Assembly: GCA_903945195.1 (NCBI GenBank) | Contig: CAJAUT010000013.1 | Span: forward strand, 11,473-75,472 | DNA from: an uncultured bacterium | GTDB taxonomy: Bacteria; Patescibacteriota; Microgenomatia; UBA1400; UBA12108 | Direction: 5' to 3' | DNA: 64,000 nt | Shown: positions 1 to 64,000 of the stretch, piece by piece | Numbering within the stretch: the stretch's first letter is position 1 | How the letters are laid out: every line of letters begins with the position of its first letter | Translations under genes and position numbers: made by a program | Notes under the pieces: model-generated | What the model saw: the letters and a program-made list of their open reading frames with translations, nothing else | The model's database searches: none | What the model was told of the DNA's origin: nothing

Positions 1-10
1 CTACCACTTC

Positions 11-52
11 ACCTGCCCGCAGTGCTTACAGCACAGCTGTTGCAGGCGGGTC
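11..52. repeat. 42-nt repeat, exact copy of 58399..58440 (flanking similarity extends to position 2)
   Basis: Direct comparison of the two stretches; a diverged third copy lies at 16887..16924. Confidence 0.8.
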
Positions 53-81
53 ATCCCGCAAAGTAAGTGTATTTTACCAGA

Positions 82-1212
82 TTAGAGGTTTTTGAGGTGA
101 GAGGTGAAGTAGGCCCAGATCGCACCTAGTCCTACCCAGGTGAAGGCTACAGAGGCTAGCCAGCCTAGTCCTGGAATCAACCTAAGTACATAGAATAGTG
201 TGATACCTATGAAAAAGACTAGGTAAATACTAGGCTTCGTAAGATTTGCCATGACAGAGATAAATCTACCAAAAGCATAAGCCGCGATGAGCTTGGCGAC
301 ATGCACATCGACCCAGAACACAAGTAGCAGCAGTCCAGCTAGAGGCAGTCCGATGATAGTGAATGACAAAGCAAGTAAGACTGGGACTATGGCTAAGACC
401 ATAAGAAGACCGATACCTAGTAGCTTGAGTGGATTTTGCTGAACTTTTTCCGTTAGATTTAACATGGTCTTTGGGAATAATTTGAGGAAGATAAATCCTA
501 TCAAAATCGAGCTCAAGAATGAGAAGATCATCCAGGCCTTGCTAAACATTCTTCCTGCCCTCCCAAAATCTTCTCTGGCTTTTGCCATATCTTTTTGGGC
601 TTGCTCTGGCTCGATGTATCTATTTACTGATCCAGAAACAGATGACGAGGGATCTGCTTGTAGCTCTGCCTCAGAATCACCAAGTGCATAGAGTAAATCG
701 CCTGCTACGAGGTTTTGTGGACCTAGTTCTATAGTGCCTGCACCAAGTCTAGCTTCCTTGCCTACTCTCCCATTTTGATAAATGGTACCTGAACCTACTA
801 GGACATTTCTACCAACTGAAGCTGAATTTTTGAAGTTGCCGGATCCTACCATAAGAGAACCTGCTACCATCGCATCTTTGTCTAGCATGACATTGCCTGA
901 ACCTACTACCAGCGAGCCGCCGATCTTGGCTCCAGTTACACTTAAGTCTCCTGTACCTACAAATAAACCACCTTTGATATCACCAGATACTCGCACAGTA
1001 CCGGCAGCTACAAAGACATCACCTGTGACTACGCCATCGATCTCTACGGTTTCACCAGCGATAAAGAGATCATCATTTATGGTTTCTTTTTCTGAGATTG
1101 TGATAGTCCCTTTTTCTTGCATGATCACTTTAGCGGAAGCTTGGGAGGCAAAAGTGAAAAGTGATAAGTAAAAAGTGAGGAGTGAAATTGCGAGTAGATT
1201 TATTTTTTTCAT
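82..1212 (-). CDS. bactofilin-like (polymer-forming beta-helix repeat) membrane protein with N-terminal signal peptide and C-terminal TM helices
   Basis: Repetitive G-x-V-x-G beta-helix-like repeats; N-terminal hydrophobic signal; about four C-terminal TM segments. Confidence 0.4.
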   Translation of the reverse strand: MKKINLLAISLLTFYLSLFTFASQASAKVIMQEKGTITISEKETINDDLFIAGETVEIDGVVTGDVFVAAGTVRVSGDIKGGLFVGTGDLSVTGAKIGGSLVVGSGNVMLDKDAMVAGSLMVGSGNFKNSASVGRNVLVGSGTIYQNGRVGKEARLGAGTIELGPQNLVAGDLLYALGDSEAELQADPSSSVSGSVNRYIEPEQAQKDMAKAREDFGRAGRMFSKAWMIFSFLSSILIGFIFLKLFPKTMLNLTEKVQQNPLKLLGIGLLMVLAIVPVLLALSFTIIGLPLAGLLLLVFWVDVHVAKLIAAYAFGRFISVMANLTKPSIYLVFFIGITLFYVLRLIPGLGWLASVAFTWVGLGAIWAYFTSHLKNL

Positions 1213-1565
1213 ACAAGCTCTTTGTATTCTTTTGGCTTGAGTTTGCGGGCTTCGATTTTTTTGAGAGTGCCTAGGATGCGCTCATGAAGATCTATGTTCT
1301 TGATACGAGCAATACGCAAGATAGTCACGACTAGATCGCCTAGCTCTTGTTCGTATGACTCATCTTGCTGGGCAGCTAGATTTAAGGGTTTACGCCCGTG
1401 CTCTGCTAGGTAAGCTCTAGCAATCTCTCCTACTTCTTCCGTAAGTGAAAGTAAAAGAATAGAGCCGTATTCGTTTGAATATCTCTTGCCCCGATCTATG
1501 CGAGAAAGATAATTAAAATACTCAGCAAACGGAGATTTAAAATGTGTGTGTTTTGTTTTTGGCAT
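1209..1565 (-). CDS. MazG-like nucleoside triphosphate pyrophosphohydrolase (start moved to internal Met MPKTKH)
   Basis: EEVGEIA and ELGDLV motifs typical of the MazG/NTP-PPase all-alpha fold; the 5' extension would overlap the upstream ORF. Confidence 0.55.
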   Translation of the reverse strand: MPKTKHTHFKSPFAEYFNYLSRIDRGKRYSNEYGSILLLSLTEEVGEIARAYLAEHGRKPLNLAAQQDESYEQELGDLVVTILRIARIKNIDLHERILGTLKKIEARKLKPKEYKELV

Positions 1566-1569
1566 ATTT

Positions 1570-2238
1570 TTAATATTTGATAGTATCTGGGACTGTAGCA
1601 TCTAGATGAAACTTGCCATCTTTAAAGTTGGCATCGCGGACTTGTGCTCCACCAATTTGACCGATGCGGCGATTGATCATGTCCCCTACGACCATGGATG
1701 CTGGTCCAGTAATAGAATTTGGGACATTTACACGACCAACTTTAAATGAGCTTGGATTGATAATTAATATATTATTTGTCATGCCACCAGTACCTTTGAC
1801 GTAAAATGGGAGGTCCCCTGAAACGTATTTGATATAGTCTTTACCTTTTGAAATGTCCGTATCGGAATAACCGAGATTTTTGGCTAGAGTAATAGCGGTA
1901 TCAATTTTAAGAAGTCCAGAAGCTTCGCCTGTGCCGTCGGCATTGAATCTGACCTGGACATTTTTTAGAGGAAAATTGGGATCGCGCTCCTCCCAAACTG
2001 CAAATACCGAAGTAATTTCCTCGCTGCTTAGGGTAGTATTTAAACTCACTTTGCCAGTGCCATTTTTTTCTTTGCCATACTTTTCCTCAAATGAATAAAC
2101 TAAATTTTTGTCGGCTTTAACTCCTAAATCTAGAGGTTTAGCTACATATTTAGAAAGACCTGGGACTACGCCAAGATATGCTAGTAGCCCAATAGGAATA
2201 ATAACTAGAATGAGTAAAAAGATAAATAATTTTTTCAT
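1570..2238 (-). CDS. hypothetical membrane-anchored protein
   Basis: N-terminal TM helix; no recognisable motif. Confidence 0.4.
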   Translation of the reverse strand: MKKLFIFLLILVIIPIGLLAYLGVVPGLSKYVAKPLDLGVKADKNLVYSFEEKYGKEKNGTGKVSLNTTLSSEEITSVFAVWEERDPNFPLKNVQVRFNADGTGEASGLLKIDTAITLAKNLGYSDTDISKGKDYIKYVSGDLPFYVKGTGGMTNNILIINPSSFKVGRVNVPNSITGPASMVVGDMINRRIGQIGGAQVRDANFKDGKFHLDATVPDTIKY

Positions 2239-2245
2239 AGCTAGA

Positions 2246-3013
2246 TTATCCTACTTTAAGCCTAGGAAAGAAAGCGGGGGTCTTTTTGACGTATGCGCGC
2301 CAGTCGGCACGACCTGCATACTTCTTTTCTAGCATCGGGATGCCTGAGACAAAGAGAAGTAAGAAATCTATCATAATGGGCCCAATAAAGACTAGGAGAT
2401 TGCCAGAAAGACCAAAGGCTATGAGAGCTACTCCCCACCACAAGGTGGCTTCACCAAAATAATTGGGATGGCGGGTGAGGCTCCAGAGACCTGTCGTCAT
2501 AAGTTTGCCCTTGCTAGACTTTTTCTTTTTAAAGACTGTGAGTTGGTAGTCCCCTACTGCCTCAAAGAAAAAGCCAGTGAGCCAAATAATAATGCCAGGA
2601 ATAAGTAGTAATGGAGAGATGGAAAGGCTACCTGTGAGACCTATGACAATTGGGAGCGAGACTATCTGCATAAGTACCCACTGCAATAGGTATACTTGGA
2701 TAAATGAGCGGATCACCCAGTGACGACCCCAGTTGGCCCTCATCTGCTGATATCTAAAATCCTCACCTTTGCCCCAGTTGCGTAAAGCGATGTGGACTCC
2801 CAGTCGTAGACCCCAGACAGTGACATAGCCGAGAATTAGATTTTTGGCTAGACTCGGCTCTGTGAAAGAATAGGCAACCCAAGCGATCGCGACAAAACCT
2901 AGTCCCCAGAGGATATCGATGATCCCGTTGTTGCGCAGTAGCACAGCTATGAGAAATGTGACAACAAACAAGATAAGGGAGCTATAAGCCGTGTAGAGGA
3001 AAATTGAGTACAT
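2246..3013 (-). CDS. DUF1295 / ICMT-like membrane protein (steroid 5-alpha reductase-like)
   Basis: Polytopic membrane protein with the RHPNYFGE signature; start taken at ATG 3013. Confidence 0.55.
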   Translation of the reverse strand: MYSIFLYTAYSSLILFVVTFLIAVLLRNNGIIDILWGLGFVAIAWVAYSFTEPSLAKNLILGYVTVWGLRLGVHIALRNWGKGEDFRYQQMRANWGRHWVIRSFIQVYLLQWVLMQIVSLPIVIGLTGSLSISPLLLIPGIIIWLTGFFFEAVGDYQLTVFKKKKSSKGKLMTTGLWSLTRHPNYFGEATLWWGVALIAFGLSGNLLVFIGPIMIDFLLLFVSGIPMLEKKYAGRADWRAYVKKTPAFFPRLKVG

Positions 3014-3035
3014 ATATCTATGGTAGCATATACGC

Positions 3036-3674
3036 ATGACAATTAGAAAATTGTACGAAAAATATCATGTCATGCCACAGCTTGTGACCCACATGCTTCG
3101 AGTTGGGGCGGTAGGAAAAATTATTGCAGACAACTGGGTGAGTGAGTGTGACATAAAATTTACAACTGATTTGTGTTTGATACATGATATGGGAAATATC
3201 GTGAAATTTGATTTGAGTCAAAAAGAGAATAATAAATTGTTTGGACCAATTGAAAATATAGAAAAATGGAGAGAGATACAAAAATCATACTGGGACAAAT
3301 ATGGCCATGATGCACATGATGCAACCGTGGGGATACTAAATGACGCAGGACTTGGTAGATTTGTTGAGTGCATTACTGAAGAAGAGAAACTTTACTTTGC
3401 AGAAGCTAGTGCGTCTGAACTAGATGAGACAAATGTAGCCACGATAATCATGCTTTATAGTGACTGTAAGGTCACCCCAGGTGGAGTAGTCAGTTATCGG
3501 GAAAGAATTGATGATCTTTCAAAACGCTATGGTGGTGGGAGAACTAAAACATGGTACGACTGGACATATAGATTTGAAAAATGGATGCAGAGTAAAACTA
3601 AAATCGATTTGCAGAGCATAAATGAAGCGATGGTCGAGCCTCTCTTTGACGAACTACTGGATTACCAGATATAA
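3036..3674 (+). CDS. HD-domain phosphohydrolase
   Basis: H...HD metal-binding motif (HMLRV...LIHD). Confidence 0.5.
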   Translation: MTIRKLYEKYHVMPQLVTHMLRVGAVGKIIADNWVSECDIKFTTDLCLIHDMGNIVKFDLSQKENNKLFGPIENIEKWREIQKSYWDKYGHDAHDATVGILNDAGLGRFVECITEEEKLYFAEASASELDETNVATIIMLYSDCKVTPGGVVSYRERIDDLSKRYGGGRTKTWYDWTYRFEKWMQSKTKIDLQSINEAMVEPLFDELLDYQI

Positions 3675-3681
3675 TCAGATA

Positions 3682-4017
3682 ATGATTGATTATAACGACT
3701 TTTCGAAAGTAGATATCCGTGTGGGGAAAATAATAAATGTCGAAGAATTTCCTGAAGCCCAAAAGCCTGCTTACAAGCTGACCATCGATTTTGGGGAAGT
3801 GATAGGCATTAAAAAATCTAGTGCCCAGGTGAAAAAATACTACACCAAAGAGACGCTCATGAACAAAATAGTACTTGGTGTTGTAAACTTCCCGCCCAAA
3901 CAGATTGGTCCATTTATGTCGGAGTGTCTCACACTTGGAGCTCCTGACGAAGATGGGCAGTGTGTACTGATCTCACCAAACAATGAGAAAGCAGTAATAG
4001 GTGGAAAATTATTTTAA
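3682..4017 (+). CDS. tRNA-binding domain protein (CsaA/Trbp111-like OB fold)
   Basis: DFSKVDIRVGKI...VVNFPPKQIG...GAPDEDG pattern of EMAP/CsaA tRNA-binding domains; start at internal Met after the upstream stop. Confidence 0.6.
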   Translation: MIDYNDFSKVDIRVGKIINVEEFPEAQKPAYKLTIDFGEVIGIKKSSAQVKKYYTKETLMNKIVLGVVNFPPKQIGPFMSECLTLGAPDEDGQCVLISPNNEKAVIGGKLF

Positions 4018-4036
4018 TTTATAAATAGGAGAATTT

Positions 4037-5284
4037 ATGAAATACTCGAAAATGTTTGTCAAAACTTTAAAAACTGCACCCTCAGCCGCAGACACTGCCA
4101 ACCATAGGCTACTAGTACAGGCCGGGTTTGTACGCCAAGTCATGGCCGGAGTATATAGCTATCTACCACTAGGTCTTAGAGTACTTAATAAAATCTCAAA
4201 CATAGTCCGAGAAGAAATGGATACAATTGAGGCGCAAGAAGTGCTTATGCCGATCTTGCACCCAAGTGCACTCTGGAAACAAACTGGTGGATGGGACAAG
4301 ATCGATGTACTATTTAAAGTGAAAAGTAGAACTGATAGAGAGTACGCTCTAGCCCAAAGCAACGAAGAGACGGTCACTCCGCTTGCCAAAGAATGGATCC
4401 ACTCTGCCAAAGACTTGCCACTGGCGATCTACCATATCAACTGGAAATTCCGCGATGAACTAAGATCAAAATCAGGGATCATGCGCGGTCGCGAGTTTCT
4501 TATGAAAGATATGTATAGCTTCCATGCTACCCAGGAAGATTTTGACAAGTTTTACGCTAAAGCCAAGGTCGCCTACATGAATGTATATAAAAGGCTGGGA
4601 CTAGTAGCTAAAGCGACAGAGGCGTCTGGTGGTGCATTTACCGAAAAAGTATCTTATGAATTTGAGGTGCTAACTGATGCAGGTGAAGCTCCAGTACTAT
4701 ACTGTGACAAATGTGATTACTGTGTAAACGTGGATGATATCAAAACCTACAAGCTAGGGGACGAGTGTCCGATATGTCACAAAGATAACCTAAAATCTGC
4801 GATGGCTAGTGAGGTGGGAAATGTCTTTGACCTAGGGACAAAATATAGCAAAGCTTTTGAACTATCTATAAACGATAGTGAAGGAAATAAAATATTTCCT
4901 ATCATGGGCTGCTATGGTATAGGTATCTCTCGCACCATGGGGGTGATAGTCGAAAAGTTTAATGATGAGCGAGGCATAGTATGGCCAGCTAGCATTGCTC
5001 CTTTTACTGTGCATTTGTGTAGTTTAAATACCAATGATGAAACAGTAATTAAAAAAACTGATGCGATATACGAGTCGCTGACAAAAGCAGGTATTGAAGT
5101 GCTTTATGATGAGCGAACAGATGTGGGTGCCGGACAAAAACTAGGTGAGGCTGATATGATTGGCTGCCCTATCAGAGCTGTCGTTTCTACCAAGACAGGG
5201 GACCAAATAGAGGTGAAGATGAGAAGTGAGAAAGAAGCAAAAATGATGAGTCTTGAAGAACTAATTAATACCTGCAAGGTGTAA
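4037..5284 (+). CDS. proS: prolyl-tRNA synthetase, bacterial-type without editing (INS) domain, with an inserted Cys4 ribbon
   Basis: Strong N-terminal similarity to ProRS (class II motifs FRDE..., REFLMKDMYSFH, GCYGIGISR); CDKCDYC...CPICH insertion. Confidence 0.8.
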   Translation: MKYSKMFVKTLKTAPSAADTANHRLLVQAGFVRQVMAGVYSYLPLGLRVLNKISNIVREEMDTIEAQEVLMPILHPSALWKQTGGWDKIDVLFKVKSRTDREYALAQSNEETVTPLAKEWIHSAKDLPLAIYHINWKFRDELRSKSGIMRGREFLMKDMYSFHATQEDFDKFYAKAKVAYMNVYKRLGLVAKATEASGGAFTEKVSYEFEVLTDAGEAPVLYCDKCDYCVNVDDIKTYKLGDECPICHKDNLKSAMASEVGNVFDLGTKYSKAFELSINDSEGNKIFPIMGCYGIGISRTMGVIVEKFNDERGIVWPASIAPFTVHLCSLNTNDETVIKKTDAIYESLTKAGIEVLYDERTDVGAGQKLGEADMIGCPIRAVVSTKTGDQIEVKMRSEKEAKMMSLEELINTCKV

Positions 5285-5324
5285 CCTTGTAGGTTATCCG
5301 CTAGACCTACGAGGTTACACCTTG
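5275..5324. terminator. long near-perfect hairpin (about 20 bp stem) between convergent proS and gltX; candidate bidirectional terminator / REP-like palindrome
   Basis: caaggtgtaacc ttgtaggt ...loop... acctacga ggttacaccttg inverted repeat spanning both stop codons. Confidence 0.5.
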
Positions 5325-6709
5325 AGGGTCAAGCGAGCAAGCACTTTTTCGCGGCCGAGGATAACCATGGATTCACTCAGTGGTGGGGAGATTTTTTTGC
5401 CGGTTACTGCAAGTCTTAGTGCAGCAAAAAAAGGACCATTCTTCCAACCATGATCTTTGACGGCTGGGATAAGAGATCCTTCGATACCCTCTTTGGACCA
5501 TGCGCAGGAAGCAAGCAATTCTTTAGCAACTGAAAGATATTCTTTATCATCTGCAGTCATCTCAACAGCGGATGGTTCTAAATAAAAGAAACTTGCAAGA
5601 TCATCAAAATCTTTGAGAGTTACGAGACGCTCTTTGACGAGAGGGACAATACTCGCAAGTAATTCGCCGCTGCAAGCTGAAGGTACAAATCCTGCAGAAA
5701 GTCTCTCAGCTAACTCAACGTCTGTGAGTGAACGGATATAGCTACCATTGATCCAATTAAGTTTTTCGATATCATAAACCGGAGCTGTCAAAGTGATACG
5801 ATCTAGTGTAAATATTTTTAGAAATTCATCTAAACTGAAAATATCTTTTTTCTCAGGGTGAGACCAACCCATGAGCGCTAAGAAATTGTTAATAGCTTCT
5901 GGCAAGTAGCCGCGATCACGATGGGACAGAATTGAGACATCATTTTTGCGCTTACTCATTTTGCTATGATCTTTGTTTCTGATGACTGGGAGGTGAGCAA
6001 AGATGGGAAGCTCCCAACCAAAAGCCTCATAGATAAGCACATGTTTAGGCGAACTAGATAACCATTCTTCCCCACGAATAATGTGAGTAATCTTCATGAG
6101 ATGATCGTCGACCACTACCCCTAAATGGTAGGTAGGATAACCATCGGATTTTAGTAGCACCTGGTCATCAATACCTGAGTTTTGGAATTCTACAGGACCT
6201 CTGACGACGTCCTGACAAATGGTCACTCCTGTTTCTGGCACCGCTAGTCTGATGACGTGGGGCGCTTTTGAATCTAGTTGTTTTTGTATATCTTCGTCGG
6301 TTAGATGTCGACAGTGTCTGTCGTAGCGAGGCAACTCTTTTTTGGCTAGAGCAGCCGATCTAACTTGCTCTAGTCTCTCTTTGGTACAAAAACAATAATA
6401 GGCTTTTTTGTTTGCAATCAGCTGCTGTACGTACTCTTTATAGATAGGCAATCTTTCTGACTGAGTATATGGGGCGTAGGGACCACTGATATCTGGTGCC
6501 TCGTCATATGGATATCCTAACCATTTCATGGCTTCAAAAATGATATCGACAGCCCCTTCTACATAGCGCTCACGATCGGTATCTTCGATGCGGATGACAA
6601 ACTGACCACCATTTTGTCTGGCAATAGCCAAGTTGCGCATGGCGATGTAGGCCGTGCCCAAGTGAGCGATGCCGGTAGGTGAAGGTGCAATGCGTGTACG
6701 TACTGTCAT
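5315..6709 (-). CDS. gltX: glutamyl-tRNA synthetase
   Basis: PSPTG-x-H-x-G (HIGH-like) and KMSKR class I motifs; GluRS-like length. Confidence 0.8.
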   Translation of the reverse strand: MTVRTRIAPSPTGIAHLGTAYIAMRNLAIARQNGGQFVIRIEDTDRERYVEGAVDIIFEAMKWLGYPYDEAPDISGPYAPYTQSERLPIYKEYVQQLIANKKAYYCFCTKERLEQVRSAALAKKELPRYDRHCRHLTDEDIQKQLDSKAPHVIRLAVPETGVTICQDVVRGPVEFQNSGIDDQVLLKSDGYPTYHLGVVVDDHLMKITHIIRGEEWLSSSPKHVLIYEAFGWELPIFAHLPVIRNKDHSKMSKRKNDVSILSHRDRGYLPEAINNFLALMGWSHPEKKDIFSLDEFLKIFTLDRITLTAPVYDIEKLNWINGSYIRSLTDVELAERLSAGFVPSACSGELLASIVPLVKERLVTLKDFDDLASFFYLEPSAVEMTADDKEYLSVAKELLASCAWSKEGIEGSLIPAVKDHGWKNGPFFAALRLAVTGKKISPPLSESMVILGREKVLARLTLKV

Positions 6710-6732
6710 GGGAAGTATTATATACTAGCTAT

Positions 6733-7782
6733 ATGGCAAATCTCGGCGAAACAGCGATAGTGGCAAGAAAAGCTATCAAATATGGCGGAATAGGACTAGT
6801 GGTACTGATGATTGGGCGTATCATCCTGACAGCTTCGATCAATTACTACAAAATGTTAAACCCTGCACCACCACCACCACCTGATGTACTGTTTGGCAAG
6901 ATTCCAAAAATAGTATTCCCCCAAGCAGAAGCTCAGACATTTAACTACAAGTTAGAGACGCCAACTGGTGGACTGCCCACCAAACTACCTGGCCAGTTTA
7001 AAGTCTTTTTTATGCCGATCAAAAAAGCTAGTTTGTTAGCCTATGATGCTGCTCAGTCGGTGGCTACGAGATTGGACTTTATCCTGCCTGCAAAAAAATT
7101 GTCTGAGACAGAATATAGATGGGATGCCACCGATCCACTATCTGCCTCACTTACCATAAATATCATTACCGGAGCTTTTACACTTGATAAAAGATGGCAA
7201 GAAGACCCAAGCTACACTACTCCCACTATCTACTACAATGATGAGCAAGCAAAAGAAAGAGTCTATAGTCTCCTGTCCCGCGTAGAGCTACTACCACAAG
7301 ATATCAAAGAAGGTACAGCCACTGTACTACCACTTAAAGCAGATAAGGATCAGATAGTATCTGCTGCAGCGCTCGCTCAGGCTCATTTTTTGCAGGTAAA
7401 TTTATATAGAGCGCCTGTGGATAATGTAGAAGTCGTAAATCCCAGCTCTAAACAAGGATTAATCACTGCGATCATAGCTTTGCAGCGTGAGGATAAGAGA
7501 CAGTTTATCAATCTCAAATACAATTACTTTCCAGTGGATCTGACCAGGTCTGCGGTATATCCACTAATTGGTGTGGCTGAGGCATGGGCTCGACTACAAG
7601 CGGGACAGGCATTTATAGCCGGGGTCAAACAAAATACTACCAATGTGACGATAAATGATATAACTCTTAGATATTATGATCCAGATACTGCCCAACAATT
7701 CCTCCAGCCAGTTTATGAATTTACCGGATCACCTGATTTTGTAGCGTATGTACCGGCAGTAAGTGATGCGTGGACGGAGTAA
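6733..7782 (+). CDS. hypothetical membrane-anchored protein with poly-Pro linker
   Basis: N-terminal TM helix followed by PPPPP; no motif. Start moved to ATG 6733 to avoid overlap with gltX. Confidence 0.4.
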   Translation: MANLGETAIVARKAIKYGGIGLVVLMIGRIILTASINYYKMLNPAPPPPPDVLFGKIPKIVFPQAEAQTFNYKLETPTGGLPTKLPGQFKVFFMPIKKASLLAYDAAQSVATRLDFILPAKKLSETEYRWDATDPLSASLTINIITGAFTLDKRWQEDPSYTTPTIYYNDEQAKERVYSLLSRVELLPQDIKEGTATVLPLKADKDQIVSAAALAQAHFLQVNLYRAPVDNVEVVNPSSKQGLITAIIALQREDKRQFINLKYNYFPVDLTRSAVYPLIGVAEAWARLQAGQAFIAGVKQNTTNVTINDITLRYYDPDTAQQFLQPVYEFTGSPDFVAYVPAVSDAWTE

Positions 7783-7824
7783 GTACTCCTGTTTTCCAGT
7801 ACTCCAGTATTCAGGTATAGATAT

Positions 7825-9114
7825 TTATGGGCGAAGACGTTTGACGTCGCGAGGTAGGTAAGTCGCTTCTTTGACACTATCTAGCCCCATGATTTTCATG
7901 ACTAGTCTGCCTGGCCCCATACCAATACCACCATGTGGAGGACAACCATAGCGGAAGAAGTTGAGATAATCTTTGATAGATTCTAGATCCACTCCCTTTT
8001 CTAGCGCTTGCTTCTCTAGGATCTCTATCCTATGTTCGCGCTGGGCGCCCGTTGTGATCTCGAGACCTTTGTATAGTAGGTCAAAACCTTTGGTGAGTGT
8101 TTGATCATCTTCGTGTCGCATGTGGTAGAAAGCGCGGCCAACTGGAGGATAGTCGATGACAAAGATAAAGTCGGAACCCGTTTCTTCTTTGACTATTTTG
8201 GCTAGTTCACGTTCTTCTTCTGGTGACATATCGTGCGCTTTTTCGCTAGCGATACCTGCTTTGGCTAATCTAGCTTTGACATCTTTGAAAGTCCATCTAG
8301 GGAAAGGGGTGGTTGGGATCTCTAGCTCAGGCATTACTAGCTTGGCTTCAGTAAATGCAGCAACGAGGAGAGCTTCTTCCATATCCATAACATCATGATG
8401 AGAATCGATGTAAGAGATCTCAACATCCCAACCAGTAAACTCGGTCATGTGACGAGTAGTAAATGATTCTTCGGCACGAAAAACTGGACCGACCATAAAG
8501 ATTTTTTCCATACCACTGGCCATAGCCATTTGTTTGTAAAACTGTGGTGACTGAGCAAGAAAAGCTTTGCGATCAAAATATTTAACTTCAAAAAACTCAG
8601 CCCCGCCTTCGCTAGCTGTACTCATCATGTTTGGGGAATAAAGCTGAGTGAAACCATTTGAGAGAAAATACTTGCGCATCCCAGACTCTAATGCAGTCCA
8701 AACTTTAAATATTTTATGCTTATCATTTAAACGTAGATCTAACCAGCGCCAATCAAAACGATTGGTGATATCGACGTCTTCTGAACCTTTTTCGATGGCT
8801 ACGGGAATGGGGAGCTGGGCAGAAGCAAGAGAAAGTATAGTGATTTTGTCTGCGTCTATTTCAAAACCTTCTGGAACTTGTTTACTTTCTTTAAGCAGCC
8901 CTTCTACTTCTAAAACAGATTCAATAGTGACTGATTTTAAAGACTCAAAGACTTCTTTTTTCCAGGTACCTGTGACTATTTGAACTGAACCAGAATTGTC
9001 GCGGAGTCGTAAAAAGGCAATTTTACCTTGGTCGCGAAGTGCATGGACGAACCCAGCCACTTTGACGGTTGTACCAATAACGGAGCTTAGATCACTGATT
9101 TTTGTTCTTTTCAT
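7825..9114 (-). CDS. aspS: aspartyl-tRNA synthetase (archaeal/short type)
   Basis: Class II motifs (FRAEES, GGIGMGPGRL) and QSPQ Asp-recognition motif. Confidence 0.7.
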   Translation of the reverse strand: MKRTKISDLSSVIGTTVKVAGFVHALRDQGKIAFLRLRDNSGSVQIVTGTWKKEVFESLKSVTIESVLEVEGLLKESKQVPEGFEIDADKITILSLASAQLPIPVAIEKGSEDVDITNRFDWRWLDLRLNDKHKIFKVWTALESGMRKYFLSNGFTQLYSPNMMSTASEGGAEFFEVKYFDRKAFLAQSPQFYKQMAMASGMEKIFMVGPVFRAEESFTTRHMTEFTGWDVEISYIDSHHDVMDMEEALLVAAFTEAKLVMPELEIPTTPFPRWTFKDVKARLAKAGIASEKAHDMSPEEERELAKIVKEETGSDFIFVIDYPPVGRAFYHMRHEDDQTLTKGFDLLYKGLEITTGAQREHRIEILEKQALEKGVDLESIKDYLNFFRYGCPPHGGIGMGPGRLVMKIMGLDSVKEATYLPRDVKRLRP

Positions 9115-9130
9115 ATGAAGTCATTATAGC

Positions 9131-10093
9131 CTAGAGATCTACTGCAATCCAGTTGTGGTGAGCATAGACCCAGTCTACAAGTATTCTTGTATCGCCGAAG
9201 CGACTAAGAGAGCCAAGCACTACGATAATGATGCGCTTGCCGTCTCTATCTATATAACTCACTAGACACTCCCCTGCCCCACTGGTCCAACCAGTCTTTA
9301 GACCTTTAAGACCTGGCACTACACCTAGGAGTTCATTGGTATTTTCTAGATCATGGACGATGAGACCTGTGACGTCTGTCACGACAATACGTCTAATCTC
9401 CACTATCCGAGCGATCTCTGGATTTTTTAAGGCATATGAAGCCAAGACTGCGATATCGCGAGCAGTTGTCATATGACCATACTGCTCGACACCGGATGGG
9501 TTTTTGAAAGTGGTGTGATCCAAATGTTGGTCACGAGCTTTTTGGTTCATGGCAGCTACAAAAGCATCATAGCCACCATTGTAATTTTCAGCTACTGCTA
9601 GAGCTGCATCATTGCCTGAATGGACTAGGAGGCCATACAAAATATTTTGGATCGTGATCTTCTCACCTTTGACCAAATCTATGGTTTGACCGATGGCGCG
9701 ATCTTCGTTTTTGACTTCGATTACAGTGTTTAGATCATGATAGTAGTCTAGGGCGACAAGAGCCGTCATAACTTTGGTGATAGAAGCTGGCATCATAAGC
9801 AAGTCTGGATTTTTGCTGTACAAAATGCTTTTACCTTCGTCGTCTTGAATGATCGCGGATTTGGCGGAGATATAAGGAGCTTTGACACCGTCAGAAAGTG
9901 GATAAATAAAAGAGTTGATCTGGGGGAGTGTGTATGCATATACTTTACCTGGATTTAATAGAGTCGTCTGTAAGTCATTTTGTCCAGGATAGAGGAAAGC
10001 GAAAAGAAATATAGAGCAAGTAAGAATTTGGCGAGAAAGATCTAGCTTTATAAATCTCGACAAAAATAATTTAAGTGATTTAAATTTCCACAT
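9131..10093 (-). CDS. D-alanyl-D-alanine carboxypeptidase (PBP5-like serine peptidase)
   Basis: SITK (SxxK), SGN and KTG active-site motifs. Confidence 0.7.
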   Translation of the reverse strand: MWKFKSLKLFLSRFIKLDLSRQILTCSIFLFAFLYPGQNDLQTTLLNPGKVYAYTLPQINSFIYPLSDGVKAPYISAKSAIIQDDEGKSILYSKNPDLLMMPASITKVMTALVALDYYHDLNTVIEVKNEDRAIGQTIDLVKGEKITIQNILYGLLVHSGNDAALAVAENYNGGYDAFVAAMNQKARDQHLDHTTFKNPSGVEQYGHMTTARDIAVLASYALKNPEIARIVEIRRIVVTDVTGLIVHDLENTNELLGVVPGLKGLKTGWTSGAGECLVSYIDRDGKRIIIVVLGSLSRFGDTRILVDWVYAHHNWIAVDL

Positions 10094-11765
10094 GACTGCC
10101 TATCAACTGAAGCAACTCCTTGTCGCGCCAAACATTTATATCGATCGTACAAATAGCAGAAATTAAATGAGTCAGAGGATAGTCCAGCTTTGTATTAAAG
10201 AGCATAAGCTGACGAGTTTCACCATCCTGCTCTACCGTTAGCTTCCTGTGTTTACCACTACTGCCCAGCTGTTTGTCTTCTAAGACTTTTAAATTTTCGA
10301 AATAAAATTTGGGCTTTTGATTGTGCATACCAAAAGGCTCCATAGTAGAGATGAGTTTGGCGAGCTTGAGACTGGTAGAAGAAAGATCTAACTTTAGATC
10401 GGCAAAGTGAGTTTTTACCAGCAATTCATCTGTGATTTTTTTGTCTGCCAAAGCCTCTAATTCTTTAGTCATAGCTTTTACATTTTTTTTGTCGAGACTA
10501 AAACCTGCGGCTTGGTCATGACCACCCAGACCAAGGAAAGGAGTCTTGAGCGATCTAAGTAAATCAGTGATACTGACACCATTGACTGAGCGCGCTGAAC
10601 CTTTGATCACCTCTCCGTTATCGCTCATGACGATTGCTGGCTTGTTGTACAACTCTGCGAGTTTGCCGGCTACTAGTCCTATGACGCCTTCGTGATAATC
10701 ACCGATGATGACAATGATTTTGTGCTTGGCTTTTAGAGCAGCTACTGACTGCAATGCACTATCTGTATATTCTTGCCTATCTTTGTTGTGCGACTCTATT
10801 TTTGCAGCCAGCTCTTTGGCTTGTTTAGTATCTGAAGTACAAAGGAGTCGTAGAGCATCGAGTGGATTGTAGATACGGCCAGCTGCGTTGATGCGGGGAG
10901 CGATGCCAAAACTAATGTCATAGGTTGAGAGATCTTTAGCTCCTACACCCATTGCTTCTTTCATAGCGACGAGTCCTGGACGCTTGGTACGGGTAAGTGC
11001 AAATAAACCTTCTACGCAAATAGATCTATTTAAACCAACTAGTGGCATCATGTCTCCTACTACGCCTATCGTGGCTAGATCAACTAGGCGGATAGCAGCA
11101 TCACCTAGGAGATACATAGCAAAGATCCAGGCTACGCCCGCTCCTGAGGTGGCAGTCGTGTGCACGATGGCAGTTGCTTCTGGAAGAACTGATTCTGGGA
11201 GATGATGATCGGTGATAATCGTATCTATGCCAGCTGATTTAAATGTCGATATACCCACGTGGGCCACAATGCCTGTATCGACAGTGATGATGAGCTTGGG
11301 GCGATAACCTTTCAAGCTAGTGTGACTGAAAGCCTCGCCACTGACTACCTCAGCTACTGCTTTGTCCCCTAGGCCGTAACCATGTTTGTGACGATCTGGC
11401 ATAAATGGGAGGATGCGAGAGGTAGATTTTTGGAGCTTGGCGTAAGCGGTGATGGCCTGCCACATGATAGCGGTAGAGGAGACTCCGTCGGCGTCGTAAT
11501 CGCCAAAAACACAGATATCGGAAGATTTCTCTAGATGCGAGTCTATGAGCTTTTTGGCTTTATTTAAAATGGATTTTTTAAGACCTGATTCGTGCAAGAG
11601 ATAATCTAGATCTGGGGCAACTGGGTGCAAAAACTCTTCTTTTTGAACTTTGGTCTTGTATCCCCTACTCTCCATGAGAGTGTCAAAGATATCTTTGGCG
11701 GTAGCACCCTCTTCTACTTTGGTTTTGAGCTTGATGTCCATATTAATTTGTTCGGATAAAATCAA
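10080..11765 (-). CDS. recJ: single-stranded-DNA-specific exonuclease RecJ
   Basis: DHH family motifs (GDYDADG, ITDHH). Confidence 0.8.
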   Translation of the reverse strand: MILSEQINMDIKLKTKVEEGATAKDIFDTLMESRGYKTKVQKEEFLHPVAPDLDYLLHESGLKKSILNKAKKLIDSHLEKSSDICVFGDYDADGVSSTAIMWQAITAYAKLQKSTSRILPFMPDRHKHGYGLGDKAVAEVVSGEAFSHTSLKGYRPKLIITVDTGIVAHVGISTFKSAGIDTIITDHHLPESVLPEATAIVHTTATSGAGVAWIFAMYLLGDAAIRLVDLATIGVVGDMMPLVGLNRSICVEGLFALTRTKRPGLVAMKEAMGVGAKDLSTYDISFGIAPRINAAGRIYNPLDALRLLCTSDTKQAKELAAKIESHNKDRQEYTDSALQSVAALKAKHKIIVIIGDYHEGVIGLVAGKLAELYNKPAIVMSDNGEVIKGSARSVNGVSITDLLRSLKTPFLGLGGHDQAAGFSLDKKNVKAMTKELEALADKKITDELLVKTHFADLKLDLSSTSLKLAKLISTMEPFGMHNQKPKFYFENLKVLEDKQLGSSGKHRKLTVEQDGETRQLMLFNTKLDYPLTHLISAICTIDINVWRDKELLQLIGSHVEI

Positions 11766-12462
11766 GTGCTGATTTCACCATTTCCTTCCAGGCATTTTTT
11801 TCTATATTTGATTCAGGCTTGAGCATCTTATGTCCATACCCTGAGATAATTATTTTTTGAATATATTTGGCTGATTTAGAGTATATTTCTTTTACTTGCT
11901 CTGGGATCGTTGTGTCGTTTTCACCATAGAGCAAGAGAGTGGGATTACTAAACGATGACAAAGAACTAAATGCCAAACTATCTATCCAATTATTTTCTGT
12001 GTTGATTGCGTCTGAAAATTTGGGGCCAAAGCTCTGAGACTCTGCATGTTGTCCATAAGCTGCAGCTGACTGTAGGATCAAGCCTTTGATATTTGAATGA
12101 GTACTTGTAAGTCTAGCGGCGATATGACCACCCATACTAGAACCCCATAGAAAGATTTGATTATCTGTAAGTCCTGTTATATCTTTAAAACTCTTTAAGG
12201 CTGACTCTGCATCTACCAACCTATCTTTTAAGTTGCTTTCTTCAAAGATGCCTTCACTTGAGCCGCAGCCTCTAAAACTAAATGCCAAGCTAGTAATATT
12301 TTTATCTGAAAAAAATGACTGCACATCGCCATATCTTTCTGCACTTGAATGCCCTCCGCCATGAAGGAATAAAATCCCAACTTTAGAATGAGCTCTCGGA
12401 GTGTCAATAACACCATGTAGGACAAGGTTGTCAGACCGAATTTTTATATCTAGTTTAGTCAT
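11743..12462 (-). CDS. alpha/beta hydrolase (esterase/dienelactone hydrolase-like)
   Basis: GSSMGG nucleophile elbow, HGGGH oxyanion region. Confidence 0.55.
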   Translation of the reverse strand: MTKLDIKIRSDNLVLHGVIDTPRAHSKVGILFLHGGGHSSAERYGDVQSFFSDKNITSLAFSFRGCGSSEGIFEESNLKDRLVDAESALKSFKDITGLTDNQIFLWGSSMGGHIAARLTSTHSNIKGLILQSAAAYGQHAESQSFGPKFSDAINTENNWIDSLAFSSLSSFSNPTLLLYGENDTTIPEQVKEIYSKSAKYIQKIIISGYGHKMLKPESNIEKNAWKEMVKSALDFIRTN

Positions 12463-12492
12463 ATATTGTTCCGATGAATCGATTCAACGGTA
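12463..12492 (-). promoter_or_regulatory. 30-nt leader element containing 12-nt palindrome TGAATCGATTCA, abutting ATG of 11743..12462
   Basis: Near-identical copy at 12946..12975 abutting ATG of the TrpR-like gene. Confidence 0.5.
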
Positions 12493-12945
12493 TTATTTTA
12501 GTTTGCTTTTAATTATTCTAGTTTTATTTCTAAGAGCTTTTTCCTTTGCTAGGTGATGCCAATCGTGATATTTTCCTGGCGGCAACTTGTCTAATATAAC
12601 ATCAATATTGTCAAAAAATGTTTCCCAGTTTTTTTCTTTATTCAATTTTTCTAGACCTAACTTTGTACTCTCGGAGGCATTTTTTAGCCAGCTGTTTACA
12701 CTCATAACTGCTGAGTTGCTAACAAATAAGGTATTTTTGATATGTAGTGCTGAATGTCCTCTCATGAGCAATACCATTATCATAAACCTCTTGCTAAACA
12801 TAATTTTTTCGGTAGGAGTTAAAAAATCATTAAAAAAATGATCAATTGCATCTGAGGATTGCATTTTAGCCACAAAACTACTAAATTCCGTATATATAAG
12901 ATCTCCCATTTCTGGTTGTAGCTGATGTTTTGAGACCTGTGTCAT
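12493..12945 (-). CDS. TrpR-like (YerC/YecD family) DNA-binding protein; start at ATG 12945 rather than TTG 12957
   Basis: FLTPTEKIMFSKRFMIMVLLMRG...VSNSAV resembles the Trp repressor/YerC helix-turn-helix. Confidence 0.45.
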   Translation of the reverse strand: MTQVSKHQLQPEMGDLIYTEFSSFVAKMQSSDAIDHFFNDFLTPTEKIMFSKRFMIMVLLMRGHSALHIKNTLFVSNSAVMSVNSWLKNASESTKLGLEKLNKEKNWETFFDNIDVILDKLPPGKYHDWHHLAKEKALRNKTRIIKSKLK

Positions 12946-12975
12946 AAAATGTTCCAATGAATCGATTCAACGGTA
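12946..12975 (-). promoter_or_regulatory. second copy of palindrome-bearing leader element (TGAATCGATTCA) abutting ATG
   Basis: 27/30 identity with 12463..12492 including the spacing to the ATGAC start. Confidence 0.5.
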
Positions 12976-13031
12976 TAAAATTACTGTATTAGTTACATGA
13001 TACACTCCTTGCCCTGTGGTAGACTAGCTTT

Positions 13032-14399
13032 ATGAAGTTTAAACTAGATCCTGGGGTAATAAAAATAGTAGAGACAATAGAAGCTGCGGGACACGAAGCG
13101 TGGATAGTGGGTGGGGCTGTGCGTGACCTACTACTAGACCTACCCTCTTACGACTGGGACGTGACCACAGATGCTACTCCAGAACTTATAGTACCTCTAT
13201 TTAACGAAAGCTTTTATGACAATGAATATGGCACAGTCAAAGTAGCTGGCAAGCATATCAGGGAGCAATTTAAGCTAGAAGAAGGAGCGATAGATGACTC
13301 CGTACTTTATGACATCACGACTTTTAGATCTGAAAGTGAGTACAGCGATAAACGTAGACCTGATAGCGTGGAGTGGGGTAAGACGATACAAGAGGATTTG
13401 AAAAGACGTGACTTTACCATAAATGCGATAGCTATAAATTTGAAGGATGAGATAGTTGATCCTTATGGTGGGCAAGAAGATATTATAAATAAACTGATCA
13501 AAGCGGTGGGGAGGCCTGGCGAAAGGTTTGAGGAAGATGCGCTTCGGATCATGAGGGCGATAAGATTATCTGCCCAGCTTGGGTTTGGCATCGAAGCAGA
13601 AACGCTAAAGGCTCTAAATGATAAAGTGCAAAACCTCAAAGAGATCTCGTGGGAAAGAATTGGGGCGGAAGTGATGAAGTTACTCTCCACGGAACACAGC
13701 GCTGACGGGATTATGCTCATGACCAATTGTGGGATCACAGAGATAATCATGCCAGAACTTCTAGAAATGAAAGAAGTAAAACAAGGTGGTCACCATATCT
13801 ATGATGTCTTTACTCACTCTATAGAAGCACTGCGTGCATGCCCGTCCCCTGATCCTGTGGTACGACTAGCTACCCTACTACATGATATCGACAAACCTGT
13901 TGTGTCTAGAGAAGGCGGAGAGCGCGGAGTTACATTTTACAATCATGAGGTCAGTGGTGCCCGTACTGCTAAACGTATATCTGAGAGACTAAAGCTATCT
14001 AAAAAAGATCAAGACAGAGTATTTACCCTCGTCAGGTGGCATATGTTTGTCTACGAATCCAAGATGACCGATGCTTCGATCCGCAGATTTATCCGCCGGG
14101 TGGGAAAAGAAAATATCCATGACATGCTGGCACTAAGGGTGGGCGACAGAGTTGGCGGAGGATCTAAAGCTACTAGCTGGCGACTCACAGAGCTGCAAAA
14201 AAGAATTGGTGAGCAATTTTACGAACCGCTCTCACTAAAAGATTTAAATATAAATGGTGCAGAGATTATGGAGATACTAAATATCACTCCATCTAGAAAA
14301 ATAGGAGAAATACTTAATACTTTGTTTGAAGAAATCTTAGATGATAGTAGTAAGAACACTAAAGAGTATTTGATTGCCCGTGTGAAAGAGCTTGGTTAA
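13032..14399 (+). CDS. cca: CCA-adding tRNA nucleotidyltransferase with HD domain
   Basis: GGAVRD and RRDFTINA head-domain motifs; HD domain (HHIYDV...LLHDIDK). Confidence 0.8.
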   Translation: MKFKLDPGVIKIVETIEAAGHEAWIVGGAVRDLLLDLPSYDWDVTTDATPELIVPLFNESFYDNEYGTVKVAGKHIREQFKLEEGAIDDSVLYDITTFRSESEYSDKRRPDSVEWGKTIQEDLKRRDFTINAIAINLKDEIVDPYGGQEDIINKLIKAVGRPGERFEEDALRIMRAIRLSAQLGFGIEAETLKALNDKVQNLKEISWERIGAEVMKLLSTEHSADGIMLMTNCGITEIIMPELLEMKEVKQGGHHIYDVFTHSIEALRACPSPDPVVRLATLLHDIDKPVVSREGGERGVTFYNHEVSGARTAKRISERLKLSKKDQDRVFTLVRWHMFVYESKMTDASIRRFIRRVGKENIHDMLALRVGDRVGGGSKATSWRLTELQKRIGEQFYEPLSLKDLNINGAEIMEILNITPSRKIGEILNTLFEEILDDSSKNTKEYLIARVKELG

Positions 14400-15435
14400 T
14401 TTCTCCGATAACCTGAGGACCTTCGTAGATCATACCCGTGATGAGCTGGAGTAGATCGGCGCCAGCTTTAAACTTTGCCTTAGCATCAAGCGCGTTAAAT
14501 ACTCCCCCTGTCCCAACGATCACGATATCTTTGCCAAATTTTTTCCTGGTATGACGAATTAGTTTTAAAGAATTTTCAAAAGTAGGCTTTCCGCTAAAGT
14601 TGCCTGACAAATGTGAAATTTTGGCGACTTCACTTGGGACAAGAGCTTTGTTTGTACGATCTTTGACTAGATTGGAAAAGACAAAACCTTTGATACCATA
14701 TTTAAGAGCTGTAGAGACTAGGTCATCTGATTCTTTGAGTGACAACTCATTGGCCATCTTTACGAAGATTGGTTGTTTGAGTTTTAGCTTTTTGACGGCA
14801 GCGCAAAGCTTGGAGAAGTTTTCAATACTAGAAAAAGCGCCTTTGAGTCTGATATTGGGACAGCTGATATTTAGCTCAAAATATTTGACATACTTGCGGG
14901 GAGCAAATAGCTTGAAGGTAAAAATATAATCATCGATGGCTTTTTTGAGACTATCGATTTGTGGGAGATTGGACGAGCCCACGCTGATACCGATGGTATG
15001 TCCCTTTAGATTCTTAGCGTCTAGCCTAGCGCGGACCTCTTTGGCTCCGCCAGATTTGAAACCTTTGTTTACTAGGAGTGACTGCGACATGGGAAGCCTA
15101 GCTAAGCGAGGCTTTGTATTGCCTTCGTAGGCGATAGCTGTGACTGTGCCTACTGTGTTGAAGCCAAATCCTACATGTTTCATGACGCGAGCCATATGAC
15201 CATCATAATCAAATCCTGCCGCAAGCCCGATGGGATTATCAAAAGTCACGCCTAATAACTTCTTAGTTAAATTTGGATTTTCATACCTGAATAGTCGACT
15301 AATTAGATCACCCATATTTTCGCTTTTTTCACCTATATAGGTAAAGCTGTCGTGTACTAGTTCTGCGTCAAACAGAAACAGAATCGGTTTGAGAATGTGT
15401 TTGTAGCTATAACTAAAAAATGAAGTGGCTAACAT
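14359..15435 (-). CDS. pyrD: dihydroorotate dehydrogenase (class 2-like)
   Basis: GLAAGFDYDG, NISCPN, GTGG motifs colinear with E. coli PyrD. Confidence 0.7.
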   Translation of the reverse strand: MLATSFFSYSYKHILKPILFLFDAELVHDSFTYIGEKSENMGDLISRLFRYENPNLTKKLLGVTFDNPIGLAAGFDYDGHMARVMKHVGFGFNTVGTVTAIAYEGNTKPRLARLPMSQSLLVNKGFKSGGAKEVRARLDAKNLKGHTIGISVGSSNLPQIDSLKKAIDDYIFTFKLFAPRKYVKYFELNISCPNIRLKGAFSSIENFSKLCAAVKKLKLKQPIFVKMANELSLKESDDLVSTALKYGIKGFVFSNLVKDRTNKALVPSEVAKISHLSGNFSGKPTFENSLKLIRHTRKKFGKDIVIVGTGGVFNALDAKAKFKAGADLLQLITGMIYEGPQVIGEINQALSHGQSNTL

Positions 15436-15436
15436 A

Positions 15437-15907
15437 TTAGAGCTCTATTAGTCTTTCTTTGCCTTCTTCTGCTAGATCCTCATTGAAGAATTTGATCTTT
15501 TTAGGCGTGATTTTGTACATGCGACCTGAGATGGCTTTTTTGATCATGCCTTCGTAACTATAATCTTTATTTGTGACTCCAAGAGTTTTATTCCAGAGGG
15601 TGATAGCGTGGGTTACTTTTCTGGCTCCAGAAATCTGCTTACAAAGTCCGTAGATTTGAAGGCCTTTCTTTTTGGTATTTGGAGACTGAGGAGCATCTGA
15701 GATCGCAACTGCCACTTTAGGATTTTTAGCTATTTGCTTGCCGTGGATAGTAGAGGGACTAGTGAGGAAGTAGATGTTTAGATCGTTGTCTATAGAGTAA
15801 TAGACTGTGCAGATCCAAGGGAAACGGCCACTAGTTGCTACAGCCATTTGATAATGGGAAGAAAGATATTTTTTGATGTGCTCTAGATCTTGTTCTCTTG
15901 TTAGCAT
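15437..15907 (-). CDS. pyridoxamine 5'-phosphate oxidase-like FMN-binding protein
   Basis: Size and split-barrel-like pattern; weak. Confidence 0.4.
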   Translation of the reverse strand: MLTREQDLEHIKKYLSSHYQMAVATSGRFPWICTVYYSIDNDLNIYFLTSPSTIHGKQIAKNPKVAVAISDAPQSPNTKKKGLQIYGLCKQISGARKVTHAITLWNKTLGVTNKDYSYEGMIKKAISGRMYKITPKKIKFFNEDLAEEGKERLIEL

Positions 15908-15919
15908 ATGACCTCCGTA

Positions 15920-16660
15920 TTATATAGTTGTTAAATATCCACCATCTACTGCGATAATTTGTCCTGACATGCTATCATTTTTTGCGACCATCAAGCAGGC
16001 TTCTGCAACATCTTCTGGTGAAACCCATTTCTTTGTAAGAGTAGTAGCTAACAATTCAGTCTCATCTTTTGTATTCATGTCATCCCAAAATCTGGTCTTG
16101 GTGAAACCAGGAGCGATTGTATTTACTAAAATAATTGGGGCAAGTGTTTTGGATAGTGATTTGGTGAAACTATTTAGACCTGATCTTGCCATGGAAAATG
16201 GTAGTACTGATCCACAACCACTGATACCACAAATTGAAGAGATGTTTACTATCCTGCCTCCGCCATTTTTTAACATGAGCTTAGCTGCTTCCTGGGCGCA
16301 GTAAACCATACTAAAGATATTTAGTTTGAACTCACTGATCAAGTTCTCCTGAGTTATATCAAAGAATGAAACTTTTTTTGCTAACCCAGCATTGTTGATT
16401 AAAATATCTATCTTTTCGTATTTTTCTACTATTTTAAGAAACATTTCTTTTACTTCAGTTGGATTTGAGACATCAGCCTTTATAGCTATGGCCTCTCCAC
16501 CATCGCTTTTGATATCGGAGACTAGTTTTTCTGCATCTTCTGAACTATTACTATAATTAATGACAACTTTAGAATGTTCTGCTGCAAACATGAGCGAGAC
16601 TGCTTTACCTATACCCTGACTTCCGCCCGTAACTAAGACTATCTTATCCTTGAATATCAT
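15920..16660 (-). CDS. short-chain dehydrogenase/reductase (FabG-like)
   Basis: TGGSQGIG NAD(P)-binding motif 8 aa from corrected start, NNAG motif, catalytic Y...K region; the track's 5' extension to 16726 runs antisense through the RNase P RNA. Confidence 0.75.
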   Translation of the reverse strand: MIFKDKIVLVTGGSQGIGKAVSLMFAAEHSKVVINYSNSSEDAEKLVSDIKSDGGEAIAIKADVSNPTEVKEMFLKIVEKYEKIDILINNAGLAKKVSFFDITQENLISEFKLNIFSMVYCAQEAAKLMLKNGGGRIVNISSICGISGCGSVLPFSMARSGLNSFTKSLSKTLAPIILVNTIAPGFTKTRFWDDMNTKDETELLATTLTKKWVSPEDVAEACLMVAKNDSMSGQIIAVDGGYLTTI

Positions 16661-16687
16661 AAGATTATTATACACTCTGTTATAATT

Positions 16688-17002
16688 CTCTTGCCTTGGG
16701 TAGGTGGATAGTCGGGCTGGTCGCAAGATCAGTCAGGAAAGTCCAGACAGCAGAGTGCAGGGTGGGTAGCGCAAGCTATCACGGGTAACCGCTAGTTTAG
16801 AGCAACAGTGACGAATCCCTTTAGTGGGAGTGAAACGGGCAATCCTCCCCGCTGCAACCGACGAATTTGGCCATGGGACGCACTCCCCTGCCCGCATTGC
16901 TACGCGCAAGCGTTGCAGGCGGGTGAGCCATAAAGTTTGCGGGCATTAGAGAAATGATTATCTTAAAAACAGAATCTGGCTTATGCCTACCCAAGGCAAA
17001 AT
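16688..17002 (+). ncRNA. rnpB: RNase P RNA (bacterial type A-like, reduced)
   Basis: P1 helix ttgccttgggtagg/cctacccaaggcaa; P4 strands AGGAAAGTCCAGAC and ACAGAATCTGGCTTAT; GCAGGGTG, GGTAACCG, GAGCAACAGTGA, GGGAGTGAAACGGG motifs in canonical order; P3 with GCAA tetraloop. Confidence 0.8.
16887..16924. repeat. diverged copy of the 42-nt repeat embedded in a peripheral (P12-like) helix of RNase P RNA
   Basis: cctgcccgca ...16-nt related spacer... ttgcaggcgggt matches the ends and order of the repeat at 11..52 and 58399..58440. Confidence 0.55.
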
Positions 17003-17005
17003 AAA

Positions 17006-17584
17006 CTAGTTTGAGTTCAATGCTTTCTCTAATCTTTGATATTCATCTCGGAATTTATCTTGATTAAGAGTTAGGATTCCAAACGATTGAAGCCTACTAT
17101 CTTTCTGATATTTCGTAATCACACCCAGGACATCAAATATACATCCTGGATAATCTCTGGTATTACCGGTAATCACACATGCAACTCCAGACGAGTAGGT
17201 CATGAGCCTACCAGCAAGGAACAAGTCAACTAGACTAGCGTGCTTACCAGCATCTCCATTAGAATGCAGAGCATAAATTTTAGATAAAATAAAAGCGTTA
17301 TCCTGAATTTTAACAAATATCTCTTGGTTTCTAGATACTGGAGTAAATATTTCGCTCTTAACAAATTTGTCCATTTTCACAGCTTCTTTTGGAGAAGTCA
17401 CGCTACGGGAAAACTCAAATTCTATTAGTGGATCAATCATAGGATAGGAAAATCCATATACCAGACTCGTGAACTGAGAAAATAGATCTTCGTCTTTGTA
17501 AATCTCATTTAGAAAATCAGAGTCTAGGAAAAGATATTTAGATGTTATATGTTTTTGTAAATCTGGACTTATTATCGTTGTCAT
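17006..17584 (-). CDS. PIN-like domain protein (putative VapC-like RNase), atypically long
   Basis: YLFLDSDFL (beta1 Asp), DNAFILSKIYA, ITGNTRDY motifs in PIN order; 4-nt start/stop overlap with the upstream small ORF. Confidence 0.35.
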   Translation of the reverse strand: MTTIISPDLQKHITSKYLFLDSDFLNEIYKDEDLFSQFTSLVYGFSYPMIDPLIEFEFSRSVTSPKEAVKMDKFVKSEIFTPVSRNQEIFVKIQDNAFILSKIYALHSNGDAGKHASLVDLFLAGRLMTYSSGVACVITGNTRDYPGCIFDVLGVITKYQKDSRLQSFGILTLNQDKFRDEYQRLEKALNSN

Positions 17585-17787
17585 ACGACTATATTTGGCC
17601 GGGCACTGGAAGCATATTCTTCACGAATTTTTCTTGCGCTAACGATAATCTCTGTCATTTCCTTGATTATTTGTGCTTTTGATTTTTTCATGACAGGTTT
17701 TGGCAATTTAATGCTAGTTTTTCTACCTAGATATGGTTTTAGATTTGGAAAGTTGGTCATATACTTATAATATACACTTTCTGTCAA
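17581..17787 (-). CDS. small basic protein, putative cognate antitoxin-like partner
   Basis: 59-68 aa, ATGA overlaps on both sides; no motif. Confidence 0.3.
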   Translation of the reverse strand: MTESVYYKYMTNFPNLKPYLGRKTSIKLPKPVMKKSKAQIIKEMTEIIVSARKIREEYASSARPNIVV

Positions 17788-18341
17788 ATGATTTCTGAGT
17801 ATTTTGGGATTCCGGGTTGATTAAAATCTAGGCAAACTAGCCCGCCCATGGGGATGTAACGAACTTCTTTTTTGAGTACTCCGTTTAGATAATATTTGAT
17901 TGGGTCTCCGTGCGAGACAATTAGGTGCGAAGAATTTTTACTCATTAGTTTTAATTTTTCGATGAAGTTGCTCATTCTTTCAAAGATCATCTTTGTGGTT
18001 TCCCCACCACCTTCTATATGTGCTGGTACGTCGTATGGGAAGTCACCTATGACTTTGTCGTGATCGGCTATAGAGATTCCCTGTAATGGAGTCAAAGTTT
18101 CGGTAAGCGCCTCATTTTGATTGGCTGCCAACTTTAACTCTTTACCTATGATGCTGGCAGTTTGATAACACCTCTCTATGGGACTACAAAAAATATCACG
18201 AATATTTAATGATTGGAGTTTGTCGGCTTGAAGGCGAGCTTGGGAGATACCTAGATCAGTTAGCGGAAAACCTGGCATGCGATAAGGCACAACTAAATCT
18301 GGATTTTGGTACTCACCATGCCTAGCAAAATATACTTTCAT
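17784..18341 (-). CDS. histidine phosphatase family protein (phosphoglycerate mutase-like)
   Basis: FARHGE catalytic motif and downstream His. Confidence 0.6.
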   Translation of the reverse strand: MKVYFARHGEYQNPDLVVPYRMPGFPLTDLGISQARLQADKLQSLNIRDIFCSPIERCYQTASIIGKELKLAANQNEALTETLTPLQGISIADHDKVIGDFPYDVPAHIEGGGETTKMIFERMSNFIEKLKLMSKNSSHLIVSHGDPIKYYLNGVLKKEVRYIPMGGLVCLDFNQPGIPKYSEII

Positions 18342-19210
18342 TTTTTAATCCGATGAGAAAATTTGTCCCAAGCAATTAAGATCGGAGCAGCTGTAAAGGT
18401 AGATGAGTAAGTGCCTGAGATAGTACCAATAAGTAGGGCAAAGATAAACCATTTTGTCGAGTCACCACCTAGGAGATACATCGCTAAAAGCATGAAGACA
18501 ATGGTGAGCGAGTTGTTGATACTGCGACCCATGGTTTCTACGACAGCCCGATTTACGATCTCTTCGAATTCTAGATAACCATGTTTTTTCTTTAGCTCAC
18601 GAATCCGATCATAAACCACAATCGTGTCGTGAACTGAAAAACTAAGGATGGTCAGAAGTGCCGTGACAAACAAAGTATCTACTTCTACTTTTAAATACAC
18701 TCCAAGTAAACTAAAGACACCAAGTAGGACTAGTGAGTCGTGAAGCATGGCTAGGATGGCAGAGATCCCAAACTTGATGTTTTTGAAACGGTAAGCGACA
18801 TAAAACAAAATCAGTGAGGCTGCTAGTAAAATCGCGGTCACGGTCTTTTTGATTAGCTCACTACCTAAAGCTGGGCCCACGGCATCATATGAAAGTTCCT
18901 TGACTCCTTCAAACTGGGATTTGTATTTTTGATAAATTTCTTTTTCTATCGGGCTTGCCGAGATAGTCCAGACATTTCCTTTTTGCATAACTTCACGGAT
19001 CTCGATCCCATCTTCTTTGGCAAAATCTTTGATTTTTGATTCTTCTGTATTTACTTCCCAAACTATGGTGGTGCCGCCGGTAAAGTCGATAGATGGTTTA
19101 AGACCCCGCGTGATGAGTGAGAAAGTGCCAGGAATGATGACGACTAGAGAGATAATGAAATATAGCCACCAATATTTCATCGGTTGAAGAATTTTTAGTT
19201 TATTTGCCAT
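18338..19210 (-). CDS. secF: protein translocase subunit SecF
   Basis: SecD/SecF family topology and motifs; follows secD. Confidence 0.8.
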   Translation of the reverse strand: MANKLKILQPMKYWWLYFIISLVVIIPGTFSLITRGLKPSIDFTGGTTIVWEVNTEESKIKDFAKEDGIEIREVMQKGNVWTISASPIEKEIYQKYKSQFEGVKELSYDAVGPALGSELIKKTVTAILLAASLILFYVAYRFKNIKFGISAILAMLHDSLVLLGVFSLLGVYLKVEVDTLFVTALLTILSFSVHDTIVVYDRIRELKKKHGYLEFEEIVNRAVVETMGRSINNSLTIVFMLLAMYLLGGDSTKWFIFALLIGTISGTYSSTFTAAPILIAWDKFSHRIKK

Positions 19211-20513
19211 GTTCCCCCTTCTTCACAGTTAAGGCGCGTAGTAAATTGCGAGTGACAAAGATACCGGTAAATAGGGAGATGGCGATACCTAGAAATAGGG
19301 TGAGAGCAAAACCGCGGACCATACCTGAGCTATTTAGGAAATTCCAGTCGAAAGGATTAAAGAGCACGAAGGTGGTGATGAGGGTTGCGATATTTGCGTC
19401 TTTGATTGCGTCCCAAGCTTTACCAAATCCTAGCTCCATAGAACCTATGAAATCATTACCTTTGCGACGCTCTTCTTTCATGCGTTCAAAGATGAGGATG
19501 TTTGAGTCTACAGCCATACCAATAGAGAGAATAAAGCCAGCTAGCCCTGGGAGGGTAAGGGTGATAGGTACTAGCTTGTAAACTGCAAGAGTAAGCAGAC
19601 CATAGATAACTAGTCCTACGACAGCGATAAATCCAAGGTAACCATAATTCAGGATCATAAACAAGGCTACTAGACCTAGTCCTACAGAACCTGCAGTCAA
19701 ACTCTTTTTGATACTTTCGGCACCCAGTGTGGGGGCGATGTTTTGTTGTTTGATGATTTCGATAGGTACTGGGAGCGCTCCTGCATTTAGAGTGATGACC
19801 ATGTTTTTGGCTTCTTCTATCGTATAGGTACCATTTATTACGGCGTTGCCATCCATGATGGCTTGCTGGACTACTGGTGCAGTCAAGATCTGACCATCTA
19901 GCATGATCCAGACAGTTTTGCCGATATTGCGAGTTGTGATCTCACCAAATTTTTTGGCACCTTCTGGCGTAAACTGCAAACTGATTTCTGGCTTACCATC
20001 TTGAGAGTTGAATGTGACTGCGGATTTTTTGAGATCTTTGCCGGTTAGACCTGTTGGTTTTAAATCTGCATAGGTGGGACTGTCGGTAGCTACAGGCATA
20101 TCATAAAAATCTAGCGAGGCGGTCTGACCGATCAGGCTAAGGGCTTCGTCTGGATTACTTACACCAGGTAGAGCTACCAGGATGCGATAGGTATCGTTGC
20201 TGATTACGGTCTTGATGGTCGGCTCAGCCACTCCGTACATATCTACCCGACGCGAGATGATCTCTTTGGCCGAATCAAGGGCATCGGTGCGATCGCCCTC
20301 TGCCACATCTTTCATGTCGGCCACGAGCGTGACCTCGGTACCACCGCGAAGATCTAGACCCTGTTTAATGTTTAAATCTCTTTTGAAGTTGCCAATACTG
20401 ATCGTGGGACTAGAAAGAGTAAAGTTGCCGATTTTTAAATTTTTAGGTGCGTCTATGACTAGAGCTGCTGCGGTAAGTAGGATAATTAGGAAGATATTTC
20501 GGCGAAGTTTCAT
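19200..20513 (-). CDS. secD: protein translocase subunit SecD
   Basis: LDLRGG motif, periplasmic domain plus 6 TM. Confidence 0.8.
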   Translation of the reverse strand: MKLRRNIFLIILLTAAALVIDAPKNLKIGNFTLSSPTISIGNFKRDLNIKQGLDLRGGTEVTLVADMKDVAEGDRTDALDSAKEIISRRVDMYGVAEPTIKTVISNDTYRILVALPGVSNPDEALSLIGQTASLDFYDMPVATDSPTYADLKPTGLTGKDLKKSAVTFNSQDGKPEISLQFTPEGAKKFGEITTRNIGKTVWIMLDGQILTAPVVQQAIMDGNAVINGTYTIEEAKNMVITLNAGALPVPIEIIKQQNIAPTLGAESIKKSLTAGSVGLGLVALFMILNYGYLGFIAVVGLVIYGLLTLAVYKLVPITLTLPGLAGFILSIGMAVDSNILIFERMKEERRKGNDFIGSMELGFGKAWDAIKDANIATLITTFVLFNPFDWNFLNSSGMVRGFALTLFLGIAISLFTGIFVTRNLLRALTVKKGEHGK

Positions 20514-20519
20514 AAGGTT

Positions 20520-20699
20520 TCATTTTACATCAAGTTTGAGTTGTTTTGTCTCTACAAATGTAGCAGAAAGGATTTGGGTGGCTGGGTCATAGCTTAGTTC
20601 TACCTCATCACCTTCGTCCAGAGCTAGAGCTTTGATTACAACACTCGGGATAATGATCCCTTTGGAGTTGCCTATGCGCGTGATTTTTGTGCGGTTCAC
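20520..20699 (-). CDS. AbrB/MazE/SpoVT-type swapped-hairpin DNA-binding small protein (59 aa, GTG start), not in ORF track
   Basis: RIGNSKGIIIPSVVIKALALDEGDEVEL; GTGA overlap with upstream gene's stop; stop 6 nt before secD ATG. Confidence 0.5.
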   Translation of the reverse strand: MNRTKITRIGNSKGIIIPSVVIKALALDEGDEVELSYDPATQILSATFVETKQLKLDVK

Positions 20700-21277
20700 T
20701 GTACTAATTCCTCTTCGTCCCCTACTATCATGATACGAGAGGCTTCTAGGATCCTATTTATAAATGGGTCGCTGTGGGTTTTGCGGTACAAGAGCTCGGC
20801 TTCTGTCATGACAGTGTAGTTGATTTCGCGGGAAAGCTTGGCTTCCTGCTCCTTGATGAGTTCAGTGAGCTGAGGCATGATGAGGTCACCTACGAGAAGT
20901 AGATCTACTGTGTCTTTAGCCCTAGGCATGTGGCGGACAAAACGGCCAGAGACCATGGCAAACTTTAGTTTCCCTAGTTTGGGTGCTGATTTGGTGATGG
21001 CTAACCCTAGGCCTGTGGTTTTGCCTATCATGCTCATGAGCTCTTTATGGAAGAGATAGTTTTTGTTGAAAGTGTAGTAGATGCGGTTGCCGCGATGCTC
21101 GTCTTTGACCATGCCAACTGATTGCATGTGGATGAGCTCGCGCCTCACGGCGTTGATTTCTTCCCCTATTTTTCTTGTGAGTTCTCGGATATAAAACATG
21201 GTCTCTGGCTCGACAAGAAATACTTCTAGGAGCTTGACCCGTACTTTGGAAACTACAAAATCAGATAAATCAGCCAT
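20696..21277 (-). CDS. winged-helix transcriptional regulator-like protein with uncharacterised C-terminal domain
   Basis: N-terminal wHTH pattern (recognition helix then GMVKDEHRGNRIYYTF wing). Confidence 0.4.
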   Translation of the reverse strand: MADLSDFVVSKVRVKLLEVFLVEPETMFYIRELTRKIGEEINAVRRELIHMQSVGMVKDEHRGNRIYYTFNKNYLFHKELMSMIGKTTGLGLAITKSAPKLGKLKFAMVSGRFVRHMPRAKDTVDLLLVGDLIMPQLTELIKEQEAKLSREINYTVMTEAELLYRKTHSDPFINRILEASRIMIVGDEEELVQ

Positions 21278-21328
21278 GACTTAATTGTACACAAAATGTG
21301 TGCTAATTCAACTGAGTCAGAGTAGGTC

Positions 21329-21952
21329 TTAAGACAAACTTAGTATCTCATCGACCCTGGCAGTGTCTGTAATCTGGCGTAAATTGGCAATATCTTGATC
21401 ATGAGTGGGTTTATGTGTCAGTGTGCGCTGCTTGAAGAGTATGTCGGCCAAGTGAGTATGGGGATTTTGAACGTCTATATGAATGTCACCTAGTAATCCC
21501 TCAACTGGACCGGGGAATCTTTTTTCGGTATTTGTAATGGCCTCACCGTTTTGTTTGATTATTTTATTTAAATTGGTAAATGGGTTTTCGCTGGTTTGGA
21601 CATAATAAATATTGGCTCCTAGTCCTGGAGAGTGGAGATCTATAACAACCATAAAATCATTTTTGGTAATTTCGAGAGTAGCCCTTTGAATTGAGCTCGA
21701 CAAGAAATTGGTAATTTTTGGAAGGATAACTTCCCGATGATCTTGGCCATAGATAATGATGTCTACGTCATTGTGGGTACGAGTGATTTGGCCTAGTAGG
21801 ATATCGAGACCATAACCACCAGATACTACTATTCTCCACCCTTGCGATTTTGTGAAAACCTGAAATGATTTGATGAATTTTAAGTCAGTGGAAGTCTTCG
21901 ACCAATTAATCGATTCCTTTGGGGCGCACTTGACTGCAACTTTGCTCATCAA
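21329..21952 (-). CDS. nucleotidyltransferase-fold protein, aminoglycoside 2''-adenylyltransferase-like
   Basis: SGGYGLDILLG...HNDVDIII matches the G[GS]...D-x-D minimal NTase motif. Confidence 0.45.
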   Translation of the reverse strand: MMSKVAVKCAPKESINWSKTSTDLKFIKSFQVFTKSQGWRIVVSGGYGLDILLGQITRTHNDVDIIIYGQDHREVILPKITNFLSSSIQRATLEITKNDFMVVIDLHSPGLGANIYYVQTSENPFTNLNKIIKQNGEAITNTEKRFPGPVEGLLGDIHIDVQNPHTHLADILFKQRTLTHKPTHDQDIANLRQITDTARVDEILSLS

Positions 21953-23148
21953 TATGTAACTGTGTTGTCGAGGGGGAGGATCTCGAAGACAATCTTACCT
22001 CTGTTGAAGGAGACTTTTTTGCCTTTGGAATCAGACCAGACAGTACGAGCTTCCCTGTCCTTTTTGGACCAGGTCACTTCGGTAGCTGTGCCATCTTGGA
22101 ACAGTAGGCCTTTACCAGTACCTATGACCTCATAGAGCATGTGTTTGTGTTCATCAAGTGGTCCTAGCTCTTTGGTGAACTGAACGACTACTACTTTGGC
22201 ATTTATTTGTTCTTTGGTATTTAGATCAGTGTGAGATGTCCCGCCATTTTCGCGTAAGTACTGATTGTTTGTGGCATCATAGTTCCATACGACATCAAAC
22301 TGATGGTAGCTTTCCCAGAATCCGAATGAGATCTTGGCTACACTCCCTTTATCTTTAGCATCATCCTTGAAAGTAAATGGTACAAACTTGTCTTTCCAAT
22401 CAGATTTACCATCTGGTGTTTTATTGGTCCAGCCGCGAGTGGCGGAAGCATATTTCCAGAGCTTTTCGGTGCTTGTATACATGGTGTGTTCGGTGGCTAC
22501 AGTTTCGCCAAGTCTTTCATAATCACGCCAGAAAGTCGGGAAACCGATAGAGAACTGATTGAGGTCGTTGCCTTTGCTGCCACCCCAGCCATACTGATTG
22601 ATTTGTTCTAGAGCTTGGACGCGTTTGTCGGTGTTGCAGAGCTTGGGATCGGAAGAGCCACAATTGGCACCACCTACGTGAGTATAGAGAGGATAGTTGT
22701 ACTCTGAAGCAGCATTGATGAATGTAGTGCGGGCTGAGCGGACTGGTCCAATAATAGTGTCCTGAGCTGCTACACCACAATAGAAGACGGCGGCAAAACG
22801 AGAGACCCCACCTTCGGCAACGGCTTCGTAGATCACATCGGCTGAGTTTAGACCTGACTGAGGACGAGCTTCGGGCATGTTTTCGATCATGGCCACTATT
22901 GGCCTTCTAGATTCCCAGACTTTTTGTTCAGCTGCTGTAAACATCTTGCCGTTTGTAGGACACTCTGATTTGCGGGGAGCTGAGGGATCAATGTTTAAAC
23001 CGCCCCCGATCTTTGGGCTAGTGAGTGGCGTGGTTGCACCATTGCTCTCTGGAGCATAGAGATAACTGGTTAAAGCGTAGCTAGCACCAGTTGAAAGAGA
23101 AAATGCGACCAAAAAGGCAATAACTGAGGTGACTACTTGTTTTTTCAT
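21949..23148 (-). CDS. secreted DUF3048 (YerB-like) domain protein
   Basis: Signal peptide; IENMPEARPQSGL..ADVIYEAVAEGGVSRFAAVF core. Confidence 0.5.
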   Translation of the reverse strand: MKKQVVTSVIAFLVAFSLSTGASYALTSYLYAPESNGATTPLTSPKIGGGLNIDPSAPRKSECPTNGKMFTAAEQKVWESRRPIVAMIENMPEARPQSGLNSADVIYEAVAEGGVSRFAAVFYCGVAAQDTIIGPVRSARTTFINAASEYNYPLYTHVGGANCGSSDPKLCNTDKRVQALEQINQYGWGGSKGNDLNQFSIGFPTFWRDYERLGETVATEHTMYTSTEKLWKYASATRGWTNKTPDGKSDWKDKFVPFTFKDDAKDKGSVAKISFGFWESYHQFDVVWNYDATNNQYLRENGGTSHTDLNTKEQINAKVVVVQFTKELGPLDEHKHMLYEVIGTGKGLLFQDGTATEVTWSKKDREARTVWSDSKGKKVSFNRGKIVFEILPLDNTVTY

Positions 23149-23154
23149 ATATTA

Positions 23155-23625
23155 TTATTTACCCTTTCTATTTATAGTTTTTTGCTCTTCGTCAGACAGT
23201 GGATGGTCTATACCAACACCACCATTAACCGATTTTACATAGAATCTAGTATTTTCTCTACTATGAAGTGATGTTATCACTACCCCGTCTGAATTGCCAT
23301 CCAACAAGGCTAAAATAAAGCTTTGATCGCCTCCTGTATCACCAAATGGGTTAAATCTTTTGAGAGTGATGTGCTGTACATGAAGGCGTATAGCATCTTT
23401 GATTTTTTGAATATCATTTTTTGCCACTGAGTGTAGTCTCTCATGCTCGGCTAGAGTATGTTGGATTCCCTGGAGAGCATTCATTAGAGTTTTGGGATCA
23501 ACCCCTTTGGTTAGACTATTGTAATGAGAGGTCATTTTAGACAACCATACAAAGAGAACGAGATTTAAGATTAAAGAAATGGAAGCCAACACTGCGACCA
23601 CAATAAATTCGAGCGTAAATTGCAT
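23155..23625 (-). CDS. DUF4446 membrane protein
   Basis: N-terminal TM plus RFNPF.D.GG.QSF..ALLD..G.GVV.TS pattern. Confidence 0.45.
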   Translation of the reverse strand: MQFTLEFIVVAVLASISLILNLVLFVWLSKMTSHYNSLTKGVDPKTLMNALQGIQHTLAEHERLHSVAKNDIQKIKDAIRLHVQHITLKRFNPFGDTGGDQSFILALLDGNSDGVVITSLHSRENTRFYVKSVNGGVGIDHPLSDEEQKTINRKGK

Positions 23626-23651
23626 GAGTTTATGATAGCATAGAACTAGAT

Positions 23652-24251
23652 ATGGCTTATTTGTCATTTGATAAACATGTGGATAGTGTTAGTGACAACA
23701 CTCCAACCTCTACAAAGATACAAGCTATCGTAAAAGTGGTTTCACTTTTTGGATTTGCAGCTGTGCTTGGAGGTGTAGTGCTAGTGAATACTTTAGTTAA
23801 AGGCAAAGTTAGCCAAGTCACTATAACTGATTCTTTTGGAAAACTAGAGTACTCTGTGCCATACAAAAATACACTTTATGAGAGCTTTGGGTTTGTACAA
23901 GAACCAAAGGTGACTATGCCAATGAAAACTTTAAAAGGTTATGTAGATACTGTATTCTTGCTTGATTCTGGAGCTGTGGTATCTACCTTGCCACTGCAGG
24001 CAGCACAAGATACAGGGGTGGATCTATCTAAAGCCAAGCGCATCACACTACAAGGATTTTCGGGAGTGCCGGCTTTTGCTTATCTAGATAAGATTACTAT
24101 TAAAATTGGCTCAACCCCCGTAGAATTACCGGCTACTTTTACAGAGTCTAATGCTACTACTTACATACTTGGACGCAAGGGACTCTTTGATGATTTTACA
24201 ATTAACTTTGACAATGTGCAGCGAGTAATTACAATCAGCAAAAGGAGTTAA
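23652..24251 (+). CDS. membrane-anchored retropepsin-like aspartic protease domain protein
   Basis: FLLDSGA (D-S/T-G-A) active-site motif; N-terminal TM. Confidence 0.45.
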   Translation: MAYLSFDKHVDSVSDNTPTSTKIQAIVKVVSLFGFAAVLGGVVLVNTLVKGKVSQVTITDSFGKLEYSVPYKNTLYESFGFVQEPKVTMPMKTLKGYVDTVFLLDSGAVVSTLPLQAAQDTGVDLSKAKRITLQGFSGVPAFAYLDKITIKIGSTPVELPATFTESNATTYILGRKGLFDDFTINFDNVQRVITISKRS

Positions 24252-24256
24252 ACTAC

Positions 24257-25072
24257 ATGACACAAAATATATATGAACGCATACACGAAACTTTAACTTG
24301 GAAGAGAATCCTGAGTTTCAACTTGTTGCTATTTCTAATCCTCATTATTCCGTTATCCGTGTCTTTGTCTCAACAAAGTACAGAAAATAGATCAAACGCA
24401 TCGGAAGAAGCTCCTATTGTGACTCCTCCACCAAACTATCCAACAGGGATGCCAAAAATCGACAGAGTCAGTACTTTTTTTGGAAAAACTGGCGATACAG
24501 TTGTAATACTAGGAACTAATTTTGGAGACTATCAATGGGCTAGTAAAATATTTGTTGGAAACGTAGAAGCCCCTAAAGAATCAGTTGTGAGATGGAGTAA
24601 CAATATATTAGAAGTAAAAATTCCCGACGGCGCTCGCACTGGTTCTGTTTGGATTGTGTCAAATAATAGAGAATCCAAGTGGGATGGTAGCTTGCTACTA
24701 TACGACGTAGCACGAGCTGCACAAATTGGAATTCAAAAAACCTCAAACACAACCGGTAAGTTGTATACACTTAATGCAAACGGAGTGATTAAAGGTATGG
24801 TAGAACTTTCTTATACGAGTGAACCACTAGTCTTTGTGACTGACCCAGGCATAGTGATAAGTTCACAGACTCAAAGCAATGATAGTCTAGGCAAAAAGAT
24901 GAAGATCGTGTTTGATAGTCCACTTGCTATGAATAGTGGTAGGACAGAGATAGCAGAATATAGCTATCCAGGACTAGGATCTATAGAGATAATTAGAGCA
25001 GAACTTTATGATGCTAGCGGGAAGTTAATCTCTATATTCTCTGACCCACTGAGTATTAAAGTAACACCTTAA
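24257..25072 (+). CDS. secreted hypothetical protein (IPT/TIG-like beta-sandwich)
   Basis: N-terminal TM/signal; weak. Confidence 0.3.
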   Translation: MTQNIYERIHETLTWKRILSFNLLLFLILIIPLSVSLSQQSTENRSNASEEAPIVTPPPNYPTGMPKIDRVSTFFGKTGDTVVILGTNFGDYQWASKIFVGNVEAPKESVVRWSNNILEVKIPDGARTGSVWIVSNNRESKWDGSLLLYDVARAAQIGIQKTSNTTGKLYTLNANGVIKGMVELSYTSEPLVFVTDPGIVISSQTQSNDSLGKKMKIVFDSPLAMNSGRTEIAEYSYPGLGSIEIIRAELYDASGKLISIFSDPLSIKVTP

Positions 25073-25829
25073 AGACAATAAGAATTGTAGCGACAGCTAG
25101 TCGATAATAACCAAATATTTCTAGAGTGTGAGTGCTTAGGTATTTGATCAGCCATTTGACCACAAAATAGGCTACAAATAATGAGGTTAAAAAACCTATG
25201 GCAAGTAAAGTATACCCACCTTGCAAAGAACCAAGTAGTTCCCTGCCCTGATATAAATCTAGAGCGCTTGCAGCAAAGATAGTAGGCAAAGACAAGAGAA
25301 AGGTATATTTAGCTGACTCATCTCTTTTGTAACCCATAAACATCATGGCTACAATCACAGAGCCTGCGCGAGAAACTCCTGGGATCACAGAAAGTGCCTG
25401 AGCAAGTCCTATGAGCAATGCTTGCCGGACTGTCAGAGACTCTATATTTTTGGAAAGTAAAAGATGAGATCGTTCTATATAAATAAAAATAATACCGACT
25501 AACACAAATACTGAAAGCATAAGAATATTTGATTCGAAGAAAATTGTTTTGATAATTTTGTGTAGACCAAAACCTATGATTGCTGTAGGAATGAACGAAT
25601 ATATAACATTTATAAATAATTTTTTATCGGAAAATAACATTTTTAAATAGATAAAAACAAGTGCAAAGATGGCGCCACTTTGGATAAAGACTTCAAACAT
25701 TTTAAGAAAATCAGTTGAAGCTAGACCTAAAATCTTTGACGTTACAATTAAATGAAAAGTTGAAGAAATAGGCAAAAACTCGGTCAATCCTTCGACTATT
25801 CCAAGTATCAGGGCGTCAAAGTAATTCAT
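25056..25829 (-). CDS. uppP: undecaprenyl-diphosphatase
   Basis: GIVEGLTEFLPISST signature of BacA/UppP. Confidence 0.8.
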   Translation of the reverse strand: MNYFDALILGIVEGLTEFLPISSTFHLIVTSKILGLASTDFLKMFEVFIQSGAIFALVFIYLKMLFSDKKLFINVIYSFIPTAIIGFGLHKIIKTIFFESNILMLSVFVLVGIIFIYIERSHLLLSKNIESLTVRQALLIGLAQALSVIPGVSRAGSVIVAMMFMGYKRDESAKYTFLLSLPTIFAASALDLYQGRELLGSLQGGYTLLAIGFLTSLFVAYFVVKWLIKYLSTHTLEIFGYYRLAVATILIVFKVLL

Positions 25830-25836
25830 AATTTAA

Positions 25837-26529
25837 TTACTTTTTGAGATCGTGCTTGAGCTCTTTGTACCAGTCAGATAATGCTTGGCCGATCACATCT
25901 TTGGCACCTAGTCCGATGGCTAGTCCAAAACCAAGTGCAAGCATGGCTACAAAGCCGATAAAGAGGATATTGATGAAGCTAGAAGCTATTTTGAGTTCGG
26001 CAAAAGCAGCTAATGTAGTAATGGTGACTACTGTATAGCTTGCTATCTTGCCCATAAGCCTGGCCGTTTTTAAGTCTACGGTAGCTAAGGCTCCCTTAAC
26101 TAGCCCTTCGATGAGTCCAGCTAAAAGTACGCCTATTGCCATGACTATGACAGCTGAAACTATGTTTGGCACGTATGATAGCACTCCACCCAAGACATTT
26201 GAGACGGTGGTAAGACCTAAGATATTGGTAGCTGCAATAAAGAAGGTCAAAACGATGAGCCATTTGAGGATTGCGCCTATGACTTCTTCTACTTTTTCAG
26301 TGACTTCAGCTTTGATTAAAAATGCTTTAAACTTACTATCTTTGATTAAGTTTTCGAACCGAAGCATTTGAAGAGATTTGATAGTAATAGATTTGACCCA
26401 ATTACCAAGAATAAGGCCAATGGAAGCTACAAGTACTGCTCCCAGTATATTGGGTAGCAAGGTCAAAAAAGAACCCATGGTCGAATTCCAGACGCTATAG
26501 AGAGCAGTTTCCCAGGCTTGAATATCCAT
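25837..26529 (-). CDS. hypothetical polytopic membrane protein (conserved TM-helix repeat)
   Basis: Hydrophobicity only. Confidence 0.35.
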   Translation of the reverse strand: MDIQAWETALYSVWNSTMGSFLTLLPNILGAVLVASIGLILGNWVKSITIKSLQMLRFENLIKDSKFKAFLIKAEVTEKVEEVIGAILKWLIVLTFFIAATNILGLTTVSNVLGGVLSYVPNIVSAVIVMAIGVLLAGLIEGLVKGALATVDLKTARLMGKIASYTVVTITTLAAFAELKIASSFINILFIGFVAMLALGFGLAIGLGAKDVIGQALSDWYKELKHDLKK

Positions 26530-26533
26530 ATAA

Positions 26534-27523
26534 TTAACTCCTTTGTCCTCTTGCGGGACTTAGTGCTTTGTAAACTGTTTGGATAGTCAGGTAGATAGGC
26601 ATAGACAAGACAGCTCCAGCGATCCCACCTAGAGTAAAACCTACAAGTAGTACGATGATAGTGGCTAGAGGCTCTGTTCCCGTAGCTGATTGCATAACTT
26701 TGGGGACTATCAGATTATTTTCTAGTTGTTGGATGACAATACTTAAAATAAGTGTGCCTAGAGCAATAACTGGGGAAACGGTAAGAGCTATGACAATTGC
26801 TGGCACAGCAGCCATGGTCGGCCCTAGATTTGGTACTAGCTCAAGTAGTCCGGCAAGGACTGCTAGAGGTAAGGCATAAGGTACGCCCAAGAGGAAGAGC
26901 CCTAGGTAAGTCATGACGCCAATGATAAGCATAAGAAATAATTCGCCTCTGACCCAGCCACCCACTTGCTTTTCGATATCTACTACCAGCTTTTCAGCTT
27001 TTGCTTCTGAATCCTTATCGTCAAACAATTTAAGTAGATAGGTATGAAGTCTTGGACGCTCTAGGACGAGATAATAGGACATAAAGAAAAGAGCCAATAT
27101 ATTCATAACGTTTGAAAAGATGCCCCCTGCCACTTTAAGTAAGTTGCTTGGAATGGTGTTTAGATAGTTGCCAAGAACATTTGGATCAAACTGCGCATTG
27201 AAGGTAGACTCTAGATTGTGAAGAAATGATGGCAAAACTAGGGTGAGATCTTTGGTTTGTTGCACTACTGCTGGGACAAGGGAAGCTATGACAGTAGAGA
27301 TGAGTGCAATCAGACCAAAGTAAATGACTAGCATGACTACGATGGTTGGGAGTTTGATTTTACTGGCAAGTTTGACCAGAGGATTGACAGCTGTCATGAG
27401 AATGAAAGCGATAAAGAGTAATACGATAATGCTACGAACTTGGAATAAGAACCATAAAGACAACAATAAACCGACAGTAAAAATAATAGTTTTTTGTGAA
27501 ATCTCGATTTTTTTGGTTTCCAT
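26534..27523 (-). CDS. AI-2E family (PerM/UPF0118) transporter
   Basis: About 8 TM, length and C-terminal pattern typical of the family. Confidence 0.5.
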   Translation of the reverse strand: METKKIEISQKTIIFTVGLLLSLWFLFQVRSIIVLLFIAFILMTAVNPLVKLASKIKLPTIVVMLVIYFGLIALISTVIASLVPAVVQQTKDLTLVLPSFLHNLESTFNAQFDPNVLGNYLNTIPSNLLKVAGGIFSNVMNILALFFMSYYLVLERPRLHTYLLKLFDDKDSEAKAEKLVVDIEKQVGGWVRGELFLMLIIGVMTYLGLFLLGVPYALPLAVLAGLLELVPNLGPTMAAVPAIVIALTVSPVIALGTLILSIVIQQLENNLIVPKVMQSATGTEPLATIIVLLVGFTLGGIAGAVLSMPIYLTIQTVYKALSPARGQRS

Positions 27524-27535
27524 AGTTTAGTCTCC

Positions 27536-28378
27536 TTATATTGTGTCTACATCATACCAAATTACGGGAACTTTATGAAACCAAGTCATTTGTCTTTTGA
27601 CATATGCCATTTCGTCGTGAACCCAAGCCTCTATCATTTCATCTTTAGTAAGCTCATTTTTTAGGTATTTGATAATGCTTTTGTATCCTATAGCAGACAT
27701 GGACTGGACACCCTCTGAGTATTGTTTTAATAATATTTTTGTTTCTTCTACTGCTCCTAAGTCTAGGCGTGACAAAACTCTAGAGTGAATTTGTGCTTTT
27801 TGAATATTTGAATCATTGTATTTTAAGCCAATGATTTTTGGTTCTGTTTTACAAAGAACCGTTCTTTGTAAAGTTTGACCGCTCATGGAAATCTCTATGG
27901 CTCGCACTAAGCGGCGAGGATTTAGCTGGTCACTATGATTCATGGACTCAAATTTAGAGTTGTCTACACTCATGAGTTTGGTTTGTAACTCAATGATAGA
28001 AAGTGACTCTAATTCTTTTCTGAGATTGTGATTGATAGGTACTGACATGGTCTCTATACCATCTGTGATGGCTTTTACGTATAGCCCTGTACCGCCTACT
28101 ACGATGACTTGTTTCCCTGTTTCGATAGCTTCAGAAATATGTGGGATAACAGCGTCGTACCAAATAGAGACGGAGCAAGACTCATCTGGATTTACAAGGT
28201 CTATGCCATATACTGGAATATCTTTTGGATGATCTTTACCAGGGACGATATCCATGCCTTCAAATACTTGGCGAGAATCCGCGGAAACTAGAATACTTGA
28301 GTGAGTACTAGCTAGCTCTAAAGCTTTTTTGGTTTTGCCGGTTGCGGTTGAGCCTACTACACAAATTATTTGATCCAT
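27536..28378 (-). CDS. miaA: tRNA dimethylallyltransferase (start at internal Met MDQIICVVGSTATGKT)
   Basis: P-loop immediately at N-terminus; MiaA-like length. Confidence 0.75.
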   Translation of the reverse strand: MDQIICVVGSTATGKTKKALELASTHSSILVSADSRQVFEGMDIVPGKDHPKDIPVYGIDLVNPDESCSVSIWYDAVIPHISEAIETGKQVIVVGGTGLYVKAITDGIETMSVPINHNLRKELESLSIIELQTKLMSVDNSKFESMNHSDQLNPRRLVRAIEISMSGQTLQRTVLCKTEPKIIGLKYNDSNIQKAQIHSRVLSRLDLGAVEETKILLKQYSEGVQSMSAIGYKSIIKYLKNELTKDEMIEAWVHDEMAYVKRQMTWFHKVPVIWYDVDTI

Positions 28379-28380
28379 AT

Positions 28381-29166
28381 TTATTCGACTGAAATGAGTC
28401 CGCGCTTGAGGATAGCGCTGTAGCTGCCATAAAGGAAGTAAAGTGAGAGCATCAAATATATAAGACACAAAATTAATGGCCAAAATAGTGCAGAGAGTGG
28501 TGCGGGCTGACCAGCAATGATAGATCTCATACCTTCAAATACATAGCTGACTGGGACGTAGTGCGCAATTGTTTGGGCCCAGGATGGTAGTACTGATATT
28601 GGGTAAAACACGCCGGCAAAGGGTGAAACAATAGCCATAGACATCCATGCTAGAGTTTGGATTTTGGTGCCATAGCGCATAATGAGACTAGCGATAAAGA
28701 AACCAAAAACCCAGCCAAACATAATGAGTAACCCAGCCCATGGAAGCAAGATGATACCCAATGTATAGATGTTTGCTGCGTATAAAACTACAGCAATTAC
28801 CGATGCGAAAGCAAAGGAAATAATTGATTTAAAAATCCCGATAAACATGACCGAGACTACCCATTCAGAAAATAATATGGGCGTAGCAAAGAGATTGACT
28901 AGGTTTCGATTCCAGAGATCTTCTAGGAGACTGACCGTGATCTCGTACTGGCCGCGCCATGGAAAGATCCAGAGCATGATGCCTCCAAGTAGTGCAAGAA
29001 CTAGAGTGTTGCTGGTAGAGCCTGTGGAAACGAGATAAGAGCTAGTTAGTCCCCAAAGCAAGAGATCTATAAATGGCCAGAAAAACATATCGGTCAATCT
29101 ATCATAGGTATGAATGAGGTTGTAAAAATACCTAAGGAATATACCCCAGATGCGATGCAGTTTCAT
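28381..29166 (-). CDS. ABC-2 type transporter permease
   Basis: 6-TM permease preceding an ABC ATPase with 4-nt overlap. Confidence 0.55.
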   Translation of the reverse strand: MKLHRIWGIFLRYFYNLIHTYDRLTDMFFWPFIDLLLWGLTSSYLVSTGSTSNTLVLALLGGIMLWIFPWRGQYEITVSLLEDLWNRNLVNLFATPILFSEWVVSVMFIGIFKSIISFAFASVIAVVLYAANIYTLGIILLPWAGLLIMFGWVFGFFIASLIMRYGTKIQTLAWMSMAIVSPFAGVFYPISVLPSWAQTIAHYVPVSYVFEGMRSIIAGQPAPLSALFWPLILCLIYLMLSLYFLYGSYSAILKRGLISVE

Positions 29167-30101
29167 GACATGTCTCCCCTGCTTTTAGTTTCTACTGTTG
29201 ATTTGGCGATTTTCATAAAGTAATCTTCGAGGTTTGGTTTGTCGATAGAGATCTCAGTGTAACCCACATTTTTCTTGGTAATTTCGTAAAGGAAAAGTGG
29301 CAAGAGAGTTTCTTTGATCGTAATGGTGTATTGTTTGTCCTCTTGGACTGACTCTAGTTTACGCAAAGAAATGAGCTTGTCTAACTCCGCCACATTTTTT
29401 GTGACCCTGAGACGTAGATGAGAATACTCGATTTTTTTGGCTAGGTTGGCTGGAGTATCATTTCCCACAATCATGCCATCTTTTAAGATCAAGACTCTAT
29501 CACAAAGACTTTCTACTTCGGACATATTGTGTGAGGTCAAGATAATGCTTTTGTTGTAGGTTTTGCGCTGGTTCGCAAAGAACTCACGGATGTAGGTAGC
29601 TACTTCTGGGTCTAGACTGGCAGTGGGCTCGTCGAGCAATAAAATACTAGGGAAATTGATCATAGAGCGAGCAAGATTTACTCTAGTTTTTTGACCAGCT
29701 GACAAAGCAGAGACTGGTTGGTTCCATTGTTTTTCTAATAGAAAAAGTTCCTTGATTTGGTTTAAACGTTTGCGACGATCTGGTATCTCGTAGAGCCATG
29801 ATGACCATTCCAAGTTTTCTTTGACAGTGAGCCTCCAAGGCATGTCGACGTAAGTAGAGGAAAAGTTCATCTTTTCTAAAATCTCTGACTTGTGAGTGGC
29901 CAAATCTTTGTCGAATACTTTGATTGTGCCACTTGTAGGTGTAAGGATACCAAGTAGCATTTGCAGAGTTGTGGTTTTACCTGCTCCATTTGGACCAAGG
30001 ATTCCTAGGATCTCCCCTTCTTGCATATCAAAAGTAAGACCCTTGATGATCTCTGATTTTTTGAAGGTTTTTTTAAGATTTTTTACCTCGAGTATAGTCA
30101 T
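29163..30101 (-). CDS. ABC transporter ATP-binding protein
   Basis: Walker A GPNGAGKTT, LSAGQ signature, LLLDEPT Walker B. Confidence 0.8.
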   Translation of the reverse strand: MTILEVKNLKKTFKKSEIIKGLTFDMQEGEILGILGPNGAGKTTTLQMLLGILTPTSGTIKVFDKDLATHKSEILEKMNFSSTYVDMPWRLTVKENLEWSSWLYEIPDRRKRLNQIKELFLLEKQWNQPVSALSAGQKTRVNLARSMINFPSILLLDEPTASLDPEVATYIREFFANQRKTYNKSIILTSHNMSEVESLCDRVLILKDGMIVGNDTPANLAKKIEYSHLRLRVTKNVAELDKLISLRKLESVQEDKQYTITIKETLLPLFLYEITKKNVGYTEISIDKPNLEDYFMKIAKSTVETKSRGDMS

Positions 30102-30123
30102 CCTACGATTGTATCACGTAAGA

Positions 30124-30960
30124 TCAGCTACTAGCTGAGCTGTAGAACATGAGGGCGCGGTGCCAAACATAGAGTGCAAGCTTGATTTGGATAACCGCAA
30201 GGATCGCAAACCCAAGTAGATAAAGTGGATTGTAAAGCCCAAAGACATATCTAGCGGGGATGGTGGCGATAAGTGCAAAAGGGAAAACATAGGTCATGAT
30301 CCCTGCCCCTACTTTGCCGTAAATCTCGATAGGCATAGCAGCCATTTTTTCCAGATCTCTATAAAGCATGATCGTATTGTCGACTTCTAAGTATTTGACT
30401 CCGATACTCAATATTAATATGTGCCATGACAAAACCATGACAAAGCCAATTATCATGATAAGTAGAAGAATGAAAGCTACTGGAATGGTAAGTGGGTAAC
30501 CCGCATTTGCTGCTGCCCATACCACGAGCCCCAAGTATGGGACTACTAGCAAAGTATCGATGGGATCAGTATAGGAAAACAAACTATAGAACAATTCAGA
30601 GAGTGGATTGAGTAGATAAAAATCAAAGGTTCCGTCAACTATTTTTTGTCTAAACATATAGATCCCGCGCATAAAAAGCTGCGAGATGGTAGAGACAAAG
30701 TTAAATAGTGCGAGAATGAGGATGGCCTGTGGCAAGGTATAGCCAACTATGAGTTTGGCTTTACCCATGATGACATAAAGCATGAGAAAAGCGGTTGCAA
30801 GTCTAAACAATTTGCCAAACATAAATAGTAAAGCAGCTCCGCGAGAGTTGGCTATTTGGGACTCAAATTGCTGGATAGTAAGCTTGAGCCAAACCCGCCC
30901 ATAACTTCGTAATAAGGCGGGCAGGCTCCTAAAATAGGCTTTTATATTTTGTATATTCAT
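30124..30960 (-). CDS. ABC-2 family permease (start at ATG 30960; the track extension overlaps the upstream permease)
   Basis: Polytopic; paired with ATPase 31781..32701. Confidence 0.5.
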   Translation of the reverse strand: MNIQNIKAYFRSLPALLRSYGRVWLKLTIQQFESQIANSRGAALLFMFGKLFRLATAFLMLYVIMGKAKLIVGYTLPQAILILALFNFVSTISQLFMRGIYMFRQKIVDGTFDFYLLNPLSELFYSLFSYTDPIDTLLVVPYLGLVVWAAANAGYPLTIPVAFILLLIMIIGFVMVLSWHILILSIGVKYLEVDNTIMLYRDLEKMAAMPIEIYGKVGAGIMTYVFPFALIATIPARYVFGLYNPLYLLGFAILAVIQIKLALYVWHRALMFYSSASS

Positions 30961-30992
30961 AATGTCATCTTTCCTTCGACTTCGCTCAGGAC

Positions 30993-31781
30993 CTAACGGC
31001 CCTCCGATTCGTAAGAAGAAATACCTCTTGCCCATACTTTTGTAGCGATAAACCAAAGGATGATAACCCATACTAACCCGATGAGTAAATGGTTTAACCA
31101 TAGTGGGTCGGTGCCTAGGTAGATTTTGAGTGGGACATAAAGTAGATACGGGAAAGGTAGAGCTAGCATAATTTTTTGCCATACCACCGGGAGCATATCA
31201 AGCGGGAACATAGCACCTGTGGCAAATTCCATGACTACCATAAGCATAAAACGAGGCGCCCAGATATCTCTCGTCCAAAAAGCAAATGAACCAAAAATAA
31301 TGTTGATGTAAAAATATATAAGAATAGCAAATAGCGTACTGCTTACGGCATACAGTAGAACAATGGGATTAGATTGGATGAAGACCGGGGGATGAAAAAT
31401 AAAGTAAATGAGTGGGAGCTCTAGAAACATAAAGCCCAAGTTGAAAAGTTTGTCCGCTAGATCGCGGATGAAGAAAAAACTAAAGATATTGATCGGACGC
31501 ATGAGTGGGACAGTAAGTGCACCGGTATTGATCATCCACCCCAAGTCTATCGTACGCGAACCCATGACAAGAGAGCGCAGGACAGTCGTACCAAAGAGAT
31601 AGGTCATGATGGCTGCAAAAGAGTAGCCATAGATATCTCCTCCACCACCCAACACGGATTTCCAGATGAAAAATGGAATCAGGAAGACAAAAACTTGGCG
31701 GACTCGCCACATTAGCATGTTGAGACGATAGGTGAAGATTTCTTGTAGAGTGATGGAGAAAAGTGAGAGATATTTTTGCAT
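30993..31781 (-). CDS. ABC-2 family permease
   Basis: Polytopic; start overlaps ATPase stop. Confidence 0.5.
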   Translation of the reverse strand: MQKYLSLFSITLQEIFTYRLNMLMWRVRQVFVFLIPFFIWKSVLGGGGDIYGYSFAAIMTYLFGTTVLRSLVMGSRTIDLGWMINTGALTVPLMRPINIFSFFFIRDLADKLFNLGFMFLELPLIYFIFHPPVFIQSNPIVLLYAVSSTLFAILIYFYINIIFGSFAFWTRDIWAPRFMLMVVMEFATGAMFPLDMLPVVWQKIMLALPFPYLLYVPLKIYLGTDPLWLNHLLIGLVWVIILWFIATKVWARGISSYESEGR

Positions 31782-32701
31782 TATTTGCCTGCAAACACCT
31801 GGCGGATAACGTCTTCGATTTCGACTTCTTTGATATTGATATCTACGACACCCGGGTCTTTGAGGAGCTCGGCCGCTTTTTCTGCAACCTGTTTGCGCAA
31901 GACCTTGTGAGTTTTGGTGCCAGCGGGGGTGATCACTTCGATGATTTTGTGCTTACTAAATTTGGCTATTACTTCGGACAAGAGACCATCGTACAAGATA
32001 CTGCCTTGGTCGATGATGATGACTCTTTTACATAATTCTTTGACGTCATCCATGTAGTGACTGGTGAGGATGATGGAGCCATCTCCCCCTTGGTTGTACT
32101 GCTTTAGGAAGCTCCTCATAGACTGCTGCATAACTACATCTAGTCCAATCGTGGGCTCATCGAGAAATAAGATTTTGGGAGAGTGGATAAGAGCTGCTAC
32201 CAGCTCGGCTTTCATGCGCTGACCTAGAGAGAGTTTGCGCACCTGGACGTTTAAGACATCTCCAATTTCTAGCATCTCTACTAGATTATTTAGAGTTTTT
32301 TTGTAACTAGAGTCTGAGATACCATAAATATCTTTGGCTAAATTAAATGATTCTATAGCTGGCAAATCCCACCATAATTGATTTTTTTGGCCCATGACAA
32401 GAGAGATATTTTTGAGGAAATCGTACTGCCGCTTCCAGGGATCATGACCTATCACAGAGACACTACCACCACTAGGATAAAGCAGTCCAGAAAGCATCTT
32501 GAGGGTCGTAGTCTTGCCGGCTCCGTTTGGTCCGATAAAGCCGACTAGCTCACCTTCGTCGATCACGAAAGAGACATCTTTGACGGCTACCTTTTTCTCG
32601 TAAACTGGAGAGTAGAGATCGCGGAGTGAGCCAGAAAGCCCTGGCCTTTTCTTTTGGACATCGTAAACTTTAGACAAACCATCCGCTATGATTGTGTGCA
32701 T
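31781..32701 (-). CDS. ABC transporter ATP-binding protein
   Basis: GPNGAGKTT, LSLGQ, LFLDEPT motifs. Confidence 0.8.
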   Translation of the reverse strand: MHTIIADGLSKVYDVQKKRPGLSGSLRDLYSPVYEKKVAVKDVSFVIDEGELVGFIGPNGAGKTTTLKMLSGLLYPSGGSVSVIGHDPWKRQYDFLKNISLVMGQKNQLWWDLPAIESFNLAKDIYGISDSSYKKTLNNLVEMLEIGDVLNVQVRKLSLGQRMKAELVAALIHSPKILFLDEPTIGLDVVMQQSMRSFLKQYNQGGDGSIILTSHYMDDVKELCKRVIIIDQGSILYDGLLSEVIAKFSKHKIIEVITPAGTKTHKVLRKQVAEKAAELLKDPGVVDINIKEVEIEDVIRQVFAGK

Positions 32702-32728
32702 AGGATTATGTTAACACAGGTACCCATA

Positions 32729-32813
32729 AGGTCTGACCTGGTCTCCACATTGTATATTGAACTCGACTAAACATGCTTCGGCAAGCTCAGCATTTCCTTA
32801 GCAGGTCAGACCT
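32729..32813. repeat. about 85-nt long-hairpin element, copy 1 (homologous to 37274..37355); candidate terminator or structured RNA
   Basis: Outer stem aaggtctgacctg/caggtcagacctt; conserved core gtctcca..ttgtat.ttgaa.tcgactaaaca and ttccttag; apical hairpin differs with compensatory pairing. Confidence 0.55.
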
Positions 32814-32834
32814 TGTGGGCTACCATTGGGAGTG

Positions 32835-33110
32835 TCACCAGATTATTTTGCGGAGAGGTTTGGCGGCTTTGAAGTTGACGACGTGATGTGACTTTACAGT
32901 CACACGTTTGTCGCTTTTGCCAAAGGGAACTACATCTTTTGGCCCGACTTTACCGATAGAAAGTGTGCCTACTCCTGATAAAACAACTTTGTCACCTTTT
33001 TTGAGAGTCTTTACGACTTCATCCAAAAAAGTATCAATCGCGTCTTTGGCCGTTTTTTTGGTCATGTGAGCAGACTTGGCAATAATTTCGTAGTAATCGG
33101 ACTTTTTCAT
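32835..33110 (-). CDS. hup: DNA-binding protein HU
   Basis: HU/IHF family pattern including GVGTLSIG arm region. Confidence 0.8.
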   Translation of the reverse strand: MKKSDYYEIIAKSAHMTKKTAKDAIDTFLDEVVKTLKKGDKVVLSGVGTLSIGKVGPKDVVPFGKSDKRVTVKSHHVVNFKAAKPLRKIIW

Positions 33111-33135
33111 GGTTCTCTCCCCTATTTATAAATAA

Positions 33136-34662
33136 TTATTTTGCGACTTGTTGTGCGCGTGTTTCGCGAATGACAGTAACAGTAACTGTACCTGGATAGG
33201 TCAGCTTGGCTTTGATTTCATCTCTGATATCTGAGGCCATACGCACTGCTTCGTCGTCTGTGGCTTTACCTGGGTCTACCATGACGCGTACTTCTCGGCC
33301 GGCAGAGATAGCAAATGCTTCTAATGCGCCTGGCTTGGACATAGCGATTTCTTCGATAGCCTTCAAGCGCTTCACATATTCTGCCACATTTTCGTAACGT
33401 GCACCAGGACGTGAACCTGAGATTGCATCTGAAATGTAGACTAGGATAGATTCTTTACTTGTAAACTCAGTATCTTCGTGATGTTGAGCTACGCAGTCTA
33501 TCACTGCTTTTGGCATGTTGTTTTTTTCTAACAATTTGACGCCTAACTCTACGTGACTACCCTCTTCATCCGTGATGATTTTGCCGATATCGTGGAAGAG
33601 ACAACCCAAGCGGACGATGTCTACGTTGGCGTGAGTCTCTGCGGCTAGGTTCATACCGATTCTGGTTTCTTCTAGAGTATGAGCCAACATATTTTGGCCA
33701 TAACTAGAGCGGAACTTGAATCTACCAAGCATAGCAATGAGCTCTTGTGGGAGATTGTATGCACCTACCATGTGGCAAAGTTTCTTACCTTCTTCGTACA
33801 TGATTTTTTCGATATCATGGCGAGCTTTGGCGACATATTCTTCGATACGAGTTGGCTGGATACGACCATCTTTGATGAGACGTTCTAGGGCGACACGAGC
33901 TACCTCCCGGCGGACACCATCGTAACAAGAGAGTCTAACTTCACCTGGTGTTTCGTCCATGTCGATATCTACGCCAGTCACTTTTTCGAAGGTGCGGATA
34001 TTGCGACCCTCTTTACCGATGATGCGGCCTTTGACGTCGTCGTCGGCAATCTTGACTGTAGAGATAGTAAACTCGGCGACGTACTCTGTAGAGCCATGGT
34101 ACATGGCATCAATCAAGAGGTCGCGAGACTTTTCTTCGACTGTTTCTTTGATTTCATCTTCGGCGACACGGATACGCTCAGCTACATCGCGAGCGAGTTT
34201 TTTATCTACGGCTTCAAGGAGAATATCTTTGGCTTTTTCTTTGGTTAAGCCGCCGATTTTTTCTAGTTTTTCTACTTGTTTGAGTCTTAGTTCGGCCATC
34301 TCAGCTTTGGTCTTTTCGATATCTGCAAGGCGAGCATCGATTTGCTTATCTTTGGTGACTAGATTGTTTTCTTTAGTCTGAAGTGACTCTTCGTATTTAC
34401 GGAGCTTATCTTCTTGAGCGCGAAGCGTATTTTGGAGCTCACGCATCTCAGTTTTAGCTGTTTCGCGGATTTTTTCAGCTTCTTCTCTGGCAAAAGTGAG
34501 CACTTCTTTGGCGGTACTTTCGGCTTGTTTTAAAATCTCAGGATTTTCTAATACAACCTTGTCTTTTTTTACCTCGACTGGCTTAGCTACTTTTAATGTA
34601 GCTGATTTGACTACCTTTGATTTGTTGAAGGTAGCGAGTAATGATTTTAGTAATGATGACAT
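33136..34662 (-). CDS. rny: ribonuclease Y (ATG 34662 preferred over TTG 34695)
   Basis: Coiled-coil, KH domain (IIGKEGRNIR), HD domain (HTLE...LFHDIGK). Confidence 0.8.
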   Translation of the reverse strand: MSSLLKSLLATFNKSKVVKSATLKVAKPVEVKKDKVVLENPEILKQAESTAKEVLTFAREEAEKIRETAKTEMRELQNTLRAQEDKLRKYEESLQTKENNLVTKDKQIDARLADIEKTKAEMAELRLKQVEKLEKIGGLTKEKAKDILLEAVDKKLARDVAERIRVAEDEIKETVEEKSRDLLIDAMYHGSTEYVAEFTISTVKIADDDVKGRIIGKEGRNIRTFEKVTGVDIDMDETPGEVRLSCYDGVRREVARVALERLIKDGRIQPTRIEEYVAKARHDIEKIMYEEGKKLCHMVGAYNLPQELIAMLGRFKFRSSYGQNMLAHTLEETRIGMNLAAETHANVDIVRLGCLFHDIGKIITDEEGSHVELGVKLLEKNNMPKAVIDCVAQHHEDTEFTSKESILVYISDAISGSRPGARYENVAEYVKRLKAIEEIAMSKPGALEAFAISAGREVRVMVDPGKATDDEAVRMASDIRDEIKAKLTYPGTVTVTVIRETRAQQVAK

Positions 34663-34813
34663 ATGTCTCCTAAAAAAACTGTTAAAACCAATCAAGAAAT
34701 AACTACCAAAAAACAGAATCCGCTACTTAAACTAATTTTGCTTGGAACATTGAATATAGTTTGGTCATGTTTTTGTTTTTTTTGTAATATCTTTCTTAAA
34801 AGGTACTCTCATT

Positions 34814-35434
34814 CTACTCTGACTGCCAGCTTTTTACAACCTCAGACACCTTGTCCCAGGCGAAGCCCTGTCTAACCAGATAGCCCTGGATTTTGACCTG
34901 CTCTAGCTTGTCTAAAGTCCTATGACTCCCTAGTTTTTTGTCTAGTAAATGCATAATTGTGGCTTTTTCGTCACCCATAGTTGAGACCAAATCAGAGACT
35001 ATATCCTTGGGTACCCCTTTTTGCGAAAGTTCCATTTTGAGCATACTCACAGACCTGGGACGGTGGGTATTTCTGGACTGTATGAACCACTTGGCGAAAC
35101 TGACATCGTCCAGATACCCTTTGGACTTTAATTTGTCGATAACAAGGTTTTGAGAGTCCTCGTCTTTTACCTCGTATTTCCATAGACGATCGCGCACTTC
35201 TTTGACAGTACGGGGACGAAATGAAAGGAAGTTTAGGATCTTACCGTAGATATACTCGTCCGAGTCGGCTTTTTTTAGATCCTCGATTTCAGCTGGAGAA
35301 AGTTCCAACCCTTTTTTTAGGGATTTCTTGCCCACTTCATCTATAGAAAGTGCAAAGACAAAGACATCATCCAAGTAAAGATTGACCCTATTTGGGTTTT
35401 TCTTGCCCTGGACTAAGCGTGTAATGACTGGCAT
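34814..35434 (-). CDS. recX: RecX-like regulatory protein
   Basis: Immediately downstream of recA; RecX-like helical repeats. Confidence 0.6.
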   Translation of the reverse strand: MPVITRLVQGKKNPNRVNLYLDDVFVFALSIDEVGKKSLKKGLELSPAEIEDLKKADSDEYIYGKILNFLSFRPRTVKEVRDRLWKYEVKDEDSQNLVIDKLKSKGYLDDVSFAKWFIQSRNTHRPRSVSMLKMELSQKGVPKDIVSDLVSTMGDEKATIMHLLDKKLGSHRTLDKLEQVKIQGYLVRQGFAWDKVSEVVKSWQSE

Positions 35435-36498
35435 TAGACTGCTGCTTTTTCCTCTTCTTTTTCGACGGCTTTGATTTGATCCCAGATTTCTTTTTCGATT
35501 TTTTTCATGAGATCTGGTTTCTCTTCAAGGAGAGCTTTGGTAGCTTCGCGACCTTGGGCTAGCATCTCACCATTGTATTTAAAGAAGGAGCCTGATTTTT
35601 CGATGATACCTTTGTCTACGGCTACATCTAGGACTCCGCCAGAGCGTGAAATACCATTTGCGGTCATGTCGAACTCGGCCACTTTAAAGGGAGGCGAGAC
35701 TTTGTTTTTGACTATCTTGGCTCTGTGATGAGAGCCTACGATAGTATCGCCTTCTGTGATATTGCCTACTTTGCGCATATCGATACGGACAGAAGAGTAG
35801 AACTTGAGGGCTTGACCGCCGGCTGTGGTCTCTGGATTACCAAACATCACACCGATCTTCATGCGGAGCTGATTGGTGAAGATCATGACAGTGTTGCTCT
35901 TGCTGATGGCACCTGTGAGTTTGCGAAGTGCTTGGGACATGAGGCGTGCTTGCATACCCATGACGGCATCGCCCATCTCCCCTTCGATCTCGGCCTTGGG
36001 GACGAGAGCGGCGACTGAGTCTACGACGATCACGTCTACGGCCCCTGAACGGATCAAGGTCTCGGCAATCTCTAGGGCTTGCTCACCGGTGTCTGGCTGA
36101 GAGATGAGGAGCTCGTCTAGATTGACTCCGACCGCCTTGGCGCGGGCTGGGTCTAGGGCATGCTCTGCGTCAATGAAAGCGGCGGTACCACCTTGTTTTT
36201 GAGCTTGCGCGATGACGTGTAAACAGACAGTGGTTTTGCCGGAAGCCTCAGGTCCGTAGATCTCTGTGATGCGGCCACAAGGGAAGCCACCGATACCTAG
36301 AGCCAGGTCGAGTGCTATGGCGGAGGTAGGGATACTTTTGATGTCCATGTGATGGGAGGCGCCGAGCTTCATGATGGAGCCAGTACCAAATTGTTTGTCG
36401 ATCTGCTCCATGGCCACTTTAATGGCCTGAAGTTTCTCAGATTTTAAATCTGGTTTTGAGTTTACTGTTTTTTCTGCTTTGTCGTTTGCTTTGGCCAT
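35434..36498 (-). CDS. recA: recombinase RecA
   Basis: Walker [20 protein letters not shown]1/L2 loops. Confidence 0.9.
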
Positions 36499-36527
36499 AT
36501 ACCCTCCTATAAATATTTCTTATATCT

Positions 36528-36557
36528 AATATGACCAAAAACTACCCGAATGTCAAC
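36528..36557 (-). promoter_or_regulatory. recA promoter: perfect -35 TTGACA inside conserved module GTTGACATTCGGGTAGT, 17-nt spacer, -10 CATATT; AGGAGG Shine-Dalgarno follows
   Basis: Read on minus strand; same 17-nt module at 37194..37210. Confidence 0.5.
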
Positions 36558-36642
36558 AGATCAAAATGTGACTTTTATGGTCCCACCTTTGTTTTTTGAG
36601 CATATTTTGATATACTACATGTATCATCATGACTGGACTAGC

Positions 36643-37173
36643 CTAAGGTTTCGACCGACCGCGAATGCCAGTCTTTTTATATTCAAGCGACTTTTTCAAT
36701 AAATCTATTCTCACTATAAAGTTGTTGTATTTTCGCAGCAAACTAGAGTAGTGCATAGTAGGTGCAAGTATTTTTAACAACTTACCTTGTTTTTCTAGAT
36801 ACTCTATCAAACAGAAAAAATCTCCATCCCCAGAAACTATGATAGCTTTAGAATAGTGATCATATTCCACCATCGAATGTAATACCAATTCGGCATCCAC
36901 ATTTCCTTTGATGACTGTGGCCTTCCCTTCCTTTCTTTCCAAAGTTGGCTTAAAGATACAAGTATAGCCAGCTAAATTGAGTGACTTGTAGAGACTTTCA
37001 TTGCCTGGAACCATACCAATAAATAGGAAGGCTTTCGAAACACTATATTTATCTGTGAGATATCTTCTGAATTTTGCAAAATCTAAGTGCCAACCTTGTG
37101 ACTTTACTCCAAGGTTTAAGTTTTGACTATCGATAAACGCATATACTATTTTTTCTTTTACTTTAATTCCCAT
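36643..37173 (-). CDS. NYN/LabA-like domain protein
   Basis: YAFIDSQN ... IVSGDGDF pattern of NYN (DUF88) nucleases. Confidence 0.65.
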   Translation of the reverse strand: MGIKVKEKIVYAFIDSQNLNLGVKSQGWHLDFAKFRRYLTDKYSVSKAFLFIGMVPGNESLYKSLNLAGYTCIFKPTLERKEGKATVIKGNVDAELVLHSMVEYDHYSKAIIVSGDGDFFCLIEYLEKQGKLLKILAPTMHYSSLLRKYNNFIVRIDLLKKSLEYKKTGIRGRSKP

Positions 37174-37180
37174 ACTATTA

Positions 37181-37210
37181 ATTTATTCCAAATACTACCC
37201 GAATGTCAAC
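37181..37210 (-). promoter_or_regulatory. promoter for the NYN gene (GTTGACATTCGGGTAGT module, 17-nt spacer, -10 ATAAAT); geometry predicts a leaderless mRNA starting at the ATG
   Basis: -10 ends 7 nt before the A of ATG 37173; no Shine-Dalgarno present. Confidence 0.45.
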
Positions 37211-37273
37211 CCCTCCTTCGCTCTGCAAGCTACGGGAGGGCACGGTGGAACAATTTAGAACAAAATTCCAATA

Positions 37274-37355
37274 AGGTCTGACCTGGTCTCCAGTTTGTAT
37301 TTTGAAGTCGACTAAACAATCCGCCATGGCGGATATTCCTTAGCAGGTCAGACCT
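37274..37355. repeat. about 85-nt long-hairpin element, copy 2, immediately downstream of rpsI
   Basis: See 32729..32813; apical stem here is the perfect palindrome atccgccatggcggat. Confidence 0.55.
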
Positions 37356-37371
37356 TTGGGAACTGAAAATT

Positions 37372-37821
37372 TTAGCGTTTTGGTGATTGCTTGGTGCGGC
37401 GAGACTTACCACCAGTACCGATCATGCGGCGCTGTTTGGCACGAGCATCGCGGGTAAGTAGGCCGGCGGTCTTTAGAGTAGCTCTGTAGGCATCGCGGTC
37501 AAGTAAAGCTAAAGCGCGAGCTATACCGTGGATGGTAGCATCGAGCTGGCCTTTTTTGCCTGAGCCTAAAACTACGACTGAAGCTGACATTTTGGTTAGA
37601 GTTTCGGTAAGAATAAAAGGCTTTCTGTAAGCAGCTTTGGATGTTTCACCTGGGAAATAGACATCGGCTGGCTTGCCATTGACTGTAAGCTGGATGCCAT
37701 CAAAACCTGGGACACTAGCTGATTTATAGATACGGACGCGAGCATTGGCGGTCTTTCTGCGACCTACTGCGTAGGTATAGTTTGCTTTTGTAGTGGTTTT
37801 TTTGACGATAGCTTTAGCCAT
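37372..37821 (-). CDS. rpsI: 30S ribosomal protein S9
   Basis: uS9 C-terminal basic tail ...RRTKQSPKR. Confidence 0.9.
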   Translation of the reverse strand: MAKAIVKKTTTKANYTYAVGRRKTANARVRIYKSASVPGFDGIQLTVNGKPADVYFPGETSKAAYRKPFILTETLTKMSASVVVLGSGKKGQLDATIHGIARALALLDRDAYRATLKTAGLLTRDARAKQRRMIGTGGKSRRTKQSPKR

Positions 37822-37824
37822 AAT

Positions 37825-38253
37825 TTAATCCTTTTTTTCAAAATTGGCAGAATGTGGGTGAACATCTGATTTATAAACTTTTAGACGTGACATGCGAGGA
37901 TCTTGGAGTTTGTTTTTGGCAAGCATGCCGCGAACTGCATGCTCGATAACTTTACGTGGATCTCTATCCATTAGACGACCTGCTGATTCTTGGCGGAAAC
38001 CACCTGGATGACCAGAGTGTCTAGAATATTGTTTGTCCATGAGCTTGTTGCCTGTGAGTTTGATATCTTTAGCATTGATCACTACTACGAAGTCGCCCAT
38101 ATCCATGTGGGGAGTATAGTCGACCTTGCCCTTGGCAGACAAAAGTCCGGCAATTTTGGTAGAGAGACGTCCAAGTGTTTGTCCCTGACAATCCAAGAGG
38201 TGCCAAGTCCTTTTGATGTCGGCTGTTTTAACCATTGATGTTGCTTTTTTCAT
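37825..38253 (-). CDS. rplM: 50S ribosomal protein L13
   Basis: uL13 N-terminal pattern (RTWHLLD..GQTLGRL). Confidence 0.9.
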   Translation of the reverse strand: MKKATSMVKTADIKRTWHLLDCQGQTLGRLSTKIAGLLSAKGKVDYTPHMDMGDFVVVINAKDIKLTGNKLMDKQYSRHSGHPGGFRQESAGRLMDRDPRKVIEHAVRGMLAKNKLQDPRMSRLKVYKSDVHPHSANFEKKD

Positions 38254-38750
38254 TTGTCACCTCTTTTGCCTGTACGCTTGACTAATTTGGGAGCGGCTTT
38301 GGTAGCTTTGACGATTTCTGGTGTCACTGCCTTGACTACTGATTTTTTCTTTTCAACAGTGACTTCTTCTTTGACTTTGACGGGCGCAACTTCTGATTTT
38401 TTAGTGAGAGAAAGTCTAACTAGTGGAGCATTGTCGCCGCGACGATTGCCGATTAAAGTAAGTTTGGTGTAGCCACCTCGTACTTCTTTATACAATGGTG
38501 CGATTTTGGTAAATAGCTTTTTGACTAGGTCACCTTCCTGAATATATGCTTGGACCATGCGGCGATTTTGAATAGAATCGATTTTGGCACGAGTGATCAG
38601 TTTTTCAAAGATTGGAGTCACTGCTTTGGCTTTAATTTTGGTCGTTACAATTGCCTCATGTTGAATGAGAGCATAAACCAAGTTTTTCATGAGCGCCAAA
38701 CGGGCTTCTGAATCGCGATTTAATTTGTAACCACTGATGTGCTTTTTCAT
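38250..38750 (-). CDS. rplQ: 50S ribosomal protein L17
   Basis: bL17 core with Lys/Val-rich C-terminal extension. Confidence 0.85.
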   Translation of the reverse strand: MKKHISGYKLNRDSEARLALMKNLVYALIQHEAIVTTKIKAKAVTPIFEKLITRAKIDSIQNRRMVQAYIQEGDLVKKLFTKIAPLYKEVRGGYTKLTLIGNRRGDNAPLVRLSLTKKSEVAPVKVKEEVTVEKKKSVVKAVTPEIVKATKAAPKLVKRTGKRGDK

Positions 38751-38756
38751 ATAATT

Positions 38757-39656
38757 TTATTTTGTACGTGTTAGTCCTTTAGTAGCAAGAGCTTCGTCGA
38801 TCAAACCTAGAGATTTACCACCTAGATTTTTAACGGTTTTGAGATCTTTGTCGGAAGCTGTAGCTAATTCTGCGGCTGTTTTATAACCAGCTGCTTTTAA
38901 AGCGTTGGCAACGCGAGTTGGAAGACCTAGATCGTCAGTCATTACTAAAGAAGCAGAACTTGGGATGATGCCTTCTTCGCTAACTTCAACTGGTGAAACT
39001 ATTTGAGAAAAAGCTGCAACCAAGATATTAGCTGCTTCTTTTAAGACTACACTAGGAAGAGTTGAACCATCGGTGTAGATTTCTATGACAACTTTATCAA
39101 AATCTGTTCTGCGACCTACACGAGTGGACTCAACTTTGTAGGCTACACGCTCGACAGGTGAGTAGATAGCGTCGATTGACATAGTGCCGATAGTTGAAGA
39201 AGGGCGTTCATCAGCTGGAGAATATCCATAACCAGTTCCTATGGTGAGCTCTAGCTCTAACTTGGCATCCTTAGAGATATTGGCGATAACTTTGTCAGTG
39301 TTGACGATTTTAACATTTGCAGGAGCAATGATATCTGCAGCCGTAACTACACGAGGACCTTTGACTGAGATCTTGGCAACCACAGGTTCATCACCTTCGT
39401 AGCCTACTTTGACAGATTTGAGATTCAAGATTAGATCGATCATGTCTTCGCTCAGGCCAGCAAGAGTTGAGAATTTGTGAGTGACTCCACCGACTTTGAC
39501 GGTAGTGATAGCTGCGCCACGGAAACTAGAAAGTAGTACACGACGAAGTGAGTTACCTAGTGTGTGGCCAAAGCCAGTGACTAAAGGTTCAATAGAAAAG
39601 ATACCAAAATTGTCTCTCTCTTCTACTGTTTTGACTGTAAAGTTCATAGATTGCAT
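38757..39656 (-). CDS. rpoA: DNA-directed RNA polymerase subunit alpha
   Basis: NTD and CTD patterns; position in alpha operon. Confidence 0.9.
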   Translation of the reverse strand: MQSMNFTVKTVEERDNFGIFSIEPLVTGFGHTLGNSLRRVLLSSFRGAAITTVKVGGVTHKFSTLAGLSEDMIDLILNLKSVKVGYEGDEPVVAKISVKGPRVVTAADIIAPANVKIVNTDKVIANISKDAKLELELTIGTGYGYSPADERPSSTIGTMSIDAIYSPVERVAYKVESTRVGRRTDFDKVVIEIYTDGSTLPSVVLKEAANILVAAFSQIVSPVEVSEEGIIPSSASLVMTDDLGLPTRVANALKAAGYKTAAELATASDKDLKTVKNLGGKSLGLIDEALATKGLTRTK

Positions 39657-39680
39657 AGGGCCCCCTTTATATATAGCTTA

Positions 39681-40292
39681 TTAACGGGAATAAAATTCCA
39701 CAATTAATTGTTCGTTAATAGCCTCTGTAATGTCGCTTCTTGAAGGTAAGCGAGAAACCTTGCCAGCAATGGCTTTTTTGTCGAGCCAAGCAGCAGATAA
39801 TTTTTCTTTGTCAGCTATGAGTGATTTGATGTAGGGGATGTTTGCAGCAGTGTCTGTGAGCGAAATCACATCGCCTACTCTCACTTTGTAGGAAGGAATG
39901 TTTAGTTTTTTGCCGTTTACTTGGACATTGCCGTGAGAAACTATCTGACGAGCTGCGGCTCTTGTAGGAACAAAACCTAGACGATAAACACAGTTGTCTA
40001 GGCGACGTTCTAGGAGCTGGAGCATGACATCACCAGTTGAGAGTGGATTGCGAGCAGCTTCTGTGTAGTATTTTTTGAATTGGCGTTCTAGGATACCATA
40101 GATGATTTTGGCTTTTTGTTTTTCGGCTAACTGGACGCCGTAGTCAGAGACTTTGCGGTTGCCACCCTTGCGACCATGTGCACCAGGTGGGGTACCAATG
40201 CGACGTTCTAGTTTGGCACCTGTGGTTTTTAACCCAAGATCAACTCCGAGTCTACGAGCTTTTTTATTTTTTGGACCAGTATAGCGAGCCAT
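39681..40292 (-). CDS. rpsD: 30S ribosomal protein S4
   Basis: MARYTGPK start, S4 domain. Confidence 0.9.
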   Translation of the reverse strand: MARYTGPKNKKARRLGVDLGLKTTGAKLERRIGTPPGAHGRKGGNRKVSDYGVQLAEKQKAKIIYGILERQFKKYYTEAARNPLSTGDVMLQLLERRLDNCVYRLGFVPTRAAARQIVSHGNVQVNGKKLNIPSYKVRVGDVISLTDTAANIPYIKSLIADKEKLSAAWLDKKAIAGKVSRLPSRSDITEAINEQLIVEFYSR

Positions 40293-40314
40293 AAATTAAA
40301 TCCTTTTTTTAATA

Positions 40315-40686
40315 TTAACCATGCCTTGGTTTTTTGGCACGTGTGCCGTTGTGTGGGATAGGAGTGACATCTTGCATTTCGGTGACTTTGATACCGACTG
40401 TGCGAAGTACGCGCAGAGCAGCATCGCGGCCTGGACCTGGACCTTTGATATAAACTGCAGCTGAGCGAAGACCCATGGCTTTACCGGCATCAACTGCGGC
40501 AGTGATAGCTTGGGTAGCTGCAAAAGGAGTAGATTTCCTGGAACCTTTGAATCCTACTTTGCCGGTAGAACTCCAGCCAATGACATTGCCTGAAGTATCT
40601 GTCACAGTGACGATTGTATTGTTGAAAGTCGCAAGGATGTAAATGCGACCATCAATTATGTTTTTGTTGTTTTTTGCTACTGCCAT
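40315..40686 (-). CDS. rpsK: 30S ribosomal protein S11 (start at internal Met, abuts rpsM stop)
   Basis: [14 protein letters not shown] uS11 motif. Confidence 0.85.
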
Positions 40687-40687
40687 A

Positions 40688-41083
40688 TTATTTTGCTCCT
40701 GCAACTTTAGCTGCATCTTCTTTCTTCATAGCACCGATAGTCTTGCGTTTGCCACGTAGAGTACGAGCATTGGTGCGAGTGCGCTGGCCACGAACAGGTA
40801 AACCTGCTGAGTGCCTAGACCCGCGATAAGCGCCAATTCTTTTTAAGCGCTGGATATTTTCGCGGACTTCTTTGCGGAGGTCTCCCTCTACTTTGAATTC
40901 TTCGATGATTTTTTGGAGTTTAGCGACATCAACTGCGGTTAAATCCTTGGCTCTTAGATCTTCACTAATTTTGGCTTTTTCAAGAATCTTTTTGGCTATT
41001 TTTGGTCCGATTCCGTAAACATAAGTCAAAGCTATGACTATGCGCTTGTTTTCTGGTAAATCTATTCCGACTAAACGTAGCAT
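40688..41083 (-). CDS. rpsM: 30S ribosomal protein S13
   Basis: uS13 N-terminal and C-terminal basic tail. Confidence 0.9.
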
Positions 41084-41087
41084 AAAA

Positions 41088-41201
41088 TTATCCTTGACGT
41101 TGTTTGTGGCGAGGGTTTTCGCACACTATAAATAAGACGCCCTTACGACGTACGTACTTGCACTTTAGGCAGCGTTTTCTTAAAGATGCTTGTACTTTCA
41201 T
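41088..41201 (-). CDS. rpmJ: 50S ribosomal protein L36 (37 aa; below ORF-track cutoff)
   Basis: [37 protein letters not shown] (C-x2-C...C-x4-H zinc ribbon); ATGA overlap with infA stop. Confidence 0.8.
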
Positions 41202-41434
41202 ATGGTTGTTTGACCTTCTTTGACTCTATATGTGATACGACCTTTTGTGGTGTCGTATGGTGTCATTTCGAGTTTGACTTTGTCTCCTGGCATAATACTA
41301 ATACGATACATGCGCATCTTGCCAGATAAGTGCGCTAGTATTTCATTACCATCTTCCAGGGTGACCCGAAACATAGTATTTGGTAAAGCTTGAGTTACGG
41401 TACCTATCTTTTCTGTGACGTCAGCTTTACTCAT
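41198..41434 (-). CDS. infA: translation initiation factor IF-1
   Basis: S1-like OB fold, GKMRMYRI motif. Confidence 0.9.
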
Positions 41435-41458
41435 AATTGATTTTGATATTGTACCAGA

Positions 41459-42247
41459 TTAAACGATCTGAAACAATGAGGGTACAGTCAAAATAGAACA
41501 ACCGTCCTGTGTAACCATGACGGTTTCTTCGTGTACGGCTGAAAGTGTACCATCTTTAACGGAGATTGTCCAGCCATCTTCCTCGAGTATGAGCTTGGGA
41601 TTGCCCTCGACGTAGATGATCTCTATTGCTAGTGTTTGACCTAGTTTGATGATAGGAGTTTTCTCTTTAGGACCGAGTACCACATTTGAGATCATAGGGT
41701 CTTCGTGGAGTTCTTTGCCCACCCCATGACCTGTGAGCTCACGAGTGGCACGATATCCATACTTTTTGAGGGTGGATTCCATAGCTTCTGAGATATCTCC
41801 GATATAACCACCTGGTTTGACTGCGGCGATGGCGTTTTTGAGGCCTTCTAGACCGGCTTTTAAAAACTTATCTTTGGAAGCAGTCGAGGTCCCGACGATT
41901 TTAGAAAAAGCTGCATCGGTATGGTAGCCTTTGTAAAATACGCCTACGTCGACTGTGACTAGGTCACCGTCCGCAAAAGGAACGGTGGATGTGGGGATGC
42001 CGTGGACGATGCCTTCGTTGATATTGATACAAGTGGCCCAGCGATAGCCTGGAACTTTGGTAAAAGAGAGCTCCCCCCCTTCTGATTTAATCAATTCTCT
42101 GGCTTTAAACTCGACCTGGGTAGGAGTAATACCGACAACCGTGAAATCGTAAAGAGCAGCTCTAACTCTGCCTAGCATGGCTCCACCGATGGTCATGGCC
42201 TCGATTTGATTCATCTTATTTGCTAGCCTGGGTAAGGATATCGGCAA
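41459..42247 (-). CDS. map: methionine aminopeptidase type I
   Basis: Pita-bread fold metal ligand pattern (D..D..H..E..E). Confidence 0.85.
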   Translation of the reverse strand: MPISLPRLANKMNQIEAMTIGGAMLGRVRAALYDFTVVGITPTQVEFKARELIKSEGGELSFTKVPGYRWATCININEGIVHGIPTSTVPFADGDLVTVDVGVFYKGYHTDAAFSKIVGTSTASKDKFLKAGLEGLKNAIAAVKPGGYIGDISEAMESTLKKYGYRATRELTGHGVGKELHEDPMISNVVLGPKEKTPIIKLGQTLAIEIIYVEGNPKLILEEDGWTISVKDGTLSAVHEETVMVTQDGCSILTVPSLFQIV

Positions 42248-42794
42248 AAACTTTTTCCACTTCTTGCTCGCCGTTGATTTCTACTAGGACACCGCGAGTT
42301 TTGTAATACTCTAGTACGCTAGATTCTTCGGCTTTGTAGCGCTTTAGACGCTCCCTAATCAATTCTTCGGAGTCGTGGAGACCTCCGTCGGCGAGCTTGC
42401 GACCGCGTTTGAGCAATCTACCCATACTAGTTTCTTCAGAAACGTTTAGATAGATGACGAGATCTACTTTTTTACCATGCTTGTCGAGCTTGTCCTCTAA
42501 AAACTCAGCTTGAGTCATATTGCGAGGAAAACCATCGATCACCCAACCATTTTGGGTGTCTGTATCTTTAAGACGAGCTTTCCAGAGTACAAACATCTCA
42601 GAGTCAGCGACGTAGTGGCCAGCAGCCAAAGTCTCTCTGCAGATATCGCCCATGATGCCTTTGTCATTTTCTGCCATACGGCGGACGAGATCGCCAGAGA
42701 CTAAGCATGGGACGCCTAGCTTTTCGGCGAGCATCTTGGCCTGGGTGGTTTTGCCGGCACCTTCTGGGGCGTAGAAAATGATATTTTTGGACAT
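42216..42794 (-). CDS. adk: adenylate kinase (short form, no zinc LID)
   Basis: P-loop, IDGFPR motif; operon position after secY. Confidence 0.8.
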   Translation of the reverse strand: MSKNIIFYAPEGAGKTTQAKMLAEKLGVPCLVSGDLVRRMAENDKGIMGDICRETLAAGHYVADSEMFVLWKARLKDTDTQNGWVIDGFPRNMTQAEFLEDKLDKHGKKVDLVIYLNVSEETSMGRLLKRGRKLADGGLHDSEELIRERLKRYKAEESSVLEYYKTRGVLVEINGEQEVEKVFADILTQASK

Positions 42795-42829
42795 AAAATA
42801 AACTCCTAATAATTAAGGATAACTAAGGT

Positions 42830-42856
42830 ATTATAGCGCAATCTGAGAAAGTGCAA
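42830..42856 (-). promoter_or_regulatory. candidate internal promoter (TTGCAC, 15-nt spacer, perfect TATAAT) upstream of adk with AGGAG Shine-Dalgarno
   Basis: Within the unusually long 102-nt secY-adk spacer. Confidence 0.35.
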
Positions 42857-42857
42857 T

Positions 42858-42896
42858 GCCCTACAAGGTTGCCCTACAAGGTTACACCTTGAAGGT
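42858..42896. repeat. tandem 13-nt direct repeat (gccctacaaggtt x2) plus half-copy of the 5275..5324 palindrome (cctacaaggttacaccttgaaggt)
   Basis: 24-nt match with 2 transitions to the 3' arm of the proS/gltX hairpin. Confidence 0.5.
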
Positions 42897-44204
42897 TTAG
42901 CGGATGAAAGAATCGTAGGATTTGGTGACCTGGTAGGACTCGGTCTTGCGGTAGGTTTCTAGGACGACGGAGACGACGATGAGGATACTGGTTCCACCTA
43001 TTGTGAGTGTAGTGATGCCGGTTAGACCCTGGACGATACTAGGCAAAATTGCGATAAGACCTAGAAATAGTGCACCAGCTAGAGTGGTGCGCTTGACGAT
43101 ATAACTCATGTATTTACTGGTTTCTTTGCCTGGTCTAATGCCTGGGACGTAACCACCATTTTGTTTGAGCTGATCTGCGATCTTGTCGGTATCAAAAACT
43201 ACAGCTGTATAGAAATAGGTAAAGCTGACAACCATGGCAAAATAAAAGATGTTGTAGGCGATAGAGGTCGGGGTAAACCAAGCGGCAAAAGCGGTAGCGG
43301 CGGATGCGACACTAGCATTGCCTACCCCTTTGAGTAAATTGGCGAGCATAGAAGGAGCTAGTACTAAAGCGATAGCAAAGATGATTGGAATGACGCCAGC
43401 ATTGTTGAGTTTGATCGGGAGATAAGTAGAGCCACCACCTGTTTCTTTGCCTCCTCGCATGCGGCGAGAGTAAGAAACGGGGATGCGGCGCTTGGCTTCG
43501 TCGATAGCTACGATCGAGTAGATAACAAACAACCCTAGGATAGCATAAGCCACAATACTGGCTGGATTTATAGTTGAGGCGATGGTGCTAGTTTGTAAGA
43601 AGGTGACTGGTAGACGCCCTACGATACCGGCAAAAATCAGGAGCGAGATACCGTTTCCTAGACCATACTCTGTCAGGTTTTCTCCTAGCCACATGAGGAA
43701 GATACTGCCTGCAGCCATAGTGGCAAGCAGTGTGATAATAGAAAGTGGATTAGTGGTCGTAACTAGCTGACTATTTTTTAGTGGCATAAACATAGCGGCG
43801 CTCTGCATGATAGCTAAAGGTACGGCCAACATACGAGTATATTGATTGATGATGTTTTGACCTGTCTCGCCTTCTTTTTGCATCTCTTCAAGTTTGGGAT
43901 TGATCATGGTCATAAGCTGCATGATGATAGAGGCATTGATGTAAGGATTTAAGCCTAGGGCTAGGATAGAAAAGTTGGCAAGTGTACCACCAGAAAAGAC
44001 ATCAAGTAGCGAGAGAAGTTGATTGGAAGCAAAGACGTTTTTTATGGCCTCTAAGTTTACACCTGGCACTGGAATATGGGTAACAAAACGAAATATAGCA
44101 AAAATAACTAGGGTTACAATGAGGCGTCTACGAAGTTCCCTGTTGGTTTTTAGAGTAAGTAGCAGCTCTTTAAGCTTGTCCACTGTACTCCCCCTTTGCA
44201 GCAA
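42897..44204 (-). CDS. secY: protein translocase subunit SecY
   Basis: 10-TM SecY pattern. Confidence 0.9.
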
Positions 44205-44616
44205 GTATCGCTTTTTGAGCAGATAGAGTAGCAGGGACTATCACTTTTAGTTTCTTGGATAGCTGCCCCGTACCGACGATCTTGATACTAGAGATGGTGG
44301 ATTGATTTCTAGAGATCACTTTTTTCTCGATCAAGGTTTCCATGGAAACTAGTTCGCCATTTTCAAAGACGTTGAGCTTGGAAAGATTGATCAAAGCTTT
44401 TTTGCCAAAAGAGTTGAAACGAGATTTGCCGCGCATAAAAGGTAAGCGTTTGAACCATACCCAAGATGAACCAGTAAATGATAGGCGGACGCCATTTCTG
44501 GACTTTTGGCCTTTTTGACCGCGACTAGAAGTATGACCACCTTTGCCTGAGCCATAGCCATGGCCTAGTCTTTTGTTTTTGCGAGTTGTGATTTTTGGCA
44601 GTTCGTTTAGTTTCAT
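44170..44616 (-). CDS. rplO: 50S ribosomal protein L15
   Basis: uL15 Gly-rich N-terminus. Confidence 0.85.
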
Positions 44617-44622
44617 ATATTT

Positions 44623-45174
44623 TTACCTAATGATTGTTGGTTGTTTTTTAGTAGAGTTGGTTTGGCCAAGTGCATTTTTGACAGCAACAGTTTTTTTCAT
44701 AATTTTTAAAGCTTCAAAAGTAGCTGTGACATTGCTCATTTTGTTGTTGGTACCTAAGATCTTGGATACGACGTCTTTGATGCCTGCAAGTTCTAGCACT
44801 GCGCGAACAGATCCACCAGCAATAACTCCAGTACCAGCAGGAGCTGGTTTGAGGATCAATTTGGCTGCGCCTAGTTTGACCATCAGTTCGTGTGGGATAG
44901 TACGATTGTCTACGAGAGGTATAGTGATCACGGTTTTTTTACCGCGACGTACGCCTTTTTTGATAGCGTTCATGACATCTTTGGCTTTGCCTAGGGCAAC
45001 GCCGACTCTACCTTTTCTGTCACCCACGACTACTAAAGCGGTGAAACTCATGTTGTTGCCACCTTTTGTCTTTTTGGTCACGCGCGAAATGCGGATGACT
45101 TTTTCGTCAAACTCTTGTGGAGCACGAGGTGCTCTTTCTTTGTTGCGATCTTGTTTGCCACCATTGTTGTACAT
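44623..45174 (-). CDS. rpsE: 30S ribosomal protein S5
   Basis: uS5 dsRBD and S5 C-terminal domain. Confidence 0.9.
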   Translation of the reverse strand: MYNNGGKQDRNKERAPRAPQEFDEKVIRISRVTKKTKGGNNMSFTALVVVGDRKGRVGVALGKAKDVMNAIKKGVRRGKKTVITIPLVDNRTIPHELMVKLGAAKLILKPAPAGTGVIAGGSVRAVLELAGIKDVVSKILGTNNKMSNVTATFEALKIMKKTVAVKNALGQTNSTKKQPTIIR

Positions 45175-45175
45175 A

Positions 45176-45520
45176 TTAGAACTCCAATCCTGCTAACCTG
45201 GCTGCTTCGGCTACTGCCTTGACGCGACCATGATATTTATAAGCGCCACGATCAAAAACTATTTTAGTCACATTTTTTGCTAGTGCCAACTTGGCAATTT
45301 GCTCACCAAGTTTGGTAGAACGCATAGTCTTGGTGTCACCTTTTTCGAGCTTGATAGCTTTGGTATTTAAAGAGACGATGGTCTTGTGTGCGGCATCATC
45401 AATGATCTGAGCCCAAATGTGCATATTGGAGCGATAGATTGTTAAACGTGGACGGCCAGAAGTTTTGATACTAGCTCTAACACGAGTCATGCGGTTTTGT
45501 TTTTTGCTTTTTAGTTGCAT
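45176..45520 (-). CDS. rplR: 50S ribosomal protein L18
   Basis: uL18 pattern. Confidence 0.9.
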   Translation of the reverse strand: MQLKSKKQNRMTRVRASIKTSGRPRLTIYRSNMHIWAQIIDDAAHKTIVSLNTKAIKLEKGDTKTMRSTKLGEQIAKLALAKNVTKIVFDRGAYKYHGRVKAVAEAARLAGLEF

Positions 45521-45525
45521 AATTT

Positions 45526-46074
45526 TTAGGCGGCGGCGGCTTTGGCGGCTTTACCGGCTTTCCTACGCACAACTTCTCCGGCGTAGCGGATACCCTTGCC
45601 CTTGTAAGGCTCTGGTTTTCTATATGAACGAATGACAGCGGCAACTTGACCGACTGATTGAATGTCGAAACCTGAGATGATGATAACATTTGTGCCTTCG
45701 ACTTTGATGTCGATGCCTTTTGGAGGTACAAACTCGATTTCATGAGAATAGCCAAGAGATAGAATCAATTTTGTACCTGCGAGGCGTGCGCGATAACCAG
45801 TACCTACGAGCTCAAGATTTTTGGAGAAACCGTCAGAGACTCCTTTGACCATGTTGGCAATAAGGGCGCGCGTAAGACCATGGAGAGCTCTGATAGGCTT
45901 GTCTTCGCTAGTGCGTGAAATAACTAGCTGATCGCCTGAAAGTTCTAGTTTAATTTTGGGTTTTATGGTGTAACTTAACTCACCCTTTGGTCCTTTGACA
46001 TTTACTACGTCACCTGTGATAGTGAGCGTAACTGAGGCGGGAATCGTGATTGGTAGACGGCCGATTTTTGACAT
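45526..46074 (-). CDS. rplF: 50S ribosomal protein L6
   Basis: uL6 two-domain pattern. Confidence 0.9.
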   Translation of the reverse strand: MSKIGRLPITIPASVTLTITGDVVNVKGPKGELSYTIKPKIKLELSGDQLVISRTSEDKPIRALHGLTRALIANMVKGVSDGFSKNLELVGTGYRARLAGTKLILSLGYSHEIEFVPPKGIDIKVEGTNVIIISGFDIQSVGQVAAVIRSYRKPEPYKGKGIRYAGEVVRRKAGKAAKAAAA

Positions 46075-46080
46075 ATGTGA

Positions 46081-46476
46081 TTACCAAAGTTCTAGAAGAA
46101 CTTCTCCTCCAATTTTGTTTATTTTGGCGTTACGATCGGACATAATACCTTTTGAAGTACTAAGGATGGCGATACCTAGACCTGATAAGACTGGTTTAAA
46201 GTCGGCTACGTGGCGATAGATACGAACTCCGGGTTTTGAGATTCTTTTAATTGAAGTGATGGCGGCTGAGTCATCTTTGTAAGAGAGTGAAACAACTAGA
46301 GTTTTATCAGTTACCCCTTCGCCTTTAACTTCGAATTTGGAGATATATTTTTCTGAAAGCATAACTGAGGCTACAGCTTCTAGAACCTTGGTATAAGGCA
46401 TTGAGACTGTTTTTTTGTGCATGGCGTACGCGTTTTTGATGCGTGTAACCATGTCTGACAATGTATCATTTATCAT
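46081..46476 (-). CDS. rpsH: 30S ribosomal protein S8 (internal Met start)
   Basis: uS8 core. Confidence 0.85.
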   Translation of the reverse strand: MINDTLSDMVTRIKNAYAMHKKTVSMPYTKVLEAVASVMLSEKYISKFEVKGEGVTDKTLVVSLSYKDDSAAITSIKRISKPGVRIYRHVADFKPVLSGLGIAILSTSKGIMSDRNAKINKIGGEVLLELW

Positions 46477-46487
46477 ATTTTTATTCC

Positions 46488-46673
46488 TTACCAACTGGCT
46501 TTGGTTACTCCTGGTAAATTGCCTTTTTGGGCTTCTTCGCGGAAGCAAAGACGACACATGCCAAAGTGGCGCATGTAAGCTTTTGGTCTACCACACAACT
46601 TGCAGCGATTGTGCGCTCTTGTTGAGAATTTTGGTTTAAGTAGACTTTTTGCTACTAGTGCTTTACGTGCCAT
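46488..46673 (-). CDS. rpsZ: 30S ribosomal protein S14 type Z (zinc-binding)
   Basis: 61 aa with C-x2-C...C-x2-C. Confidence 0.9.
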
Positions 46674-46676
46674 ATT

Positions 46677-47234
46677 TTATTTCTCTGCCTTTTCAAAGGG
46701 CATGCCTAATATTTTTAGTAGTGCAAAAGCTTGTTTGTTGTCTTTTGCAGTTGTGACAATGACAATTTCCAAGCCGTGGATTTTCTCCGTCTTGGCATAA
46801 TCTATCTCAGGAAAAATAATTTGTTCCGAGAGACCGAGTGTGTAATTGCCGTGCCCATCAAAAGCGGTACTTTTGACACCCCGGAAGTCTTTTACTTGCG
46901 GAAGGACTATTCTACACAATTTATCGAGGAAATCAAACATTTTTGCGCCGCGAAGAGTAACTGAAACTCCAACTGGATCACCAGCGCGGATTTTGAAACC
47001 TGCAATAGACTGTTTGGCGCCACCAACTTTGGGTGACAAACCAGAGAGGGAAGCTAATTCACCCTTGACTGTTTCGACATCCTTGGTAGAGGTATCTGAC
47101 TTTGAAATACCTACGTTGAGAACGATTTTTTTGAGCCTAGGAGCTGCAAGCTTGTTGGAAAGCCCGAGTTCTTTGATCAGATTGACACTATATTCATTTT
47201 CAAAACGTGTTTTTAGGTTTGGATCTGTTGTCAT
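46677..47234 (-). CDS. rplE: 50S ribosomal protein L5
   Basis: uL5 pattern. Confidence 0.9.
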   Translation of the reverse strand: MTTDPNLKTRFENEYSVNLIKELGLSNKLAAPRLKKIVLNVGISKSDTSTKDVETVKGELASLSGLSPKVGGAKQSIAGFKIRAGDPVGVSVTLRGAKMFDFLDKLCRIVLPQVKDFRGVKSTAFDGHGNYTLGLSEQIIFPEIDYAKTEKIHGLEIVIVTTAKDNKQAFALLKILGMPFEKAEK

Positions 47235-47488
47235 ACAGTTTTCTTTCCCGCAAAGCGGACCTGTTTACCATCTTTTACGTGACTGATTTTGCCGGTTGAA
47301 AGGGCTCTTTCGCGAGAGACCATGCCACCTTCTGTGTTTTGAGTAGGTTTAACGTGTTTTTTGTACATATTGGCACCTTTAACTACGACAGAGTCTCTTT
47401 TAGGAAACACTTTTGTGATCTCTCCAGTTTTGCCTTTGTCTTTGCCTGCTGTAACTAGTACAACATCGCCTTTTTTAAATTTTTTCAT
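47231..47488 (-). CDS. rplX: 50S ribosomal protein L24
   Basis: KOW motif. Confidence 0.9.
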   Translation of the reverse strand: MKKFKKGDVVLVTAGKDKGKTGEITKVFPKRDSVVVKGANMYKKHVKPTQNTEGGMVSRERALSTGKISHVKDGKQVRFAGKKTV

Positions 47489-47489
47489 T

Positions 47490-47861
47490 TTATATTACCT
47501 CCTGAGCTAGTGAAGCGATCTTGGCGTAACCACGATCTTTGACTTCACGGGCGATTGGACCAAATACACGGGAGCCGATAGGATCGCCTGTTTTTGGATC
47601 GATGATAACGGCGGCATTGTCGTCGAATCTGACGTAAGTACCGTCAGCGCGCCTAGTTTCTTTGCGAGTTCTTACAATAATGGCTTTAACTAGCTGAGAA
47701 TCTTTGACATAACCATTTGGATCAGCCTGATCAACTGCTGCAGAAACCATGTCTCCAATATAACCAAAGCGACGCCATGAGCCACCATGGACATGGATAA
47801 CCTTGAGGCGTTTGGCCCCTGAGTTGTCTGCGACTGATAGGACTGATCTAAGTTGTATCAT
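47490..47861 (-). CDS. rplN: 50S ribosomal protein L14
   Basis: uL14 pattern. Confidence 0.9.
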   Translation of the reverse strand: MIQLRSVLSVADNSGAKRLKVIHVHGGSWRRFGYIGDMVSAAVDQADPNGYVKDSQLVKAIIVRTRKETRRADGTYVRFDDNAAVIIDPKTGDPIGSRVFGPIAREVKDRGYAKIASLAQEVI

Positions 47862-47868
47862 ATATTAT

Positions 47869-48099
47869 TTATTTCTTTACTACCTTTGTAATGGTAAAGC
47901 GTTTGCGAGCTGATAAAGGTTTTGTTTCTTGAATTTCAACGTTGTCACCAGAGACAGCTTTTACATCGTTTTGGACAAGGTATTTTTTACTACGTCTAAC
48001 CAACTTGCTATAAAGTGGGTGTCTGAATGAAGTTTCCACCATAACGATGGCGCCTTGTTCAAATTTAGCTGATATGACTAATCCTGTTAGTTTTTTCAC
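47869..48099 (-). CDS. rpsQ: 30S ribosomal protein S17
   Basis: uS17 OB fold. Confidence 0.9.
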   Translation of the reverse strand: MKKLTGLVISAKFEQGAIVMVETSFRHPLYSKLVRRSKKYLVQNDVKAVSGDNVEIQETKPLSARKRFTITKVVKK

Positions 48100-48305
48100 A
48101 GTGTCCCCTTTAATTCTGCTTTAATAGTTTTGAGTGTAGCAATAGCGCGCCTCGTAAGCCCTAGCTCACGGAGATTTTTAAGTTCGTTTTTCATTTTTAG
48201 TAGCATATTTTTGGTATAGTCGACAGAAAGCTCGGCAAGCTTAGCGTCAATAGCTTTGATGCCGCCTTTGCGTAATTCTGTGTAGTCGTTTTTGCGTAGT
48301 TTCAT
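48096..48305 (-). CDS. rpmC: 50S ribosomal protein L29
   Basis: uL29 helical pattern. Confidence 0.85.
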   Translation of the reverse strand: MKLRKNDYTELRKGGIKAIDAKLAELSVDYTKNMLLKMKNELKNLRELGLTRRAIATLKTIKAELKGTL

Positions 48306-48310
48306 ATGTT

Positions 48311-48724
48311 TTAGATTTCACCTCTAATAACGAATCTTGTAAGTACTGGGAGCTTGGAAGCTGCCTTGCGGAAGGCTTCTCTGGCTGTGGCCTCGTCGGT
48401 TGAACCTAGTTCAAACACAACTGTGCCGCGTTTGACGACGGCTGTATATTTTTCGATATCACCTTTACCTGAACCCATTTTGGCACCGGCGGTTTTGTGA
48501 GTCAAAGGTTTGTGAGGGAAAACTCTGAGCCAGAGCTTGCCGCCACGCTTGGTGTGATGAGTGATGGTGCGGCGAGCTGCTTCGAGCTCGGCTGCAGAGA
48601 TCCAAGAACTCTCGATCACTTTAAGACCAAAGTCGCCGAAAGAGACATCGGCACAACGAGTAGCAGTGCCACCCATCTTGCCTCTAAATTCTTTGCGGTG
48701 TTTAGATTTCTTTGGTTGCATCAT
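48311..48724 (-). CDS. rplP: 50S ribosomal protein L16
   Basis: uL16 pattern. Confidence 0.9.
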   Translation of the reverse strand: MMQPKKSKHRKEFRGKMGGTATRCADVSFGDFGLKVIESSWISAAELEAARRTITHHTKRGGKLWLRVFPHKPLTHKTAGAKMGSGKGDIEKYTAVVKRGTVVFELGSTDEATAREAFRKAASKLPVLTRFVIRGEI

Positions 48725-48730
48725 ATATTT

Positions 48731-49387
48731 TTAAAGAGTTGCCTCTCCCTTGTATACCCAGACTTTGATACCTACGTATCCCGATCTGGTTAGTGAAGCT
48801 ACTTTGGCAAAATCAATATCGGAGCGAAGAGTTTGGGTAGGAATGGTTCCCATTGGATACTTTTCGCTGCGACCAATTTCGGCTCCGCCTACGCGACCTG
48901 AGACCTGGATTTTGATACCTTTGGCTCCGGCAGACATAGCGCGTTCTTGAGCTTGTGAGATAGCGCGGCGATGTGGGTAGCGCTTGATGAGCTGCTCAGA
49001 GATACGCTCGCCAATGAGTTTGGCCGAGAGATCTGGATTTTTGACTTCTTTGACTTCAAGTTGGAACTTGAGGGAAGAACTTGCACCGATTTTTTTGAGG
49101 TATGTCTCTAGTTCTTTCTTTAGAACTTCGAGGCTAGAACCACCGCGACCAATGATGACACCAGGGCGACCTGCATGAATGATGACTTTGATGATGTTGA
49201 TAGATCTTTCGATTTCAACACTGACAATGCCAGCAAGAGCGAGTCTCTTGAAGATAAAATTCTTGATTTTAATATCTGCAAGTACGAGAGACTGATAATC
49301 CTTTTTAGAAGCAAACCAAGTACTGCTTGCTTTATAAAGGATTCCGAGTCTAAAGCTGAGAGGATTAACTTTTTGCCCCATGGACAA
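48731..49387 (-). CDS. rpsC: 30S ribosomal protein S3
   Basis: KH domain plus S3-C domain. Confidence 0.9.
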   Translation of the reverse strand: MSMGQKVNPLSFRLGILYKASSTWFASKKDYQSLVLADIKIKNFIFKRLALAGIVSVEIERSINIIKVIIHAGRPGVIIGRGGSSLEVLKKELETYLKKIGASSSLKFQLEVKEVKNPDLSAKLIGERISEQLIKRYPHRRAISQAQERAMSAGAKGIKIQVSGRVGGAEIGRSEKYPMGTIPTQTLRSDIDFAKVASLTRSGYVGIKVWVYKGEATL

Positions 49388-49709
49388 CCTCCTCTAGCTC
49401 AACAAGAATATGTGAAGTGCGTTTCATGATGGAATGAGCCATTCCACGAGAAACTGCTCTGAATCTTTTGTAGGTAGGACCTTCTTGGACATCTAGAGTT
49501 TTGAAGGCTAGCTTGTCGACGGAGAGACCCTTTTGTTCTTTGGCGTTTGAGACAGCTGCGTGGATAGCTTTATACATTGGCTCAGCTGCAGATTTGCTCG
49601 TAAATTTGAGGTGCAATAAAGCTTGCTCAGGTGACAAAACCCTGACAGCATCGGCTACGAGACGTAGCTTTCTGGCACTGGTTCTGATGTATTTTTGTAT
49701 TGTTTTCAT
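49365..49709 (-). CDS. rplV: 50S ribosomal protein L22
   Basis: uL22 pattern. Confidence 0.9.
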   Translation of the reverse strand: MKTIQKYIRTSARKLRLVADAVRVLSPEQALLHLKFTSKSAAEPMYKAIHAAVSNAKEQKGLSVDKLAFKTLDVQEGPTYKRFRAVSRGMAHSIMKRTSHILVELEEVVHGAKS

Positions 49710-49713
49710 ATTT

Positions 49714-49998
49714 TTATGTTTTGGTCAGTGTACGTTTAACGATCTTACCGTGACCACGGAAGGTACGAGTTGGGGAGAATTCTCCTAGTTTGTGACCTAC
49801 CATGCCTCCAGAGACAAATACTTCTTTAAAGACGCGGCCATTGTGTACAAGGAAAGTACAACCAACAAATTCTGGTGGAACTGTGCAAGCACGTGCCCAA
49901 GTTTTGATTGGCATTTTAGTACCAGTTGATGCGGCTTTCATGACTTTTGCCAAAAGCTTTGCGTCAATGAATGGACCTTTTGCGGCACTGCGACTCAT
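49714..49998 (-). CDS. rpsS: 30S ribosomal protein S19
   Basis: uS19 pattern. Confidence 0.9.
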
Positions 49999-49999
49999 T

Positions 50000-50827
50000 T
50001 TATTTTACTCTCCTGTCTTTAATAATATATTTGTTCGAGTACTTGTATTTACCTCTAGTCTTGTAACCTAGAGCTGGTTTGCCCCATGGAGTCTTTGGTC
50101 CTGGCATACCGATACCGGATCTGCCTTCACCACCACCATGTGGATGGCTGCCTGGATGTTGTGCAATACCACGAACAGAAGGACGCCAGCCCATGTGACG
50201 TTTACGTCCTGCTTTTCCAATCTTGCGGTTCTTGTGTTCCAGATTTGAGACCTGGCCGATTGTAGCAAAACATTCGCCTTTAATCAATCTTACTTCACCT
50301 GATGGAAGCTTTACAGTGACAAATTCACCCTCTTTAGACTGAATCATGGCCATAGTACCGGCAGATCTGACGATCTGACCACCGCGACCAGATTTTAGTT
50401 CAAGATTGTGAATAGGTAGACCAATAGGGATTTTTTTCATAGGTAGTGAGTTGCCTACGCGTGGCTCTACATCTGGTCCTGAGACAATAAGAGAATCAAC
50501 TGCTAGGGTGTCTGGACAAAGAATATAGCGTTTTTCACCATCTCTGTAGTAGAGAAGAGCGATGTTGGCTGATCTGTTTGGATCATATTCGATAGTCACT
50601 ACGCGTGCTTCTACACCTGGCTTGTTGCGTTTGTAGTCGATGATGCGATATCTACGCTTTTCACCACCGCCACGATGACGAGTTGTGACGTGACCATGAG
50701 CATTGCGACCAGAATTTTGTTTGTGAGGAGAAGTTAATGATTTTTCTGGACTAGTAGCAGTTAAGCCACGGTCGAAGCTGACTTGGTGACGCATCCCGGC
50801 TGAGGTAGGTTTTTTAGCTATTAACAT
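50000..50827 (-). CDS. rplB: 50S ribosomal protein L2
   Basis: uL2 pattern (GRNA..G). Confidence 0.9.
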
Positions 50828-50828
50828 A

Positions 50829-51116
50829 TTACTTTCCCTCTTTCAGATCAAATAAATCAATGGTCTGACCTTTTTTGAGTTTCAACATGGCAAATTTCTT
50901 GAAAGAAGAATTACCTTTGATGCGCTTACTGCCAGTTGACTTGGCTGGTACGTGACGTCTAGTCATATTTATACCAACAACATTAACTTTGAAAGTAGTC
51001 TCTACTTCGACTCTAGCCATAGATTTAGAAGTATCTAGAGTAACTTCAAAAGTATAAAGCCCTTGACTGGCGGCCATCATAGATTTTTCGGTGATGACAG
51101 GACGAATTAGAGTCAT
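50829..51116 (-). CDS. rplW: 50S ribosomal protein L23
   Basis: uL23 pattern. Confidence 0.9.
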
Positions 51117-51763
51117 ATGGACCTTCCTGTGATAGTAGATAAGGCTTTTTTGGTCAAGATGAGTGAGTCTACGGATACCAAGTCTAGAGCGTTGACGAGA
51201 GCTGCTCTTTTCATAGTGACACCCTGGAGATTACCGATTGATTGATAAAGTGAAGAGGCAGCAGCATCGGTAACAATCAGTACTTTGTTTTTTGGATGGG
51301 ATGCGAGTTTGGACAATAGTTCTACCATACTAGCGGTCTTGCCAGAGAATTTTTTGACTCCTGAGATACCTACAATGGCGTTATCTGCCATTTTGGACTG
51401 CATAGCTGATGCTAGTGCGCGTCTGCGCATAGCTTTAGGGAGAATCATGTTTTCTGGTCTGACGCCAGTTGGACCATGTGCTATACCACCACCTACAAAG
51501 ATTGGGGCATATTTGGCACCGTGTCTAGCGTTGCCCGTACCTTTTTGGCGGAAGATTTTTTTGGTGGAACCATTTACTTCCCCACGAGTTAGGACTTTGT
51601 GTGTTTTTTGATGAGAATTGGAGATGTATATACGGACAGCTTGAGATAGAATTGCGTCGTTTTTGGCTCCAAAGAGAGTGTCTTCGATTTTCCAAGTTTC
51701 TAGTTCTTTGCCTTTTGTATCGTAGACTTTGATATTCATATTATTCCTTTGATCCTTCGACAA
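51113..51763 (-). CDS. rplD: 50S ribosomal protein L4
   Basis: uL4 pattern. Confidence 0.9.
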   Translation of the reverse strand: MSKDQRNNMNIKVYDTKGKELETWKIEDTLFGAKNDAILSQAVRIYISNSHQKTHKVLTRGEVNGSTKKIFRQKGTGNARHGAKYAPIFVGGGIAHGPTGVRPENMILPKAMRRRALASAMQSKMADNAIVGISGVKKFSGKTASMVELLSKLASHPKNKVLIVTDAAASSLYQSIGNLQGVTMKRAALVNALDLVSVDSLILTKKALSTITGRSI

Positions 51764-52445
51764 GCTCAGGACTTGTCTGAGCGGAGTCAGACGCAGCTTC
51801 TACTACTTTTTCAACTATTTTTGGGAGACCGCCGGAAAGATAGGAGATGACGCCTGCATCTTTTTGGTCTACTACTTCTAGACGAACCAAAGAGTGACGG
51901 CTACCTGGAACTGGGCCTGTAACCCAGACGATGTTTGAGGATTCATCAAATGCTACGACCATGGATTTTTTCATGGTGACGGTGTCTGAGCCCATGCGAC
52001 CTGGCATTTTTTTGCCTTTATGGACACGACCTGGAGTAGTGCCTTGACCGATTGAGCCTGGAGCACGAAGACGATCAGATTGGCCGTGAGTACGAGGACC
52101 ACCGGCGAAGTTCCAGCGTTTTACAACGCCAGCAAAACCTTTGCCTTTGGAAGTACCTTGGATATCGCAGATAGAACCGATTGAGACGACATCTTTAGGA
52201 TTTATAACTGAGCCTACTTCTAGACCTTCCTCAAAACCCATTTCGCGATTTTTGTTTACTTTTCTTTGAGTATGTTTTTTGGGGGCTCCAAAACCGACTT
52301 GGATAGCATTATAGCCATCTTTTTCGGTATTTTTGAGCTGAGTGACGGTCATAGGATAAAGAGCAATTTTTGTTGCACCTCTACGGGTCTCGCCTAGATA
52401 GACTTCCCCCATTTCAACTTTTTTGCCGTATATTACTTTGGTCAT
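51741..52445 (-). CDS. rplC: 50S ribosomal protein L3
   Basis: uL3 pattern. Confidence 0.9.
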   Translation of the reverse strand: MTKVIYGKKVEMGEVYLGETRRGATKIALYPMTVTQLKNTEKDGYNAIQVGFGAPKKHTQRKVNKNREMGFEEGLEVGSVINPKDVVSIGSICDIQGTSKGKGFAGVVKRWNFAGGPRTHGQSDRLRAPGSIGQGTTPGRVHKGKKMPGRMGSDTVTMKKSMVVAFDESSNIVWVTGPVPGSRHSLVRLEVVDQKDAGVISYLSGGLPKIVEKVVEAASDSAQTSPELVEGSKE

Positions 52446-52452
52446 AGAATTT

Positions 52453-52761
52453 TTACATCTTTACTTCGATGCCTACTCCTGCTGGAAGCTCAAGGTGCAT
52501 GAGAGCATCAATGGTCTTGCCTGTTGGTGAACCAATGTCGATTAAGCGTTTGTGGGTCAAGATCTGGAAATGTTCACGAGCGTTTTTGTCGACGTGAGGA
52601 GAAGTTAAAACTACCATGAGCTTGCGACGAGTAGGCAAAGGTACTGGACCAATGATGGAAGCGCCTGTGGAGATAGCGGTATCGACAATTTTTTGAGCGG
52701 CTTCGTCGATGACTCTGTGGTCAAATGATTTTAGCTTGACTCTAATTCTTTGTGCTACCAT
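52453..52761 (-). CDS. rpsJ: 30S ribosomal protein S10 (internal Met start [14 protein letters not shown])
   Basis: uS10 core of about 102 aa. Confidence 0.85.
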
Positions 52762-52794
52762 ACTTGGTCCCTTTTTATGTTTCAAGATTTTTAA

Positions 52795-52872
52795 GAGAGG
52801 AGTGCTACTGTGGTAGGACTCCTCTCCCTTTGCTCTATGAGGGTAACTCATGAGCTAATTTTGTATATTATA
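52795..52872 (-). promoter_or_regulatory. S10-operon leader: candidate promoter (TTGGCT, 17-nt spacer, TATAAT overlapping tuf stop) and a 9-bp stem-loop gagaggagt/actcctctc (52795..52826)
   Basis: Hexamers and hairpin read on minus strand; position analogous to the L4-regulated S10 leader in other bacteria. Confidence 0.35.
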
Positions 52873-52874
52873 CC

Positions 52875-54074
52875 TTATTTCTTTGCGTCAGCCAAGATCT
52901 TGGTGATAACACCAGCTCCGACTGTTTTGCCACCTTCGCGGATAGCGAAGCGTAGACCTTCTTCCATAGCCACTGGGACTATGAGTTTGACGGTCATTTT
53001 GGCATCATCTCCTGGCATAACCATCTCTACTCCTTCTGGGAGTTTGATGTCACCAGTCACGTCTGTGGTACGGATGTAGAACTGAGGTTTGTAGCCTGAG
53101 AAGAATGGAGTGTGACGTCCACCCTCTTCCTTGGTGAGCACGTAAACTTGAGCTTCGAAATCGGTGTGTGGCTTGATACTGCCAGGTTTGGCAATAACTT
53201 GACCGCGCTCGATGTCTTCTTTTTCAACACCGCGGAGAAGGACGCCGACGTTGTCGCCTGCTTGACCCTCATCGAGTTGTTTGCGGAACATTTCGACACC
53301 GGTAACGACAGTTTTTTTGTCTTTACCCATACCGACGATTTCCATTTCTTCGCCGATTTTACAGACACCTCTTTCAATACGACCTGTGGCAACTGTGCCA
53401 CGACCTTTGATAGAGAAAACGTCTTCGACAGGCATAAGGAATGGCTTGTCTAGGGCGCGCTCTGGAGTTGGGATGTACTGATCCACCTTGTCCATAAGTT
53501 CTTGGACTTTGGCTTCCCAGGTAGCATCGCCTTCGAGGGCTTTGAGGGCTGAGACACGAACGATTGGGATTTCTTCTCCAGGATAGTCATATTTGGTCAA
53601 GAGATCGCGGATTTCCATTTCGACTAGGTCAAGAAGCTCAGCGTCGTCAACCATGTCGCATTTGTTTAGGGCGACAACTAGTTTAGGAACGTTGACTTGT
53701 TTGGCTAGCAAGATGTGTTCGCGAGTCTGAGGCATAGGACCATCAGTTGCGGCAACGACTAGAATAGCACCGTCCATCTGAGCAGCACCGGTGATCATGT
53801 TTTTGATGTAGTCAGCATGACCTGGAGCATCGATGTGAGCGTAGTGACGTGCTTCGGTTTCGTATTCTTGATGGGAGAGATTGATTGTGACACCGCGCTG
53901 TCTCTCTTCTGGAGCGGAGTCGATATCTGCGTAGGAACGAGCAACAGCTAGACCCTTTTTGGCTAGAACGGAAGTAATAGCAGCAGTGAGGGTGGTTTTG
54001 CCGTGATCGACGTGACCGATGGTCCCGATGTTGATATGTGGTTTACTGCGTACATATTTAGCGACGTCTGCCAT
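52875..54074 (-). CDS. tuf: elongation factor Tu (ATG start MADVAKY...; the track's 5' extension is not part of EF-Tu)
   Basis: [20 protein letters not shown]-motifs. Confidence 0.9.
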
Positions 54075-54108
54075 ATGATCTCCCTTTCGGCGTTGCTCAG
54101 GGCAAGCC

Positions 54109-56235
54109 TTACTTGTTTTCTTTATTAATAATTTTGTCAGCAATGTTGCTTGGGACGGGGTCGTAATGGCTCATTTCCATGTACGAACTGGCTCGACCCT
54201 GGGTCATGCTTCTAAGTATTGTAACATAGCGAGATAGCTCAGACAAGGGAACAATGGCGTTGATCACGCGCACATTTCCTCTTTGGCTGGTACCTAATAC
54301 TTGACCACGTTTACTAGAGATATCGCCGATCACATCTCCCATGAAATCTTCGGGCGTGGTGATCTCTAGCTTCATGATTGGTTCTAAGATGATTGGGGTA
54401 GCTTGTCTCACGGCGGATTGGATGGCCATAGAACCTGCGATCTTGAAGGCAATTTCACTCGAGTCGACATCGTGGAACGAACCATCGTAAAGGGTGACCT
54501 CTATATCAACCAAGTTGAAGCCGGCAATAATACCGTTTTCTAGGGCTTCTCTGACACCCTTTTCAACTGGGGTGATGAATTCTTTAGGAATGACACCACC
54601 AACGATGGCGTTGACAAATTTGACACCTTCACCACGTGGAAGAGGTTTGATACGGAGATAACAATGACCATATTGACCACGACCACCTGATTGCTTGATG
54701 TATTTACCTTCGGCATCGGCGTCTTTTGTGATGGTTTCGCGGTAGGCAACCTGTGGATTACCCACATTGGCGTCTACGTTGAACTCGCGCTTCATGCGGT
54801 CGACGATGATTTCTAGATGTAGTTCGCCCATGCCAGCGATCAAGGTCTGACCAGTTTCTTGGTTGGTGCGGATCTTGAAGGTAGGATCTTCTTCGGCTAA
54901 TCTAGCAAGAGCCATACCCATCTTTTCCTGATCGGCTTTGGTTTTTGGTTCGATAGAGAGTGAGATAACTGGCTCGGCAAAAGAGATACCTTCGAGCATG
55001 ATTGGATGGTCTGGAACACAGAGAGTGTCGCCGGTGCGCGTATCTTTCATGCCTACGACACCTACGATCTCACCTGCAACTGCCTCTGGTACTTCTTCGC
55101 GATCATTAGCGTGCATTAAGACGAGACGTCCGACGCGCTCGGTCTTGTCTCTTGTGGCATTGTAGATATAGGAGCCACTTGTGATCTTGCCTGAGTAAAC
55201 GCGGAGATATGTGAGCTTGCCAATGTGTGGATCTGCTTGGATTTTAAAAGACAAGCCTGCAAAAGGTTCTTTGACATCTGGCTTGCGGATAGCTACTTCG
55301 TCGGTACCTGGCACTTTACCTTCGGCTGGAGGAACGTCGAGTGGAGACGGTAGGTAGTCGACGACACCATCAAGTAGTGGCTGGACACCTTTGTTGCGAA
55401 GTGAAGTACCACAATACATAGGTACGAGCTTGTAGGCGATGGTTGCGGCGCGGAGGGCTTTTTTGAGCTCAACGAGAGTTGGGACAACGCCATCTAGATA
55501 TTTCTCAAGGAGAACATCGTCGGTTTCACAGATTTGCTCAATGAGATGAGCGCGCTCACGAGCTACTTCTTCGATCATGTCTTCTGGGATAGGACCTACT
55601 GTGTAAGCTGCGCCTGTTTCGTCGCCGGCCCAGATGACTGATTGCTCTTCAAGTAGCATGACGACGCCCTTGAAGGAATTTTCGGCGCCAATTGGATAGG
55701 TGACGATCGCGGTATGGGCGCCTAGTTTTTCTTCGACGTCGGCAAGGGTGTGCTTGAAGTCGGCACCCATCTTGTCCATTTTGTTGACGAAACAGATACG
55801 AGGCACTTTATATTTGTCTGCTTGGCGCCAGACAGTTTCGGATTGGGACTGGACACCTTCTTCGGCATCTAGCACTGTGACACCACCATCTAGCACGCGC
55901 AGACTACGCTCTACTTCGGCGGTGAAGTCGACGTGTCCTGGTGTGTCGATCAAGTTGATGCGATATTGGTCGGTAAAGAGAGATTTGGGGAGTTTGGGTG
56001 TCCAGAAAGTGGTGGTAGCGGCGGAGACGATTGTGATACCGCGCTCTTTTTCTTGCTCCATCCAGTCCATCTGGGTATTACCATCATCGATGTCACCAAT
56101 CTTGTAGGACTTGCCAGTGTAGAAAAGGATGCGTTCTGAGGTTGTGGTTTTACCCGCGTCGATGTGGGCGATGATGCCGATATTGCGGATTTTATCCATT
56201 GCTAGTTGACGATCTTGTGTTTTGACGATGGCCAT
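54109..56235 (-). CDS. fusA: elongation factor G
   Basis: [19 protein letters not shown]-motifs; five-domain length. Confidence 0.9.
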
Positions 56236-56327
56236 ATAGATTTAATCCTAAATCTTAAATTCTCAAATTCTCAAGTTAAGAGAGCTTTGAGCGACAAATA
56301 ATTACTCAAACTAATGAGGCAGGGTGT

Positions 56328-56357
56328 ATTGTACTCTATACTCAGGCACTTGAGCAA
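56328..56357 (-). promoter_or_regulatory. candidate fusA-tuf promoter (TTGCTC, 18-nt spacer, TACAAT)
   Basis: Read on minus strand in the spacer between the small ORF and fusA. Confidence 0.35.
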
Positions 56358-56369
56358 GAGATCTGGGAG

Positions 56370-56546
56370 TTACTCGGCTGCGTTCTTCACGGCTTCTTCC
56401 TCTAAAAATTGAGCTCGTGCTCGTGCGTTCTTAGCATCTTCCGTAAGTCCATCTTTTTCCGCCAATTTTGCTGTCAAGATCAAATCGGCATGCTGATCTA
56501 CCACGAGAGTGGTTGGTGTTGCTGTAACTGCAGTCTCTACTACCAT
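56370..56546 (-). CDS. small protein (58 aa) with strong Shine-Dalgarno (GGAGGA, 7 nt spacing); not in ORF track
   Basis: MVVETAVTATPTTLVVDQHADLILTAKLAEKDGLTEDAKNARARAQFLEEEAVKNAAE; own promoter 56579..56607. Confidence 0.45.
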   Translation of the reverse strand: MVVETAVTATPTTLVVDQHADLILTAKLAEKDGLTEDAKNARARAQFLEEEAVKNAAE

Positions 56547-56578
56547 AATTCTTCCTCCAATTTATTAATCTAAAGAGG

Positions 56579-56607
56579 ATTATCGAGAGAGAGAGAGAGT
56601 TTGTCAA
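56579..56607 (-). promoter_or_regulatory. strong sigma70-like promoter TTGACA, 17-nt spacer, GATAAT whose spacer is almost entirely a (CT)7 microsatellite
   Basis: -35 at 56602..56607, -10 at 56579..56584, repeat 56585..56599 (GA)7G on the plus strand. Confidence 0.5.
56585..56599. repeat. (GA)7G dinucleotide microsatellite forming the promoter spacer
   Basis: gagagagagagagag. Confidence 0.9.
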
Positions 56608-56640
56608 ATTGATAGGGAAAAACAAGGTTCGGAACTTTGT

Positions 56641-57441
56641 TTATTTAAGAAAATTTTTCTTAGTGACGATGGATTTGCCTAGGCGGGTTTCTAGAGCTGT
56701 GCGGGCGTCGCCAGCGATCTTGCCACCAGCCACAGCATCAGATTTGAGTTTTGGATAACCTTTTGAGTCCTCGGTACGATGGATCTCGGTAGTGGCGCGC
56801 TCGCCGAGCATGGTAAAGATGAGCTCAAGATCGTCCATGTGGTCACGGAGATTTTGATGTTTGAGCGATTTGATCTTTCGATATTCGCTCGGCGTCACTC
56901 CAAAAGTAGCTTTGCTGATCTCGGCAGTTAAAATCTCATATTCTCTACCCTCGTTGGCTCCGCGGTCCTTCCACTCTTGTGTTAACTCTTCCCGAATTGC
57001 GATGCCACGCATCCTTTTCTCGATCCAACTGTCTGGATACCCCTTGGCTTTATATAGTGCTCTGGTGCGCTTGGTGGCAAGCTCGGGGTCTTCGATCTCC
57101 TGAATCCGCTCGTAGCCAACTTTTGCAAGCCAGCGTTTGAAAGGCTCGGCTTTTGGTGAAGGGATGGACTGGATGATGCGAAAAATACCTTCTGTATTTG
57201 CACAAACAATATTTTGCACTCCGCCGGCAGTTTTGATTGGAAGGGGGTGTTCAATTTGAACCCACCCTTTGAATAACTCTTCATCTCGATTTAACATGTT
57301 CTGGAGATATTGCTTTGGGTTTTGTGAATCAGTTAATGCAGCAATTACATCAACAATCACAAACCACCATTCATTTTTATAAATAGTTTTTCGAATTTCT
57401 TTTTGATGGAAGATGGCTATACGAGTCTCTGAGTCTGTCAT
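56641..57441 (-). CDS. Bro-N domain / DinD-like (DNA-damage-inducible protein D-like) protein; ATG 57441 preferred over TTG 57459
   Basis: N-terminal Bro-N-like pattern (IAIFHQKEIRKTIYKNEWWFVIVDVIAAL); C-terminal similarity to E. coli DinD (NLRDHM..EL...E...). Confidence 0.5.
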   Translation of the reverse strand: MTDSETRIAIFHQKEIRKTIYKNEWWFVIVDVIAALTDSQNPKQYLQNMLNRDEELFKGWVQIEHPLPIKTAGGVQNIVCANTEGIFRIIQSIPSPKAEPFKRWLAKVGYERIQEIEDPELATKRTRALYKAKGYPDSWIEKRMRGIAIREELTQEWKDRGANEGREYEILTAEISKATFGVTPSEYRKIKSLKHQNLRDHMDDLELIFTMLGERATTEIHRTEDSKGYPKLKSDAVAGGKIAGDARTALETRLGKSIVTKKNFLK

Positions 57442-57461
57442 ATTTCCATGATCCCCCAATG

Positions 57462-57488
57462 TAACACGAATGTCAATATGTGTATAAT
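57462..57488. promoter_or_regulatory. divergent promoter region: minus-strand ATTGACATTCGTGT module (leaderless geometry for 56641..57441) and plus-strand perfect TATAAT (57483..57488) for tgt
   Basis: Third instance of the TTGACATTCG module; -10 GATCAT ends 7 nt before ATG 57441. Confidence 0.4.
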
Positions 57489-57532
57489 CTCAAGATATCC
57501 CCCTTCGTTCTGGGGGAACTACGGAGGAACAC

Positions 57533-58678
57533 GTGCAAGATAATTTTAGAATGTTAAATGGGCAGACACTGCCATATCCACTGTTTTTCCCGGATGCTAC
57601 GAGGGGTGAGGTAAGACAGCTGACATTTGAGGATGTAAAAATGGTTGGGTTACCAGGGATACTCGTAAATACCTTTCATCTACTGAGACTAGTGGGGACA
57701 GAGAAAACCGTGGCAGCTGGTGGAATACATAAATACCTGGGATGGGACGGCGCTATGATATCTGACTCTGGAGGATTTCAGGTAATGTCGATCGCCAAGA
57801 AATATGGGGGAAACAGCACTGTGACGGATGAGGGTGTGACATTCACTCTCGACGGCATTGATCATCATTTCTCCCCCGAAGATTCAATTAAATATCAGAT
57901 GGCGATGGGGACTGACCTAATGGTGGTGCTAGATGACTTCACCCCACCGGATGCCACACATGAAGAAGCGGAGGTCACGGTAAATAGGACGACACTTTGG
58001 GCAAAGAGATGTAAGGAAGAATTCAACAGGCTGCAAAGTTCCGATCACTCGCCTAAAATCACGCAAGGATCGGAACTAGGGAACAAAAGACCTTATCTGA
58101 TTGGGGTGGTACAGGGAGGAGAATACGAAGACCTGAGACTAAAGAGCATTAAAGAGCTGATGGAAATTGGGTTTGATGGGTACGGTTATGGAGGATTCCC
58201 CATGAAAGATGGGAAATTTGATGAGGCAATGGCAAAGTTTATGGCGGACAATTTGCCAAAAGATACCGTATTGTATGGCCTAGGAATAGGTAAACCAGAT
58301 GATATTGTGAAATGCGTGAACCTAGGATGGCAGATATTTGATTGTGTCCTACCAACAAGGGACGCCCGCCACGGACGGCTTTATGTATATACCAATGAAC
58401 CTGCCCGCAGTGCTTACAGCACAGCTGTTGCAGGCGGGTCGATTCAACGGATCAATGTGCAAAAAGATGGATTTTATGAATATTACAACCCTAGACAGGC
58501 GTTACATCTCGAAGAAACTGGGCCGGTTAGTAGTGCGTGTGATTGCGAACTGTGCACGAGTTTGAGCCGCAAAGAATTTGCTACCATGTGGAGAGCGCGA
58601 GATGAAAAAGTGCTGCGACTAGCCACGATCCATAACCTTAGGTTTTATGCGATACTGATGGAAAAATTGAGGAAATGA
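57533..58678 (+). CDS. tgt: queuine tRNA-ribosyltransferase (GTG start with GGAGGA Shine-Dalgarno)
   Basis: DSGGFQ, LMVVLDDFTPP, VQGG, GFDGYGYGG, FDCVLPTRDARHG, CDCELC...H zinc site; about 28-aa lineage-specific insertion before the zinc site. Confidence 0.8.
   Translation: MQDNFRMLNGQTLPYPLFFPDATRGEVRQLTFEDVKMVGLPGILVNTFHLLRLVGTEKTVAAGGIHKYLGWDGAMISDSGGFQVMSIAKKYGGNSTVTDEGVTFTLDGIDHHFSPEDSIKYQMAMGTDLMVVLDDFTPPDATHEEAEVTVNRTTLWAKRCKEEFNRLQSSDHSPKITQGSELGNKRPYLIGVVQGGEYEDLRLKSIKELMEIGFDGYGYGGFPMKDGKFDEAMAKFMADNLPKDTVLYGLGIGKPDDIVKCVNLGWQIFDCVLPTRDARHGRLYVYTNEPARSAYSTAVAGGSIQRINVQKDGFYEYYNPRQALHLEETGPVSSACDCELCTSLSRKEFATMWRARDEKVLRLATIHNLRFYAILMEKLRK
58399..58440. repeat. 42-nt repeat, exact copy of 11..52, in-frame inside tgt (encodes EPARSAYSTAVAGGS)
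   Basis: Direct comparison. Confidence 0.8.
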
Positions 58679-58690
58679 TAAGATAAAAAT

Positions 58691-58999
58691 ATGGTAGAGA
58701 TAATTGCGATTGTAGTGGCACTATGGCTACTTGGGGTGATAAATATCCCATGGCTCACTATGCCCCACTTCCCCGTTTTTTCTGTGCTTGGTTATAGCGT
58801 GACTATCCAGAGACTCCTGATCTTTGGGATTGTCATCTGGTTGGCATCGAGCTTGGGATCGCCTTTTCGCCAGATGCTGTGGGTATTTTTTATCTTATGG
58901 CTCCTGTCGACACTCGGAATAATAGGGACAATCGCGATGGGGACTTTGATTCTTGTTTCGATTGTGGTGGGACTGATACTTTCGGTCGTGCAAAAATAA
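58691..58999 (+). CDS. small hydrophobic membrane protein (3 TM)
   Basis: Hydrophobicity; 12 nt after tgt. Confidence 0.4.
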   Translation: MVEIIAIVVALWLLGVINIPWLTMPHFPVFSVLGYSVTIQRLLIFGIVIWLASSLGSPFRQMLWVFFILWLLSTLGIIGTIAMGTLILVSIVVGLILSVVQK

Positions 59000-59003
59000 T
59001 ATT

Positions 59004-59767
59004 TCACAAAACTAGATTGGGAAATGATAATTCAAGATTTTCGTTGATTTGACGACCGGTGAGGCGATATACCTTATAGCCGAGACCATAGAGATATTGA
59101 TCTTTTCTCTTATCTCTAATCTTACTTTGAGGTCGTAAATGCCAAAACTCGCCATCGCACTCGATAATTGTCTTTGTGCCGGTGAGTAAAAAGTCGGCTC
59201 GATATTTGGCAAATTTCACTTCCTGTTGAAATTCAATGTGTTTACTCTCGAGATATTTACGAACTTTTTCTTCGAGAGATGACTCGCCATTGAATTTGAT
59301 AAAACATTCCCGCGAGCAAAATTTGCCCCTTCCGGTATTGATCACCGAATTAGGAATGGTAAATTCCTGATGACAATTGGCACACTTTTTGGTGACAAAC
59401 TCTGACATACCAAGGTCGTGACATTTTTTAGAACAGTATATGGTGTGAACGGCCACGGCTGGTGAACGCTTTACTGCCTTGCCACACTGTTGACAAATTT
59501 TAGTGACAAGATGATCTCTGTTTACTTTGTTCTGGCACGTGCGTCTGCAATAAATTCCGAATCCGTGGCGAACTTGGGTGGGCGATGGGATAAATGTCTT
59601 TTTACAGATAAACATCTCTTTTCGAACTTTAATCTTGTCGAGTTATGGTAACAAGGAAGCGAGCAATAATTGGTTGGTCGGACAAGATATGGCATTTTTA
59701 TAAAATCTTTACCACATCCATCACATTTAACTTGTTCTCTATATCCAATGGGACTGACTTTACGCAT
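59004..59767 (-). pseudogene. frameshifted gene: N-terminal tandem Cys4 zinc-ribbon repeats plus C-terminal DUF559 (Vsr/PD-(D/E)xK-like) endonuclease domain
   Basis: ORFs 59522..59767 and 59004..59615 overlap out of frame; a 1-nt deletion near 59612 restores a continuous K-x-C-x2-C-G-K-x-F...Y-C-S-x2-C repeat; YRADFLLTGTKTIIECDGEFWH matches the DUF559 core. Confidence 0.5.
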
Positions 59768-59848
59768 ATTATTCGGTATCTACGTATTAGTGTAGAACCA
59801 AATAATATTGCTGTCAATAAATTGCTTGAAAGTGAAATTAGCTTGATC

Positions 59849-60325
59849 CTACCATCTAAAATGTGAAAACGCTTTGTTTGCGTCAGCTTGTCGATGTACA
59901 TCGTCGCGTTTCTTGATGGTGGCACCTTGGCCGTTGTAGGCATCCATGATCTCAGCAGCAAGTTTCTCACCATAGGTGTGATACTCGGAGTTTGAGCGTT
60001 TATTGGAGAACTCGACCAACCAGCGGATGGAAAGTGAGAACTGGCGACGTGGGGGAACTGGCATAGGTACCTGGTAAGCAGCGCCACCAATGCGGCGACT
60101 ACGAACTTCGGTCTTTGGTTTGATGTTGTTTAGAGCGGTCATTAAAACGTCTAAAGGTTTAAGACCAGTCTTCTCGCCTAGGATATCCATGGCTTTGTAG
60201 ATCTGTTTCTCGGCTACGACTTTTTTACCGTCCATCATGGCACGATTGATGAGTTTGGCAACTTCTAAAGAGTTGTATTTAACGTCACCTTCGACTCTTT
60301 TAATACCTGCTAATTTTGCGCGCAT
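59849..60325 (-). CDS. rpsG: 30S ribosomal protein S7
   Basis: uS7 pattern. Confidence 0.9.
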   Translation of the reverse strand: MRAKLAGIKRVEGDVKYNSLEVAKLINRAMMDGKKVVAEKQIYKAMDILGEKTGLKPLDVLMTALNNIKPKTEVRSRRIGGAAYQVPMPVPPRRQFSLSIRWLVEFSNKRSNSEYHTYGEKLAAEIMDAYNGQGATIKKRDDVHRQADANKAFSHFRW

Positions 60326-60338
60326 ATTGTTTTAATCC

Positions 60339-60752
60339 TTATTTTTTAGGTCTCTTGGTTCCATATTTGGAACGTGATGTCTTGCGTTTGTCGACCCCAG
60401 CAGTGTCGTATTTTCCACGCACGATATGATATTTAACACCTGGTAAATCTTTGACACGGCCACCGCGGACCAAAACGACTGAGTGCTCGGCCAAGTTGTG
60501 ACCTTCACCCATGATGTAGGCGGTGACTTCTTGCTTGTTTGAAAGTCTAACACGAGCTACTTTACGTAGAGCTGAGTTAGGCTTTTTAGGGGTCATAGTT
60601 TTGACGATGATACAAACTCCACGTTTCTGAGGAGAAGCGTACTCGACTGACTTGCGTTTTGTGGCATTGTAACCACGGCGCAAGGCACTACCCTTTTTCT
60701 TTTTGGCTTTGGTATCTCTACCGTGTCTGACTAGTTGATTTACTGTTGGCAT
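60339..60752 (-). CDS. rpsL: 30S ribosomal protein S12
   Basis: MPTVNQLVR...PKKPNSA uS12 pattern. Confidence 0.9.
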
Positions 60753-60761
60753 AAGTGTTTG

Positions 60762-63700
60762 CTATTGTATCACAGCCCTCTCTGGATTTGTAGGAATTAA
60801 GCGGCCGATGATCACGTTTTCCTTGAGACCAAAGAGTGGATCTTCTTTACCTTCGATTGCTGCTTCACTTAGCACGTTGGTTGTCTGCTCGAAAGAGGCA
60901 GCAGATAGCCAGGAGTGAGTGTGCAAGGCAGCGCGGGTGACACCAAGCATTACAGAGACTGCAGTTGCTGGCTCTCCACCTTCGGCTAGGACGGCATCGT
61001 TGCCTGTATCAAAGGCAAAGCGGTCGACGATCTCTCCACCGATGAGTGAAGTATCGCCTGAGTCTTCGATTTTGACTTTACTAGTCATTTCGCGAACCAC
61101 AACTTCGAAGTGTTTGTCGGAGATTGGGATTCCTTGAGACTCGTAAACTGCTTGGATCTCACCGATCAAGTAGATTTGAGCGTCGCGGATACCACGGACT
61201 CTAAGTACTTCTTGAATATTTTGAGGACCATTGGCTAGAGGGAATCCTGCTGTGATTAAATCCTTATCCTTGACTGAGAGAGTCAAAGTAGCTGGAACAA
61301 AGTGATCTTCAACAGCTCCGTTTGTACTTGTGATCGTGACTTTGGCGCCACCTTCGGCTTCTTCTACCATGATCTTACCTGAAATACCGGCAAGTGGGGA
61401 AGCAACTTTTGGATTTCTAGCTTCAAAGAGCTCTTCCACACGTGGCAAGCCTTGGGTCACGTCGAGACCGACGATACCACCAGCATGTTTGACACGCATA
61501 GTTAACTGAGTACCTGGTTCGCCGATACTTTGGGCGGCAATGACACCAACTGGGCTCCCAAGCTCTACGAGTTTGCGTGTTCCAAAGTCCCATCCGTAAC
61601 AGGCGGCACAGAGTCCGTATCTAGCTTTACAGGTCAAAGGTGAGCGGATCTCGATACTTTCAATGCCTGAAGCATATAGAGTTTCTGCGATTTGGTCGTC
61701 GATGATTTCGCCTTTTTTGATCAAGACTGCTTTAGATTTTGGATCTTTAATAGTTGAAGCCACTGCGCGACCTAAGACGCGTTTGACAAAGTGTTTTCCT
61801 CTGACGCCAGTTGTTTCAATTTCTAGAACTTCGGTCGTGCCACAGTCATCTTCGCGGATGATAGAGGTGTGTGAGACGTCGACCAAGCGGCGAGTGAGGT
61901 AACCAGCATCAGCTGTTTTTAGAGCTGAATCTGTCAAACCTTTACGCGAGCCACGAGATGAAGTCACATATTCAAAGATTGAAAGGCCTTCACGGAAGTT
62001 TGACTTGGTAGGCATTTCCACGATCTTACCTAGTGGGTCAACAACTAGTCCACGCATAGCAGACAATTGTTTGACCTGATCGCGAGAAGCACGAGTACCA
62101 CCTGAGTCAATGATGATCTTGACGGCGTTGCGCTCGTCAAATTTTTCCCAGGTAGCGGTAGCGATGGATTCGGTTGTTTCCATCCAGACTTCAAAAGATA
62201 GTCTGCGCTTTTCTTCCTGGGTGATTAAGCCCTGGTTGAAAGTTTCTAGGATTTCATTGACTCTAGCATCGGCGTCTTTGATCATGCCAACTTTTTCTTT
62301 GATCATGATGTTGTCTGCAACGGCGACTGAGAGACCAGATGTAGTCAAGTATTCAAAGCCAATAGACTTGATTTTGTCTACTAGATCTGCAACTAGGTCA
62401 TTATCGAAAACGCGGATTGCTTCTCTAATGATGTCTGTGATCTTTTTGGCATTGATAGCTTCGTTGATGAATCTCAACTCAACTGGCAAGGCTTCATTGA
62501 AGATCAAACGACCTACGGAAGTCTCGATGATTTTGCCGTCTACTCTAACAGTAATAGGTTGGCGTAGTTCGACAATACCAGCTTCCCTGGCGGCATAAGC
62601 TTGTTCAGAGTCACCATAGATACTGCCTGAGTTTTTCAAATCTGGATTGAAACTAGTCAAGTAGTAACAACCTAGGGCCATTTCTTTGTTAGGAACGGTG
62701 ATAGGTGAACCATTGGCTGGTTTAAGTAGATTGTTTTTGGCCATCATGCGGGTACGAGCATCTTCGATAGCAGTCTCTGAAAGTGGGACGTGAATAGCCA
62801 TCTGGTCACCATCAAAGTCAGCGTTGTATCCTGCACAGACACAAGGGTGAAGCTGGATAGCATTACCTTCGATGAGCACTGGATAAAATGCTTGAATACC
62901 TAGTTTGTGCAAGGTAGGAGCACGGTTGAGCAAGACTGGGTGGTTTTTGGTGATGCGCTCTAGGATATCAAACACTAGAGGGTCTTTGCGTTCGATGGCG
63001 TGCTTGGCACTCTTGACGTTTGGAGCTGTACCTTCGGCGATGAGCTCGCGAAGAACGTATGGTTTAAACATCTCAAGAGCCATATCTTTGGGGATACCAC
63101 ACTCAGAGAGCTTGAGCTCTGGACCTACGACGATAACGGAGCGACCTGAATAGTCGACGCGTTTACCTAGTAGATTTTGGCGGAAGCGACCTTGCTTGCC
63201 TGACAACATGTCAGAGAGTGAGCGAAGAGGTTTGACTACGCGGCGCCTGGTGGTCTTGGCTTGGGAAGCATCAATTAGTGAGTCAACTGCTTCTTGGAGC
63301 ATGCGTTTTTCGTTGCGCAAGATGATCTCTGGGGCACCTAGATCGATCAAGTGCTTGAGACGGTTGTTGCGGTTGATGACGCGGCGATAGAGATCGTTGA
63401 GATCTGAACTAGCGAATCTTCCACCTGAAAGCTGGACCATAGGACGTAGTTCTGGAGGTAGAACTGGAAGTACCTTAAGTACCATCCAGGAAGGTGAAAG
63501 ACCAGCATTTTTGAGTCCATCTACGACTTTAAGACGTTTGGACAACTTGGTTCTTTTGATACTAGCACTACCTTCTTCTTTGAGTTCTATTTTGATTTCT
63601 TTGGAAAGCTTTTGGACGTCGATGGTTTCTAGGTACTCAAGGATTGCTTCGGCACCCATGCCTACTTTGAGGTGATTTATAGCGTTGTATTCATCTAGCT

Positions 63701-64000
63701 TGAGATATTCATCTTCGGCCATGACAGTACCTGGAACAATGCGTTTGGCCATGGTGGTCACAGTCTTGTAGATCTCGGTCAAAGAATCTTTGTCGAGAAC
63801 TAGTGACTCACGGAGATTTTCAATAGCTTTTTTGGCACTGTTGGTCTGACGTTCGGTTGGTTTTTCACCTAGACCTTCTTTGACCTTTTGCATATCAGTC
63901 TTGATAGAATCTTCAAGAGCTTCAAGAGCTGCTGCATGTTGAGTATTTAAGGACTCGATTACTTTGGCTTTTTCGTCTTTGTCCACAGCTAGTACCAAGT
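60762..64000 (-). CDS. rpoC: DNA-directed RNA polymerase subunit beta' (C-terminal about 1080 aa; 5' end beyond window)
   Basis: NADFDGDQM catalytic motif; reading frame open to window edge. Confidence 0.9.

What the first reader, a model, noticed from the sequence alone, without database searches (positions are those of the whole stretch)
12463..12975. Duplicated 30-nt palindrome-bearing element abutting the start codons of two adjacent genes (TrpR-like regulator and hydrolase)
taccgttgaatcgattcatYggaacaWtWt-ATGAC occurs twice, at 12463..12492 and 12946..12975 on the minus strand. Each copy runs straight into the ATG with identical spacing and contains the perfect 12-nt palindrome TGAATCGATTCA. 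The upstream gene encodes a Trp-repressor-fold (YerC-like) protein, so the palindrome is a natural candidate operator for autoregulation and for control of the downstream alpha/beta hydrolase.
Basis: partly seen in the sequence, partly recalled or inferred. Interest (0 to 1): 0.5.

Follow-up and report, generated by a model that had tools for sequence, protein, structure and literature searches.

The report
Repressor gene bracketed by its operators
A small Trp-repressor-like regulator gene in an uncultured CPR (Microgenomates) bacterium is flanked on both sides by copies of one palindrome that is very probably its own DNA-binding site, and the same "site–gene–site" layout recurs across a large, unstudied family of such regulators.

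Summary
A 43-nt direct repeat (86% identical) lies at 12941-12983 and 12458-12500. Each copy carries the perfect 12-mer TGAATCGATTCA inside an imperfect 20-24-nt palindrome that ends 6-8 nt before an ATG, and there are no other copies in the 64 kb. The gene between them (12493-12945, minus strand) has a TrpR fold but is neither TrpR nor YerC/HisR proper. It belongs to a 150-aa subfamily of CPR bacteria with at least 1,300 cluster representatives.

The operator reading is strongly supported by comparison. In the six species of this clade aligned here (59-71% identity to the window's regulator) the palindrome sits 8-11 nt before the ATG of the regulator and of the next gene (hydrolase or recJ), and in three of them before both. 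Across 81 loci, 52-56% have a near-perfect palindrome beside the regulator's start and stop, against 1% of control windows. The two copies match each other, differ between lineages and paralogues, and co-vary with the recognition helix.

The downstream copy is tied to the regulator's stop codon whatever the next gene's orientation. It therefore also looks like part of the regulator's own control (roadblock or loop), not only a switch for the hydrolase. RNA-hairpin, terminator and mobile-element readings were tested and are not supported. Binding itself is untested.

The parts
12941..12983 (-). Copy 1 of the 43-nt repeat. It holds the upstream operator: an imperfect 24-nt palindrome TACCGTTGAATCGATTCATTGGAA at 12952-12975, with the perfect core at 12958-12969. 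A 6-nt A/T-rich spacer and the regulator's ATG (12945-12943) follow.
   Evidence: The element is conserved in six species at the same position. Strain L002 has C instead of T at the one position where the two window copies differ inside the palindrome.
12493..12945 (-). Gene for the 150-aa TrpR-fold regulator. The helix-turn-helix spans about residues 62-90, and there are extra C-terminal helices at 107-149.
   Evidence: Pfam PF01371 at 32.3 bits against a cut-off of 27. AlphaFold2 mean pLDDT 88. The top 43 Foldseek PDB hits are all TrpR or TrpR-like, with target-normalised TM about 0.6-0.8 (0.70-0.79 for the best forty). The PDB profile search gives 3G1C, 3FRW and 3KOR at E about 1e-9 to 1e-10.
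12458..12500 (-). Copy 2 of the 43-nt repeat. It holds the downstream operator, TACCGTTGAATCGATTCATCGGAA at 12469-12492, with the perfect core at 12475-12486. It starts directly after the regulator's TAA stop codon (12493-12495) and ends 6 nt before the hydrolase ATG (12462-12460).
   Evidence: It is conserved before the hydrolase or recJ in relatives, 8-11 nt from the ATG.
11743..12462 (-). Alpha/beta-hydrolase gene (239 aa), the first gene behind the downstream operator. It is present in some clade members and absent in others.
   Evidence: Pfam Hydrolase_4 and Abhydrolase_1. Absent in L006, L131 and L146. Apparently truncated in L121.
10080..11741 (-). recJ. Its ATG lies one base after the hydrolase stop codon, so it is probably co-transcribed. 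In relatives it is directly preceded by its own copy of the palindrome.
   Evidence: Pfam DHH, DHHA1 and RecJ_OB. Third copies are seen in L005, L007, L008 and L135. The arrangement P-reg-P-recJ is seen in L006 and L131.
12984..13031 (.). The rest of the 86-nt divergent intergenic region shared with the CCA-adding-enzyme gene (13032-14399, plus strand). It contains two blocks that are invariant in six species: GTGTATCATGTA (12994-13005) and TAGTCTACCAC (13016-13026), both written on the minus strand.
   Evidence: Alignment A2. Reading these blocks as promoter elements of the divergent gene is inference.

Best explanation
The two elements are the cognate DNA operators of the TrpR-fold repressor encoded between them. 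A dimer of the protein recognises the 24-bp palindrome, whose clade consensus is TTCCGnTGAATCGATTCAnCGGAA.

The upstream operator ends 6-8 nt before the regulator's ATG, over the start-site-proximal part of its promoter. The protein therefore shuts off its own synthesis (negative autoregulation).

The downstream operator fills the 30-nt gap between the regulator's stop codon and the hydrolase ATG, with the same spacing to that ATG. There the bound repressor gates transcription into the hydrolase-recJ genes. It could do so by occluding a start site embedded at the end of the regulator gene, or by acting as a roadblock to polymerases reading through from the regulator's promoter.

A signal that releases the repressor (ligand unknown) would open both locks at once.

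Shown: the sequence anatomy, the protein fold, conservation, and co-variation between operator and recognition helix.
Inferred: binding, repression, promoter positions, and the roadblock or occlusion step.
For: 1. The protein has a TrpR fold with a helix-turn-helix. Characterised members of the family, TrpR and HisR/YerC, bind roughly 20-bp palindromes and are often autoregulated (PMC9413887).

2. Both copies are conserved in the six clade species aligned here (59-71% identity to the window's regulator). The palindrome columns are invariant while the flanks vary. A closer relative at 83% identity also keeps both copies.

3. The spacing to the ATG is constant (8-11 nt) before the regulator, the hydrolase and recJ.

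4. The pattern is family-wide. Of 81 loci, 52% have a near-perfect palindrome of at least 18 nt before the start and 56% have one after the stop, against 1.0% of 687 control windows.

5. The two copies in a locus resemble each other. The mean longest shared word is 15.3 nt, against 7.5 nt for mismatched loci. The sequence differs between lineages and between paralogues within one genome.

6. Operator similarity tracks similarity of the HTH region after controlling for the rest of the protein: partial Mantel r = 0.24, reached by 0 of 2000 permutations. Eight of the 20 best mutual-information positions lie in residues 62-90, against 4.1 expected.

7. In 77 of 97 cases the symmetry runs through the centre with no loop, as expected for a dimer site on duplex DNA.

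8. Relatives carry the same 26-28-nt palindrome at other genes: the tgt promoter, inside miaA, and before a DUF1653 gene. In miaA the site arose by substitution, not insertion.

9. Four species keep the same asymmetric upstream variant, GATAGATCGGAA, without compensatory changes. This suggests selection on sequence and not on pairing.
Against: - No binding or expression data exist.
- Promoters are not mapped, and the consensus scan found no sigma-70-type promoter at either copy.
- The window's own copies are the most degenerate in the clade. In the upstream copy 3 of the 12 arm pairs are mismatched.
- No further sites occur in the 64 kb. The window's tgt and miaA lack the sites that relatives have, so a regulon beyond this locus is not visible here.
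- Across the family, the downstream copy is coupled to the regulator's stop (median 4 nt) and not to the next gene's start (median 71 nt). It is as frequent before convergent genes as before co-oriented ones.
- In the recA loci, the recA promoter lies downstream of the palindrome. 'Operator of the next gene's promoter' therefore cannot be the general role.
- The co-variation statistics are confounded by phylogeny.
Confidence: 0.7

Rival explanations
1. Both copies bind the encoded repressor, but the downstream copy serves the regulator's own control and not the hydrolase. Either it is a roadblock at the 3' end of the regulator gene, which stops or insulates its transcript as LacI does at O3. 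Or it is the second anchor of a roughly 480-bp repression loop closed by a tetramer, perhaps through the extra C-terminal helices. Any effect on the hydrolase would be a by-product.
For: The downstream palindrome starts a median of 4 nt after the stop codon (IQR 1-9). It is present in 18 of 30 loci where the next gene is convergent. In L057, L061 and L036 it fills a 22-34-nt gap between two stop codons, where no promoter can exist. In the recA loci it lies upstream of the recA -35 box. Extra copies within +/-4 kb are rare. There is a precedent: LacI bound at O3, at the end of lacI, roadblocks lacI transcripts, and this is enhanced by O1-O3 looping (PMC3711431). The protein has about 45 extra C-terminal residues with no counterpart in TrpR.
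Against: In this clade the downstream copy keeps the same 8-11-nt spacing to the next ATG as the upstream copy does. A further copy is placed before recJ, far from the regulator's stop. This points to a role at the downstream genes. Operator-to-operator distances show no helical phasing (Rayleigh p > 0.2 for periods 10-11.2, n = 36), though that is weak evidence at 480 bp. Tetramerisation is untested.
Confidence: 0.2
2. The palindromes act as RNA hairpins and not as DNA sites. Possible roles are a 5'-UTR structure that masks translation starts, an intrinsic or bidirectional terminator after the regulator gene, or stabilising stem-loops at the ends of the mRNA.
For: Perfect copies in relatives fold well as RNA: L004 at -12.5 kcal/mol (z = -4.2) and L007 downstream at -11.6 kcal/mol (z = -3.3). 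A position right after a stop codon is typical of terminators. The T-for-C difference in window copy 1 would keep a G-U pair.
Against: The window's copies fold no better than shuffled sequence (-4.5 and -5.9 kcal/mol, z = +0.3 and -1.5). There is no U-tract: only 7% have at least 5 T in the next 8 nt, and the mean T count equals background. GC content is about 28%, and the terminator scan is negative at both copies. Symmetry runs through the centre in 77 of 97 cases, which a hairpin loop does not need. The conserved asymmetric upstream variant shows no compensatory changes. No Rfam family matches. This reading does not explain the co-variation with the HTH helix.
Confidence: 0.04
3. The palindromes are bound by some other factor, for example a different regulator, a nucleoid protein or a methyltransferase/restriction enzyme acting at the ATCGAT core. 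Their position around the TrpR-like gene would then be incidental.
For: Binding by the encoded protein is not demonstrated. The core contains common 4- and 6-bp restriction-type palindromes. In relatives the element is sometimes adjacent to a second, unrelated palindrome.
Against: The palindrome changes with the adjacent regulator's recognition helix, and differs between paralogues in one genome. It brackets this gene family specifically in 52-56% of loci across many CPR lineages, against 1% of controls. A 24-30-bp site is far longer than modification sites.
Confidence: 0.04
4. The direct repeats are recombination or duplication scars, or the ends of a small mobile or cassette-like unit, and are not regulatory sites.
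For: The repeats flank single genes exactly. The hydrolase is present or absent between palindromes in different species, giving P-reg-P-hyd-P-recJ versus P-reg-P-recJ. That pattern could arise by recombination between copies.
Against: Synteny (CCA-adding enzyme, regulator, then hydrolase and/or recJ) is stable across regulators 59-83% identical to the window's. There is no recombinase or transposase, and no PHROG or PADLOC hit for the regulator. Only two copies occur in 64 kb. Scars would decay, whereas these are the most conserved intergenic bases. The site inside miaA arose by point substitution in frame.
Confidence: 0.02

Closest known systems
E. coli TrpR (tryptophan repressor) and its operators
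   Same: The all-helical fold and helix-turn-helix are shared: Foldseek target-normalised TM is about 0.70-0.79 for holo- and DNA-bound TrpR structures, and 1TRO is among the hits. Both use a palindromic operator of about 20 bp at the promoter. TrpR also represses its own gene (established knowledge; also stated in PMC9413887).
   Different: The score against the TrpR equivalog model is 16.8 bits, with a cut-off of 67.25. The protein is 150 aa against about 108, with two extra C-terminal helices. The operator sequence is unrelated (ATGAWTCGAWTCAT-type core versus GTACTAGTTAACTAGTAC). There is no link to trp genes, the co-repressor is unknown, and a second operator sits at the 3' end of the gene.
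HisR / YerC-YecD family (TrpR-family histidine repressor of Firmicutes)
   Same: These are the closest solved relatives by sequence: 3G1C, 3FRW and 3KOR at E about 1e-9 to 1e-10. Both have 20-bp palindromic operators with lineage-specific consensus sequences. About half of HisR genes are autoregulated through a site upstream of the gene (PMC9413887).
   Different: The score against the YerC/YecD model is 13.9 bits, with a cut-off of 42.2. HisR proteins are under 100 aa. The HisR motif cacTTTAnnnnnnTAAAgtg differs. HisR sites precede his and transporter genes and do not bracket the regulator. Here the neighbours are a hydrolase, recJ, recA and others.
LacI autoregulation through O3 (roadblock plus O1-O3 loop)
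   Same: An operator at the 3' end of the repressor's own gene lets the bound repressor stop its own transcript, and a second operator nearby controls the adjacent genes (PMC3711431).
   Different: The protein family differs (LacI/GalR tetramer). O3 is a weak auxiliary site and not a twin of the main operator. lacI has no operator at its own promoter. The mechanism is only inferred here.
Phage repressor systems with operators flanking the repressor gene (lambda CI OL/OR looping) and mycobacteriophage L5 'stoperators'
   Same: Cognate sites lie on both sides of the repressor gene, or at gene ends. They act by looping or by blocking elongation. This comparison rests on my own knowledge and was not tested here.
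   Different: Those are phage immunity systems with multiple tandem sites or many dispersed asymmetric sites. Here there is one palindrome on each side of a chromosomal gene, with no phage context.

Membership tests
Trp repressor superfamily (Pfam PF01371) | Sequence match above Pfam's gathering score | tested here: met
   32.3 bits against a cut-off of 27; residues 20-101 match profile positions 5-87 of 88.
Trp repressor superfamily (Pfam PF01371) | All-helical TrpR fold with a helix-turn-helix (helices D and E) | tested here: met
   AlphaFold2 mean pLDDT 88 with eight helices. The top 43 Foldseek PDB hits are all TrpR or TrpR-like, with target-normalised TM about 0.6-0.8 (0.70-0.79 for the best forty).
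Trp repressor superfamily (Pfam PF01371) | Intertwined homodimer that binds a palindromic operator of about 18-20 bp | not testable with these tools
   A 24-bp palindrome with zero-loop symmetry is present and co-varies with the recognition helix. Dimerisation and binding need experiment or complex modelling.
Trp repressor superfamily (Pfam PF01371) | Small-molecule co-repressor pocket (Trp in TrpR, His in HisR) | not tested
   No ligand inference was attempted. Neighbouring genes give no amino-acid pathway clue.
TrpR proper (NCBIfam TIGR01321, equivalog) | Score at or above the curated cut-off of 67.25 bits | tested here: not met
   16.8 bits.
YerC/YecD = HisR (NCBIfam TIGR02531) | Score at or above the curated cut-off of 42.2 bits | tested here: not met
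   13.9 bits.
YerC/YecD = HisR (NCBIfam TIGR02531) | Length under 100 aa, operator consensus cacTTTAnnnnnnTAAAgtg, and sites before his or histidine-transport genes (PMC9413887) | tested here: not met
   The protein is 150 aa. The operator is ccgtTGAATCGATTCAtcgg. The neighbours are a hydrolase, recJ and the CCA-adding enzyme.
Negatively autoregulated local repressor | Cognate site overlapping or adjacent to the regulator's own promoter or start, conserved in orthologues | tested here: met
   The upstream palindrome ends a median of 7 nt before the ATG. It is present in 52% of 81 loci against 1% of controls, and is invariant in the clade alignment. The promoter itself is not mapped.
Intrinsic (Rho-independent) terminator / structured RNA | Stable G+C-rich stem followed by a U-tract, or a match to a known RNA family | tested here: not met
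   The window copies fold at -4.5 and -5.9 kcal/mol, z = +0.3 and -1.5. No T-runs are present and GC is about 28%. The terminator scan is negative at both copies. There are no Rfam matches.
Dispersed repeat or mobile element (REP, MITE, IS) | Many dispersed copies, terminal inverted repeats with target duplications, and an associated transposase or recombinase | tested here: not met
   Only two copies occur in 64 kb. Synteny is stable. There is no transposase, and no PHROG or PADLOC hit for the regulator.
LacI-O3-type roadblock or loop autoregulation | Operator at the 3' end of the repressor gene | tested here: met
   The downstream palindrome starts a median of 4 nt after the stop codon, independent of the neighbour's orientation.
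LacI-O3-type roadblock or loop autoregulation | Truncated or blocked transcripts at the site; oligomer able to bridge two operators | not testable with these tools
   No transcript data are available. Operator spacing is not helically phased, which is neutral at about 480 bp.

The most novel reading that the evidence does not exclude
This 150-aa TrpR-like family may be a major, rapidly diversifying set of self-contained 'operator-gene-operator' switches in CPR bacteria. In this reading the repressor both shuts its own promoter and serves as its own protein terminator or insulator (a roadblock, or a loop closed by the extra C-terminal helices). Several members would be the missing local regulators of DNA recombination and uptake genes (recA, recJ, uvrD, dprA, comEC), giving an SOS- or competence-like control layer that does not use LexA.
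Probability: 0.15. Interest if true: 0.75.

Novelty: new variant of a known kind. Interest (0 to 1): 0.5.

Why it matters
CPR/Patescibacteria have tiny genomes and very few recognisable regulators, and almost nothing is known experimentally about how they control genes. This analysis pairs one large regulator family (at least 1,300 representatives at the 50% clustering level) with its predicted binding site in each of 63 of the 81 loci examined, and the method extends to the rest of the family. That makes the family directly testable by EMSA or DAP-seq with synthetic proteins, without cultivation.

The paralogue-specific operators offer a natural series for studying how TrpR-fold proteins change DNA specificity.

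The bracket layout, with identical sites at the start and the stop of the repressor gene regardless of neighbours, is unusual. If it works by roadblock or looping, it would be a compact way to insulate a transcription unit in genomes with very short intergenic regions.

The recurrent placement before recA, recJ and other DNA-metabolism genes hints at how these organisms regulate recombination and DNA uptake.

Tried and rejected
1. Other copies in the window. There are none. The 2-mismatch hit at 21906 is intragenic and consistent with chance.

2. RNA hairpin or terminator. The window copies fold weakly, there are no T-runs, GC is low, the palindromes have no loop, and there is no Rfam match. 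Rejected.

3. Helical phasing of the operator-operator distance, as a test for looping. No signal. Neutral.

4. Leaderless-promoter model for the family. Individual loci fit TTGACA-17/18-(-10 inside the palindrome)-ATG. However, a crude family-wide test of missing Shine-Dalgarno motifs and a -10 hexamer near the start was not significant against neighbouring ORFs. In the window's clade no -10 hexamer sits at the right distance from the ATG. Kept only as a possibility for some lineages.

5. The palindrome's TTGAAT as a -35 box with a -10 box over the ATG. Rejected, because the conserved N-terminus fixes the ATG as the start.

6. A wider regulon in this genome. Relatives have the site at the tgt promoter and inside miaA, but the window's tgt (57533-58672) and miaA (27542-28378) lack it.

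7. A functional theme among neighbours. Co-oriented downstream genes include recA in 7 loci, plus uvrD, dprA, comEC, tatD and dcd/dut. The recA loci are one clade, and convergent or divergent neighbours are ordinary housekeeping genes. Suggestive only.

8. Phage or defence origin. There is no PHROG or PADLOC match for the regulator.

9. Literature. No paper in the searchable library describes this CPR family. The Patescibacteria SOS paper (Sanchez-Osuna et al. 2017) is cited by others but is not held, so its content could not be compared.
Full report
**1. The observation**

On the minus strand, the sequence TACCGTTGAATCGATTCAT(T/C)GGAACA(T/A)T(T/A)TATGAC occurs at 12975..12941 and 12492..12458. 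The repeat finder reports a 43-nt direct repeat at 86% identity (12941-12983 and 12458-12500) with a 483-nt period. The perfect 12-mer TGAATCGATTCA is at 12958-12969 and 12475-12486. With up to 2 mismatches there is only one further hit in 64 kb, at 21906, against 3.9 expected. That hit lies inside an ORF and has no extended symmetry. The 26-nt pattern with up to 3 mismatches matches twice in the window and never in 100 shuffles.

Each copy ends 6 nt before an ATG when measured from the 24-mer, or 8 nt when measured from the CGG. The first ATG starts a 150-aa protein that matches Pfam Trp_repressor (32.3 bits, cut-off 27). The second starts a 239-aa alpha/beta hydrolase, which is followed one base later by recJ. 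The upstream neighbour is a divergent CCA-adding-enzyme gene.

**2. The organism and the protein**

Identical or near-identical proteins come from metagenome-assembled CPR bacteria of the Microgenomates group.

- The predicted structure is confident (mean pLDDT 88).
- Its best 43 PDB matches are all TrpR or TrpR-like proteins, with target-normalised TM about 0.6-0.8 (0.70-0.79 for the best forty).
- By sequence profile, the nearest solved relatives are the HisR-type proteins 3G1C, 3FRW and 3KOR.
- The protein falls far below the curated NCBIfam cut-offs for TrpR (16.8 against 67.25) and for YerC/YecD (13.9 against 42.2).
- It carries about 45 extra C-terminal residues, forming two helices with a basic tail, that TrpR and HisR lack.

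An exhaustive profile search finds 1,304 cluster representatives at E <= 1e-10. Nearly all are 145-150 aa long and cover the whole profile. This is a distinct, large subfamily of the TrpR superfamily.

**3. Conservation in the clade**

Six species whose regulators are 59-71% identical to the window's were aligned, and one at 83% was examined separately. In all of them the full element is a 24-26-nt palindrome, ATTCCGnTG(A/T)ATCGAT(A/T)CAnCGGAAT. It is a perfect 24-mer in L004.

In the upstream intergenic alignment, the invariant columns fall in three blocks. One of them is the palindrome. Downstream, the palindrome begins 0-9 nt after the regulator's stop codon and ends 8-11 nt before the next ATG.

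The next gene varies between species:

| Arrangement | Loci |
|---|---|
| P-reg-P-hyd-recJ | window, L004, L121 |
| P-reg-P-hyd-P-recJ | L005, L007, L008, L135 |
| P-reg-P-recJ | L006, L131, L146 |

The constant partner is therefore recJ and not the hydrolase. Each gene that has a palindrome has it at the same distance from its ATG.

Four species share the same asymmetric upstream variant (right arm GATAGATCGGAA) with no compensating change in the left arm.

**4. The family-wide pattern**

I fetched 80 loci encoding homologues from species-representative genomes and examined the flanks.

| Measure | Result |
|---|---|
| Near-perfect palindrome (>=18 nt) in the 90 nt before the start | 52% of 81 loci |
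| Near-perfect palindrome in the 110 nt after the stop | 56% of 81 loci |
| Same in 687 control windows from the same loci | 1.0% |
| Upstream copy end to ATG | median 7 nt (IQR 2-13.5) |
| Stop codon to downstream copy start | median 4 nt (IQR 1-9) |
| Longest shared word, two copies of one locus | mean 15.3 nt |
| Longest shared word, copies from different loci | mean 7.5 nt |

The sequence changes from lineage to lineage. Examples are CTTTAATGATTTAAATCATTAAAG, CTACGATGATACGTATCATCGTAG and CTTCATTACTATATAGTAATGAAG, around a common core ATGATTY|RAATCAT. Paralogues in the same genome have different palindromes (with the contig names).

**5. Is the palindrome read by the adjacent protein?**

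- Half-site type follows the recognition-helix sequence. For example...ATTATTC goes with VS(T/P/K)STVG(T/M)VH(K/R)Q...GATAC with VSP(S/G)TIGS, and ...GTTCT with VGLETxNKVNR.
- Loci with the same context (regulator followed by recA) but different helices have different cores.
- Operator identity correlates with identity of residues 62-90 after controlling for the rest of the protein. The partial r is 0.24, reached by 0 of 2000 permutations.
- Eight of the 20 protein positions with the highest mutual information to a half-site base lie in the HTH region, against 4.1 expected. Residue 78, at the start of the recognition helix, pairs most strongly with the central base.

These statistics are confounded by shared ancestry, so I treat them as supportive and not decisive.

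**6. DNA site or RNA structure?**

- The window's copies fold no better than shuffled sequence (-4.5 and -5.9 kcal/mol, z = +0.3 and -1.5).
- Downstream palindromes are not followed by T-runs (7% have at least 5 T in the next 8 nt, and the mean equals background), and they are only about 28% G+C.
- In 77 of 97 cases the best inverted repeat has no unpaired centre. A dimer on duplex DNA requires this; a hairpin does not.
- No Rfam family matches.

The RNA reading is not supported.

**7. What the downstream copy does**

The next gene is convergent in 30 loci and co-oriented in 46. The downstream palindrome is equally frequent in both groups (18/30 and 27/46). Its distance to a co-oriented start is variable (median 71 nt, IQR 14-101). 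In several loci it fills a 22-34-nt gap between two stop codons. In the seven recA loci, a conserved promoter (TTGTAT-17 nt-TAAAAA) lies downstream of it. Extra copies within +/-4 kb are rare.

The general unit is therefore palindrome-gene-palindrome. The downstream site belongs to the regulator's transcription unit. The best precedent is LacI bound at O3, at the end of lacI, which roadblocks its own transcript and loops to O1 (PMC3711431).

For the window's clade I think both roles coincide. A repressor bound in the 30-nt gap would stop polymerases coming from the regulator's promoter, and it would also cover any start site for the hydrolase-recJ genes. The conserved 8-11-nt spacing to each ATG, and the third copy before recJ, argue that the downstream genes are real targets here.

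A test for helical phasing of the two sites was negative. At about 480 bp this does not discriminate between the alternatives.

**8. Sites elsewhere**

A scan of metagenome contigs with the 20-mer core returned about 27 low-GC contigs whose matches also carry the unspecified flanks (tATTCCG...CGGAATat). They are therefore genuine members of the same family of sites.

- Some are the regulator locus itself.
- Others lie about 17 nt upstream of a GGTATAAT box and a tgt start codon (L157, L152).
- Others lie 8 nt from a DUF1653 gene (L137).
- Others lie inside miaA, where they encode YSVESIQRN (L158, L092, L102, L123, L096).

These contigs share gene order with the window at 58-82% protein identity. 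The window's own tgt promoter and miaA lack the site. In miaA the window encodes YNDSNIQKA at the same length, so the site in relatives arose by substitution. This favours a transcription-factor site that is gained and lost, and it argues against insertion of a mobile repeat.

**9. Neighbours**

Co-oriented downstream genes include recA (7 loci, largely one Curtissbacteria clade), the hydrolase (4), and single cases of uvrD, dprA, comEC and a PD-(D/E)XK nuclease. There are also tatD and dcd/dut (2 each), and recJ in the window's clade. Convergent and divergent neighbours are ordinary housekeeping genes. A DNA-metabolism theme is suggestive but not established.

**10. Comparison with what is known, and verdict**

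The system works like the autoregulated TrpR and HisR repressors, which bind palindromic operators of about 20 bp (PMC9413887). It is a member of the TrpR superfamily by sequence and by fold. It is not a member of the TrpR or YerC/HisR orthologous groups.

It differs from them in several ways:
- the longer protein;
- the longer operator (24-30 bp), whose outer arms are lineage-specific;
- the bracket arrangement around the gene;
- the lack of any amino-acid-pathway context.

I found no description of this family in the searchable literature, although subscription journals are not covered.

I rate the window's feature as a real, conserved regulatory element. It is ordinary in kind (a repressor with its operators) but belongs to a new variant with an unusual architecture. 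My confidence is 0.7 that the elements are the encoded protein's operators, acting in autoregulation and in gating the downstream genes.

Noticed in passing
window 12994-13005 and 13016-13026 (written on the minus strand): Two blocks in the divergent intergenic region, GTGTATCATGTA and TAGTCTACCAC, are invariant in six species. Read toward the CCA-adding-enzyme gene they give ATGATA-17 nt-TGgTAGACT, ending 6 nt before its ATG. This looks like a promoter for a leaderless or near-leaderless mRNA.
   Followed up: partly
L158:2061-2082, also L092, L102, L123, L096; window equivalent about 27790-27830 (miaA, 27542-28378, minus strand): In relatives, a perfect 28-nt copy of the operator lies inside the miaA coding sequence, in frame, encoding YSVESIQRN. 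The window's miaA has YNDSNIQKA there and no site. It may be an intragenic operator or roadblock ahead of the two downstream genes.
   Followed up: partly
L157:4390-4445 and L152:2830-2882; window tgt at 57533-58672: In relatives the operator sits about 17 nt upstream of GGTATAAT, followed 7 nt later by the tgt ATG, which looks like a leaderless promoter. The window's tgt has a different leader: TGTGTATAAT, then a small hairpin CCCCCTTCGTTCTGGGGG, then GGAGG and a GTG start. It has no operator and no Rfam match.
   Followed up: partly
L085:540-568, L101, L106, L132, L151, L152, L157 (e.g. L157:4364-4388); L153 and L156: A second, unrelated palindrome directly abuts the operator in many distal sites of relatives: ATATCACATACCCGGTATGTGATAT, or in two loci ATCACTCCGCCATGGCGGAGTGAT. 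It could be another factor's site, a terminator of the preceding gene, or part of a composite repeat.
   Followed up: no
L014, L016, L017, L019, L021, L023, L026 (regulator-recA intergenic regions): In Curtissbacteria and relatives, a paralogue of the regulator sits directly upstream of recA. A conserved recA promoter (TTGTAT-17 nt-TAAAAA, preceded by TGTAG) lies 10-30 nt beyond the downstream palindrome. The palindrome core differs between these loci while the context stays the same.
   Followed up: partly
L006:4454-4480, L131:8670-8705, L146 compared with window 11743-12462: The hydrolase gene shows a presence/absence polymorphism between two palindrome copies. In L121, the closest relative (83% identity), the hydrolase reading frame stops after 61 codons. 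This may be a pseudogene or an assembly error.
   Followed up: partly
L012, L025, L052, L068, L075 (upstream regions): Some family members have two tandem palindromes upstream of the regulator, or a palindrome displaced 35-75 nt from the ATG. This suggests variant promoter architectures, possibly with cooperative binding.
   Followed up: no
window 1-64000: There are no tRNA genes and no Rfam family at gathering threshold anywhere in the 64 kb.
   Followed up: yes

Follow-up and report, generated by a model that had tools for sequence, protein, structure and literature searches.

A dispersed palindromic repeat with a conserved three-way junction, probably a small non-autonomous mobile element, in Collierbacteria-like Microgenomates

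Two long hairpins in a 64-kb stretch of DNA (the window) from an uncultured Microgenomates bacterium, one shortly after hup and the other shortly after rpsI, raise the question of what kind of element they represent. The initial annotation left three options side by side: an unusual terminator lacking a U-tract, a small structured RNA, or a MITE with terminal inverted repeats. Here we favour the last, and put at roughly 0.68 the probability that the two hairpins belong to a new repeat family comparable to MITEs and Rickettsia palindromic elements, its members being small, palindromic and non-autonomous and selection acting on the fold of one of their strands.

Both copies exist, one base away from the coordinates first assigned to them. 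The core of copy A (32728-32814, 87 nt) begins 20 nt past the hup stop codon (TGA, 32835-32837) and that of copy B (37273-37356, 84 nt) begins 15 nt past the rpsI stop codon (TAA, 37372-37374), both on the minus strand, which agrees with the placement originally described; rpsI is the last gene of the ribosomal-protein cluster and copy B lies in its 3' region. The outer arms, of 20 and 21 nt, are identical between the copies and are absent elsewhere in the window even at 3 mismatches (0.01 and 0.00 matches expected from shuffles), and the internal block reported as shared, TTGTATNTTGAANTCGACTAAACA, occurs exactly twice in the window. As had been noted, the stems also extend into the flanks; there copy A pairs GGTAGCCCA with TGGGTACC, and copy B pairs TTCCCA with TTGGAA. 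With G+C-rich stems and stabilities of -36 to -45 kcal/mol, both copies fold far better than shuffled sequences on either strand (z = -4.1 to -5.1), none of 200 shuffles being as stable. A promoter had been proposed after each copy; a promoter-like site does follow copy B, and none was flagged after copy A.

The pair is not private to the window. Microgenomates MAGs and contigs from metagenomes, more than 20 in all, together yielded approximately 58 copies. The covariance model gave about 58 strong matches in about 405 kb of loci, and exactly 2 in the window. A scan of a genome collection keyed on the interior motifs yielded 18 genuine copies, spread over about 8 CPR MAGs, and an independent metagenome scan keyed on the arms alone yielded 29 further copies, all of which possess the same interior motifs; several MAGs carry 2-5 copies within a single 8-kb locus. 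The element is hosted by Collierbacteria-like Microgenomates, members of the candidate phyla radiation (CPR). Its core measures 71-88 nt (about 103 nt once the pairing flanks are counted) and has no capacity to encode a transposase. All 49 of 49 aligned copies end in 13-nt terminal inverted repeats, ARGGTCYGACCYG / CRGGTCRGACCYT, built around GGTCYGACC, and the two arms are at the same time direct repeats of each other. Rfam 15 at gathering thresholds returned 0 matches in the window, and even at E <= 10 it returned no family, the best hits on copy A being generic miRNA-hairpin models at <=18 bits. A literature search found no description of the element, nor of any MITE or REP family in Microgenomates, and we know of no catalogue of CPR/Patescibacteria repeats; this palindromic repeat of about 90 bases is apparently undescribed so far.

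On the gene-sense strand (minus in the window) all copies form a three-way junction of an outer stem (P1), a variable hairpin (P2) and a second helix (P3), which is laid out in the window as follows.

32720 to 32822, minus strand: copy A, full covariance-model match (core plus pairing flanks) in the hup 3' region; 98.3 bits, E ~1e-22
32802 to 32814, minus strand: copy A, 5' arm of outer stem P1, AAGGTCTGACCTG (sense strand)
32728 to 32740, minus strand: copy A, 3' arm of outer stem P1, CAGGTCAGACCTT
32773 to 32793, minus strand: copy A, variable hairpin P2, AUGCUGAGCUUGCCGAAGCAU
32741 to 32767, minus strand: copy A, P3 region, GUCGA + 17-nt A-rich segment + GAGAC
37265 to 37364, minus strand: copy B, full covariance-model match in the rpsI 3' region; 99.1 bits
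37344 to 37356, minus strand: copy B, 5' arm of P1
37273 to 37285, minus strand: copy B, 3' arm of P1
37319 to 37334, minus strand: copy B, variable hairpin P2, AUCCGCC-AU-GGCGGAU
37286 to 37312, minus strand: copy B, P3 region, GUCGA + CUUCAAAAUACAAACUG + GAGAC
37209 to 37180, minus strand: promoter-like site TTGACA-18-TAAATT, downstream of copy B

P1 is a 13-bp stem, 99.7% paired, with double-sided changes at three pairs (in 21, 14 and 8 sequences), and P2 is a hypervariable hairpin of 17 to 24 nt without a conserved loop, in which 6 of 8 pairs show changes on both sides. P3, a GUC-GA...GA-GAC helix, can be as short as 7 nt or form a GC-rich hairpin of 15 nt; in copy A its GUC/GAC pairs flank a tandem G.A/A.G. 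Across the family there are 32 distinct P2 segments, nearly all of which fold, and 43 of P3, most segments keeping the fold, and the joining strands GCUAAGGARA, UGUUUA and GAGAC are almost invariant. The covariance analysis suggested at the outset as a check showed P1 and P2 to covary at a level reached by 0 of 500 shuffles, slid registers falling to 24-42% paired, and RNAalifold, run independently, recovered P1, the base of P2 and GUC/GAC. The signal is strand-specific: on the sense strand P1 contains 2 non-pairs and 9 G.U wobbles, only that strand allows the tandem G.A/A.G, and the family covariance model scores about 100 bits in sense against about 28 bits in antisense (28 and 27.6 bits for the plus strands of copies A and B). 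The three-way junction is kept by compensatory changes on one strand. As originally reported, the apical hairpins of copies A and B differ and both pair; their difference is, however, a swap of the whole hairpin module and not the point-by-point compensation it was taken for. The 21-mer forming P2 of copy A is also found after hup in L002 and L062 and after rpsI in L019.

Comparison of orthologous sites shows that the element comes and goes. The spacer between hup and the adjacent ABC gene is filled in the window, L002, L004, L019, L055, L062 and L070, is empty (4-9 nt) in L068, L071 and L072, and holds a one-arm stub in L069, a pattern that is not congruent with a RecA+Rny tree; at filled sites a -10-like box (TATACT, TATATA) follows the element. 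The rpsI site carries the element (family 1) in the window, L019 and L063, and in L070 a sister family with the same arms (family 2), which occupies some of the orthologous hup, rpsI and ABC sites; in L071 a canonical hairpin+T6 terminator stands in the exact place of copy B. L002, whose hup is 100% identical in nucleotides to that of the window, has a family-2 copy between its ABC ATPase and permease genes that is absent from the window. Occupancy at hup, rpsI and ABC does not follow phylogeny. Among the compared sites there is no filled/empty pair differing in the element alone, the flanking spacer always differing too. Two further sites in the window hold related sequences.

5276 to 5323, no strand assigned: simple hairpin of 19 bp related to the element, AAGGTGTAACC...GGTTACACCTT, in the gap separating convergent genes
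42878 to 42890, no strand assigned: 13-mer palindrome AAGGTTACACCTT resembling a single arm, immediately past the stop codon of a 435-aa ORF

At the site orthologous to the first, L028 and L050 carry a full family-1 copy, and the stop codon of the minus-strand gene has the same arm position. The 435-aa ORF (42897..44204) beside the second occupies the secY position by synteny with L072. In the family at large, the interior can probably be lost by slippage between the arms. Solitary arm 9-mers occur at the rate expected by chance in the collected loci.

Copies are also found within genes. Twelve of 50 lie in-frame within long ORFs of 440-525 codons, a single gene containing up to three, and eleven of the twelve host ORFs are Wzy_C-like by sequence similarity, the twelfth being an ORF in L027; the two ORFs run against Pfam Wzy_C scored 37.4 (L025) and 30.5 bits (L020), one above and one below the cut-off of 31.7. 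Only one of the six reading frames through the element is open. When 21 copies were translated in that frame, stops appeared in 5, all intergenic, and every in-ORF copy was open; in-gene copies are tolerated solely in the one stop-free frame. Five further ORFs terminate at a TGA within an arm, one of these cases being the L028 and L050 orthologues of window ORF 5315..6709. The hosts observed are a Wzy_C-like protein with several insertion sites, an EnvC-like protein at its N-terminus and five ORFs at their C-termini; family 2 has the ABC ATPase as an additional host. In L023 and L027 the EnvC-like ORF apparently starts at an AUG after P2, giving an apparent N-terminus of MFSRLQN..RRPGQTL plus a hydrophobic segment. 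A protein-database search with the element peptide gave nothing significant. Gene callers also place spurious ORFs of 40-60 aa on the element, such as a 49-aa call after rpsI in L010 and a 60-aa ORF at 37230..37412.

The MITE-like reading best accounts for a sequence that is interspersed, bounded by inverted repeats and gained or lost at orthologous sites. Such an element would spread, or would once have spread, as DNA, presumably mobilised in trans by an enzyme recognising the arms, the folded strand or both. No direct repeat indicative of a target-site duplication was found in 54 flank pairs; the flanks are partly inverted, and the one on the right (A-W-W-G-G, G in 52 of 54 copies) seems to belong to the element itself. 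The lack of a duplication and the strand-specific structural constraint together make an enzyme that works on single-stranded DNA no less likely than a classical cut-and-paste transposase binding the terminal inverted repeats, and the candidate would be of the HUH class, as for REP/RAYT or IS200/IS605 derivatives. Within about 436 kb, covering a few kb around each copy, we found no widely spaced arm pairs marking an autonomous partner or insertion sequence, and we saw no transposase with matching ends over the same few kb, which is a weak test. The copies in the window would be co-transcribed with hup and rpsI and would most likely form long 3' stem-loops that block read-through or exonucleases or are sites of processing; such a 3'-end role is plausible and would come second to their being repeats. 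With 2 in 64 kb, copy number is low, and many copies share orthologous sites with unchanged junction strands though the third-codon positions of hup are only 56-59% identical between the genomes; such constancy across diverged genomes suits a function for the host no less than it suits selfish spread.

Tentatively, we raise a further, less probable possibility: that the invariant junction (GCUAAGGARA / UGUUUA-GUCGA / GAGAC, with its tandem G.A) is the working part of a new mobile structured nucleic acid which hosts have recruited for operon punctuation. The junction might serve as the single-stranded DNA substrate of an HUH-like or other enzyme, or as an RNA with an activity of its own (protein recruitment, processing or self-cleavage) or, alternatively, as a portable start module of Shine-Dalgarno sequence, hairpin and AUG, as the EnvC-like gene of L023 and L027 suggests. 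If true, this would be the first covariation-supported family of such a sort in Patescibacteria.

That the family is instead a dedicated U-tract-less terminator or 3'-end stabiliser, spread by selection for ending or protecting the upstream transcript, we consider unlikely. It would explain why, among 31 copies with an assignable adjacent ORF, 26 lie directly after a same-strand ORF or overlap its stop, why copy B closes a long ribosomal-protein cluster ahead of a promoter-like site, and why the terminator of L071 replaces copy B exactly; canonical terminator-like sites are, in addition, not enriched in the region (22, against 16.1 +/- 3.6 in shuffles). Since hup and ABC are 4-9 nt apart when the site is empty and a -10-like box follows when it is filled, the element may even split an operon. 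A terminator, however, needs only a stem, which leaves the invariant asymmetric interior and the covarying three-way junction unexplained, and close relatives lack the element at the same sites. Furthermore, the terminator proposal had been held open to refutation by copies inside coding regions or in random orientation relative to genes, and this is what we find: in addition to the 12 in-ORF copies, 5 are antisense to the adjacent gene. Moreover, of 50 copies only 1 has at least 5 T in the 8 nt past the stem when read on the sense strand, and none does on the antisense strand.

Quite unlikely, in our judgement, is a functional structured RNA module (protein-binding, catalytic or ligand-binding) maintained by its hosts and dispersed only secondarily. 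The original intuition of a small structured RNA was partly right, because one strand does keep a three-way junction by covariation: three helices covary and three joining strands are near-invariant despite saturated synonymous sites, the wobble pairs favour the sense strand, and a tandem sheared G.A/A.G is conserved at the base of P3 in all copies and, in two subtypes, recurs within P2 beside a pair that covaries through G.U, C-G, A-U and G-C. J1/2 also contains a Shine-Dalgarno-like UAAGGAG/A, with NUG after P2. Against this stand the absence of any Rfam family, the size range of P2 and P3 and the want of a conserved loop, copies antisense to the local transcript, in-ORF copies that are evidently translated through, relatives lacking the element at the same genes, and the absence of a consistent gene association. 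Finally, the notion that a dimeric DNA-binding protein reads the arms as operators of GntR/FadR type (GGT-N3-ACC), the element being a paired operator, has in its favour that each arm is itself a 13-bp palindrome (AAGGT-NNN-ACCTT) and that TGGTCTGACCA-like sequences occur in the LldR and PdhR boxes, which are GntR operators, but is disfavoured as very improbable by copies located at gene 3' ends and inside ORFs and not at promoters, by covariation between the arms at three positions that an operator in duplex DNA would not require, and by a conserved interior that it leaves unexplained.

As a small mobile repeat, the element finds parallels in several known systems. REP/REPIN sequences (associated with RAYT) and IS200/IS605-derived elements form a DNA hairpin on one strand, make no target-site duplication, lie after genes and have compensated stems; the strand-asymmetric wobble pattern and absent duplication seen here match. 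REP sequences are, however, imperfect palindromes of 20-40 nt with a simple hairpin, as opposed to 71-88 nt and a three-way junction; no GTAG-type tetranucleotide is present on the 5' side of the aligned copies, and no RAYT or Y1 transposase gene was identified in the loci around them. Intrinsic terminators and the pneumococcal SPRITE repeat likewise have G+C-rich stems directly after stop codons, but the present element lacks a U-tract and has copies within ORFs and in antisense. Integron attC sites are also imperfect palindromes a few nucleotides after ORF stops that fold as single strands and conserve structure over sequence; we rejected them as candidates, finding no RYYYAAC/GTTRRRY core sites (the ends are AAGGTC.../...GACCTT), no intI, copies inside ORFs, and neighbours that are core genes (hup, rpsI) and not cassettes. 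The Correia/NEMIS and ERIC MITEs resemble the element in their terminal inverted repeats, size near or below 100-150 bp, lack of an ORF and position next to genes. They are co-transcribed as long hairpins, as the element here probably is, and Correia and ERIC hairpins are substrates of RNase III or RNase E, some having promoters (PMC10969869). They differ from the present family, which has no TA or other target-site duplication, a low copy number, no known parent insertion sequence, a conserved asymmetric interior, and arms that are simultaneously direct repeats. Rickettsia palindromic elements are short palindromic repeats without a known transposase, found both between genes and in-frame within them (PMC10969869). 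By these described features they are the counterpart in another reduced-genome lineage, the in-frame repeats adding a conserved peptide in both; they occur in a different phylum, have no known sequence relationship to the present family, are about 150 bp in comparison to about 87 nt, and insert in many unrelated enzymes, whereas the in-frame copies here are concentrated in one Wzy_C-like protein, beside N- and C-terminal fusions, and here a covarying three-way junction with invariant junction strands is documented.

The genomes of CPR/Patescibacteria are tiny. In-frame insertion of palindromic repeats has been described as unusually frequent in Rickettsia (PMC10969869), and the present family shows that it occurs too in free-living or episymbiotic ultra-small bacteria, where it reshapes a surface-polysaccharide (Wzy_C-like) membrane protein and generates C- and N-terminal protein extensions. 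The family covariance model can be used to mask spurious ORFs borne by the element. A three-way junction under such strong constraint, together with the missing target duplications, points to a mobilisation or recognition machinery that could now be searched for.

Two hairpins with common outer arms, for which the initial annotation had proposed a terminator, a small structured RNA or a MITE, were confirmed in the window as copies of an 84-87-nt element, each one base away from the coordinates first assigned and each following a stop codon as described. The genes around both copies all lie on the minus strand, and both copies are in sense orientation within 3' untranslated regions.

Hairpin features of the window
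32728-32814, minus strand: copy A, starting 20 nt past the hup stop codon
37273-37356, minus strand: copy B, starting 15 nt past the stop codon of rpsI, the final gene of the ribosomal-protein/rpoA cluster
5270-5329: hairpin between convergent genes, longer than any other in the window (arms of 25 nt, 88% complementarity)

The outer 20- and 21-mers are the same in the two copies and unique to them within the 64 kb even at three mismatches (matches expected from shuffles, 0.01 and 0.00), and the internal block that the hairpins were said to share occurs exactly twice in the window. Each region is far more stably folded than its shuffled counterparts (z of -4 to -5). By arm length the copies rank third and thirteenth among the window's inverted repeats with arms at most 130 nt apart, and they and 5270-5329 are the only ones combining well-separated arms of at least 13 nt with at least 88% complementarity. 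GC skew is positive throughout the window although the minus strand carries most genes, and we take from it no reading of the element's replication-strand orientation. Because one frame of the element is open, ORF finders and public gene calls place spurious ORFs of 49-60 aa on it (37230..37412 on the minus strand; 3495-3644 of L010, a locus of a relative); these are annotation artefacts that should be masked.

The element is present in all contigs encoding the identical Hup protein. In one diverged relative (loci L004 and L008) it has two compensatory T-A to C-G stem changes, another apical hairpin and a shorter 3' part, and retains GCTAAGGAA, TGTTTAGTCGA and GAGACC. Among 185,579 species genomes scanned for these three motifs, about eight MAGs contained 18 real copies; their labels are Microgenomates or Woesebacteria and in some cases evidently wrong, and there was one chance match. 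A metagenome-collection scan with the arms alone specified yielded 29 more members with identical interior motifs in all 29, and the conservation of these motifs is therefore not an artefact of how copies were found. The relatives are MAG or metagenome fragments with 1-20 kb examined around each copy, and a homologue search with the adjacent ABC ATPase groups the window among Collierbacteria-like Microgenomates. Rfam 15 contained no matching family (0 hits over the whole window at gathering thresholds, and generic hairpin models only in E-value mode on copy A). A tRNA/tmRNA scan found none, IMG/VR gave 0 hits to the interior pattern, and blastn against a phage collection gave no match to the element; a tandem 58-aa profile of the element-encoded peptide drew 132 word-sharing candidates from a protein database, none at E <= 0.01.

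Alignment of 49 distinct copies, read in the orientation that is gene-sense for the window copies, resolves a three-way junction of an outer stem (P1), a variable hairpin (P2) and a third helix (P3), linked by joining strands (J).

Anatomy of the element (sense strand, alignment of 49 copies)
P1 5' arm: ARGGUCYGACCYG
J1/2: CUAAGGARA
P2: hairpin of 17-24 nt; 6 of 8 pairs changed on both sides
J2/3: UGUUUA
P3: GUC-GA, a variable 7-18 nt, GA-GAC; GUC/GAC is invariant and encloses tandem G.A/A.G, and the first two pairs beyond covary (CU/AG, AC/GU, GC/GC, UC/GA, CC/GG)
P1 3' arm: CRGGUCRGACCYU; P1 pairs in 99.7% of cells, with double-sided changes at three positions (21, 14 and 8 sequences)

This covariation, counted in sequences rather than events and with copies at orthologous sites not independent, was reached by none of 500 column shuffles. 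Pairing falls to 24-42% when partners are slid by 1-3 columns, and it is this control, together with the many different pair types, that argues for a real signal; RNAalifold independently predicted P1, the base of P2 and GUC/GAC. There are 32 distinct P2 and 43 distinct P3 segments, forms of P3 extending from a mini-loop of 7 nt, by way of an A-rich stretch of 17 nt in the two window copies, to G+C-rich hairpins of 15 nt. The fold differs between strands: on the sense strand P1 has nine G.U wobbles versus two non-pairs, the two P1 positions that the search pattern did not fix give four U.G versus no C.A, the G.A/A.G tandems become C.U/U.C when read on the opposite strand, and a covariance model scores about 100 bits in sense versus about 28 bits in antisense. 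The flanks frequently extend the pairing, and the right flank hardly varies (A-W-W-G-G; 52 of 54 copies have the G), which puts the true length of the element at about 100 nt. Judged by eye, the core (UAGUCGA...GAGAC) is not that of a hammerhead (CUGANGA...GAAA), and the tandem G.A pairs lack the 3-nt bulge of a K-turn. Pairing of CUAAG with UUUAG is unsupported, the variants CUCCGG, CUCAGG and CUUAGG being uncompensated; read in the open frame these variants seemed synonymous, yet the copies that carry them are intergenic, and selection at the peptide level is thus not indicated.

Gene context was counted for 50 distinct copies.

Position of copies relative to genes
At most 100 nt past a same-strand ORF: 21 copies
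Overlapping the 3' end of an ORF on the same strand, with the arm's TGA (in AAG-GUC-UGA) as its stop: 5 copies
Antisense, directly after an opposite-strand ORF: 5 copies
In frame within long open reading frames: 12 copies
Context undetermined: 7 copies

By sequence similarity, 11 of the 12 in-frame hosts are one polytopic membrane protein encoded downstream of the rnpA-yidC-jag cluster; the two of these ORFs searched against Pfam both gave Wzy_C/O-antigen ligase, one at 37.4 bits (L025; cut-off 31.7) and one slightly below the cut-off at 30.5 (L020). Within this gene the element occupies at least four different positions, at times with two or three copies in a single gene, and its peptide always reads R/G-S-D-L/P-L-R-K-S-W-x-x-A-K-M-F-S-R. 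Of the element's six frames a single one lacks stops, and every in-ORF copy uses it; stops interrupt it in 5 of 21 translated copies, window copy A included, all five of them intergenic. At two loci (L023 and L027) an EnvC-like coiled-coil protein apparently starts at the element's AUG, giving MFSRLQN..RRPGQTL and a hydrophobic segment, plausibly a signal peptide. The loops of the Wzy_C-like gene (L025 oriented 5717-7156, L014, L054, L031, L020) also hold other in-frame repeats, FENLRIYDLR (DNA TTTGAGAATTTGAGAATTT...) in as many as four copies and QFRTLRKRVFGTFA in three, which marks the gene as a hotspot of repeat insertion. Comparison of L018 with L015 at the Wzy-like gene offered no clean filled/empty pair, the loop region being rearranged.

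Orthologous sites were compared across five syntenic 15-21-kb loci (ABC-ATPase identity 80-89%) and the loci found earlier. A sister repeat, family 2, shares the arms and right flank of the present family (family 1) but differs inside, where TTGAAGGAYGAGCCCAACCC is followed by a hairpin.

States of three orthologous sites in the window and related loci
hup-ABC spacer, empty (4-9 nt): L068, L071, L072
hup-ABC spacer, full family-1 copy: window, L002, L004, L019, L055, L062, L070
hup-ABC spacer, one-arm stub CCCCAAAGG-ACAGACCTTAAGGG with flanks as in L070: L069
rpsI site, family 1: window, L019, L063
rpsI site, family 2: L070
rpsI site, canonical hairpin and T6 terminator: L071
rpsI site, no family 1, family 2 or canonical terminator: L068, L069, L072
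ABC ATPase/permease junction, overlapping genes: window, L068, L069, L071
ABC ATPase/permease junction, family-2 copy: L002, L004, L070

The hup gene of L002 is nucleotide-identical to that of the window, and at the ABC junction family 2 provides the final codons and stop of the ATPase. On a RecA+Rny tree filled and empty states are interleaved (sister pairs L068, empty, and L070, filled; L071, empty, and L019, filled), a pattern that takes several gains or losses to explain. One 21-nt P2 sequence is common to the hup sites of three genomes and the rpsI site of a fourth, which indicates that modules have been exchanged between copies. The arms are direct as well as inverted repeats (AGGTCNGACCT), and slippage between them would convert a full copy into a one-arm stub. 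At two loci (L028 and L050) family-1 copies lie at the 3' end of an ORF matching window 5315..6709, where a simple hairpin of 19 bp (5276-5323) stands in the window, with the stop codon at the equivalent place within it and two compensated substitutions relative to the family arms. Elsewhere in the window, a lone arm-like palindrome AAGGTTACACCTT at 42860-42900, past the stop of a 435-aa ORF (42897..44204) and adjoining a tandem duplication (CCCTACAAGGTT GCCCTACAAGGTT), looks like the remnant of a related hairpin. Other palindromes occur at these sites in relatives: L072 has a different element at its ABC ATPase/permease junction (10937-11001; GAGTTCCGATC...GATCGGAACTTC, interior CCTGCCTGCGCAGACAGG), and L068 has, about 65-90 nt past the real rpsI stop, the remnant of a duplicated rpsI 3' end (3355-3522; ACCAAGCAATCACCCAAGCGCTAA) preceded by AGTCAGTCCGTAGC-TTTA-GCGTAGGATGACT, which suggests insertion with a long target duplication.

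We consider the element, with a probability of about 0.68, to be a palindromic repeat that is or once was mobile and that is recognised through its folded single strand. Its properties are those of small non-autonomous interspersed repeats of the MITE/RPE/REP kind, since dispersed copies have inverted-repeat ends that sister families have in common, presence at orthologous sites is patchy and accompanied by deletion derivatives, in-frame survival is limited to the single open frame, and stop and start codons are donated to adjacent genes. The MITE option of the initial annotation holds as far as inverted-repeat ends, size and dispersion are concerned, but no target-site duplication was seen at the copies, and a cut-and-paste MITE of classical type fits neither this absence nor the strong strand-specific constraint on the junction. 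The junction strands are invariant and non-palindromic, and the constraint is kept at orthologous sites in genomes whose hup third-codon identity is only 56-59%. For a mobile repeat of this kind, an HUH-type ssDNA enzyme is as plausible a recogniser as a transposase binding terminal inverted repeats; no mobilising partner was seen in the sequence around copies, a weak test at 1-20 kb per copy.

By the refuting observations that the initial annotation itself named, a terminator as the primary identity fails, with 12 of 50 copies inside ORFs and 5 antisense; a U-rich tail is present in just one. At copy B's place past rpsI, L071 carries a canonical intrinsic terminator (3785-3833; TCTTGTA-G-TACAAGA then TTTTTT), so classical terminators exist in the clade. 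In the hup and rpsI transcripts a stem of 13-20 bp is predicted to form immediately past the stop codon, and a putative secondary role in the window, as a barrier at the 3' end or in punctuating operons, is reasonable because that terminator occupies the same spot, because hup and the ABC gene are 4-9 nt apart where the site is empty, and because -10-like boxes lie immediately past filled hup-ABC sites. A resemblance to Tn3-type inverted repeats (GGGGTCTGAC) was set aside, as it covers a 9-mer and no 5-bp duplication is present.

Further repeats were observed in the window. A 23-nt repeat with TTGACATTCGGGTAGT(N)TTTGG (36535-36557 and 37188-37210) lies upstream of recA and an NYN-domain gene, with minus-strand promoters at 36556-36528 and 37209-37180; the motif recurs upstream of recA in L069 and L072, and we predict it to be a conserved promoter or operator, possibly serving DNA-damage control. 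An unrelated 51-nt palindromic repeat (ACCTGCCCGCAGTGCTTACAGCACAGCTGTTGCAGGCGGGT; 2-52 and 58390-58440, 94% identical) has one intergenic copy and another within an open frame (57533..58678, plus strand) with a C-terminal C-x-C-x2-C motif, and looks like a further in-frame palindromic repeat family of the same genome. A 43-nt direct repeat containing the palindrome CCGATGAATCGATTCAACGG (12458-12500 and 12941-12983, 86% identical, 483 nt apart) flanks both ends of a 154-aa ORF (12493..12957, minus strand) and is a candidate shared operator.

Among known systems, the element is most like the Rickettsia palindromic element, which likewise inserts in frame and has no known transposase (PMC10969869); in-frame insertion is found here with limited host diversity. 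Correia/ERIC-type MITEs come second, their hairpins being co-transcribed and RNase substrates, with promoters in some (PMC10969869). At least one defining feature of REP sequences, attC sites, intrinsic terminators and all Rfam families is missing from the element, and the literature searched held no description of such an element. Third closest are REP/REPIN and IS200/IS605-derived elements, which depend on single-strand hairpins and leave no duplication.

What the first reader, a model, noticed from the sequence alone, without database searches (positions are those of the whole stretch)
36528..37210. Shared extended -35 module GTTGACATTCGGGTAGT in front of recA and the NYN gene; a third variant in front of the DinD-like gene; two predicted leaderless mRNAs
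The 17-mer is identical at 36541..36557 and 37194..37210 and continues with 22/25 identity into the spacer. A variant ATTGACATTCGTGT lies at 57464..57477. For the NYN gene and the DinD-like gene the -10 ends 7 nt before the ATG and there is no Shine-Dalgarno, which predicts leaderless transcripts. recA instead has a 22-nt leader with AGGAGG. A conserved sequence covering -35 plus spacer in front of recA and a DinD-like gene suggests a common regulator, a damage-response regulon, rather than chance.
Basis: seen in the sequence. Interest (0 to 1): 0.5.

Follow-up and report, generated by a model that had tools for sequence, protein, structure and literature searches.

The report
SOS-type promoter-operator module in a CPR bacterium
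Three promoters in this Collierbacteria-like (candidate phyla radiation) genome share a conserved promoter with a built-in repeat that is also found in front of recA, lexA, dinD and many selfish genes in related uncultured bacteria, so it is most likely the operator of their DNA-damage (SOS) regulon.

Summary
TTGACATTCGKGT occurs exactly three times in the window (0 in 100 shuffles), each time as the -35 and spacer of a sigma-70-type promoter, in front of recA, an NYN gene and a Bro-N gene. It is not the local promoter consensus: only these 3 of the 7 intergenic TTGACA hexamers carry it.

The same module precedes recA or NYN-recA in about 10 related species whose flanks have fully diverged. 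More than 100 metagenome sites carry it in front of a recurrent gene set: recA, lexA, a true dinD, a repair-type radical-SAM gene, Bro-N, RhuM, KilA-N, Gp49/HigB, NYN and rRNA-intron LAGLIDADG endonucleases.

The conserved part is a tandem repeat, TTCGGGTwnnnTTYGG, with an 11-bp period. All 7 lexA loci chosen by protein similarity alone carry it, in three different registers relative to TTGACA, so it behaves as a separable operator with lexA autoregulation. LexA is the most likely regulator, but this is inferred; no lexA lies in the window.

The leaderless prediction is supported by an ATG fixed 35-37 nt from the -35 start (NYN 7/7, Bro-N 10/11, LexA 3/3).

This is a known kind of system. A 2017 paper on the Patescibacteria SOS network could not be read. 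Side findings: exchangeable cassettes upstream of recA, and module copies inside rRNA introns.

The parts
36528..36557 (-). recA promoter-operator module: -35 TTGACA 36551-36556; tandem repeat TTCGGGTAGTTTTTGG 36535-36550; -10 CATATT 36528-36533
   Evidence: Sequence; promoter scan TTGACA-17-CATATT, 10/12; operator-only PWM score 28.9; near-identical module before recA in L017, L046, L011, L054, L062 and L180
36503..36508 (-). AGGAGG Shine-Dalgarno in the roughly 23-nt recA leader
   Evidence: Sequence; the AGGAGG leader is conserved in all relatives where the module directly precedes recA
34814..36498 (-). recA (35434-36498) and recX (34814-35434), the operon downstream of the module
   Evidence: Pfam RecA 4e-130; RecX HTH1-3; conserved synteny L13-S9-(NYN)-recA-recX-RNase Y
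37180..37210 (-). NYN promoter-operator module: -35 37204-37209; repeat TTCGGGTAGTATTTGG 37188-37203; -10 TAAATT 37180-37185 (or ATAAAT 37181-37186); ATG at 37173
   Evidence: Sequence; promoter scan 10/12; PWM score 32.2; same module and same 36-nt distance to the ATG in 7/7 non-redundant NYN genes
36643..37173 (-). NYN/LabA-family gene, predicted leaderless; an exchangeable cassette in the S9-recA slot
   Evidence: Pfam NYN 1e-12; named LabA/DUF88 family by JGI; absent, decayed or replaced by Bro-N in relatives
57448..57477 (-). Bro-N gene promoter-operator module, weaker variant: -35 57471-57476; repeat TTCGTGTTACATTGGG 57455-57470; -10 GATCAT 57448-57453; ATG at 57441
   Evidence: Sequence; promoter scan 10/12; PWM score 17.4; orthologous Bro-N genes (L089 95% identical, L108) carry the canonical TTCGGGTTGTATTGGG
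56641..57441 (-).
   Evidence: Pfam Bro-N 2e-14; translation; no DinD NCBIfam hit and no BLASTP similarity to the true DinD of L078
57461..57488 (+). Divergent promoter-like site GTAACA-16-TATAAT for the TGT-family gene (57533-58678); its -35 overlaps the Bro-N operator
   Evidence: Promoter scan 10/12; Pfam TGT 4.5e-83
37211..37262 (+). About 50 nt flank beyond the NYN module, homologous to the TGT leader and start region at 57498-57552; a relic of an intragenomic duplication or recombination
   Evidence: Alignment; fewer than 1% of shuffles reach the observed score under three scoring schemes

Best explanation
Each of the three sites is a strong sigma-70-type promoter: a consensus TTGACA, a 17-18 nt spacer and an A/T-rich -10 box. 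The spacer is occupied by a tandem direct repeat, TTCGGGTwnnnTTYGG, with two TTYGG units 11 bp (one helical turn) apart. This repeat is the operator of an SOS-like DNA-damage regulon of Microgenomates (candidate phyla radiation) bacteria. The repressor, most probably LexA, binds the repeat between and over the -35 and -10 boxes and blocks RNA polymerase. After DNA damage, RecA-ssDNA filaments would trigger LexA self-cleavage and release the promoters. In this genome that would induce recA-recX (through a roughly 23-nt leader with AGGAGG), the NYN gene and the Bro-N gene. The last two would be made as leaderless mRNAs that start at or next to the A of the ATG. SHOWN: the module exists, is non-random and is not the general promoter form. 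It is conserved across species in front of recA and NYN-recA. It recurs in front of lexA, recA, dinD, a repair-type radical-SAM gene and many selfish genes. The repeat is kept in lexA promoters at three different registers relative to the -35. The ATG distance is fixed in the leaderless class. INFERRED: that LexA is the binding protein, that binding represses, that DNA damage induces, and the exact transcription starts.
For: Non-randomness: 3 exact matches against 0 in 100 shuffles. Specificity: only 3 of the 7 intergenic TTGACA hexamers carry the element, and the operator-only PWM finds only these 3 sites. Cross-species conservation with diverged flanks: the exact 17-mer plus nTTTGG lies before recA in L011 (RecA 73% identical over the partial 79-aa hit at the locus end), L017 and L046, and before NYN in L014, L031, L036 and L040. 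Named Ca. Collierbacteria genomes chosen by protein only also have it (L180-L183). Regulon content from at least 120 metagenome sites: RecA 11, Bro-N 12, RhuM 12, NYN 8, Gp49/HigB 8, LexA 3, KilA-N 2, LAGLIDADG 18, DUF3276 3, a true DinD (NF008573, 305 bits), a TIGR03916-like repair radical-SAM protein and a Dcm methyltransferase. Unbiased lexA test: 7 of 7 lexA loci from two LexA clades (L170-L179) carry TTYGGGT-N4-TTnG[GC]. The offset from TTGACA is 0, +2 or +12/13 nt, so the repeat is conserved independently of the -35. No classical LexA box (GAAC-N4-GTTC, CTGT-N8-ACAG, TGTTC-N4-GAACA, GTAC-N4-GTAC) is present in these promoters. LexA proteins are known to use direct-repeat operators with the same 11-bp period in Alphaproteobacteria (GTTC-N7-GTTC; PMC8565304). 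Leaderless class: the ATG lies 35-37 nt from the first T of TTGACA in NYN 7/7, Bro-N 10/11, LexA 3/3, KilA-N 2/2 and the 86-aa family 3/4. RecA lies at 54-60 nt (the ORF finder's first in-frame start; the annotated ATG is at about 58-60) and has AGGAGG.
Against: No lexA gene lies in the 64-kb window, and I could not check the rest of this genome. The lexA loci tested are Curtissbacteria-type and unnamed Microgenomates, not proven Collierbacteria. Outside lexA promoters the repeat is almost always in one fixed register with TTGACA (117 of 123 sites). That is unusual for LexA boxes and would also fit a promoter cassette copied as a unit. The metagenome scan pattern itself required TTGACA and TT.GG, so frequencies at those positions are not independent evidence. 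The regulon is dominated by selfish or mobile genes, and classical members such as uvrA, uvrB and dinB were not seen behind a module. recJ in the window has none. In rRNA-intron copies the same sequence forms a covarying RNA hairpin (14 of 14 sites), so at least some copies are under a different constraint. There is no binding, expression or 5'-end data.
Confidence: 0.7

Rival explanations
1. Same promoter-operator architecture and a common regulon, but the protein that binds the repeat is not LexA. Candidates are another autoregulated DNA-binding protein in the set (Bro-N, KilA-N, or the HTH partner of Gp49/HigB), or a repressor analogous to DdrO or HdiR.
For: Bro-N (12 sites), KilA-N (2) and toxin-antitoxin operons (8) carry the module and encode, or are paired with, DNA-binding proteins. 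No lexA is in the window. The motif resembles none of the classical LexA boxes I tested.
Against: lexA is the only regulator gene shown to carry the repeat in loci chosen independently of the motif (7 of 7, two clades, three registers). The recA + lexA + dinD combination is the signature of LexA regulons (PMC8565304). Bro-N and KilA-N genes are patchy and cassette-like, absent from many genomes that keep the module before recA.
Confidence: 0.13
2. A portable strong-promoter cassette with no dedicated regulator. The roughly 30-bp module is copied together with leaderless selfish genes by recombination or insertion, and its uniformity reflects recent common descent rather than protein binding. 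recA merely lies next to an insertion hot spot.
For: The -35 and repeat sit in a fixed register in 117 of 123 sites. The S9-recA slot holds NYN, Bro-N, remnants or nothing in different relatives, with conserved junctions. About 50 nt of extra flank is shared between the NYN and Bro-N sites in this genome. Homing endonucleases, RhuM/Fic, Gp49 and Bro-N dominate the set.
Against: The module is retained before the core gene recA across lineages with RecA 73-96% identical while flanks are unalignable. In lexA promoters the repeat is kept while its distance to TTGACA changes by 2 or about 12 nt, which copying of a unit cannot produce. Variable positions inside the module (positions 14-17 and 20) diverge freely while TTCGGGT and TT.GG do not; this also holds in the sites found by the 17-mer or by protein, where TT.GG was not imposed.
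Confidence: 0.1
3. Ordinary promoters: the motif is just the local -35 consensus plus chance similarity in the spacer.
For: TTGACA is the general sigma-70 -35 consensus, and the three sites are AT-rich intergenic DNA.
Against: 0 of 100 shuffles give any exact match. The other intergenic TTGACA sites in the window lack the element. The 17-mer is identical across species before orthologous genes.
Confidence: 0.02
4. An RNA-level element: the conserved sequence acts as a transcribed structure rather than as DNA.
For: In 14 of 14 rRNA-intron copies, positions 12-17 pair perfectly and covary with the bases after the second repeat.
Against: Only 1 of 75 non-intron sites, and none of the three window sites, can form that hairpin. 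In the leaderless class the element lies upstream of the predicted transcript. Rfam finds nothing in the window.
Confidence: 0.03

Closest known systems
LexA/SOS regulon of the Patescibacteria (Sanchez-Osuna, Barbe & Erill 2017, Environ Microbiol 19:3465; cited in PMC8565304 as ref. 9)
   Same: Same superphylum and same type of network: a LexA-governed, damage-inducible regulon reconstructed by comparative genomics, with recA and lexA as expected core members.
   Different: I could not read the paper (citing papers give no motif). I therefore do not know whether its LexA-binding motif is the TTCGGGTwnnnTTYGG repeat found here, or whether it reports NYN, Bro-N, RhuM, intron endonucleases, the fixed promoter register or leaderless starts.
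Alphaproteobacterial LexA box GTTC-N7-GTTC (direct repeat)
   Same: A direct repeat, not a palindrome, with an 11-bp period, located in promoters of recA and lexA (PMC8565304 introduction). The element here also reads TTC-N8-TTY.
   Different: The conserved bases differ: TTCGGGT and TTYGG rather than GTTC. No exact GTTC-N7-GTTC is present at the module. The phylum is unrelated. Here the repeat is almost always fused to a consensus -35.
Gram-positive Cheo box (CGAAC-N4-GTTCG) and E. coli SOS box (CTGT-N8-ACAG)
   Same: Operators that overlap the promoters of recA, lexA and dinD-type genes, with autoregulated lexA.
   Different: Those are palindromes. Neither pattern occurs in the 9 lexA promoters or the window promoters examined.
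Actinobacterial RecA-NDp promoter motif / PafBC activator (from my own knowledge: tTGTCRgtg-N8-TAnnnT)
   Same: A damage-regulon signature that is itself an extended -35-like element at a fixed distance from the -10, found before recA and repair genes.
   Different: RecA-NDp replaces a poor -35 and works by activation through a WYL-domain protein. Here the -35 is a perfect TTGACA, so repression is expected. The sequence differs, and lexA itself carries the element.
E. coli DinD (DNA damage-inducible protein D)
   Same: A true DinD equivalog is controlled by the module in L078. The window's gene shares the Bro-N domain.
   Different: The window protein has no DinD NCBIfam hit and no BLASTP similarity to that DinD. 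It belongs to a separate Bro-N family.

Membership tests
LexA-controlled SOS regulon | A LexA orthologue (LexA_DNA_bind + Peptidase_S24) is encoded in the genome | tested here: inconclusive
Present in related Microgenomates lineages that carry the module.
LexA-controlled SOS regulon | The operator lies in the promoter of lexA itself (autoregulation) | tested here: met
   7 of 7 lexA loci chosen by protein only (L170-L179), plus 3 found through the motif (L080, L094, L165), carry TTYGGGT-N4-TTnG[GC] 22-34 nt before the ATG. These are relatives, not this genome.
LexA-controlled SOS regulon | The operator lies in the promoter of recA | tested here: met
   Window 36535-36550; also L011, L017, L046, L054, L062, L066, L139, L169 and L180, or before NYN/Bro-N-recA in L014, L031, L036, L040, L135 and L182.
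LexA-controlled SOS regulon | The operator overlaps core promoter elements, so that binding represses | tested here: met
   The repeat fills the spacer between TTGACA and the -10 box, or straddles the -10 in L178 and L179. Repression itself was not tested.
LexA-controlled SOS regulon | Other regulon members are DNA-damage functions | tested here: met
   A true DinD (NF008573), a TIGR03916-like repair radical-SAM protein and recX downstream of recA. However, most members are selfish or mobile genes, and no uvrA, uvrB or dinB was seen directly behind a module.
LexA-controlled SOS regulon | LexA binds the motif specifically, and RecA-dependent cleavage derepresses after DNA damage | not testable with these tools
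   Needs EMSA or footprinting and expression data.
Leaderless mRNA | The transcription start coincides with, or lies within a few nt of, the start codon, and there is no Shine-Dalgarno | tested here: inconclusive
   Geometry fits: 6-7 nt separate the -10 box from the ATG at 37173 and 57441, and the ATG lies 35-37 nt from the first T of TTGACA in NYN 7/7, Bro-N 10/11 and LexA 3/3. No 5'-end data.
DinD (NF008573) | Full-length match to the DinD equivalog model | tested here: not met
   Window protein 56641-57441: no NCBIfam hit and BLASTP E = 0.75 against the L078 DinD. Only the Bro-N domain is shared.

The most novel reading that the evidence does not exclude
The module is a portable, LexA-operated 'SOS cassette head'. 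A fixed unit of consensus promoter, tandem-repeat operator and leaderless start is exchanged among selfish genes (NYN, Bro-N, RhuM/Fic, KilA-N, HigB-like toxins). It fills a recombination slot directly upstream of recA. It also drives LAGLIDADG homing endonucleases inside 16S and 23S rRNA introns, where it has been moulded into an RNA hairpin compatible with intron folding. DNA damage would then switch on intron homing and other selfish-element functions across the Microgenomates, through a direct-repeat LexA motif not yet described.
Probability: 0.3. Interest if true: 0.65.

Novelty: new member of a known kind. Interest (0 to 1): 0.45.

Why it matters
CPR/Patescibacteria cannot be grown in pure culture, so their gene regulation is known almost only from sequence. 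A sharply defined promoter-operator of about 30 bp marks the damage regulon and gives a direct handle. Scanning any Microgenomates genome for it would list the genes the cell turns on after DNA damage. It also supplies well-defined candidate leaderless promoters for testing translation initiation in CPR, and a concrete DNA probe for LexA binding assays. Two observations go beyond routine SOS biology, if they hold up. First, selfish cassettes share the module and swap in the slot just upstream of recA. Second, copies of the module sit in front of homing-endonuclease genes inside rRNA introns, which suggests that DNA damage is coupled to selfish-element activity in these reduced genomes.

Tried and rejected
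(1) The genome-collection scan for the exact 17-mer gave 48 hits against roughly 70 expected by chance, by my own estimate. Forty were chance hits inside coding regions of unrelated, mostly GC-rich taxa (Pseudomonas, Corynebacterium, Mycobacterium and others), and only 8 were real.

(2) Most metagenome hits with the T variant (TTCGTGT), and the GC-rich hits (e.g. L055, L115, L144, L146), look like chance matches in coding DNA. The window's own T-variant site is accepted because its orthologues carry the canonical form.

(3) My first -10 filter (TAnnnT at a fixed offset) wrongly rejected many real sites with CATAGT- or ATAAAT-type boxes. It was dropped in favour of an AT-richness filter.

(4) Literature: the key 2017 Patescibacteria SOS paper is not held. 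Papers that cite it give no motif. Searches for 'candidate phyla radiation + LexA' and for the motif string were empty or useless.

(5) Classical LexA boxes were searched for in the lexA, recA, NYN and Bro-N promoters and not found. One isolated GTTC-N7-GTTC lies 89 nt upstream of the Bro-N ATG and is taken as chance.

(6) Palindrome or dyad symmetry in the module: none seen by inspection.

(7) Alternative sigma-factor (sigma-B or ECF type) readings: rejected by inspection, because both hexamers are sigma-70-like.

(8) The viral-contig scan with the strict pattern gave 0 hits.

(9) Rfam gave no hit in the window.

(10) The 49-aa gene called across the NYN promoter on the source contig is judged spurious.

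(11) The TGT leader hairpin is not significant (z = -1.5).

Full report
**1. What is in the window**

All relevant genes lie on the minus strand. The window holds the large ribosomal supercluster, in the order rpoC, S12, S7 ... EF-G, EF-Tu, S10-spc-alpha ... L13, S9. This is followed by an NYN/LabA-family gene (36643-37173), recA (35434-36498), recX (34814-35434), RNase Y and HU. An island of about 3.5 kb interrupts S7 and EF-G. It holds a DUF559/Vsr-like gene, a TGT-family gene on the plus strand (57533-58678) and a Bro-N domain gene. RecA's 90% cluster contains Candidatus Collierbacteria and Microgenomates entries, so the organism is a Collierbacteria-like member of the CPR. The source is an ENA metagenome contig of 129.8 kb.

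**2.

- GTTGACATTCGGGTAGT is at 36541-36557 and 37194-37210, and ATTGACATTCGTGT is at 57464-57477, all on the minus strand.
- Exact matches to TTGACATTCGKGT: 3 observed, none in 100 dinucleotide-preserving shuffles. The same holds for the 17-mer, with 2 observed.
- The recA and NYN copies are 22/25 identical.
- The promoter scan calls each site as a sigma-70-type promoter: TTGACA-17-CATATT (recA), TTGACA-18-TAAATT (NYN) and TTGACA-17-GATCAT (Bro-N), each 10/12.
- The Bro-N gene starts at the ATG at 57441, giving 266 aa.

**3. It is not the local promoter consensus**

Of 39 TTGACA hexamers in the window, 7 are intergenic, and only the three reported ones are followed by TTCG[GT]GT. A weight matrix built from the part of the module downstream of the -35 (positions 7-30) finds only these three sites. 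Their scores are 32.2, 28.9 and 17.4, and each is preceded by TTGACA.

**4. Conservation in relatives**

A scan of 185,579 species genomes for the 17-mer gave 48 hits, close to my chance estimate of about 70. Eight of them are clearly homologous:

- In L011, L017 and L046 the module lies before recA. The nTTTGG, the -10 box and the AGGAGG leader are also conserved.
- In L014, L031, L036 (titled Microgenomates) and L040 it lies before NYN, with the ATG at the same distance.
- RecA in these genomes is 91-96% identical to the window's, and 73% in L011 (over the partial 79-aa hit at the locus end). The DNA flanking the module is unalignable.
- Two named Ca. Collierbacteria genomes, chosen only by RecA protein, also carry it between S9 and recA (L180-L183).

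**5. The regulon**

All known sites fit TTGACATTCGKGTWRNNTTNGG. About 100 of these are low-GC and intergenic. The genes behind them cluster into recurrent families:

| Family | Sites |
|---|---|
| RecA | 11 |
| Bro-N proteins (including the window's) | 12 |
| RhuM, some with a Fic domain | 12 |
| NYN | 8 |
| Gp49/HigB-like toxins | 8 |
| An 86-aa unknown protein | 7 |
| LAGLIDADG endonucleases | 18 |
| DUF3276 | 3 |
| LexA (LexA_DNA_bind + Peptidase_S24) | 3 |
| KilA-N | 2 |
| True DinD equivalog (NF008573, 305 bits, cutoff 242) | 1 |
| TIGR03916-like 'DNA modification/repair' radical-SAM protein | 1 |
| Dcm methyltransferase | 1 |
| DUF559/Vsr-type endonuclease | 1 |

The combination of recA, lexA and dinD with repair genes and selfish elements is what an SOS regulon looks like.

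**6. The conserved element is a separable tandem repeat**

Downstream of TTGACA the invariant bases are TTCGGGT at positions 7-13 and TTYGG at positions 18-22. That makes two TTYGG units 11 bp apart. Positions 14-17 and 20 vary. The second unit was not imposed in the sites found by the 17-mer or by protein, yet it is present there.

In 858 kb of fetched CPR DNA the repeat is preceded by TTGACA in 117 of 123 cases, and by a one-base variant or a one-base shift in the rest.

The decisive test used lexA genes selected by protein similarity only, from two LexA clades: Curtissbacteria-type, and a clade labelled 'Patescibacteria / Microgenomates DG_75'. All 7 independent loci carry the repeat just upstream of the lexA ATG, at three different offsets from TTGACA:

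- 0 nt in L177
- +2 nt in L170, L172, L174 and L176
- +12/13 nt in L178 and L179, where it straddles the -10 box

A sequence that keeps its own internal spacing while sliding relative to the -35 is an operator, not a sigma-factor contact. Its presence at lexA is classical autoregulation. None of the classical LexA boxes is present in these promoters. Direct-repeat LexA motifs with the same 11-bp period are known in Alphaproteobacteria (PMC8565304).

**7. Mechanism**

The most likely reading (confidence about 0.7) is that a LexA dimer binds the tandem repeat in the spacer of a near-consensus promoter and occludes RNA polymerase. RecA-stimulated self-cleavage would then release recA-recX, NYN and Bro-N. 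The identity of the binding protein, the sign of regulation and the induction by damage are all inferred. No lexA lies in this window.

The Bro-N site differs from its canonical orthologues by G11T and two spacer changes, and it scores lower. It may therefore be a weaker operator. Its operator also overlaps the -35 of a divergent promoter-like site for the TGT-family gene.

**8. Leaderless mRNAs**

For NYN and Bro-N, 6-7 nt separate the called -10 box from the ATG, and there is no Shine-Dalgarno. Across non-redundant sites, the distance from the first T of TTGACA to the ATG is as follows:

- NYN: 36 nt in 7/7
- Bro-N: 35-37 nt in 10/11
- LexA: 36-37 nt in 3/3
- KilA-N: 36-37 nt in 2/2
- The 86-aa family: 35-36 nt in 3/4
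- RecA: 54-60 nt by the ORF finder's first in-frame start (the annotated ATG is at about 58-60), with AGGAGG

Such fixed geometry in unrelated genes strongly supports leaderless transcripts. It remains a prediction until 5' ends are mapped.

**9. Rivals**

- A non-LexA regulator (0.13) cannot be excluded without binding data.
- A regulator-free portable promoter cassette (0.10) draws support from the fixed register, the cassette swapping and the shared flank. It cannot explain the sliding register at lexA or the deep conservation at recA.
- The generic-consensus reading (0.02) is refuted.
- An RNA-level role (0.03) applies only to the intron copies.

**10. Comparison and novelty**

This is an SOS-type promoter-operator, a known kind of system. 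An SOS network in the Patescibacteria has been published (Sanchez-Osuna et al. 2017). I could not read that paper, so I cannot say whether the motif is already described, and I file the finding as a new member of a known kind.

Features that may be new:

- the direct-repeat motif fused to a consensus -35;
- the leaderless cassette architecture;
- the exchangeable slot upstream of recA;
- module copies before homing-endonuclease genes inside rRNA introns.

Noticed in passing
L053, L057 (two sites), L075, L091, L092, L104, L105, L106, L119, L134, L142 (two sites), L160; also L019, L095, L109, L140, L150: The module occurs inside 16S and 23S rRNA genes of CPR genomes, in group I introns and other insertions, upstream of LAGLIDADG homing-endonuclease ORFs. 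In the 14 non-redundant LAGLIDADG_2-type sites, module positions 12-17 form a perfect, covarying 6-bp hairpin with the bases after the second repeat (for example GTAATC-TTCG-GATTAT, GTTACT-TTTG-GGTAAC). Only 1 of 75 other sites does so. It is unresolved whether this is an internal SOS-controlled promoter shaped to fit the intron fold or a separate RNA element.
   Followed up: partly
window 36643-37210; L135 5000-6035; L085, L097, L182 2068-2500: The slot between rpsI (S9) and recA is dynamic. It holds module+NYN (window, L014, L031, L036, L040), module+Bro-N (L135), only an NYN remnant (L085, L097, L182), or nothing (L011, L017, L046, L180). The L135 Bro-N gene ends with the NYN C-terminal tail (KKTGISGRSKP*) and the same 3' junction, AAAAGACTGGCAT.(C/A)GCGGTCGGTCGAAACCTTAGG. 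This indicates cassette replacement between the module and a conserved 3' site. The window is the only case seen with a module before both NYN and recA.
   Followed up: partly
window 37211-37262 versus 57498-57552 (+ strand): About 50 nt beyond the module are shared between the NYN upstream region and the leader and first codons of the TGT-family gene next to Bro-N (fewer than 1% of shuffles reach the score). The NYN-side copy ends in a 9-codon relic ORF. This looks like an intragenomic duplication or recombination that involved the divergent Bro-N/TGT promoter region.
   Followed up: partly
window 56300-59850: The str operon is interrupted between S7 and EF-G by an island: a DUF559/Vsr-like endonuclease with a zinc finger (59004-59615), a 102-aa ORF, a TGT-family transglycosylase (below the Tgt equivalog cutoff, with a weak DpdA hit), the Bro-N gene and a 64-aa ORF. 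L089 has the same island. L065 and L133 have a decayed Bro-N gene before EF-G. L141 has a full module before a DUF559-type gene next to S7.
   Followed up: partly
window 37264-37364 (minus strand): Immediately after rpsI lies a roughly 100-nt element with a 13-bp outer stem (AAGGTCTGACCTG / CAGGTCAGACCTT) and an inner GC hairpin followed by T-rich sequence. It folds at -39.8 kcal/mol (z = -4.5) and is conserved in L017 and L182. It is probably the terminator or 3' structure of the ribosomal-protein operon. Rfam has no match.
   Followed up: partly
L170, L172, L174, L176, L177 (positions about 2800-3000): In several Microgenomates, lexA is transcribed divergently from uvrB-uvrA. L170 and L172 carry a second, upstream TTGACAACTTCGGGTTTTTAG half-site in the shared intergenic region. 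uvrB seems to start 8 nt after a TATAAT in L170 and may also be leaderless. It was not examined whether the uvrBA promoter is under the same control.
   Followed up: no
L014, L031, L036, L040, L135, L182 (about 60-90 nt upstream of recA): Relatives with a cassette between the module and recA share a different conserved sequence before recA (…CCGATAGTAGGATATACTGAG…), followed by a GAAAGGA-type ribosome-binding site. It may be a secondary, module-independent recA promoter.
   Followed up: no
L062, L100, L121, L180, L085, L162 (positions -30 to -1 relative to the module): Several recA and NYN modules are preceded by GGTTCGAACCATCGAACTATTTTGATATAG. The window's recA and other sites keep only ATTTTGAT at about -15 to -8. 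This could be an UP-like element or a second binding site; it was not analysed.
   Followed up: no
L011, L014, L031, L040 (record titles): Four GTDB-representative MAGs whose ribosomal, RecA and NYN genes are clearly Collierbacteria/Microgenomates-like (RecA 73-94% identical to the window's) are titled 'uncultured Pseudomonadales bacterium' in their records. These are probably mislabelled.
   Followed up: no
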